Positions 1-32,000 of a stretch of DNA of 32,000 nt are shown here, piece by piece. Below the pieces are notes generated by a model, which searched no databases, was not told where the DNA came from, and saw only the letters and a program-made list of their open reading frames with translations. Source of the stretch: Rhodobacter capsulatus SB 1003. Lineage in GTDB: Bacteria > Pseudomonadota > Alphaproteobacteria > Rhodobacterales > Rhodobacteraceae. The stretch covers positions 2,070,001-2,102,000 of the forward strand of contig NC_014034.1 of the NCBI RefSeq assembly GCF_000021865.1. Direction: 5' to 3'. Every line of letters starts with the position of its first letter. Positions within the stretch are counted from its first letter, which is position 1. A program made the position numbers and the translations under genes.

Positions 1-585
1 GACCCCGAGCTGAAGGCGCTGCATGCGGCTGAACCGCTCGTCAGCGGCATCGGGCACGGCGGGGCGGTGATCGACCATGGGCTGGGCTTCTCCGTCGATC
101 TGCGCCCGGCGGAAGGAGATCTGGTCGGCTACCGGGCGAAGCCGCATGCCGGGGTGGTCGATCTGGACCGGATCGCGCATTACCCGGCCAGTGATTTCTG
201 GGAAGAGGTGCGCACGCGCGAGGGGCGGATCATTCTCGACCCTGGCGCCTTCTACATTCTGGTCAGCCGCGAGGCGGTGGTGATCCCGCCCGATTTCGCC
301 GCCGAGATGGCGCCCTATCTGGCGATGGTGGGGGAATTCCGCGTGCATTACGCGGGCTTCTTCGATCCCGGTTTCGGCCATGGCGCGGCAGGGGGCGAAG
401 GCTCCAGGGGCGTGCTGGAAGTGCGCTGCCACGAGGCGCCCTTTGTTCTGGAACATGGGCAGGTGGTGGGGCGGCTGGTCTATGAGCGCATGGCCGGGCG
501 GCCGGAGCGGCTTTACGGCGCCGGGATCGCCTCGAACTATCAGGGCCAGGGGCTGAAGCTCGCCAAGCATTTCCGCGCGGGGTGA
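1..585 (+). CDS. dcd: 2'-deoxycytidine 5'-triphosphate deaminase (long DCD type), C-terminal part; the 5' end lies upstream of the window
   Basis: Frame 1 is open from base 1 with no stop before the GTG at 67, so the CDS enters from upstream. The C-terminal sequence (GEFRVHYAGFFDPGFG, GVLEVRCHE) is recognisable as the alphaproteobacterial dCTP deaminase family. GC3 is high. Confidence 0.75.
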   Translation, partial: DPELKALHAAEPLVSGIGHGGAVIDHGLGFSVDLRPAEGDLVGYRAKPHAGVVDLDRIAHYPASDFWEEVRTREGRIILDPGAFYILVSREAVVIPPDFAAEMAPYLAMVGEFRVHYAGFFDPGFGHGAAGGEGSRGVLEVRCHEAPFVLEHGQVVGRLVYERMAGRPERLYGAGIASNYQGQGLKLAKHFRAG

Positions 586-631
586 GGGGCGCGCGGATGG
601 ATTTCGCCGCGGCTTTGCCTGCGGCGACCCG

Positions 632-668
632 CCGGGGGCGCTGCCCCCCGGACCCCCCGGGATATTTT
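632..668 (+). terminator. Possible intrinsic terminator downstream of dcd
   Basis: CCGGGGG (632-638) can pair with either of two CCCCCGG tracts (645-651 or 654-660). The second option is followed by GATATTTTC. The structure is ambiguous. Confidence 0.35.
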
Positions 669-704
669 CGGCAAGATGAAGGGGAAGCGGTGTTTGCCGG
701 TACA

Positions 705-744
705 CAGAAAAAGGGCCGGGGTTTCCCCCGGCCCTTGTGATTTC
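705..744 (-). terminator. Intrinsic terminator of guaB (hairpin also usable from the plus strand)
   Basis: AAGGGCCGGGG (711-721), TTTC loop, CCCCGGCCCTT (726-736). On the minus strand the stem is followed by TTTTTCTGT. It lies 20 nt past the guaB stop at 757-759. Confidence 0.65.
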
Positions 745-756
745 TGCGCCGCGATC

Positions 757-3266
<2,510 letters not shown>

Positions 3267-3371
3267 GTCGGAACGCGTGACATGCGGGATCGGGCGGAAA
3301 TCTTGCAGAAGCGCTTCGGCAAAGAAAGGGCAAATCCGCCGCAGGGCTGCGTGTGGGGGGGCGGGGCCAGG

Positions 3372-4274
3372 TCAGCCCCGCCCCGGCAGCACCCAGACGG
3401 TGGCGCCAAGCGCCTGCACCGCCGCGCCGGTGCCCAGCTTGAAGCGCATCAGCCCCGCCCCGGCCTCGGAATTGATGTCGCCCAGATCGAAGTGGCGCAC
3501 CCCCTGCGCCCGCAGCCGCAAGGCCGCCTGCCAGAGCAGAAGATTATGCGCCCCCGCCGCCCGGCCCTCGGGCCCCGACCAGCCCAGATGATAGCTCGCC
3601 CCCGCCCCAGCCCGCAGCACCATCACCCCGGGCTGACGCGGCACCGCGGCGGGTGCCCGCCGAAAAGCACCAGCACCGATCCGGGGTCGCGTTGCGCCCC
3701 AGGCGGCGGCAAAGGCGGGCGGCAGGGCGCGGTAGCCGCGGTCCCGGCGCTGCTGCGCCTCGGCGGCGATCAGCCAGTCGGCCGCGGGCTCGACCCTGAC
3801 CCGCAGCCCCGCGCGTTCCGCCGTCACCAGACGGTTGCGCCATTTCCCCTGCAGCCCGGCGCGCAGGGCGGCCTCCTCGGGGCTCAGATCCCAGATCGCC
3901 TGATGGCGCGCGGTGATCAGCGGCACCAGCCCCGGACCCGCCACCGGCGTCTCGGGCGTGACGATCAGCAGCCCCGGCAGCGCCCGCGCCAGGGCGCGCA
4001 GCGCCCGCCGCCGGATCTCTTCGGGCAGATCGGGGACAAAGACCGGACCGCGGCTGCACAGCCACAGCCCGCCCCGCCCCAGCACCTGCGCCAGACCAAT
4101 CCGCCGCCCCCCGGCGCCGATCTGCAGCCGCCGCAGCCCGCGCCCGGCCGCCGCCGCGATCTCGCCGTAACAGGCCCGCGCCTGCAAGGCCGCCGCGGGC
4201 GAAAGCGCCGCCACCGCCGCGTCGAAAGCCCCCGGCTCGGCGGGCGCGAATGTCGTGATCTCGATCCTGTCCAT
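3372..4274 (-). CDS. FemAB-like / GNAT (Acetyltransf_6-type) acyltransferase
   Basis: The C-terminal half (GASYHLGWSGPEGRAAGAHNLLLWQAALRLRAQGVRHFDLGDINSEAGAGLMRFKLGTGA) fits the FemAB/BioF2-like GNAT pattern. The start is set at ATG 4274 (MDRIEITTF). The 102 upstream codons of the track ORF are Arg/Ala/Gly-rich and look non-coding. Confidence 0.55.
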   Translation of the reverse strand: MDRIEITTFAPAEPGAFDAAVAALSPAAALQARACYGEIAAAAGRGLRRLQIGAGGRRIGLAQVLGRGGLWLCSRGPVFVPDLPEEIRRRALRALARALPGLLIVTPETPVAGPGLVPLITARHQAIWDLSPEEAALRAGLQGKWRNRLVTAERAGLRVRVEPAADWLIAAEAQQRRDRGYRALPPAFAAAWGATRPRIGAGAFRRAPAAVPRQPGVMVLRAGAGASYHLGWSGPEGRAAGAHNLLLWQAALRLRAQGVRHFDLGDINSEAGAGLMRFKLGTGAAVQALGATVWVLPGRG

Positions 4275-4330
4275 GGCGCCATTAAAGCCCTGTTTACCTA
4301 ATTCAGGGTTAATGATCGCCGGAGGCCCCG

Positions 4331-4489
4331 ATGACCCGCAAGCACAGATCCCCGACCCCGCCCCGCAACACGCCCGAGATCCCGGCGCCGCGGCCGACGC
4401 TCTGGGCGGCCCTTGGCGTCGCGGCGGCGCTGTCGCTTTTGTGGCTGCTCGGCCTGGGTCTGTGGCGGCTGATCGGCGCATGGATCTGA
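4331..4489 (+). CDS. Small (52 aa) single-pass membrane protein, hypothetical
   Basis: Not in the ORF track because it is under 60 aa. GGAGG lies 5 nt upstream of the ATG. Translation: MTRKHRSPTPPRNTPEIPAPRPTLWAALGVAAALSLLWLLGLGLWRLIGAWI. It has a basic/Pro-rich N-terminus followed by one clear TM helix, and nearly every codon ends in G/C. Confidence 0.45.
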   Translation: MTRKHRSPTPPRNTPEIPAPRPTLWAALGVAAALSLLWLLGLGLWRLIGAWI

Positions 4490-4744
4490 CACGGACGCAC
4501 AACCCCGGCGTGCACCCCGGCCCGCCTGCGGATGCGGCAACGCAGCGCAAATGCGCCGCCCACCCTCGCAACTGCGGCAACTAAACCGTTGTGTTTACGT
4601 GATTCGTGGCAGTTCGGCCACATGACCCAACGGCAAGCTCACGCGGACGTGACGTAAGGCCGCAGCCCGAATTGATTCACCTTAACAGCGTGATAGGGTC
4701 GATATCGGGAGAAGAGTCCAACACGCTCTAGGGATGAGAATCAC

Positions 4745-5869
4745 ATGAAAAAAATACTGATGACGGCCAGCGCCCTTGCCCTTGGCGCGACAGCCGCCAC
4801 TGCGGGGGGTATTGAACGGTCCAGCCAGTCGGTGGGGATCCTGTTCGAGAAAGGAAACTACGTCGAGTTGAACTTTGGCGGCTTCAGCCCGGATGTGTCG
4901 GGTGTCGGCCTGAACGCGACGATGAGGCGCCGAGATGCCGGCTCTGGAGACATGGCGGGCGGTTACGGCACATACAGCTTTGGATACAAGTTTACGCTGA
5001 CCGACAAAATCGACGCTGCCGTGGTGCTTGAAAACGCGATCGGCGCAGATGTGAATTATCCGACGGGAACGGACTACTTCCTGCAAGGGGCTACGGCGAC
5101 CATCGACAACACCTCGCTCACCGGGATGCTGCGTTATAAATTGCCGCAAAATTTCTCGATGATCGGCGGGATTCGGGCGCTGCGGACCAGCGGCGTGGTC
5201 AGCCTGCCCTCGGTCGGCGCTTATCACATGAGTTCCTCGACCGAAACGGACTTCGGTTATCTTGTCGGCGTGGCTTGGGAAAAACCCGAAATCGCGGCAC
5301 GCGTGGCGCTGACTTACAATTCCAAGATCACCCACGACTTCGATGCCCGTGAAACGAGCCTTTACACGGGCGGCAGAACGCTGGACACTGTCTTTTCTAC
5401 CACGATCCCGGAATCGGTGAACCTGGAATTCCAGACCGGCATCGCCAAGGACACGCTGGTCTTCGGCTCGGTGCGCTGGGTTCACTGGACACAGCTGCAA
5501 ATTGCGCCGAGGCATTATACGTCCCCTCGCGCTGATGGCGGCATGCAACAGGATCCGCTGGTGGCCTACAAGGACAATACGGTCACCTATGCGCTGGGCG
5601 TCGGACGCAAGTTCAATGACAAGTGGTCCGGCGCAGTCGTGCTCGGCTACGAGAAATCGTCCGGAGAGACGACGGGCAACCTTGGCCCGACCGACGGTTT
5701 CCGCTCGATCGCGCTGGCGGGCACCTATCAGGCGACCGAGAATGTCAAGGTCACGCTGGGCGTGCGCTATGTCGATATCGGCGATGCGACGACCAATTCG
5801 CCCGTCAGCGGCGACTTCTCGGGCAACTCGGGCTGGGGCGCGGGGGTGCGCGTCGGCATCAGCTTCTGA
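4745..5869 (+). CDS. Outer membrane transport protein, FadL/TodX (OMPP1) family
   Basis: Signal peptide MKKILMTASALALGATAATAGG, alternating beta-strand pattern, terminal aromatic residue (...GVRVGISF). The N-terminal GGIERSSQSVGILFEKGNY motif is typical of FadL-like porins. Confidence 0.7.
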   Translation: MKKILMTASALALGATAATAGGIERSSQSVGILFEKGNYVELNFGGFSPDVSGVGLNATMRRRDAGSGDMAGGYGTYSFGYKFTLTDKIDAAVVLENAIGADVNYPTGTDYFLQGATATIDNTSLTGMLRYKLPQNFSMIGGIRALRTSGVVSLPSVGAYHMSSSTETDFGYLVGVAWEKPEIAARVALTYNSKITHDFDARETSLYTGGRTLDTVFSTTIPESVNLEFQTGIAKDTLVFGSVRWVHWTQLQIAPRHYTSPRADGGMQQDPLVAYKDNTVTYALGVGRKFNDKWSGAVVLGYEKSSGETTGNLGPTDGFRSIALAGTYQATENVKVTLGVRYVDIGDATTNSPVSGDFSGNSGWGAGVRVGISF

Positions 5870-5895
5870 TCTTTCCGGCATTTCCGAAATTCACG

Positions 5896-5920
5896 AAGGG
5901 CCGCTTTGCGGGCCTTTCAA
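5896..5920 (+). terminator. Intrinsic terminator after the FadL-like gene
   Basis: AAGGGCCGC / GCGGGCCTT stem with one G-G mismatch and a TTT loop, followed by TTCAATTG. Confidence 0.45.
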
Positions 5921-5981
5921 TTGTCCTTGGCACAAGTTCCGGGTGGCCCCGCCGCCCTGCCCCGGCTAGCTTGCCGCCACC

Positions 5982-6896
5982 ATGACCACGACCCGCATCC
6001 CCCCGCTTGCCTGGGCGCTTCTGGCGGCCCTTGCCCTGATCTGGGGCACCTCCTTCCTGTCGAACCGCGCCGCGCTGACCGGCACGGGCTTTCTGACCAC
6101 CGTCACCTTTCGCGTCACCGGCGGCGCCGTTCTTTTGTGGCTCTGGGTGGCGCTGCGCCGCCTGCCCCTGCCCGAGGACCCGCGCTTTCTGATCCGCTTC
6201 CTGATCATGGGGGCGCTGAACAATGCCATTCCCTTCTCGCTGATCGTCTGGGGCCAGCAGCATATCGACAGCGGTCTGGCCGCGATCCTCAATGCCTCGA
6301 CCGCGCTTTTCGGCGTCCTGGTTGCCGCCGCGGTCTTTCCCGACGAGCCGCTGACCCGCCGCCGCCTGTCGGGCGTTGCGCTTGGCTTTGCCGGTGTCGT
6401 GCTCGCCATCGGCCCTTCGGCGCTGACGGGCTTCACCCTCACCTCGGCGGCGCAATGGGCGATCATCGGCGCCTCGCTCACCTATGGCTTCGCGGGCGCC
6501 TATGCGAAAAAGGCGATCACCGGCCTTGCCCCCGAGGTCGCCGCGGCGGGCATGCTGACGGGCGGGGTGATCTGGCTGGCCCCCGCGATGCTGATCTTTG
6601 AGGGCGTGCCGAGCTTCGATTACCGCGCCGAGGTCTGGGCCGGGCTGATCTGGCTGGCGCTGGGCTGTTCGGCGCTGGCCTATCTGATCTATTACCGCAT
6701 CCTGGCGCTTGCGGGGGCGGGCAATCTCTCGCTTGTCACGCTGCTCATTCCGCCCGTCGCCATCGTCGCAGGCGCGCTCGTCTATCACGAACGCCTTGGG
6801 CCGCATGCGCTTTCGGGCTTTGCCGTGCTGGCTGCGGGACTTTGGCTCACCAATTCGCGGCCAAAACCGCGTGACGGCGGCCGCGACGCGCGCTAA
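5982..6896 (+). CDS. DMT-superfamily transporter (two EamA domains)
   Basis: Ten predicted TM segments. The N-terminal LLAALALIWGTSF motif and the repeated EamA-like halves fit the family. ATG at 5982. Confidence 0.8.
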   Translation: MTTTRIPPLAWALLAALALIWGTSFLSNRAALTGTGFLTTVTFRVTGGAVLLWLWVALRRLPLPEDPRFLIRFLIMGALNNAIPFSLIVWGQQHIDSGLAAILNASTALFGVLVAAAVFPDEPLTRRRLSGVALGFAGVVLAIGPSALTGFTLTSAAQWAIIGASLTYGFAGAYAKKAITGLAPEVAAAGMLTGGVIWLAPAMLIFEGVPSFDYRAEVWAGLIWLALGCSALAYLIYYRILALAGAGNLSLVTLLIPPVAIVAGALVYHERLGPHALSGFAVLAAGLWLTNSRPKPRDGGRDAR

Positions 6897-6921
6897 ACCC
6901 GGGCCAAACGAGGGGGCTCGC

Positions 6922-7782
6922 ATGATCTACGCAAACCGCGCCGAATGGCGGACGGCCAGCCGCAAACGGGTGTTGTTCTTCGGCATGTCCGGTCTGGGCA
7001 AGACCTATCTGGCCAACATGCTGCGCGCCGCCCCCACGGGCTGGTTCCATTACTCGGTCGATTACCGGATCGGCACGCGCTACATGGGCGAATACATCGC
7101 CGACAACTTCAAGCGCGAGGCGATGAAGAACCCGTTCCTGGCGGAACTTCTTCTGTCGGATTCGGTCTATATCGCCTCGAACATCACCTTTGACAATCTG
7201 GCGCCGCTTTCGACCTATCTGGGCAAGCCGGGGTCCGAGGCCAAGGGCGGGCTGACGTTCGAGGACTACATGATCCGGCAGAACCAGCATCGCGGCGCCG
7301 AACAGGCGGCGCTGATGGACACGACCTATTTCATCGAACGCTCGCAGGCGATCTACGGGCTGCCGCATTTCGTCTGCGACTGCGGCGGCTCGATCTGCGA
7401 GGTGGTCGACCCCGAGGACCGGAACGACAAGATCCTGCGCGAACTTTCCGACCACCTCTTGATGGTCTGGATCGAGGGCAGCGCGGAACATACCGAGGAA
7501 CTCGTGCGCCGCTTCGACCGCGCGCCGAAGCCGATGTATTACCAGCCCGCCTTTCTGGAAAGGAAATGGCTGCAATACCGGGTGGAACGGGGCCTGCGCG
7601 AGGACGAGGTGAACCCCGACGATTTCATCCGCTGGACTTATCATCAGGCGCTGGCGCATCGGCAGCCGCGCTATGCGGCGATGGCGCGGAACTGGGGGGT
7701 CAAGGTGGCTGCGTCAGATGTGGCTCTTGTCCGCGACGAGAAAGACCTTACATCGCTCATTGCCTCGGCGCTTCCGGCCTGA
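6922..7782 (+). CDS. P-loop ATPase, conserved hypothetical
   Basis: Walker A motif FFGMSGLGKTY near the N-terminus. The ATG at 6922 was chosen (MIYANRAEW). The upstream part of the track ORF overlaps the EamA gene out of frame. Confidence 0.65.
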   Translation: MIYANRAEWRTASRKRVLFFGMSGLGKTYLANMLRAAPTGWFHYSVDYRIGTRYMGEYIADNFKREAMKNPFLAELLLSDSVYIASNITFDNLAPLSTYLGKPGSEAKGGLTFEDYMIRQNQHRGAEQAALMDTTYFIERSQAIYGLPHFVCDCGGSICEVVDPEDRNDKILRELSDHLLMVWIEGSAEHTEELVRRFDRAPKPMYYQPAFLERKWLQYRVERGLREDEVNPDDFIRWTYHQALAHRQPRYAAMARNWGVKVAASDVALVRDEKDLTSLIASALPA

Positions 7783-7821
7783 GGCGCGTCTGAACCTCCT
7801 CTGCCAAGTATCGGAAAGACA

Positions 7822-8742
7822 ATGCCCATCACCCTGCCTGCCACGCTGCCCGCCTTCGACATCCTGTCGCAGGAAGGCGTGATGGTGATGACGCCCGAAC
7901 GCGCGGCGCGGCAGGAAATCCGGCCGCTGCGGATCGGGCTTCTCAATCTGATGCCGAAGAAGATCCAGACCGAAAACCAGTTCGCCCGGCTGATCGGCGC
8001 GACGCCGATCCAGATCGACTTCCAGCTGATCCGGATGACCGCGCATCAGACGAAGAACACCGCCGCCGAGCATATGGCCGAATTCTACCGCCCCTTCGCC
8101 GAGATCGAGGCCTCGGGCGAGAAGTTCGACGGGCTGATCGTCACCGGCGCCCCGATCGAGCATCTGGCCTTCGAGGACGTGACCTATTGGGACGAGCTGC
8201 AGCGCGTCTTCGACTGGACGCAAAGCCATGTGTTTTCGACCTTCGGCGTGTGCTGGGGGGGGATGGCGATGGCCTATCACTTCCACGGCGTGGCGAAGCA
8301 CCTGCTGGACGCCAAGGCCTTCGGCTGCTTCCGCCACCGCAATCTGGCGCCGACCTCGCCCTATCTGCGCGGCTTTTCCGATGACGTGCTGGTGCCGGTG
8401 AGCCGCTGGACCGAGATGAAGCAGGACGAGTTGGACCGGGCGGGGCTGCGCACGCTGATCGCGGGCGACGACACCGGCCCCTGTCTGGTCGAGGACCCCT
8501 GTCACCGCGCGCTTTATGTGTTCAACCATTTCGAATATGACAGCACGACGCTGAAGGACGAATACGACCGCGACGTGGCGGCGGGCAAGCCGATCAACGT
8601 GCCCGCGAATTACTACCCCGACGACGACCCGTCGCAGCCGCCGATGAATCGCTGGCGCAGCCATGCGCATCTGCTTTACGGCAACTGGGTGAATGCGATC
8701 TATCAGGACACGCCCTACGATCTGGCAAAGATCGGCAGCTGA
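7822..8742 (+). CDS. metA: Homoserine O-acyltransferase (MetA family; succinyl or acetyl specificity not decidable here)
   Basis: Family hallmarks: [37 protein letters not shown] (active-site Cys), HFEYD. Confidence 0.9.
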
Positions 8743-8760
8743 TCCGGTCCAAGATCGCGC

Positions 8761-8789
8761 TTGCGGTGCTTGCCGCACGCAGGCTAAGA
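8761..8789 (+). promoter_or_regulatory. Candidate sigma70-type promoter for tRNA-Val
   Basis: TTGCGG (8761-8766), 17-nt spacer, CTAAGA (8784-8789), 10 nt before the mature tRNA 5' end. The -10 element is a weak match. Confidence 0.25.
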
Positions 8790-8799
8790 GCAGGGCACC

Positions 8800-8875
8800 G
8801 GGTGATTAGCTCAGTTGGTAGAGCGCCTCGTTTACACCGAGGATGTCGGGAGTTCGAGTCTCTCATCACCCACCA
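8800..8875 (+). tRNA. tRNA-Val (anticodon TAC), CCA encoded
   Basis: Hand-folded cloverleaf. Acceptor GGGTGAT/ATCACCC, D arm GCTC-AGTTGGTA-GAGC, anticodon arm CCTCG-TTTACAC-CGAGG, variable loop ATGTC, T arm GGGAG-TTCGAGT-CTCTC, discriminator A, CCA. Total 76 nt. Confidence 0.9.
8853..8875 (+). repeat. attL core: 23-bp direct repeat (3' end of tRNA-Val)
   Basis: TTCGAGTCTCTCATCACCCACCA is repeated perfectly at 19949-19971. Confidence 0.85.
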
Positions 8876-8953
8876 CCGCAGCCCATTGTTTTCCATAAGG
8901 AATTGCCAATAAAGGCAAATCTGCGCCTCTACTGGTACATAGAGGTGGTACAT

Positions 8954-10555
8954 ATGGGACTCAAAATGCCAGCCCCGGTTCTGATCGGTTCGACCTACTA
9001 TCTGCGCGTCCATGTGCCCGCCGACGTGGCCCCGAAGGTGCGCGGCAAGAGCGTCTCGGTGCCGGTGGCTGGAATGTCCTGCGTGGTGCGGGTCAACGGC
9101 CCGGTGAAGGTATCGCTGCGCACCAAGGAGGCGAAGGAGGCCAAGGCCCGCTTTGCCGTCGCCCATGCCGCGCTGGAGGCGCATTGGGAGGCTGTCCGCA
9201 ATGGGCCACGAGCGCTGACGCACAAGCAAAGTCTAGCCCTTGCCGGGGCGCTCCGGGCGTTCTGGATCGATGCCTTCGATGAAGACCCGGGAAGCCCCAA
9301 ACGCTGGCAGAACGTGCAGGAAGTAAATGCCGCAGCCAAGGCCGGGCGACTGTCACTGCCCCTGATCGGCAAGGACGCGCAGCTTGAGGCCAGCCTGAAC
9401 GCCCGCTTTGGCCCTATCGTGGATGCGTTCCTCGCGCACAAGGGCATTCTGCTTGCGCCCGAGTCGCGGCTGCCATTGTTGCGCCACGTCGTCGATGCGA
9501 TGGACGACGCGGCGAAGGTGACCGAAGCGAAGGCGATGGGCGATTATTCCCAGCAGGGCAAGGCGGCACTCTACCCAGCGCTTGACCTTCCCGTTGCCAA
9601 GCCCTCGCCAAAGTCGGCGCCACCGTCGCCCAAGCTGACCTTCTCCGGCGTCATTGATGCATGGGTTGCGGCCAAGGCGCGGGGAAGAAATGCGGCCCCC
9701 GTACGCCCGGACACGGAACGCAAGTACCGCCGGGAATGCGCCGAGTTCGTCGCCTTCCGCGGCTCCGACGATATGACCACCGTCACCGCCCGCGAAGCCG
9801 AGGCGTGGCTGAATGCGATGCTGAGCGAGGCGAAACTGTCGAACAATTCGATCCGCCAGCGGTTGCAAAATATCCGCTCGGTGGTCGAACACGGGCGGCG
9901 GCAAAGCCTTGGCGAGTTGTTCCCGATGGGCAACCCGCTGGAGTTCGTGCAATTGCCCGAGGCGGCCCCGGTGGCGAGCGATCTGCGCACCCTGACGCTG
10001 GCCGAGGCAGAAGCAATCCTGCGCGCCGCCCGCGCCGAAACCCGGCCGGAACTGCGCTGGCTGCCGTGGCTCTGCGCCTATTCTGGCGCGCGGGTCAACG
10101 AGGTGGCGCAGCTGACGCCCGGAGACTTCTTCCAAGTCGGCGAAGACTGGTTCTATCGGCTCACGACGATGGGCGGCAAGACGCTGAAGAACCGGCACAG
10201 CGAGCGCCGAGTGCCTGTTCACCCCGATCTGGTCGCCGAGGGGCTGATCGTCTTTGTCGAGAGCCGCAGGGATCGCCCGGAGGAACGCCTGTTCCCGCGC
10301 CGGTCACAGGGGAACGTGGCAACATGGGTGCGCGAGAAAGTCGGCCTGACGCGCCCCGAACTCGCCCCGAGCCACGGCTGGCGCCACCTCTTCGAAGACA
10401 AGGCGCTGGTCGCCGGAATGCTGGACGCCGCCCGGCTCTATCTGACCGGGAGATCTGGGGGCGGCTCCGCTGCCGGGTATGGAAAGAGCGAGGTCATGCT
10501 GCCAGGGCTGGCGGCCGAGATGCGGAAGGTGGAAGGAATTCTGCATCGCCTATAG
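8954..10555 (+). CDS. Tyrosine-type site-specific integrase
   Basis: N-terminus STYYLRVHVPADV (integrase N-terminal arm-binding-type domain common in alphaproteobacteria). The C-terminal catalytic region has GARVNEV (Arg), HGWRHLF (H-x-x-R) and GYGKS (Tyr). The ATG at 8954 was chosen; the upstream part of the track ORF overlaps the tRNA. Confidence 0.85.
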   Translation: MGLKMPAPVLIGSTYYLRVHVPADVAPKVRGKSVSVPVAGMSCVVRVNGPVKVSLRTKEAKEAKARFAVAHAALEAHWEAVRNGPRALTHKQSLALAGALRAFWIDAFDEDPGSPKRWQNVQEVNAAAKAGRLSLPLIGKDAQLEASLNARFGPIVDAFLAHKGILLAPESRLPLLRHVVDAMDDAAKVTEAKAMGDYSQQGKAALYPALDLPVAKPSPKSAPPSPKLTFSGVIDAWVAAKARGRNAAPVRPDTERKYRRECAEFVAFRGSDDMTTVTAREAEAWLNAMLSEAKLSNNSIRQRLQNIRSVVEHGRRQSLGELFPMGNPLEFVQLPEAAPVASDLRTLTLAEAEAILRAARAETRPELRWLPWLCAYSGARVNEVAQLTPGDFFQVGEDWFYRLTTMGGKTLKNRHSERRVPVHPDLVAEGLIVFVESRRDRPEERLFPRRSQGNVATWVREKVGLTRPELAPSHGWRHLFEDKALVAGMLDAARLYLTGRSGGGSAAGYGKSEVMLPGLAAEMRKVEGILHRL

Positions 10556-10622
10556 AGCAAAGGCGCACATAGCGTTCCGGAGACTTCTAAATTGATCGCC
10601 CAGGGTCCAGCCTCATTGAGTT

Positions 10623-10901
10623 TCACAGCCAGAACAAGACGGTTACGGCGAGGAGGATGGCGGAGAAGAAGGTCTGTGAGCAGCGGTCGTATCGGGTTGC
10701 AACACGCCGCCAGTCCTTCAGACGACCGAACATGATTTCGATGCGGTTGCGCCGTTTGTAGCGCCTCTTGTCGTATTTCACCGCCGTCTTGCGGGAGTTC
10801 CGGCCCGGGATGCAGACCTTTATCCCCTTGTCTTTCAAAGCTTCTCTGAACCAATCGGCATCATAGCCCCGAGCGGCCAGCAGCCAGCCCGCCTTGCTCA
10901 T
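10623..10901 (-). pseudogene. IS5-family (IS427-like group) transposase, C-terminal fragment only
   Basis: LLAARGYDADWFREALKDKGIKVCIPGRNSRK...RRNRIEIMFGRLKDWRRVATRYDR is the conserved C-terminal third of DDE_Tnp_1 IS5-type transposases. The N-terminal ~160 aa are missing. A possible outer end, GGAGACTTCTAAATTGATC, starts at 10579 but has no partner inverted repeat. Confidence 0.75.
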
Positions 10902-11049
10902 CGATCAGATCTCCTTGCGCAGCCTGAATCACGCCAAATGCCTGAAATCAATGGGTCTGAACCCTAACAACCTCCCTGCCCGCCAAAAGGCGGACAAGGA
11001 GATGCAAGATCACCTAAATAGGTGTTCCTTCTACATGGGCGTTTGGCGC

Positions 11050-11922
11050 TCAGAACTGCGGATCGGGGTCGTCGTCTTCCACGTCCTCGGCCGCCTCGTC
11101 ACCGCCCGACCGCGCCAACTCCAGCCACTCGTTCGCCTCCTCCTCGCCACCGAGCAGGTAATCGAGCATCTGCTTCAGCGCGTTGTCGCCAAGCGCTTCG
11201 CCGATCGCCTCCCAGATGGCCTGTTGTTCGCGCAGGATGGGCCGTTCGGGATGCTTGCGACGGTCGAGAAGTTCACGAATGTCCCCCGCCAGTTTCCCGA
11301 TCTCGGCCTTGCGCTGGGCGTCCGTCATCTGCCCAAGCCCGGCGTCATTTGCATCATCCCGCGTCCGGCGATCTCGCGCCCAAGACCCGGTGATCTCGAT
11401 GCCTTCCTCCTGCATCACCCGGAACCGCGCCCGCATGTTGTCCACCGTTGCCCGCGCCACATCGGCCCAAGCGGCGATCTCTCGGACCTTGTAGCGGCGC
11501 GGCACAGGCTCGCGCACAAGCCGCCATGCTGCATCCATCCGCTCGGCCTGAGAAAGCCCCCTTGTGCGCTTCGCATTGGCCCGCAGCGCCGCGCCGAGGG
11601 CATCCCGGCGATCCGTCCCGACAAGGACAATGGCCGGGATCGGTTGCGACCACTTCACCGCGCGATAGGCCGCAAGGCGGTGCGCCCCGTCGAGCAGGAT
11701 CAGCTTGCCCGATGCCCCGATCTCGCCCGGCCCGGCTCGCCACAACAGCACCGGATCGAGCGGCGCACCCGTGTTTCGGATCGTGCTCGCAAGGTCCGCC
11801 TTATGGGTCGCGTCGATGCCATCCGCCCGGAATTTGAAGTCGGCGCTTTCGGCAATCTGGTCGAGGGTCACCTCCATGGTGACGGAACCCGGTTTCGCCG
11901 TGATCGGTTGCATCGACGTCAT
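11050..11922 (-). CDS. ParB N-terminal (ParB/Srx fold) domain protein with HTH and an acidic C-terminal tail
   Basis: KLILLDGAHRLAAYRAV (DGxHR motif) followed by IPAIVL. HTH-like YKVREIAAWADVARATVDNM. Tail EEEANEWLELARSGGDEAAEDVEDDDPDPQF. The ATG at 11922 overlaps the RNase HI stop (ATGA). Confidence 0.7.
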   Translation of the reverse strand: MTSMQPITAKPGSVTMEVTLDQIAESADFKFRADGIDATHKADLASTIRNTGAPLDPVLLWRAGPGEIGASGKLILLDGAHRLAAYRAVKWSQPIPAIVLVGTDRRDALGAALRANAKRTRGLSQAERMDAAWRLVREPVPRRYKVREIAAWADVARATVDNMRARFRVMQEEGIEITGSWARDRRTRDDANDAGLGQMTDAQRKAEIGKLAGDIRELLDRRKHPERPILREQQAIWEAIGEALGDNALKQMLDYLLGGEEEANEWLELARSGGDEAAEDVEDDDPDPQF

Positions 11923-12461
11923 GCCAGTTCTCCTTCCATTACTTCGATCACACGCGGTTTTCGTTGCGCCCGCCCCTTCGCGGCAAGCTGGTCGGCTTCG
12001 GCGTTCATCCGGTCGTCGGAATGGCCGCGCACCCACTCGAAAGTGACGTCGAGGCCATCGCACAGCTCAACGATCTCTCTCCAAAGCGCGACGTTTTCGG
12101 GTTCCTTGCCGTCAGCTTTGCGCCAGCCCTTGGTGATCCAGCCGGGCAACCACTCGTTCTTGCCGTCGATCAGATACTTGCTATCGCTGCGGATGAAGGC
12201 GGGCATTTTCTCGCCTTTCCGGATCAACTTGAGCGCCTCGACCGCTGCGCGCATCTCCATCTCGTTGTTGGTCGTCTGTTGCTTGCAGCCGTAGATATGT
12301 GCGCGCTTGATCTCTCGGCCATCACGGTAGCGGCACAGGATGGCCGCATAGCCGCCCCGTCCGGGGTTCGGTTGGCAGGAGCCGTCGGTGTAGACAATGA
12401 TGCAGGTCGGAAGGGGCAGCGCGGCCCCGGTCGTTTCGTTGCTCAAAGGTTCGTCCTTCAT
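11919..12461 (-). CDS. rnhA: Ribonuclease HI (island-encoded copy)
   Basis: RNase H type 1 motifs in order: VYTDGSC (Asp), TNNEMEMRAAVEAL (Glu), IRSDSKYLI (Asp), WVRGHSDDRMNAEADQLA (His, Asp). It has an ~20-aa N-terminal extension. Confidence 0.85.
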   Translation of the reverse strand: MKDEPLSNETTGAALPLPTCIIVYTDGSCQPNPGRGGYAAILCRYRDGREIKRAHIYGCKQQTTNNEMEMRAAVEALKLIRKGEKMPAFIRSDSKYLIDGKNEWLPGWITKGWRKADGKEPENVALWREIVELCDGLDVTFEWVRGHSDDRMNAEADQLAAKGRAQRKPRVIEVMEGELA

Positions 12462-13117
12462 TGCAGGTTGGAGATTGCGGTGGCGAGCCGCTGTTTCGTC
12501 TCGGTCGCGGCCTTGCGGTCGCGCGCGTCGAGGTCTGCCAGACGCAGCCCGATGGCGCCGAAAGCGGTCATCAGCTTGCGCCCAAGGAGAGCCGCCGCCT
12601 TGGGCGTCATCTCGCGGTAGATGCGGACCTGCTGGCCCGTCCGGTGATCGTAGCGCAGCCCGACATGGCGGCTCGACAAGGCCCGGACGCGCCGGGCGAT
12701 CTGGACGCGCAAGGCGTCATCGGTGCGAAACCGCCGCGGCCGGTCGCGCCACATCAGCACCATCGCCAGAACCGTCGCGATCACCGTGGCCGGTGAAACG
12801 TCCTGCGCGATGGACACGATCTCGTTGGCGGCGCTGCGCTCATAACGGTTGCCGATGCGGCGACTGGAGGCGGCCCCGGCCTCGGCGACAATGCTGGCCC
12901 AGATCTCCTCCGTCAGGGGCCAGGTCTCGTTGCTGGGGTTTCTGGCAATCCGCGCTTCGATCCGCGCAAGATAAGGCGCCAGTTCGGTTTTGGTGACGCC
13001 GCTCTGATCGGGCGCACCGTGCCGCCGAAGCGTGCTCTTGTGGCGGCGGCAATGAGGTGAAAAGTCGGATGCGGCGGGGCTGCCGCAGTTCGGAACGGTG
13101 CAGATGCGCGCGGTCAT
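12458..13117 (-). CDS. Hypothetical protein with an N-terminal Cys/His zinc-finger-like motif
   Basis: C6-X4-C11-X11-C23-X2-H26 followed by RRHG, resembling the short zinc knuckle at the N-terminus of many phage HNH-type or DNA-binding proteins. The rest is helical with no family I recognise. It has ATGA overlaps at both ends. Confidence 0.55.
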   Translation of the reverse strand: MTARICTVPNCGSPAASDFSPHCRRHKSTLRRHGAPDQSGVTKTELAPYLARIEARIARNPSNETWPLTEEIWASIVAEAGAASSRRIGNRYERSAANEIVSIAQDVSPATVIATVLAMVLMWRDRPRRFRTDDALRVQIARRVRALSSRHVGLRYDHRTGQQVRIYREMTPKAAALLGRKLMTAFGAIGLRLADLDARDRKAATETKQRLATAISNLQ

Positions 13118-13251
13118 GGCGTGACCTTGCGGCTGCCGGGTCGAGAGGTGGTGTCGTGGTTCAGGTGGTTCTCCTTGGATTTGTAGCCGCCCCCAGAGAG
13201 ACAGGGACGGTTGGTGATGCGATTGTGGCGGGTTTGGGATGTGGGTTCCAT
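13114..13251 (-). CDS. Possible 45-aa leader or small protein, MEPTSQTRHNRITNRPCLSGGGYKSKENHLNHDTTSRPGSRKVTP
   Basis: Hand-translated and below the track cutoff. A consensus AGGAGG lies 6 nt upstream of the ATG at 13251. Its stop TGA overlaps the ATG of the next gene (ATGA at 13117-13114). Confidence 0.3.
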   Translation of the reverse strand: MEPTSQTRHNRITNRPCLSGGGYKSKENHLNHDTTSRPGSRKVTP

Positions 13252-13257
13252 GATGTG

Positions 13258-13275
13258 CCTCCTGTGCTGAGGAGG
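13258..13275 (-). promoter_or_regulatory. Hairpin that would sequester the SD of the 45-aa ORF
   Basis: On the minus-strand RNA, CCUCCU-CAGCAC-AGGAGG forms a 6-bp stem with a 6-nt loop. The 3' arm is the Shine-Dalgarno sequence. Confidence 0.3.
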
Positions 13276-13731
13276 ACGCGGCACATCGGGCGCGCTCGAC
13301 GGTGGTTTCGCCCCTGCCGGGGCATCATCAGCGGGACGGCCTCAGTCCCGGACCTCGCTGAAACCGCTTTCGCGGCTTGCCCTTCACGCATTGGATTGCG
13401 ACCATCGGGCCAGAGACATCCACCTCCGTCTATTGTGCGGTGGCCCCGTGACGTGGGTCAGACGCGCCAGCCATCCGGGCCGACCTCGGCCGCCACGAAG
13501 GCGGAAAGAGCGGTGCCCGACGCGGGCAACCCGGCGGGCGATGGGGAGTTTGAAGCTGTGCCGAGGGCCGCAGCACTGCCCGGAAAACAGGCTGGCTACG
13601 GGAAGAGCCGCTGCACGATGGGCAGGGCTGGTTGAGGTTCGGTCCTTGCGGTCGGCCTGTTCCTGACGGAAGGGGCCGTGGGGGTTCACCGGGCAGAATA
13701 AGCCCGGGGATGGTGCTTATGACTCAGGATT

Positions 13732-13741
13732 CGCGATCGCG
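13732..13741. promoter_or_regulatory. Perfect 10-bp palindrome CGCGATCGCG in an AT-rich patch (candidate operator/promoter zone of the minus-strand operon)
   Basis: It lies within the only AT-rich stretch (about 13700-13810) between hsdR and the operon. On the minus strand, TTGCGC-N17-CATAAG overlaps it. Confidence 0.25.
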
Positions 13742-13913
13742 CAAGAACTATTTTCAAACGAAATCATTGCGTTGACGCACAAAGTAGAAAATCTGCTGCG
13801 AAAATACCCGATAGCTCTTTGGCATCATGGGGTTGGCCGGTGGAGCCGCTGCGCCTGTGCCCGGATTTGTGCCCGGCGTTCACATACCATGGCAGGAGCG
13901 AAAGGGGGCACGA

Positions 13914-16229
13914 TCACTGCCGATAGAGATTGCGCTGCACTTTTATGAAAGCCTCACGAATCGTCAGCACATCACCAAGAACGGCTTTCGCATCCGCAAC
14001 GGAACCGTAGCGGCTAACAAGGAAGTTGCCCAACTTGCCCACCGCCAGTTCGCCCTCGCCATGCGCCTCGTAGGCTTGCAGGATGCCTAGCAGGAACTCC
14101 TTCATCTTGGCATCTGCCTCAGCAAGCCCCTCGGTGCGGGCGGCTTCGGCTCGTTCGGAGCGGGTCTTGGGCGGCACCGTGAACCGGATATAGGCAAGCA
14201 CATCGAACAGATCGCTGTCGGGGGCGTCGATCAGGCGGCGCATGTCCGCCATCTTGTCGGCGTCATAGCCCCGCTGCTCCAGCACGGCGATGAAATGTTC
14301 CCGGCGCTCGGGGTCGCTCCACTGGCGGCGCAGATCGTCCTCGTCCACCACCAGCGCCACCAGATCGCCGAACAGCCGATCAAGGAACTCTTGCGCCGAC
14401 ATCGGCTTGCCGTCCGGTCCCCAATAGGTCGTCGAACCGATGTAGAGGATCTTGCGAGCCTTGCCGTCCGCCAGTTTGATTTCCAGTTTCACCTTCGGCT
14501 CGACCTCACCCCCGCCTTCCGGGGGCGGTGCGGGCGGGTCTGTCGGATCGGGCTTGGGCACCTTCGGTCCCGGCGGATCACTCTCGGGTGGCAGCGGTTC
14601 GCCATCCCACTCCGGGTCGTTGAAATGCTCGTGCGCCCGCACGAAATCGTAGATCGTGAAATAGTCCTTGCCGTCATAGGTCCGGGTTCCCCGTCCGATG
14701 ATCTGCTTGAACTCGATCATCGAGCGGATCGGGCGCATCAGCACGATGTTGCGCACATTCCGGGCATCGACGCCGGTCGAGAGTTTCTGCGAGGTGGTCA
14801 GGATCGTCGGCACAATCTTGTCGTTGTCCTGAAAATCCCGCAGGTGCTGCTCGCCCAACTTGCCATCATCGGCGGTGACTCGGTGGCAATAGTTCGGGCT
14901 GGTGCTCACCTTGATCTGGTTGATGTGGTCCCGCACCCGCAGCGCATGGTCCTGCGTGGCGCAAAAAACCAAGGTTTTCTGCCGCTGATCGATCTGCGCC
15001 ATGAACTCGGCAACCCGGCTGCGCTCTCGCTCGTCGATCACGATCTTGGTGTTGAAATCGGCTTCGGTGTAGCGGTCCTTGTCGATCTCGCCCGCCACGA
15101 TCTCGTCGGTGCCATCCCAGACATATTCGTCCAGCGTGCTTGCCATCTGGCGCACCTTGAACGGCGTCAGGAAGCCGTCCTCGATCCCCTCCCGCAGCGA
15201 GTAGACGAAAACCGGATCGCCGAAATAGGCATAGGTGTCGGCGTTATGCTTGCGCTTCGGCGTGGCGGTCAGCCCCAACTGCACGGCGGGGGCGAAATAC
15301 TCCAGAATGCCCCGCCAGTTGCCCTCGTCATTCGCCCCGCCCCGGTGGCATTCGTCGATGATGATGAAGTCGAAGAAATCCGGCGCATAGCCCTCATAAC
15401 TGGGCTGACCGTCGCCGGTCATGAATGTCTGAAAGATCGTGAAGAAGATCGAGGCGTTCTTCGGCACCTTGCCCCGCTTGCGGATCGTGTCGGGGTCGAT
15501 GCGGGTGATCGCATCCGCCGGAAAGGCGGAAAAAGCATTGTAAGCCTGATCCGCCAGAATGTTGCGATCCGCCAGAAACAGCACCCGGGGGCGGCGCTTC
15601 GGCTCGCCTGACAGGTTCCAGCGGGCGTGAAACAGTTTCCATGCGATCTGAAAGGCGATCGAGGTCTTGCCCGTGCCCGTTGCCAGCGTCAGCAGGATGC
15701 GCTTGTCGCCCTGTCCCACCGCCTCCAGCACGGCGTTGATGGCGTGGTGCTGGTAATAGCGCAACTGCCACTTGCCGCCCGCCACCTCGAAGGGTACCTC
15801 GCCAAAGCGGTCCCGCCACAGGCTCACCTCGCCGAAACACCGATCCCAGAGCGCATCGGGCGTGGGAAAGGGCACCACATTGCCCTCTGCCCCGCTGGAC
15901 ATGTCGGCTTCATACCAGCCCAGCCCGTTCGTGGCATAGCAAAGCCGGGCTTTCAGCCGCCCGGCGTAATCCTTTGCCTGAGCCAGCCCGGTGGTATGCG
16001 CCAGCCCCGCCCGTTTCGCTTCGATCACCGCCAGAATCTGATCCCGATAGGTCAGGACATAATCAGCGGAAAGGCTTGGAGCTTTGTTGCCGCCGGGCAG
16101 GATGCGCCCCGGGGTGATCGAAAACTCTCGCCGGATTTTCGCCCCGGGAACCGTCGTCCACCCCGACGCCACAAGGACCGGATCGATCCGGTTGGCACGG
16201 GTGTCGGCTTCGGTCTCGTTCTCAAACAT
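13914..16229 (-). CDS. hsdR: Type I restriction enzyme, R subunit (EcoEI-type C-terminal domain)
   Basis: N-terminal nuclease-type domain (ADYVL...AVIEAK). SF2 helicase motifs (LATGTGKT, IIIDECHRG, TATP, QIIGRGTR). Pro-rich linker, then a C-terminal domain like EcoEI R (EFLDRLFGDL..., DLFDVLAYI). The ATG at 16229 was chosen (MFENETEADTRANRIDP). Confidence 0.9.
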   Translation of the reverse strand: MFENETEADTRANRIDPVLVASGWTTVPGAKIRREFSITPGRILPGGNKAPSLSADYVLTYRDQILAVIEAKRAGLAHTTGLAQAKDYAGRLKARLCYATNGLGWYEADMSSGAEGNVVPFPTPDALWDRCFGEVSLWRDRFGEVPFEVAGGKWQLRYYQHHAINAVLEAVGQGDKRILLTLATGTGKTSIAFQIAWKLFHARWNLSGEPKRRPRVLFLADRNILADQAYNAFSAFPADAITRIDPDTIRKRGKVPKNASIFFTIFQTFMTGDGQPSYEGYAPDFFDFIIIDECHRGGANDEGNWRGILEYFAPAVQLGLTATPKRKHNADTYAYFGDPVFVYSLREGIEDGFLTPFKVRQMASTLDEYVWDGTDEIVAGEIDKDRYTEADFNTKIVIDERERSRVAEFMAQIDQRQKTLVFCATQDHALRVRDHINQIKVSTSPNYCHRVTADDGKLGEQHLRDFQDNDKIVPTILTTSQKLSTGVDARNVRNIVLMRPIRSMIEFKQIIGRGTRTYDGKDYFTIYDFVRAHEHFNDPEWDGEPLPPESDPPGPKVPKPDPTDPPAPPPEGGGEVEPKVKLEIKLADGKARKILYIGSTTYWGPDGKPMSAQEFLDRLFGDLVALVVDEDDLRRQWSDPERREHFIAVLEQRGYDADKMADMRRLIDAPDSDLFDVLAYIRFTVPPKTRSERAEAARTEGLAEADAKMKEFLLGILQAYEAHGEGELAVGKLGNFLVSRYGSVADAKAVLGDVLTIREAFIKVQRNLYRQ

Positions 16230-16243
16230 GGGGAGAGTGTAGG

Positions 16244-17449
16244 TCAGCCCAACTCGCCTGAAAAGGCTTTTTGCAGAAGGGATTGCCGCAGGGAGGTGAG
16301 GTCGGCAAGGGTCGTGGTGAAATGCTTCTCGAGAGAAGACACATGGTTCCGAGCCTCTCGCATCTTCGCTGTGACGGCTTCTTGTCGGGACAAGTCGTGC
16401 GGCATCCGCACCTTTAGTGCACTCCACTTGGATTTGTTTATGATGGGCAATGTTGCCTGACCAGCATTTTGAATAACTTCCCTCTGGAAAGACTTGCTCA
16501 GCATTTGCAGATAGACGAACTCTCCGCAAATACCGACACTTGGAACGAGAGCATTTATTTGCTGGTTGGTGGCAATACTTCGATCCGAGAATCCCGCTTT
16601 CCCGATGGTTGCGCCAATGCAAACCATCAAGGCACTCCCCGGAGGCAAAATCCGAGAGGACGCCGCTCCCTTTTCGCTTAGACCTTCACTTTCATAGTTC
16701 AGTCGCCCATCGGGAAGAAAGTCTCCCGGCTTTATAAAAGGAATGAAGGTGCCAGTGTTGCCGGTTTCGGAAGTTCGGGGTGTTGAGCCGGTAACGGTTT
16801 GTCCAATATCGGACAAAGAACATTCTCGCCAATCGGTAGAGTTTTTTTCCAGTTCCTCTCGCAAAGTCGCCTCGAACAACTCCCTTGCATCGGCGAGGTT
16901 GGCCTCGGCGTTGGCACGGGCACGGTCGAGCCCCTCGAAGGTTTCATCCAGAATCGCAATGATCCGTTTCTGTTCGTCCAGAGGTGGGAGGGGGATGGGG
17001 AGTTTGCCAAGATTTGTTCGGCTGATCCTCTGTCGAGTCGTGCCTGTGCAAGCATCAGCGACAGCAGTCAGATAACTCTGCGACATCGAAAAATATATGA
17101 AAAACTCGGGAAGTAAAACATCTCGATCAAAGCGAATGATAGTGCAGTCCACCGCAGTGATCATCTTTTCGCCAGTGTCGGGAATAATGCAGGAACGCCC
17201 GACCGGATCAGGGAGCCGTGAAACAAGGCAGTCTCCGGGAAACACTTCTGTGCACCTAAGGCGCTCGAATGTTGCATCATCAATATATCGAGATTTTTCA
17301 CATCTATTTTTGAAAAAGCCCGTGCCAATATTTCCCGTCTGTATGAGGCGAATGCCGGAATCAGACTGGTCTTTAGTCTCAACCCAGTTGCCATCAGTAA
17401 TCGTCAAAGCCAGCGAGTGGAGCGGCTTGACCTGCCATCCCGCCTTCAC
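16244..17449 (-). CDS. hsdS: Type I R-M specificity subunit with two target-recognition domains
   Basis: Two TRD halves separated by the conserved spacer LPPLDEQKRIIAILDE...ANLADARELFEA. C-terminal conserved helix LRQSLLQKAFSGEL. The GTG start at 17449 overlaps the hsdM stop (GTGA). Markedly AT-richer than its neighbours. Confidence 0.9.
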   Translation of the reverse strand: MKAGWQVKPLHSLALTITDGNWVETKDQSDSGIRLIQTGNIGTGFFKNRCEKSRYIDDATFERLRCTEVFPGDCLVSRLPDPVGRSCIIPDTGEKMITAVDCTIIRFDRDVLLPEFFIYFSMSQSYLTAVADACTGTTRQRISRTNLGKLPIPLPPLDEQKRIIAILDETFEGLDRARANAEANLADARELFEATLREELEKNSTDWRECSLSDIGQTVTGSTPRTSETGNTGTFIPFIKPGDFLPDGRLNYESEGLSEKGAASSRILPPGSALMVCIGATIGKAGFSDRSIATNQQINALVPSVGICGEFVYLQMLSKSFQREVIQNAGQATLPIINKSKWSALKVRMPHDLSRQEAVTAKMREARNHVSSLEKHFTTTLADLTSLRQSLLQKAFSGELG

Positions 17450-18894
17450 AGCAGCCCCCGGATGCGCTCAAGGATCTCTGCCGTCTCGGCATCCCGGGCA
17501 AGGATCGCCTCGATGATCTCTTCGGGGGCCCGCAGCGTCTCTGCCTCGGGGGCGTTCGGGTTTTTGACCGACAGATCGCAGGTGCTGGCATCCACCGCCG
17601 TGCGCTCGACGACCCACGCCTTTGCCCCGGTGGCGAAGGTGCGTTGCATCTCGACAAACTCTGCCATGTCGTCGTCGTTCAGCGCATTCGTCTTGCCCAG
17701 ACTGCGCCCGGGATCGAGTTGGTAAAACCAGATGCGCTCGGTCGGTGCGCCCTTCTCGAAGAACAGCACGACGGTTTTCACGCCAGCGCCCTGAAAGGTG
17801 CCCTGCGGGCAATCCAGCACGGTATGCAGGTTGCAGGTGTCCAGCAGTTCCCGGCGCAGCGCCACGCTGGCGTTGTCGGTGTTGCTCAGGAAGGTGTTCT
17901 TGATCACCACCGCCGCCCGACCGCCCGCCCGCAGTTTGCGGATGAAGTGTTGCAAGAACAGATAGGCGGTCTCGCCCGATTTGATCGGAAAGTTCTGCTG
18001 CACCTCCCGCCGCTCGCCGCCGCCAAAGGGCGGGTTGGCAAGGACGATGTCGTGGCGGTCCTTTTCCTGAATATCGAGCACATTCTCGTTGAGCGAGTTG
18101 GTGTGGACGATGTTGGGCGCCTCGATCCCGTGCAGCACCATGTTCATGATGCCGATGACATAGGCGAGGGACTTTTTCTCCTGCCCATAGAAGGTGCGCC
18201 GTTGCAGGGTTTCGTAGTCGCTTGCCGAAAGGTCGGGGCGGCGCAGATAGTCATACGCCTCGCACAAGAACCCGGCGGAACCCACGGCGCCATCATAGAT
18301 CGTCTCGCCGATCTGCGGATCGACGACGGCAATCATCGCCCGGATCAGCGGGCGGGGGGTGTAGTATTCGCCGCCGTTGCGCCCGGCATTGCCCATGCGG
18401 CGGATGCGGGTTTCATAAAGCGCCGAGAGTTCGTGCTTGTCGGCTTGGGTCTTGAAGGCGAGCCCGTCGACGATTTCCAGCACATCCCGCAGGATATAAC
18501 CCGAACGGAACTTGGACCGCAGTTCGGTGAAAACCTCGCCGATCTTGTATTCGATCGTGTCGGGACCGGTGGCACGGTCGTGGAACAGCGCCAGATGCGG
18601 GAACAGTTCGCCATCGACGAAGCGCACCAGATCATCGCCGGTCATGGCGGTGTCGTGGTCAAACACGCCGTTCTTCTTTGGCGCCGCCCAACGGTCCCAG
18701 CGATAGCGCCCGTCAATGATGGGGGCATAGGTCTTGCCTTCCAACTCGGCCCGATCCCGCCGCTCGCCCTCAAGGTCGTGCAGGTATTTCAGGAACAGCA
18801 CCCACGAGGTCTGCTCGACATAGTCGAGTTCGTTGGAGATACCTTCCTCGGCACGAAGGGCTTTTTCGATGGCGTTGAAGGCGTTCTCATACAT
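17446..18894 (-). CDS. hsdM: Type I R-M N6-adenine DNA methyltransferase subunit
   Basis: HsdM N-terminal domain (ELDYVEQTSWVLFLKYL), AdoMet motif I (IYDGAVGSAGFL), motif IV (LANPPFGG). The ATG at 18894 was chosen (MYENAFNAIEKAL). Confidence 0.9.
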   Translation of the reverse strand: MYENAFNAIEKALRAEEGISNELDYVEQTSWVLFLKYLHDLEGERRDRAELEGKTYAPIIDGRYRWDRWAAPKKNGVFDHDTAMTGDDLVRFVDGELFPHLALFHDRATGPDTIEYKIGEVFTELRSKFRSGYILRDVLEIVDGLAFKTQADKHELSALYETRIRRMGNAGRNGGEYYTPRPLIRAMIAVVDPQIGETIYDGAVGSAGFLCEAYDYLRRPDLSASDYETLQRRTFYGQEKKSLAYVIGIMNMVLHGIEAPNIVHTNSLNENVLDIQEKDRHDIVLANPPFGGGERREVQQNFPIKSGETAYLFLQHFIRKLRAGGRAAVVIKNTFLSNTDNASVALRRELLDTCNLHTVLDCPQGTFQGAGVKTVVLFFEKGAPTERIWFYQLDPGRSLGKTNALNDDDMAEFVEMQRTFATGAKAWVVERTAVDASTCDLSVKNPNAPEAETLRAPEEIIEAILARDAETAEILERIRGLL

Positions 18895-18962
18895 CTGCTC
18901 AGTCCTGTGCGCTTTTGGCCCTTCTTTCAGAACGAAATCGCACGGGCAAGGGCAGGAAGCCG

Positions 18963-19556
18963 TCACATCGACGCGGGCAACGTGACATCGCTGGCCCCGT
19001 TTTTCGCCTCCTCCAGGATGCGATAGACGCTGGCCCGGCCGATGCCGAGCCGCTTGGCGATCTCGGTGCCGCCGATGCCTTCCGCTTGCAGCCGCAGCAC
19101 CTCTTCGGCCTTGGCGCGGGCGGTGGGGGCGCGGCCCTTGTATTTGCCCTCGGCCTTCGCCTTGGCGATGCCTTCGCGCTGCCGCTCCAGCATGATCTCG
19201 CGCTCGAACTCGGCCACGCCGCCAAGGATCGTCAGCATCAGCTTGCCGGTGGGCGTCGCGGTGTCGATGCCCATGGACAGGATGCGCAGCGCCACGCCCT
19301 TCGCCTCAAGCTGCCCCAGAATGCCCACCAGATGCGCCACAGAGCGCGCCAGACGGTCAAGTTTGGTGACGACGAGCGTATCCCCATCCCGCGCGAAGGC
19401 CAGCGCCTCGGCCAGCTGCGCGCGGCTCACGACGTCGACCGAGGAAACCTGCTCAACAAAGATCCTCTCGCAGCCGACGGCCTCAAGATCGCGCCGCTGG
19501 GCATCGAGCCCAGCTTTCTGGTCGAGGGTCGAGGTGCGGGCATATCCGATCAGCAT
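18963..19556 (-). CDS. Small serine recombinase (resolvase/invertase family)
   Basis: MLIGYARTSTLDQ (catalytic Ser), VVTKLDRLARS, GGVAEFEREIMLERQREGI, C-terminal HTH (IAKRLGIGRASVYRIL). GGAGG lies 6 nt upstream of the ATG at 19556. Confidence 0.9.
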   Translation of the reverse strand: MLIGYARTSTLDQKAGLDAQRRDLEAVGCERIFVEQVSSVDVVSRAQLAEALAFARDGDTLVVTKLDRLARSVAHLVGILGQLEAKGVALRILSMGIDTATPTGKLMLTILGGVAEFEREIMLERQREGIAKAKAEGKYKGRAPTARAKAEEVLRLQAEGIGGTEIAKRLGIGRASVYRILEEAKNGASDVTLPASM

Positions 19557-19570
19557 GGCGGGCCTCCAAT

Positions 19571-19638
19571 TGTCTCACTAACTCTTAGACATAGATGGCG
19601 GATCTGTCCCAAAATGCAAGATGTATTTCATTGGAACA
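19571..19638. promoter_or_regulatory. Candidate res-like / autoregulatory binding sites for the serine recombinase
   Basis: There are two inverted-repeat sites directly upstream of the recombinase gene. The first is TGTCT-N11-AGACA (19571-19591, 21 bp). The second is TGTCCC-N22-GGAACA (19605-19638, 34 bp, one mismatch between arms). A weak minus-strand promoter overlaps them: TTGCAT at 19619-19614 and, after a 17-nt spacer, ATCTAT at 19596-19591. Confidence 0.3.
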
Positions 19639-19948
19639 GTATTCAGGAGACCTTGAGACGCCTCACTAGACCATGCCCTGCGAGACGCACCCACGATGGA
19701 GAACGCGGGCCGTGCTGATCGTGCCGGTGGTTCTGGCGAGCATCGCTAACCGGGAAAGCTCAAGCAAACGCGGCCCCCACCGGGGGGAACCGCGCCGCAT
19801 CCGCCGTCGAGGGCTGACCTCTCAGATTTTTGGGCCAAAATCCTAGGACAGACCTTTGACGACTGGTACATAGACATGATACATCTGCGCCATCCAAGGC
19901 GCAGAAAACTCCTTGTAAATCAATGCCGCGGCGGCGATGGGCGCAGAC

Positions 19949-19971
19949 TTCGAGTCTCTCATCACCCACCA
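19949..19971 (+). repeat. attR core: 23-bp direct repeat of the tRNA-Val 3' end
   Basis: Identical to 8853-8875. The sequence upstream of it is unrelated to the tRNA, so it is a duplicated fragment and not a gene. Confidence 0.85.
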
Positions 19972-19996
19972 GAAATCCCGCAAGATCGCATCTACG

Positions 19997-20031
19997 CCAA
20001 AGGCGCCCCGGTCGGACCGGGGCGCCTTTGG
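19997..20031. terminator. Bidirectional intrinsic terminator (ancestral tRNA-Val terminator and terminator of the WecA-like gene)
   Basis: Perfect 15-bp stem CCAAAGGCGCCCCGG / CCGGGGCGCCTTTGG with a 5-nt loop, whose outer base pairs supply an AAA/TTT tract. It lies 26 nt right of attR and 22 nt past the stop at 20054. Confidence 0.6.
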
Positions 20032-20053
20032 ATCAGCAAGCAGCGACCGGGGA

Positions 20054-21151
20054 TCAGGCTTCCGACATCGCCCTCGGGCGCAGCGCAAGGGTGATCCCGC
20101 CCAGCAGCGCCACCTTGCGGTAGATCACCAGATACACCACCGTCACCAGCGCGATCGCCACCAGAAGCAGCGGCGTGCTCTCCCGGAACAGCACCATCAA
20201 CACCGTGGACAGGAACGGCAGCCCCATCACCACCAGCCCCGACAGCGCGTTGCGCAACTGCGGCGCGCCCAGAATCCCGGCCAGCCGACGCGCCCGCGAC
20301 CGATAGATCAGGCTGTGCAGATGCAGCCGGTCCGCCTGCCCGGGGTTCGTGCCCGCGCGCACCAGACGGCGGTGGATCGAAACCATCGTCTCGGTCACCG
20401 GATAGGACAGCGCCAGCAGCCCGACCAGCGGCGAGACCTCCGGGTTTCGGGCAGGCAGCGCCACCGCAAGCGCTGCCAGCATGAACCCCGTCGCATAGGC
20501 CCCGGCATCGCCCAGAAAGATCCGCCCCATCGGGAAGTTCATCAGGAAAAAGCCGCCAAGCGCCCCGGCCAGCACCAGGCTGATCCCGAGAAGCTGCTGA
20601 TCCCCGACCTGCGCCGCAACCACCCCGAACCCCGCCAGAATGATGATCGAGGTGCCCGAGGCCAGACCGTTCACCCCGTCGATCAGGTTGATCGCATTGG
20701 CCACCCCCCCCACCGCGAAGGCGGTGAACGGAATGGCGAAAGCGGCGAAGGCGAAGATCAGATCCAGACCGGGAAGGCCGACCTGCGCCACATGATAGCC
20801 CGAGGCGACACAGAAGATCAGGCCCGAGCAGATCGTCGCCAAGAGCCGGGTTTTCACCCCCACCCGCTTCGTCACATCCTCGATCAGGCCGAAGACAAGC
20901 GCGGGCAGCGCCGACAGCGACATCACCCACCACAGCGCGCGCGTCCCTTCGGGCAGCAGCAGCCCGCCCGCGACCGCCCCGGCACAAAGCGCCACCCCAC
21001 CGACCCTTGGCGTCGGGGCATGGTGCAATTTTTGCACGCCACTGTGGCTGTCATGGGTCAGATGCCCATGAAACCGCTGCGTGAGGATGATCGCCAAAGC
21101 CACGAAAAGACTGACGACCAGAGACAAGGAAAAAGCAGCCGAGTGGATCAT
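20054..21151 (-). CDS. Polyprenyl-phosphate N-acetylhexosamine-1-phosphate transferase (MraY/WecA family, initiating transferase)
   Basis: Multi-TM protein with VANAINLIDGVNGLASG and FLGDAGAY motifs typical of WecA/WbpL-type enzymes. The ATG at 21151 is preferred (AGGTGG upstream); the track ORF starts at a GTG at 21157. Confidence 0.85.
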   Translation of the reverse strand: MIHSAAFSLSLVVSLFVALAIILTQRFHGHLTHDSHSGVQKLHHAPTPRVGGVALCAGAVAGGLLLPEGTRALWWVMSLSALPALVFGLIEDVTKRVGVKTRLLATICSGLIFCVASGYHVAQVGLPGLDLIFAFAAFAIPFTAFAVGGVANAINLIDGVNGLASGTSIIILAGFGVVAAQVGDQQLLGISLVLAGALGGFFLMNFPMGRIFLGDAGAYATGFMLAALAVALPARNPEVSPLVGLLALSYPVTETMVSIHRRLVRAGTNPGQADRLHLHSLIYRSRARRLAGILGAPQLRNALSGLVVMGLPFLSTVLMVLFRESTPLLLVAIALVTVVYLVIYRKVALLGGITLALRPRAMSEA

Positions 21152-21512
21152 CACCACCTACCCGAAGTTGTGAACTGTATTTGAAGGAATGAGAAACAGC
21201 AGCACCATTAACACTTCATTCATCTTAAGGTAGATTGACGCCTTGTCCTAGAGGCTTTCACTCGGGGATTGCTGCAATGCCGCAATTTTGCGCAGACCGG
21301 CGCAAGGCCATGACAGAGTTGAACATCGCCGGGCAGCAGAATGGTTAATCGTTCCGACGCGCACCCAAAAGCGCCCGTCGCGCGGCGCGCTGACCGGGGA
21401 AAGACCGGGGCAAGGACCGGCGGGCGGCCGAATCACCTGCCCGGATCAGCTGTCCGGCGCGCGGATCGGCGCCCCGGTTCCGCGGCGGCGCCCCGGTCCG
21501 GCCCGGTCGCGC

Positions 21513-22022
21513 TCAGGCGCGGTGACATTCCGGAACGCCCAGATCGATGAGCTGCGCCCCCGAGATCGTGCGCAGGCCCACGCTGTACCGGCCCTCGCGC
21601 AGGTACCAGTCGCGCAGGGCGGGCGGATAATGCGCCGCGATCACCCGCGACCAGAAGTCGAATTCCTCGGGGGCAAGCGCGAGGCCGAAATAGCTGGGGC
21701 GATGGAAGCCGAACTGGCTGTTGCGGTTGATGCAGCTGCCGGGCAGGCCCAGATACATGGTGCAGGCGGAATAGCAGGCGCCGCGGATCTCGACGGTCTG
21801 GCCCGCGGCGGCCATGGCGCGGATGCGGTTGGCAAAGGCGCCGACATCGCCGCCCAGATCATTGCGCACGATGATCGGCGCAGGCGGCTGCCCCCCCGTC
21901 ACAAGGTCCTGCGCCGCCGCGCCCGAAAGGCCGAACGGCGCCGCGCCGCCCAGCCCCGCGCCAAAGGCCATCACCAGCGCAAAGCGCCGCCCCGCCCGCA
22001 GGCGGGCGAAAAAATCCGTCAT
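21513..22022 (-). CDS. Secreted hypothetical protein (signal peptide, four Cys)
   Basis: The ATG at 22022 gives MTDFFARLRAGRRFALVMAFGAGLGGAAPFGLSGAAAQD, which looks like a signal peptide. The mature part has conserved-looking Cys residues (RGACYSACTMYLGLPGSC). I cannot name a family securely. Confidence 0.5.
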   Translation of the reverse strand: MTDFFARLRAGRRFALVMAFGAGLGGAAPFGLSGAAAQDLVTGGQPPAPIIVRNDLGGDVGAFANRIRAMAAAGQTVEIRGACYSACTMYLGLPGSCINRNSQFGFHRPSYFGLALAPEEFDFWSRVIAAHYPPALRDWYLREGRYSVGLRTISGAQLIDLGVPECHRA

Positions 22023-22243
22023 CACGATCACCCCAAGTCCCGGCATGCCAAGGCACGCCCCCCCGGACGCCTCGCCAGCGCCCAAGACCACTAGAGCGCC
22101 GCGGGTTTAACAAAGCCTTAGCTTCCTCCCGACCCGGCCGGACCGAATGGCTAAACTTCGAGGCAAAGCCGACACCCCCATCGCCTTGCTCGACAGCGCC
22201 GCGCCCGGACCTTAGAACGGGGCCAAACCCCAAGAGGACAGTG

Positions 22244-23644
22244 ATGCCCCCCAAATTCGGAACCAGCGGCCTGCGCGGACGTGTCGTCGATCTGACGCCC
22301 GGGCTGATCGGCGCCCATGTCGCGGCCTTCCTGACCGCCTGCCCGACCGGCACCGGCCTGTTCGTCGGCCAGGATCTGCGCCCCTCCTCGGGCCGGATCG
22401 CGGCGGAGGTGATCGCGACGGCGCGCGCGGCGGGGCTTGCGGTCCGCGATTGCGGCGCGCTGCCCACGCCCGCGCTGGCGATGGCGGCGATGGCTTCGGG
22501 CGCGGCGGCGGTGATGGTCACTGGCAGCCACATCCCGGCCGACCGCAACGGGCTGAAATTCTACACCCCCACCGGCGAAATCACCAAGACGGACGAGGCG
22601 GCGATCCTGGCCGCGCTGGGCACCCCGGTCCCGCCGCGACCCGAGGGGCAGCTGACCCCCGCCCCGGCAGTGGCCGGGGCCTATGTCGCCCGTTACGTCA
22701 CCGCCTTTGGTCCCGCGGCGCTTTCGGGGCTGCGGCTCGGGCTTTATGAACATTCCTCGGTGGCGCGCGATCTGCTGCACGCGATCCTGCAGGGGCTTGG
22801 CGCGAAGGTGCTGCGGCTGGCGCGCTCCGACAGCTTCATCCCCGTCGATACCGAGGCGGTCGATCCCGCAACCCGCGCGACGCTGGCCGCCTGGTGCCGC
22901 GACCACGATCTGGCGGCGGTGCTTTCGACCGATGGCGACGCCGACCGGCCGATGCTGACCGACGGCACCGGGCAGGTGATCGCGGGCGATCTGCTGGGCG
23001 TGCTGACGGCGCGGGCGCTGGGCGCGCGGGTGATCTGCACCCCGGTCTCGTCGAATTCGCTGCTCGACCAGCTTCCCGATTTCGACGCCGTCACCCGCAC
23101 GAAGATCGGCTCGCCCTTTGTCATCGCCGCGATGGAGGCGGCGCGGGCACAAGATCCCGCTGCGAAAATCGTGGGATTCGAGGCGAATGGCGGCTTTCTG
23201 CTTGGCTTTGACGCGGCGGGTCCGGCCGGTCCGCTGCCCGCCCTGCGCACCCGCGATGCGGTGCTGCCGCTGCTCGCCCCGCTTGTCGCCGCCCGGCGCG
23301 CGGGGCAAAGCCTGGCCGCGCTTTGCGCCGCCCTGCCCGCCCGGGTGACCGCCTCGGACCGGCTGACCGACATGCCGACCGAGGCCAGCGCCGCCTTTCT
23401 GGCGCATCTGTCGCAAGAGGGCGCCGCCCGCGCGGCTTTTCTTGCCCGCTTCGGCACCGAGACCGCGCTGGACCGCACCGACGGGCTGCGGATCGGGCTG
23501 CAGGACGGGCGGGTGCTGCATCTGCGCCCCTCGGGCAATGCGCCCGAATTCCGTCTTTACACCGAAGCCGCCACCGCCGCCGCGGCGCAGGAGTTGCTGG
23601 CCGACGCGATGGCAGCGGTGGCCGCGGCGCTGGGCCGGAATTAA
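22244..23644 (+). CDS. manB: Phosphomannomutase/phosphoglucomutase (alpha-D-phosphohexomutase family)
   Basis: N-terminus KFGTSGLRG, phosphoserine loop TGSHIPADRNGLKFY, metal loop STDGDADRP, C-terminal RPSGNAPEFRLY. ATG at 22244 with GAGGA upstream. The symbol is inferred from the adjacent manC. Confidence 0.8.
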   Translation: MPPKFGTSGLRGRVVDLTPGLIGAHVAAFLTACPTGTGLFVGQDLRPSSGRIAAEVIATARAAGLAVRDCGALPTPALAMAAMASGAAAVMVTGSHIPADRNGLKFYTPTGEITKTDEAAILAALGTPVPPRPEGQLTPAPAVAGAYVARYVTAFGPAALSGLRLGLYEHSSVARDLLHAILQGLGAKVLRLARSDSFIPVDTEAVDPATRATLAAWCRDHDLAAVLSTDGDADRPMLTDGTGQVIAGDLLGVLTARALGARVICTPVSSNSLLDQLPDFDAVTRTKIGSPFVIAAMEAARAQDPAAKIVGFEANGGFLLGFDAAGPAGPLPALRTRDAVLPLLAPLVAARRAGQSLAALCAALPARVTASDRLTDMPTEASAAFLAHLSQEGAARAAFLARFGTETALDRTDGLRIGLQDGRVLHLRPSGNAPEFRLYTEAATAAAAQELLADAMAAVAAALGRN

Positions 23645-23688
23645 GGAATTGCGGCCGCGCCGCCTTCGTGCTTGCCTTGCACGGTCCA

Positions 23689-23748
23689 GACTTGCACCGT
23701 CACGACTTGCGCCTTCACGACTTGCGCCGTCACGACGTTCACCATCCC
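23689..23748 (+). repeat. Tandem 15-bp repeat, 3 good copies plus 1 degenerate, in the manB-manC intergenic region
   Basis: GACTTGCACCGTCAC / GACTTGCGCCTTCAC / GACTTGCGCCGTCAC / GACGTTCACCATCCC, followed by a G7 run (23749-23755) and the manC ATG at 23762. Confidence 0.8.
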
Positions 23749-23761
23749 GGGGGGGCAGCCG

Positions 23762-25195
23762 ATGATCTATCCGACAATCCTGTGTGGCGGCTCCGGCACC
23801 CGTCTGTGGCCGCTCTCGCGCAAGTCCTATCCGAAGCAATTCGTGCCGCTTCTGGGCCCGGAGACGCTGTTTCAGGCCTCGGCGCGGCGGCTGCACGGCC
23901 CTGGCTTCGCGCCCCCCGTGGTGCTGACGAACAGCGATTTCCGCTTCATCGTCACCGAACAGCTGGCCGAGGCGGGCATCGATCCCGGCGCGATCCTGAT
24001 CGAGCCCGAGGGCCGCAACACCGCCCCCGCCGTGCTCGCCGCCGCGCTGCATGCGCTGCAAGACGACCCCGAGGCGGTGCTGCTCGTCGCGCCCTCGGAT
24101 CATGCGATCCCCGATGCGGTGGCCTTTCGCAACGCCGTCACCCGCGGCCTGCCCGCGGTGGCGGCGGGGCAGATCGTCACCTTCGGCATCACGCCGACGC
24201 GGCCCGAAACCGGCTATGGCTATCTGGAACTGACCGCGCCGCCGGGCCCCGGGGGGGCGCCGGTGCCGCTGGCCCGTTTCGTCGAAAAGCCCGACCTTGC
24301 CCGCGCCGAGGCGATGCTGGCGGCGGGCACCTATCTGTGGAACGCCGGGATTTTCCTGTTTCGCGCCGCCGACATGCTGGAAGCCTTTCGGACCCATGCG
24401 CCCGAGGTTCTGGCCCCGGTCGAAGCCGCGCTGGCCGCGGCGCGCGCCGATCTGGGCTTTTTGCGCCTGGATCCCAAGGCCTGGGCGCAGGCGCCCGACA
24501 TCTCGATCGACTATGCGGTGATGGAACGGGCGACGAACCTTTGCGCCGTGCCCTTTGGCGGCGACTGGTCGGACCTTGGCGGCTGGGATGCGGTCTGGGC
24601 GGCGCAACCGCGCGATGCGGCCGGGGTGGCGACCTCGCAAGGCGCGACGGCGATCGAATGTCACGACAGCCTGCTGCGCTCGGAAAGCGAGGGGGTCGAG
24701 CTGGTCGGCATCGGGCTGACGAATGTGATCGCGGTGGCGATGAACGATGCGGTTCTGGTCGCCGACATGTCCCGCGCGCAGGAGGTGAAAAAGGCGGTCG
24801 AGGCGCTCAGGACGCGCAAGGCCAAGCAGGCGGAGCAGTTTCCCAAGGATCACCGGCCCTGGGGCTGGTTCGAGACGCTGGCGCTGGCCGACCGCTTTCA
24901 GGTCAAGCGCATCGTCGTGCATCCGGGCGCCAGCCTGAGCCTGCAAAGCCACCACCACCGCGCCGAACACTGGATCGTCGTGCAGGGCACGGCGCGGGTG
25001 ACGGTCGATGACCGGGTGACGCTGGTGACGGAAAACCAGTCCGTCTATGTGCCCTTGGGCGCGGTGCACCGGATGGAAAACCCCGGCAAGATGCCGATGG
25101 TGCTGATCGAGGTGCAGACCGGCGCCTATCTGGGCGAGGATGACATCATCCGCTATGACGACCCCTATGCCCGCGGTCCGGGCGCGAAGGGATGA
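23762..25195 (+). CDS. manC: Bifunctional mannose-1-phosphate guanylyltransferase / mannose-6-phosphate isomerase (type II PMI-GMP)
   Basis: N-terminus ILCGGSGTRLWPLSR, central GYGY and FVEKPD, C-terminal cupin motifs (RPWGWFE, HHHRAEHWIVVQGTA, ENPGK). Confidence 0.9.
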   Translation: MIYPTILCGGSGTRLWPLSRKSYPKQFVPLLGPETLFQASARRLHGPGFAPPVVLTNSDFRFIVTEQLAEAGIDPGAILIEPEGRNTAPAVLAAALHALQDDPEAVLLVAPSDHAIPDAVAFRNAVTRGLPAVAAGQIVTFGITPTRPETGYGYLELTAPPGPGGAPVPLARFVEKPDLARAEAMLAAGTYLWNAGIFLFRAADMLEAFRTHAPEVLAPVEAALAAARADLGFLRLDPKAWAQAPDISIDYAVMERATNLCAVPFGGDWSDLGGWDAVWAAQPRDAAGVATSQGATAIECHDSLLRSESEGVELVGIGLTNVIAVAMNDAVLVADMSRAQEVKKAVEALRTRKAKQAEQFPKDHRPWGWFETLALADRFQVKRIVVHPGASLSLQSHHHRAEHWIVVQGTARVTVDDRVTLVTENQSVYVPLGAVHRMENPGKMPMVLIEVQTGAYLGEDDIIRYDDPYARGPGAKG

Positions 25196-25199
25196 GAGC

Positions 25200-26180
25200 A
25201 TGAGAGATTTCGACCCCAATGGCGCGACCCAGGTGGTCTTCGGCGGCTCGGGTTTCATCGGCACGCATCTTCTGGGGCGGCTGCGCGCCGCGGGCGCGGC
25301 ACGGATCGTCAGCCTCGATCTGCGCCCGCCCGCGCGGCCGGTCGCCGGGGTGGACTACCGGATCGGCGACGTGCGCGATCTTTCGGGGCTGACGCTTCCG
25401 GGGCCGGTGCCGCGGATCTTCAACCTCGCGGCGGTGCATACGACGCCCGGTCACGCGCCCTGGGAATATTACGACGCCAATGTCCGCGGCGCCCGCGAGG
25501 TGGCGCGGTTCGCCGCCCGGCAGGGCTGCGGGCAGATCGTCTTCACCAGCTCGATTTCCGTCTATGGCCCCGACGAGGCCGCCAAGGACGAAAGCACCGC
25601 CCCCGCGCCGGTGTCGGATTACGGCCGCTCAAAGCGCATCGCCGAAGATCTGCACCGCGACTGGCTCGAGGCCGACCCGGACCGCCGTCTGGTGATCGTT
25701 CGCCCCGCGGTCGTCTTCGGTCTGGGCGAGGGCGGCAATTTCACCCGGCTGGCGCGGATGCTGGAAAAGGGGATTTTCGTCTATCCGGGCCGCAGGGACA
25801 CGATCAAATCCTGCATCCATGTCGCCGATCTGCTGGACTGGATGCTGGCGGCGGCGGATCTGCGCGAACGCAGCGTGCTGTTCAACGGCGCCTATGCGAA
25901 CCGCTACACGATCGAGGAGATCGTCGAGACCTTCCGCCGCGTCGCCTTTCCGAAGGCGCGCACGGCGATGCTGCCCGCCGGGGTGCTGAAGACGGCGGCG
26001 GCGGCCCTGCGGCCGATCTCGGCCACCGGCCTCGGCATCCATCCCGAGCGGATCGAGAAGCTGATGATCTCCACCAACATCCTGCCGCTTTGGGCCGAGG
26101 CGGCGGGGCTGGCGACCCGCGACCGGCTGGAACCGGCGCTGCGGGCCTGGCGCGCGGCGGGCGGCGGGCGGTTCCTGTAG
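25200..26180 (+). CDS. NAD-dependent epimerase/dehydratase (extended SDR)
   Basis: Rossmann motif VFGGSGFIGTHL and catalytic YGRSK (YxxxK). It starts 5 nt after the manC stop. Confidence 0.8.
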   Translation: MRDFDPNGATQVVFGGSGFIGTHLLGRLRAAGAARIVSLDLRPPARPVAGVDYRIGDVRDLSGLTLPGPVPRIFNLAAVHTTPGHAPWEYYDANVRGAREVARFAARQGCGQIVFTSSISVYGPDEAAKDESTAPAPVSDYGRSKRIAEDLHRDWLEADPDRRLVIVRPAVVFGLGEGGNFTRLARMLEKGIFVYPGRRDTIKSCIHVADLLDWMLAAADLRERSVLFNGAYANRYTIEEIVETFRRVAFPKARTAMLPAGVLKTAAAALRPISATGLGIHPERIEKLMISTNILPLWAEAAGLATRDRLEPALRAWRAAGGGRFL

Positions 26181-26188
26181 CGCCCGGC

Positions 26189-26995
26189 TCAGCCGCCGCG
26201 GATCATCGCCTCGAAGCGCAGATAGGCCGCCTCGGCCTGATCGCGCAGCGCTTCGGGGATGTCGAGCGGCACGGCGGCATCGCGGGCCGGGTCGTCGCGG
26301 CGCGGCTCGATCCGGGTGAAACGGCCGCTTTGCGTCGGATCGCCGCCCCCGCCCCGGCGCGAGGCCGCGGGGCTGACATAGCGGTTTTCCAGCGCCGGAA
26401 CGATCCGCAGCGCGGCGGAAATCCGCGAAAGCTCCGCCTCGGGGTCGCGGATCAGCGCGCCGAAGGTCAGCCAGACGCGACGATCGGGCGGAAACCGCGC
26501 CCAAAGCCGCGCCAGCGCATCGAGCCGGGTGACGTAATAGCGCGCCGCCGCCGCATCGTCGGGATATTCGTCTTCGCGGCCAATGCCCCGGAACAGATCG
26601 CGGATCGAGCGGATGCTCGGCCCCGGCCGCCGCGCCAGAAAGATCGCCCGCGCGGCAAAGAACCCGGGCGGGGCTTGCGCGTCGTGACGGTCGTGCAGGA
26701 TCTTGTCGAACAGATGCGCCGCCCCGGGCCGGAAACTGCCCCGCCGCGCCTGATTGACGACAAGCCGCCCCAGCGCCGCGGGGCCGTCGTAGCGGATATG
26801 CGCCTCGCCGTAGCCGCTGATGTCGGGGCGCGAACACAGGATGTTCGACAGCGCCGTCGAGCCGCAGCGCATATGCGCCAGCAGAAAGATCGACCGCTCG
26901 AACCGACACTGCGGCAGAAGCAGCCGCAGCCCCTGCCCCAGCCCCTGTTTCAACCCCTCTTTCAGCCCGGCGCGCCAGGGATCGGTGGGTGTCAT
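26189..26995 (-). CDS. Putative sulfotransferase-family protein
   Basis: FLLAHMRCGSTALSN resembles the 5'-phosphosulfate-binding loop, and FLARRPGPSIRSI resembles the 3'-phosphate-binding motif of PAPS-dependent sulfotransferases. The ATG at 26995 overlaps the stop of the upstream Wzy-like gene (ATGA). Confidence 0.5.
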   Translation of the reverse strand: MTPTDPWRAGLKEGLKQGLGQGLRLLLPQCRFERSIFLLAHMRCGSTALSNILCSRPDISGYGEAHIRYDGPAALGRLVVNQARRGSFRPGAAHLFDKILHDRHDAQAPPGFFAARAIFLARRPGPSIRSIRDLFRGIGREDEYPDDAAAARYYVTRLDALARLWARFPPDRRVWLTFGALIRDPEAELSRISAALRIVPALENRYVSPAASRRGGGGDPTQSGRFTRIEPRRDDPARDAAVPLDIPEALRDQAEAAYLRFEAMIRGG

Positions 26996-28422
26996 CTGTC
27001 CTCCATGCCGTGCCGCGGGCGATGGCGCGGGGCGGCCGGACGGCGGCCGTTCAGCCACAGCCCGACCAGAAGACCGGCCATGCCCAGAAAGATGTAATCC
27101 AGATTGGGGCTCGACTTGACCACCAGCGCCCGGCACAGGCAGCCCGCCATCCCCAGTTTCAGCGCCGCCGCCAGCGGCCAGCGCAGCGCATCCGCCCGGT
27201 CGAACGGCAACCGGAACAGCCGCCACAGGAACAGCAACAGCAGCAAAAGCCCGATCAGCCCCGTCGTGCCCAGCGTCGCCGCGATCCAGCTTGACGCCCG
27301 CACCGAGCCAAGCCCCGCCCCAAGCCCCCAGGTGTCCAGGAAATTGCGATAGGCCTGCGCATCCCAGCTGCCGCGTTCCTCGGCCGATTGCGTCGAGAGC
27401 TTGTCGAGAAGCGCCCGGTCAAGGAACTGCGCGACCGCCGGAACGGTCTGGTAAAGCGTCACAAGGGCCAGAAGCACCAGCCCCAGCGCCGCAAGCCCGC
27501 CCAAGACCACCAGCGCCGCCCGCCGCGGCACCCCGGCCCGGCGCCGCCGGGTCAGCTCGAAAAGCCGCGGCAGCGCGAAGACGATCAGCAGCAAAAGCCC
27601 GCCCACATAGGCCGAAGACGAGGTCGAGCGCAGCCACAAGATCACCAGAAGCGCCAGCAGCCAGACCGGCCAGCGCCGCCCCGACCGGTCGTGATAGACC
27701 TGGCCCAGCCAGAAGCCGATCAGCCCGATCAGCACGTAACCATAGGACGAGGCTTCCGAAAACCCGCCGATCGGCCGGTTCAGCCCGGCCATCTCGTTGC
27801 CCAGCATCAGCGCGTAATTCGCCGTGCGCAAGGGCTGCAGGATCCAGCTGGTCCCCGTCGCCTGGGTGGCGATGTCCAGAAGGCCCAGACCGGCATGGCA
27901 GAGCGTCACCGCCGTCATCGCGCGCAGCACGATCCCCGGATCGGGGCGGCGCGCGGCGACCAGGGCGACGGCGAAAAACAGCAGCGTGCTCAGAAGCATG
28001 CGCAACAGCTGCGACAGGTTCCCGCCGCCCGGCGCCAGCGGCTGGCTGACGATCCCCGCCTCGTTGCCCGCCCGCGCCAGGCTGAAAACCTGCGTCGCGC
28101 CCGCAAACAGGCGCGGATAGAACAGCGTCGCGAAGACCGCATGGGCCAGAAACAGCGCCAGCACGATCCCCGCCCCGCGCGGCGCCAGGAGCCGGGCCAG
28201 ATCCTCGCCAAAGCCGCGCCGCAGCACCATCATGCAAGCCAGCGTCACCACCACCAGATCGCTGGCCAGAAGCGAGGTATTCCCCAGCGCGGGCAGGTTG
28301 ATCGCCGCCATCATGCCAAAGGGGATCGCCGCGAACAGCGCCACCACCGCCCCCGACGGGCCGCGCCAAAGCGCCCAGATCACGAAGGCCAGACCGAAAA
28401 GCGTGCTGGAAACGAATTGCAT
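26992..28422 (-). CDS. O-antigen polymerase/ligase-like (Wzy_C-type) membrane protein
   Basis: About 10-12 TM segments with a large loop region (RPIGGFSEASSYGY..., STSSSAY). The ATG at 28422 was chosen (MQFVSSTLFGLAF). The 400 upstream codons of the track ORF are Arg/Gln/Pro-rich antisense of wzx. Confidence 0.65.
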   Translation of the reverse strand: MQFVSSTLFGLAFVIWALWRGPSGAVVALFAAIPFGMMAAINLPALGNTSLLASDLVVVTLACMMVLRRGFGEDLARLLAPRGAGIVLALFLAHAVFATLFYPRLFAGATQVFSLARAGNEAGIVSQPLAPGGGNLSQLLRMLLSTLLFFAVALVAARRPDPGIVLRAMTAVTLCHAGLGLLDIATQATGTSWILQPLRTANYALMLGNEMAGLNRPIGGFSEASSYGYVLIGLIGFWLGQVYHDRSGRRWPVWLLALLVILWLRSTSSSAYVGGLLLLIVFALPRLFELTRRRRAGVPRRAALVVLGGLAALGLVLLALVTLYQTVPAVAQFLDRALLDKLSTQSAEERGSWDAQAYRNFLDTWGLGAGLGSVRASSWIAATLGTTGLIGLLLLLLFLWRLFRLPFDRADALRWPLAAALKLGMAGCLCRALVVKSSPNLDYIFLGMAGLLVGLWLNGRRPAAPRHRPRHGMEDR

Positions 28423-28533
28423 GAAGCCAGAGCGGGTCCGAGCTGGGGGCGTTGACGCCGGGGTGATTTCCGATATGCCTTGCTTTCGAAGGCGGTCTGG
28501 CGCCTTCACGGCACCCGCACAGTATAGGGGACA

Positions 28534-30024
28534 GTGGCAGCCCATGACCAGCGATTTGCCCCCCCCCGCCGCGGCGGCGGTCCCCGCTCCGCCCGGGCCA
28601 GCCGCGGACGGCGCGGCGCGGCGGCGATCTTCGCCTTTGTCGCGCGGGCGACGCAGCAGCTTTCGACCTTTGTCATCACCCTGCTGGCGGCGCGGTTCCT
28701 GACCCCGGCGGATTATGGCGTCTATGCGCTGGGCATCGTGTTCGTCACCCTGATCCAGACCCTCAGCTACACCGGCTTTTACCATTTCATCGTCACCGCG
28801 CGAGAGGACGACCGCGCCGTCGAGGCGACCAGTTTCTGGCTGCTGGCGGCGCTTTCGGTCGCCGCCTCGGCGCTGCTGGCACTGGCCGCGCCGCAGATCG
28901 CCGCCGTGCTGCATGCGCCCGAGCTGTGCCGGGTGCTGCAGCTTCTGGCGCTGGTGCAGCCGGTCGCGGGGCTTGGCGCCTGGTATTCGGCGGTGCTGCT
29001 GCGCCGTCAGCAGGTGAACCGGCATTTCCAGATCATGTTCTGGCAGAATGCGCTGGCGCTGGTGGGGGGCGTCTTGCTGCTCTGGTGGTGGCAATCGCTG
29101 CTGGCGCTGGTGGCCTTTCGCTGGCTGCGCGTGCTCTCGGCGCAGCTGCTCTACACGCTTTTGACGCCGATCCGGCCCGGGCGCGGCTTCGATCCGGCGC
29201 TGGCCTGGCAGGCGCTGCGCTATTCGGGCGGGCTTTACGGGTCGCGGTTCCTGAACTTTTTGCAGCTTTACGCGGGCGATCTGCTGCTGGGGCTGATGTT
29301 CACCACCGCCGAGGCCGGGCTTTACCGCTTTGGCAACCGCATCGCGGGCGGCGCGGTCGAGGTGGTGCAACAGCCGATGTCCAGCTTCGCGCTGACCCAG
29401 CTTGGCGCCGCCGCGCGGCAGGATCGCGACCTTTCGGCGCTGATCGCGCGCTTTGCGGGCACGGTCGCGGTGCTGACCGGCGGCGTCGCGGCGACGGTGA
29501 TCGTCTTTGCCCCCGTGCTGATGACCGAGGTCTTCAACCCCGCCTATGCGGCCGGGATCGGCGTCACCTATGCGATGGCGATGCGGGCGGTCTTCGGGCT
29601 TGGCGGGCTGCTGCTGGAACCGGCGCTGGCGGCGCAGCACAAGACCCGGCTGGGCATGATGTTCAACCTCGTCTTCGCGCTGGCGACGGTGCTGGCGGCG
29701 GCGCTGGCGGCGCCCTTCGGCCTGGCCGTGCTGGCCTGGAGCCAGGCCGGGACCGGCCTTCTGGGCACCGCCGCCGCGCTGTGGCTGCTGCGCCGCGAGG
29801 GCATCGCGATCGGCGCCGCGCTGCGGGCGCTTTGGCGCGCGCTCGGGCTGGTGCTGGGCTACGGGCTGGCGCTGGCGCTGGTCTGGCCAGAGCTGCAGGC
29901 GGGCTTCGGAACCGGGCTTGTCGGGCTTGGCCTTGGCCTTGCGGCGGCGGCGGCGCTGGGCGCGGTCACGCTGCTGCTGGGCTGGCGGCTGCGGGTCGTC
30001 AGCCTCTCCGCCTTTTCCGGCTGA
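28534..30024 (+). CDS. Wzx-like polysaccharide flippase (MOP/PST family)
   Basis: At least 12 TM segments. N-terminal [17 protein letters not shown] motif and central AGLYRFGNR motif are typical of PST exporters. The only in-frame start after the stop at 28525 is the GTG at 28534. Confidence 0.7.
28559..28567 (+). repeat. Homopolymeric C9 tract inside the first codons of wzx
   Basis: Counted directly: C at 28559-28567. An out-of-frame ATG lies at 28544. Confidence 0.9.
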
Positions 30025-30190
30025 TCGGGCGGCGCCCCGCCCGGCCGCACTTATTAACCATTTCGGCCTTAATTATTTCATAACCATAAAGCCAAGATGG
30101 CGGCTGTCTTCCCCCGTCGCGCGGGGCCCGGGGCCATTCCTGCCGGGACCCGAGGAGCCTCTGCGCGACCCAGCCCCGAAAGGACCCCGG

Positions 30191-30757
30191 ATGCGTGGCT
30201 TTCCGTTTTTCCAAATCAACCTTCTTGACCTGTTCAAGGCGCTCAAGGTGAACGTGCTCGACAATTCCGACAACCGGCTCAGCGCGGGGGCGGACAGCGA
30301 TTTCGTTCTGGGCCTTGGCGGCGCCGATTCCCTGGCCGGCAATGACGGCAACGACACCCTTCTGGGCGGCACCGGCAATGACCTGCTTCTGGGCGGCGCG
30401 GGCACCGACCGCATCGACGGCGGCGCGGGCAATGACGAGATCTACGGCGGCAAGGACGCCGACCGGCTCTTTGGCGGCAGCGGATCGGACACGCTTTCGG
30501 GCGATTTCGGCGCCGACACGCTGAGCGGCGGCACGGGGCGCGACACCTTTGTCTTTGTCGCGCGCACGGCCGATGCGACCGATGTCATCACCGATTTCGC
30601 CTTTGGCGAGACGATCCAGCTGAAGGGCTTTTCGGGCCATGCCAGCTACGAGACGGTGAACGGCAATGATGTCGCGGTCTCGATCGACGGCCATGTCATC
30701 GCGCTGCTCGAAGATGCGGCGGGCCGCGTCAGCGACGCCACCTTCACCTATGTCTGA
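30191..30757 (+). CDS. Small calcium-binding protein with hemolysin-type (RTX) nonapeptide repeats
   Basis: About eight consecutive GGxGxDxLx repeats ([45 protein letters not shown]...). No N-terminal signal peptide. ATG at 30191 with AAGGA upstream. Confidence 0.8.
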
Positions 30758-30763
30758 GCGCCG

Positions 30764-32000
30764 TCACGGCTGAGCGTCGCGACCCGCGTGGGCGAGCCCC
30801 GCGCGGGTCAGCTCTTCCTGCACCCGCCGCACGACGCCGCTCGCGGTGGGCAGATATTCGAACCGCCCCTGCCGCCCGACCGGCAGCACCCCCGCCTGCA
30901 CCAGCCGCTCCAGCACCGCCGCGCGCCGGGCAAGCTGGCCCGGGCGATACAGCGGATAGGCCTGCGGCGTCGTCACCGCGCCTTCCAGCCGCAGATCCTC
31001 GGCCAGACCCAGCCGCAGACATTGCGCGGCGAATTCGGCAAAGACCGTCTCGGGGCTCAGCGCCTCGCCGGGCAGAAGCGTCGCCTCGACCGAGAAATAC
31101 TCGCGCGTGATCGCCGGATCGGGGTAGATCCGGGAATAAAAGGTGGCGCGTTTCCACCGCCCCGCGCCGTGGAAGTTGAACAGAAGAGTGCCCGCGCCGG
31201 GCGCAAACCGCCCCGCCGAGACGAAAAGCGTCATCAGCGACAGGCTTTCAAAGCCGCTTTCCGTGCCGAAAACCGCGCGGTGCAGCGTGTCAAGGGGCGC
31301 CGCCCCGACCACGGTCGCGACGCGAAACCGCCCCGCCGGGCTGGTGACGACCATCCGCCCCGAAGCCTCGCGTTCGATCCGCGTCACCGGCGCCTGCAAC
31401 ACGACACGCCCCCCCGCGGCTTCCAGCTGTGCCCGGATGCGCTCGAAGAGCACGCCATAGCCCGCGCGCGGCCGCACCCGCAGCGGGTCCCGCGGCTTCA
31501 CCCGAAAGGCGCCGTGGCGCAGCCCGTTCCAGCCCGCCCGCGCCATCGCGGCGAAATCGGTCTGCCGGTGCACGAAGCGCATCCGGTCGACAAAGAATTC
31601 CTCGTCGATCGCCTCGGGCGGGCTGACGTTGAACCGCGCCACGTAATCGCGCAGCCCGGTGCCGCGGTAAAAGACCGGCCCGAGCCGGTTCACGCAGGCC
31701 CGCTCCAGCGTGCCGTCGCGCCGCAGCAAGAGCCGCGCCGCCAGCATCGCCGCCACCGCCCCCGCCAGCCGCGCCCGCGGCCAGCGGCGCAGATCGCGCA
31801 GCTCGATCGGGTAATGGCACAGCGTGCCTTCGGGATCGATCCGGCACTGCACGCGCTGCACCTGCGGGCACAGATCGCGCAGCCCCGGCGCAAGGTCGAA
31901 AAGCGCCGCCGTCTCCTCGTAAAAGATCGCGCCCAGATCGAAACTGTAGGGGCCGATCTCGACCGAATGATGCATCCCGCCGAGCCAGTCCCCGGCCTCG
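30764..32000 (-). CDS. FAD/NAD(P)-dependent oxidoreductase-like protein (amine oxidase / UDP-galactopyranose-mutase-like C-terminus), 5' end outside the window
   Basis: The reading frame stays open to base 32000, so the dinucleotide-binding N-terminus is probably upstream. The C-terminal GRQGRFEYL resembles the GRLxxYxYxxMD end of Glf-like flavoenzymes. The specific function is not established. Confidence 0.5.
   Translation of the reverse strand, partial: EAGDWLGGMHHSVEIGPYSFDLGAIFYEETAALFDLAPGLRDLCPQVQRVQCRIDPEGTLCHYPIELRDLRRWPRARLAGAVAAMLAARLLLRRDGTLERACVNRLGPVFYRGTGLRDYVARFNVSPPEAIDEEFFVDRMRFVHRQTDFAAMARAGWNGLRHGAFRVKPRDPLRVRPRAGYGVLFERIRAQLEAAGGRVVLQAPVTRIEREASGRMVVTSPAGRFRVATVVGAAPLDTLHRAVFGTESGFESLSLMTLFVSAGRFAPGAGTLLFNFHGAGRWKRATFYSRIYPDPAITREYFSVEATLLPGEALSPETVFAEFAAQCLRLGLAEDLRLEGAVTTPQAYPLYRPGQLARRAAVLERLVQAGVLPVGRQGRFEYLPTASGVVRRVQEELTRAGLAHAGRDAQP

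Follow-up and report, generated by a model that had tools for sequence, protein, structure and literature searches.

P4-like satellites and PICIs are said, in reports by Rousset et al. and Fillol-Salom et al. of 2022, to possess hotspots of defence cargo. The locus analyzed here lies in a 32,000-nt stretch of the Rhodobacter capsulatus SB 1003 genome (hereafter, the window, within which all positions are given) and resembles these elements: it belongs to a family of islands of 5–11 kb that combine a tRNA-adjacent integrase and a conserved core operon with restriction–modification (R-M) or Abi cargo in fixed slots. As in satellites, a VapE/DUF5906 replication-type NTPase occurs in one relative of the island, and the leader RNA contains a motif common to phage early leaders. 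Unlike P4-like satellites and PICIs, the island has no capsid-remodelling, packaging, primase or AlpA genes, and its core proteins (a 219-aa protein, p219; RNase HI; a ParB/Srx protein with an acidic-Phe tail; a small serine recombinase) match no described satellite family.

In ColE1, RNase HI processes a transcript, RNA II, into a primer (PMC11253446). The island likewise has a long structured RNA beside an RNase HI gene, a likeness of pure analogy. Unlike ColE1, it encodes its own RNase HI, the RNA is an mRNA leader with a candidate ribozyme, and neither an origin nor an RNA I-like antisense was identified in the island.

With the ParB, KorB and Noc clamps and with sulfiredoxin, the ParB-like protein of the island shares a ParB/Srx N-domain, followed by an HTH. 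It differs from ParB, KorB and Noc in having DGAHR in place of GERRxR, no ParA or KorA partner, and a C-terminus composed of a helical region and a tail similar to the SSB tip. Acidic tails are also carried by T7 gp2.5 and gp4. Like these and the SSB tip (DDDIPF), the island protein has an acidic stretch with a C-terminal Phe; unlike in SSB, the tail is attached to a protein of the dsDNA-binding ParB/HTH type, not to an OB-fold ssDNA binder. The SSB C-terminus binds E. coli RNase HI, among other proteins (PMC11253446).

Like the type III hammerheads (RF00008), the 3' part of the leader has a GUC cleavage triplet, cores of the CUGANGA and GAAA type, and three stems that covary. It departs from RF00008 in an extra U or A before stem II in every copy, in scores under the Rfam gathering threshold, and in forming the 3'-terminal portion of a leader of approximately 400 nt. 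An extra core nucleotide, as seen here, has a precedent in the CChMVd(+) hammerhead (PMC2632901, PMC3705267).

The tRNA-Val island and its relatives

The features that delimit and surround the operon are as follows.

8800–8875, plus strand: tRNA-Val(TAC), detected by ARAGORN and by the Rfam tRNA model (70.5 bits)
8850–8875: attL, the 3' 26 nt of tRNA-Val (direct-repeat family D1)
8931–8956, no strand assigned: arm-type repeat, 2 x GGTACATA, just inside attL (family D2, 85% identity)
8954–10555, plus strand: tyrosine integrase with DUF6538 N-domain (Pfam PF20172, 7.8e-10; Phage_int_SAM_4)
10623–10901, minus strand: IS5-family DDE transposase fragment, 92 aa (Pfam DDE_Tnp_1_2, 4.3e-15)
13914–18894, minus strand: type I R-M system, with hsdR at 13914–16229, hsdS at 16244–17449 and hsdM from 17446 to about 18894 (Pfam, start positions)
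18963–19556, minus strand: small serine recombinase, resolvase plus HTH_7 (Pfam, 1e-42)
19946–19971, no strand assigned: attR, 26-nt copy of the tRNA-Val 3' end, 25/26 matching (family D1)

The island occupies 11.1 kb (8876–19971), with the 26-nt direct repeats at 8850–8875 and 19946–19971 as its borders; a tyrosine integrase beside a tRNA, together with a tRNA 3'-end repeat at the far border, is the layout of a tRNA-integrating genomic island. The preliminary description had proposed an integrase-bounded tRNA island as the setting of the operon, and the tRNA-Val, the 26-nt repeats, the DUF6538-type integrase and hsdR, hsdS and hsdM were all found. The integrase ORF is open from 8843, its Met positions making 8954 or 8966 the probable start; a literature search on DUF6538 returned nothing relevant. 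A second copy of the arm-type repeat lies just inside attR (19862–19887), and we infer that the D2 repeats are candidate integrase arm sites. No Xis/AlpA-type gene was seen among the island ORFs, and no iterons, DnaA boxes, helicase or primase were found in the 11.1 kb. Judged by its ORFs and Pfam matches, the island differs from a satellite: the integrase is present, but primase, helicase, terminase and capsid genes are not. An ATGA overlap between the resolvase and hsdM genes was dismissed as an ORF-calling artefact, as it needs a GTG start and the probable hsdM start is at 18894.

Across Rhodobacterales and Rhizobiales, some 20 related loci have one common backbone, which begins with a small serine recombinase and continues through a cargo slot, a long leader, p219, RNase HI and/or a ParB-like or other DNA-processing gene, and a tyrosine integrase to a tRNA. 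The operon is always part of the backbone, placed between the small serine recombinase and the tRNA-adjacent tyrosine integrase. Integrases homologous to that of the island adjoin tRNAs, a tRNA lying just past the integrase in 17 of the 21 related loci scanned. The small serine recombinase, detected in 16 of 17 p219 loci and also in two islands without p219 (L063 and L064), is a conserved backbone gene of the family. Minimal islands of 5 kb consist almost solely of the operon and recombinases.

The preliminary description had proposed a defence system in which the p219, RNase HI and ParB-like genes form one unit. The neighborhood analysis revealed a mosaic instead: the triad is not obligate, which in part undercuts that proposal. 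In relatives, p219 is accompanied by RNase H and the ParB-like protein, by RNase H and an HNH/NinG-like protein, by the ParB-like protein, or by VapE/DUF5906; other loci encode RNase H and the ParB-like protein without p219, or the ParB-like protein alone, and some islands lack the ParB-like protein. The slot after p219 may alternatively hold a VapE/DUF5906 NTPase (only in the distant relative L003), HNH/NinG-like proteins, or the phage family phrog_4756. Searched by tblastn, p219 and the ParB-like protein were absent from 50,697 phage records and gave one megaplasmid match only among 72,556 plasmid records, and so do not represent a replicon module of a recognised kind.

The cargo varies. The slot of hsdMSR holds a type I R-M system, a type ISP R-M system, or nothing in relatives, and Abi, HipAB and R-M genes occur nearby in related islands. 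Because the content of this slot varies, we read hsdMSR as swappable cargo between the serine recombinase and the operon, not as a functional partner; its adjacency to the operon follows from a cargo hotspot on the island. Where the window has the transposase fragment, between the integrase and the ParB-like gene, R. viridis has a C5 methylase and a 281-aa gene.

The coupled operon and its proteins

All four ORFs of the operon are on the minus strand; the first is given here as re-read below.

13114–13164, minus strand: conserved 16-codon CUG uORF, with CTG start at 13164 and a TGA that overlaps the p219 ATG
12458–13117, minus strand: p219, with a Zn knuckle (C6, C11, C23, H26) and an AF2 model of pLDDT 92.6
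11919–12461, minus strand: RNase HI, 180 aa (PF00075, 1.7e-33; phrog_531, 2.2e-45)
11050–11922, minus strand: ParB/Srx-fold and HTH protein, 290 aa, with DGAHR for GERR and the acidic tail EDDDPDPQF ending in a terminal Phe

Three ATGA stop/start overlaps (13117/13114, 12461/12458 and 11922/11919) join these ORFs, and the earlier view of a single co-expressed unit with these components holds, as does the statement that its architecture matches no named system: PADLOC-DB v2 gave no match at E <= 0.1 for any of the four ORFs, and neither Pfam nor NCBIfam has a family for the 219-aa protein. The exception is the first ORF, described as a 45-aa peptide preceded by AGGAGG. Both the ORF (13251–13114) and the AGGAGG exist in the window, but the ATG at 13251 is absent in the two closest relatives, whose p219 is 95% identical, and the region is deleted in two others. 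A conserved 45-aa peptide was accordingly ruled out, and the ORF is better read as the 16-codon CUG uORF, its conserved part. The CTG at 13164 comes 5 nt after AGGAGA (13175–13170), and this layout (AGGAGA, 5 nt, CTG, 16 codons, TGA overlapping the p219 ATG) is identical in 8/8 Rhodobacterales loci, while the peptide sequence varies.

In p219, the proposed knuckle C6-X4-C11-X11-C23-X2-H26 was borne out by 32 homologues, in which C11, C23 and H26 are invariant and C6 is conserved in at least 90%. The AF2 model shows a helical bundle with an Arg-rich helix (133–145), a β-hairpin (152–167) and a long C-terminal helix. The family is large, comprising 939 representative clusters at 50% identity, and has no match in Pfam, NCBIfam, PHROGs or PADLOC. 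Foldseek searches with the high-confidence model found no match below E 0.09 in either PDB or BFVD, and the p219 profile had no match among PDB sequences, so that by these searches p219 has no relative in fold or sequence with a known function. A scan of IMG/VR matched only the R. capsulatus DSM 1710 island itself. With its coiled-coil tail, p219 is probably a nucleic-acid-binding protein; a DNA-binding reading comes from the model topology and the conserved arginines.

The description of the third ORF as an intact RNase HI agrees with the alignment to E. coli RNase HI, which covers the catalytic D-E-D-(H)-D residues in the TDGS, NNxME, SDS, GHS and AD motifs, so that the active site is complete, and the basic protrusion. 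The latter is kept as a W..W..GW.KA.GK..N handle, as in E. coli and other RNase HI chains of the PDB. The Pfam PF00075 score was 116.2 bits against a gathering cut-off of 25.8, and the conserved motifs strongly support an active-looking enzyme. The protein falls below the housekeeping rnhA equivalog cut-off (NCBIfam NF001236; 143.1 bits against 160), and its best PHROG is the phage RNase H family phrog_531; by these scores it is assigned to an MGE/phage-like lineage. Between the window and R. viridis, RNase H is 49% identical in amino acids and 67% in nucleotides, compared with 95% and 94% for p219.

The ParB-like protein was likewise described correctly as to its ParB/Srx-fold N-domain, HTH, DGAHR motif and acidic tail. 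Its profile matched sulfiredoxin, ParB and Noc in the PDB at approximately 1e-6, and Foldseek aligned its model with KorB, ParB and Noc at approximately 1e-6 over 160–220 columns, the RK2 repressor KorB being the top match; by both approaches, the protein has a ParB/Srx N-domain followed by an HTH, as in the ParB/CTPase-clamp family. The GERRxR CTP-binding motif is absent, with DGAHR in its place; among 30 homologues, D78, G79 and R82 never vary and H81 hardly ever does. An acidic tail with a terminal Phe ends 93 of 97 homologues and resembles the SSB C-terminal tip in sequence; a literature search for ParB proteins with an SSB-like tail found nothing relevant. No ParA-like ORF is present in the island or in related loci.

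The leader RNA and a hammerhead candidate

Upstream of the coding genes, the following elements were recognized.

13187–13210, minus strand: hairpin CCGUCCCUGU..GGGGCGG, directly upstream of the SD and kept in Rhizobiales loci too
13286–13691, minus strand: conserved structured leader of about 400 nt (alignments, RNAalifold, pair counts), in no Rfam family
13301–13358, minus strand: type III hammerhead ribozyme candidate (local folds, model matches, covariation)
13382–13406, minus strand: core motif of the leader 5' domain, GAUGGU-CGCA-AUCCAA-UGCG-UGAAG, common to viral-contig leaders
13715–13747, minus strand: putative promoter-like element TTCTTGCG..N..GTCATAAG upstream of the leader, in a conserved AT-rich block
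13854–13874, minus strand: tandem direct repeat GGGCACA-N5-GGGCACA upstream of the promoter, a candidate operator

The leader is conserved more strongly than the coding genes, with nucleotide identities of 84–86%, compared with 75–76% for p219 and 61–68% for rnh. Rfam scans of the window leader and of viral-contig leaders found no leader family. A pattern scan of metagenomes returned three loci only, one of which (L020) is a chance match within a gene. The 4-bp stem of the core motif covaries in viral contigs, and the leader includes an unclassified domain common to phage leaders. A sigma-70 scan did not detect the promoter-like element. In Rhizobiales loci, both copies of the tandem repeat read GGTCACA; outside the tandem pair, the window shows no enrichment of GGKCACA and no excess of single copies. 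These two GGGCACA copies are also the only repeats suggested as parS-like candidates for the ParB-like protein.

A hammerhead in the leader was not among the observations of the preliminary description. Its elements follow in the order stem III, GUC, stem I hairpin, CUGAUGA with an extra U, stem II hairpin, GAAA and stem III, and the cut is predicted between 13351 and 13350. Its 17 pairs are 93.3% paired across the alignment, compared with 37–53% in slid controls; compensatory changes affect 10 of the 17 pairs (1–4 in controls), and none of 500 shuffles reached the observed value on any measure. The core CUGANGA...GAAA and the NUH triplet are invariant in all nine copies that were aligned, which come from Rhodobacterales, from Rhizobiales and from one unrelated island; a further copy (L018) with three core changes was treated as degenerate. 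In all copies, an additional U or A separates A9 from stem II, and in about half of the p219 loci the hammerhead is missing or degenerate. The hammerhead model matches Rhizobiales loci and canonical Rfam HH3 (RF00008) in viral contigs, while with RF00008 itself the window copy gave no match at E <= 10 and the copy of locus L040 scored 24.1 bits against a gathering threshold of 48.5.

RNAalifold proposed a rival long-range pairing, CGUC with the GAUG of CUGAUGA and GGGCC with GGUCC, which breaks in loci L040 and L001. The hammerhead was preferred because its stems covary, whereas the rival pairs never do. Covariation and core conservation thus strongly support a type III hammerhead candidate as the 3' part of the leader, with self-cleavage predicted.

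Possible roles of the operon

We give about an even chance to the interpretation that the four ORFs at 11050–13251, coupled in translation, make up the core operon of an 11.1-kb mobile island integrated at tRNA-Val, and we infer that they most likely serve to process or replicate the DNA of the island itself once it has excised. Backbone status is indicated by synteny in about 20 loci of two orders, variable cargo and the lack of a PADLOC match. The DNA-processing flavour derives from the intact RNase HI, from the VapE/DUF5906, HNH/NinG-like or phrog_4756 slot fillers, and from the ParB-like protein, with its KorB/ParB/Noc-like N-domain and HTH and its widespread acidic-Phe tail. Transcription most likely starts near 13710 and runs through a structured leader of about 545 nt, the 3' part of which is the hammerhead candidate; translation enters at the 16-codon CUG uORF and passes by ATGA coupling to p219, RNase HI and the ParB-like protein. 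Cleavage at 13351/13350 would release a leader RNA of about 360 nt and leave a 5'-OH mRNA. Once the island has excised, the operon would act on the circular element, processing or replicating it: both p219 and the ParB-like protein would bind island DNA, the tail of the latter would draw in the island RNase HI or host proteins that interact with SSB, and RNase HI, by analogy with ColE1, would trim RNA or R-loop primers. As the module is mosaic, no single mechanism need involve all three proteins. A replication/partition module had been offered earlier as a mundane alternative; it gains, as an island-maintenance or replication module, from the backbone position, the mosaic triad and the cargo hotspot, but there is no ParA. 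Points against the favored interpretation are that the island yielded no iterons, DnaA boxes, helicase or primase, that p219 has no relative of known function, that the ParB-like protein has neither the GERR CTP motif nor a ParA partner, that the hammerhead has an inserted nucleotide, scores below the Rfam thresholds and is missing or degenerate in about half of the p219 loci, and that p219 and the ParB-like protein are absent from the phage records and nearly so from the plasmid records.

Several other explanations have to be weighed against this one. The operon might instead be an establishment or anti-defence module of the mobile element, which we regard as unlikely: RNase HI would destroy the RNA of RNA:DNA hybrids in host immunity (Argonautes, R-loops, retron/DRT products), and the ParB-like protein, as an SSB-tip mimic, would divert SSB-interacting host enzymes. 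RNA-guided DNA-targeting Argonautes are known in Rhodobacter. This would suit an operon that is the first expressed unit of an element trafficking defence cargo, with a near-universal acidic-Phe tail and a phage-type RNase H (phrog_531) whose alleles swap much faster than p219 (49% against 95% amino acid identity between the window and R. viridis), although ordinary MGE mosaicism also accounts for such swapping. Homology to known anti-defence proteins was not seen in the Pfam, NCBIfam, PHROGs and PADLOC searches, and in a literature search RNase H did not turn up as a factor directed against Argonaute or CRISPR. Equally improbable, in our estimate, is control of regulation and excision, with p219 as a transcription factor or as an RDF for the DUF6538 integrase, the ParB-like protein as a repressor that spreads in the manner of KorB and silences genes of the island, and RNase HI as an accessory. 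KorB as the top Foldseek match, the conserved tandem GGGCACA repeats upstream of the promoter, the absence of a visible Xis/AlpA-type gene and the fact that p219 accompanies the integrase and resolvase more constantly than any other protein point in this direction; yet some islands lack p219 (L063, L064) or the ParB-like protein, a 219-aa Zn-knuckle protein is unlike known RDFs, and RNase HI and the SSB-like tail are left unexplained.

Still less probable is that the operon and leader together constitute a self-contained RNA-primed replication/establishment device, or that the same RNase HI and tail counter RNA-guided DNA-targeting immunity. In such a device, the hammerhead-released RNA of about 360 nt would be a pre-primer or a trans-acting RNA, the island RNase HI would process the RNA:DNA hybrid, p219, with its new fold, would load or recognise it, and the ParB/Srx protein, by means of its SSB-tip mimic, would connect the complex to the host replisome. 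The main proposal of the preliminary description, in which the operon shares a defence island with hsdMSR and is in itself an undescribed system of defence, abortive infection or addiction, is the most doubtful of all. The adjoining R-M system, the Abi, HipAB and R-M genes near the operon in related islands, and an unnamed architecture without a PADLOC match, which is compatible with novelty, speak in its favor. However, the operon is on the conserved backbone while the defence genes are the variable part, the triad is not retained as a unit, and the minimal 5-kb islands hold almost only the operon and recombinases; together with the cargo hotspot, this gives no support to a link between the operon and hsdMSR as a system of defence, anti-defence or addiction.

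Under the favored interpretation, a core operon of a mobile island, the locus represents an undescribed family of very small tRNA-integrating islands of Alphaproteobacteria that shuttle R-M systems between fixed cargo slots, which explains why the operon lies beside hsdMSR yet is not part of the R-M system. Three subjects open to experiment also emerge. The p219 family, with its 939 clusters at 50% identity, has a confident yet unmatched fold. Within the leader, a conserved RNA that has a phage-early-leader motif, lies a candidate hammerhead variant whose core has one nucleotide inserted. The SSB-tip-like tail on a ParB/Srx protein beside RNase HI suggests a new way in which mobile DNA may tap the host SSB interactome, and the replication/establishment device or its anti-immunity variant, if true, would be a new kind of MGE module.

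The ATGA-coupled operon as part of a mobile tRNA island's backbone

The integrase-bounded tRNA island of the preliminary description was recovered: a DUF6538-type tyrosine integrase adjoins tRNA-Val, and the tRNA's final 26 nt are repeated at the far end (attR), which bounds the element at 11.1 kb. From attR, the minus-strand order is serine recombinase, hsdM, hsdS, hsdR, 660 nt of non-coding DNA, the operon, an IS5 fragment and the integrase, the last on the opposite strand relative to the other genes. The features are as follows:

8800-8875: tRNA-Val, then the DUF6538-type tyrosine integrase
10623-10901, minus strand: IS5-family DDE transposase fragment (92 aa, C-terminal), separating the ParB-like gene from the integrase
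11922-11050, minus strand: ParB-like ORF, 290 aa, fourth of four ATGA-joined ORFs
12461-11919, minus strand: RNase HI ORF (rnh), 180 aa, PF00075, third ORF
13117-12458, minus strand: ORF of p219, a 219-aa Zn-knuckle protein, second ORF
13251-13114, minus strand: 45-aa ORF, first ORF
13358-13301, minus strand: type III hammerhead ribozyme candidate, at the 3' end of the leader, an RNA region 5' of the operon genes
18963-19556, minus strand: small serine recombinase
19946-19971: attR, far copy of the tRNA end, 25/26 identical

At the island ends, a 26-nt direct repeat (8931-8956 / 19862-19887, ~56-60 nt inside each end, two GGTACATA per copy) likely provides integrase arm-type sites. A GC-rich palindrome just beyond attR (AAAGGCGCCCCGGTCCGACCGGGGCGCCTTTGG, 19999-20035), with a weak sub-threshold Rfam sX6 match (23 bits), is probably the terminator of a flanking host gene. 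Pfam gave no match to the long ORFs at 19937-21184, 21288-22094 and 22151-25264, whose frames are perhaps wrong in this high-GC DNA.

Seventeen p219 loci in Rhodobacterales and Rhizobiales share one order, namely serine recombinase, gap, p219, downstream genes and tyrosine integrase, usually with a tRNA (Thr, Arg, Val, Ala, Leu or Gly) beyond the integrase. Between recombinase and operon lies a slot with the same type I R-M in three relatives (four loci, L019 duplicating L007); R. capsulatus SP18 has a type ISP enzyme there, and in three others the slot is empty. R. viridis and the window fill a second slot, ahead of the integrase, with a C5 methylase pair (L067 10075-12062) and the IS fragment, respectively. 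Because slot contents vary within a shared gene order, we are highly confident that the operon belongs to the island backbone and that hsdMSR is cargo.

The idea that p219, RNase H and the ParB-like protein form an obligate unit did not survive the neighbourhood check: RNase H follows p219 in 14 of the 17 loci, and the ParB-like gene occurs in seven, plus a metagenomic relative (L018). Third-position alternatives are an HNH/NinG-like or a phrog_4756 protein, with a VapE/DUF5906 NTPase in a distant relative. Loci collected by way of the ParB-like family include an island with RNase H and ParB-like genes but no p219, and another with the ParB-like gene alone; distant ParB-like genes are joined through ATGA to that of a large serine recombinase. 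In Bradyrhizobium (L065 6388-8903), such a homologue overlaps a 538-aa recombinase by ATGA and keeps acidic residues and Phe at its C-terminus.

Products of the coupled ORFs

The four minus-strand ORFs are linked by three ATGA overlaps at exactly the coordinates first described. The 45-aa ORF and its overlap are present in the window; a conserved, functional peptide was rejected, as the two closest relatives lack ATG 13251 and a deletion has removed the region in two more. All eight Rhodobacterales loci instead keep AGGAGA, 5 nt, CTG, 16 codons and a TGA overlapping the p219 ATG, with a variable peptide sequence. This constant layout, together with the unconserved ATG, fits a putative coupling uORF. 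A hairpin at 13210-13187, just 5' of the uORF start region, is kept in Rhizobiales loci too.

The p219 knuckle (C-X4-C-X11-C-X2-H) proved conserved across 32 homologues. The predicted structure (pLDDT 92.6) matched nothing in PDB or BFVD. Homologues form 79 clusters at 90% identity, and the full profile search widened the family to 939 representative clusters (50% identity), every one single-domain and ~220 aa. No match to the protein came from 50,697 phage records and one, on a megaplasmid, from 72,556 plasmid records; the ParB-like protein was absent from both sets. The sole IMG/VR match to p219 was one of these islands itself.

The RNase HI is intact, as proposed (PF00075, E 1.7e-33): an alignment with structures of E. 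coli RNase HI shows all catalytic motifs and the basic protrusion in place. With a score of 143 the protein falls short of the NCBIfam cut-off for housekeeping rnhA (160), and its best match is the phage family phrog_531. Between the window and R. viridis (L004 10657-11196), RNase H shares 49% protein and 67% nucleotide identity, whereas p219 shares 95% and 94%, and the integrase 90%; this disparity indicates an internal module swap, and modules are thus reshuffled.

The 290-aa product is a ParB/Srx-type protein with an HTH and an SSB-like tip. Single-sequence scans gave weak matches only; a 30-member family profile matches sulfiredoxin, ParB, Spo0J and Noc at ~1e-6, and the AlphaFold model (pLDDT 81.5) matches the N-domain and HTH of KorB, ParB and Noc, likewise at ~1e-6. 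Its nucleotide pocket reads DGAHR in place of GERR. In 93 of 97 homologues an acidic run ends in a C-terminal Phe (DDDPDPQF, DEPEPAF, DDVNF, EDLPF), resembling the SSB tip; the other four appear truncated or extended. The SSB tip is reported to bind and localise E. coli RNase HI (Petzold 2015, Wolak 2020, reviewed in PMC11253446), and by analogy the ParB-like tail may recruit RNase HI or other SSB-interacting proteins.

The structured leader and its covarying hammerhead motif

The 400-nt leader (13691-13286, minus strand) is better conserved than the operon genes, with 84-86% nucleotide identity to more distant relatives vs 75-76% for p219 and 61-68% for rnh. RNAalifold predicted 93 pairs, 11 with compensatory changes, and the sense strand shows many invariant G-U pairs; a hand-curated structure of nine sequences is 94.6% paired vs 37-45% in slid controls. 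An Rfam scan of the leader found no family. Leaders of 11 IMG/VR viral contigs share with the window a 25-nt core (GAUGGU-NNNA-AUCCAA-UNNN-UGAAG, 13406-13382); in these contigs it lies downstream of promoter-like sequences and upstream of the first ORF, its 4-bp stem covarying (CGCA/UGCG, UGCA/UGCA, GCCA/UGGC, GGCA/UGCC). Genes for p219, RNase H and the ParB-like protein are absent from all 11.

The hammerhead candidate runs stem III, GUC, stem I hairpin, CUGAUGA+U, stem II hairpin, GAAA, stem III, and local folds yield a three-way junction. Across nine copies the core never varies, and compensatory changes occur at 10 of 17 stem pairs; pairing holds in 93% of cells vs 37-53% in controls, and 0/500 shuffles attained the observed figure. 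Covariation of all three stems spans Rhodobacterales, Rhizobiales and the unrelated island L040. A covariance model from Rhodobacterales leaders also detects the element in Allorhizobium and Rhizobium cremeum, again 5' of p219, and cross-matches canonical Rfam Hammerhead_3 (40.8 bits) in two viral contigs. Against the candidate count an extra U or A after A9 in every copy (U in the window), sub-threshold Rfam scores, and absence or degeneration of the element at about half of p219 loci. Activity has been documented for a natural hammerhead that carries an additional core nucleotide (De la Pena and Flores 2001, cited in PMC2632901 and PMC3705267).

The canonical elements in the viral contigs (L043 5808-5868, L061 8257-8317; E 1.7e-5) are intergenic, with the shared leader motif ~1 kb upstream. 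On the minus strand of L050, ~150-230 nt past the core motif (2725-2749), inspection by eye shows an arrangement resembling a type I hammerhead (CUGAUGA+U, GCUGG/CCAGC, GAAAC, hairpin, GUC), with the same extra U as the window; Rfam at E <= 1 did not detect it. Upstream of the putative operon promoter, a tandem direct repeat (13854-13874, minus strand; GGGCACA-N5-GGGCACA in Rhodobacter), replaced by two GGTCACA in Rhizobiales (L002 ~9083-9104; L012 ~9411-9440), is a candidate operator.

Possible roles of the operon

The preliminary description regarded the operon, beside hsdMSR, as a candidate undescribed system matching no named defence, anti-defence or addiction architecture. PADLOC indeed matched none of the four products to a defence system. 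The slot, whose contents switch between type I R-M, type ISP and none, argues against a defence partnership with hsdMSR, and a stand-alone defence system is the least likely of the rivals, to our mind highly improbable. An anti-defence or establishment module seems unlikely, and we would give a regulatory or excision-control module the same low standing.

The explanation that we favour, which overall has about an even chance of being right, is a backbone operon serving the element itself; its replication or processing component is more tentative, falling somewhat short of even. The hammerhead ribozyme would separate the leader from the mRNA, and once the island is excised, the operon proteins would work on the DNA of the element itself, where they may serve in replication, primer or R-loop processing and host-factor recruitment.
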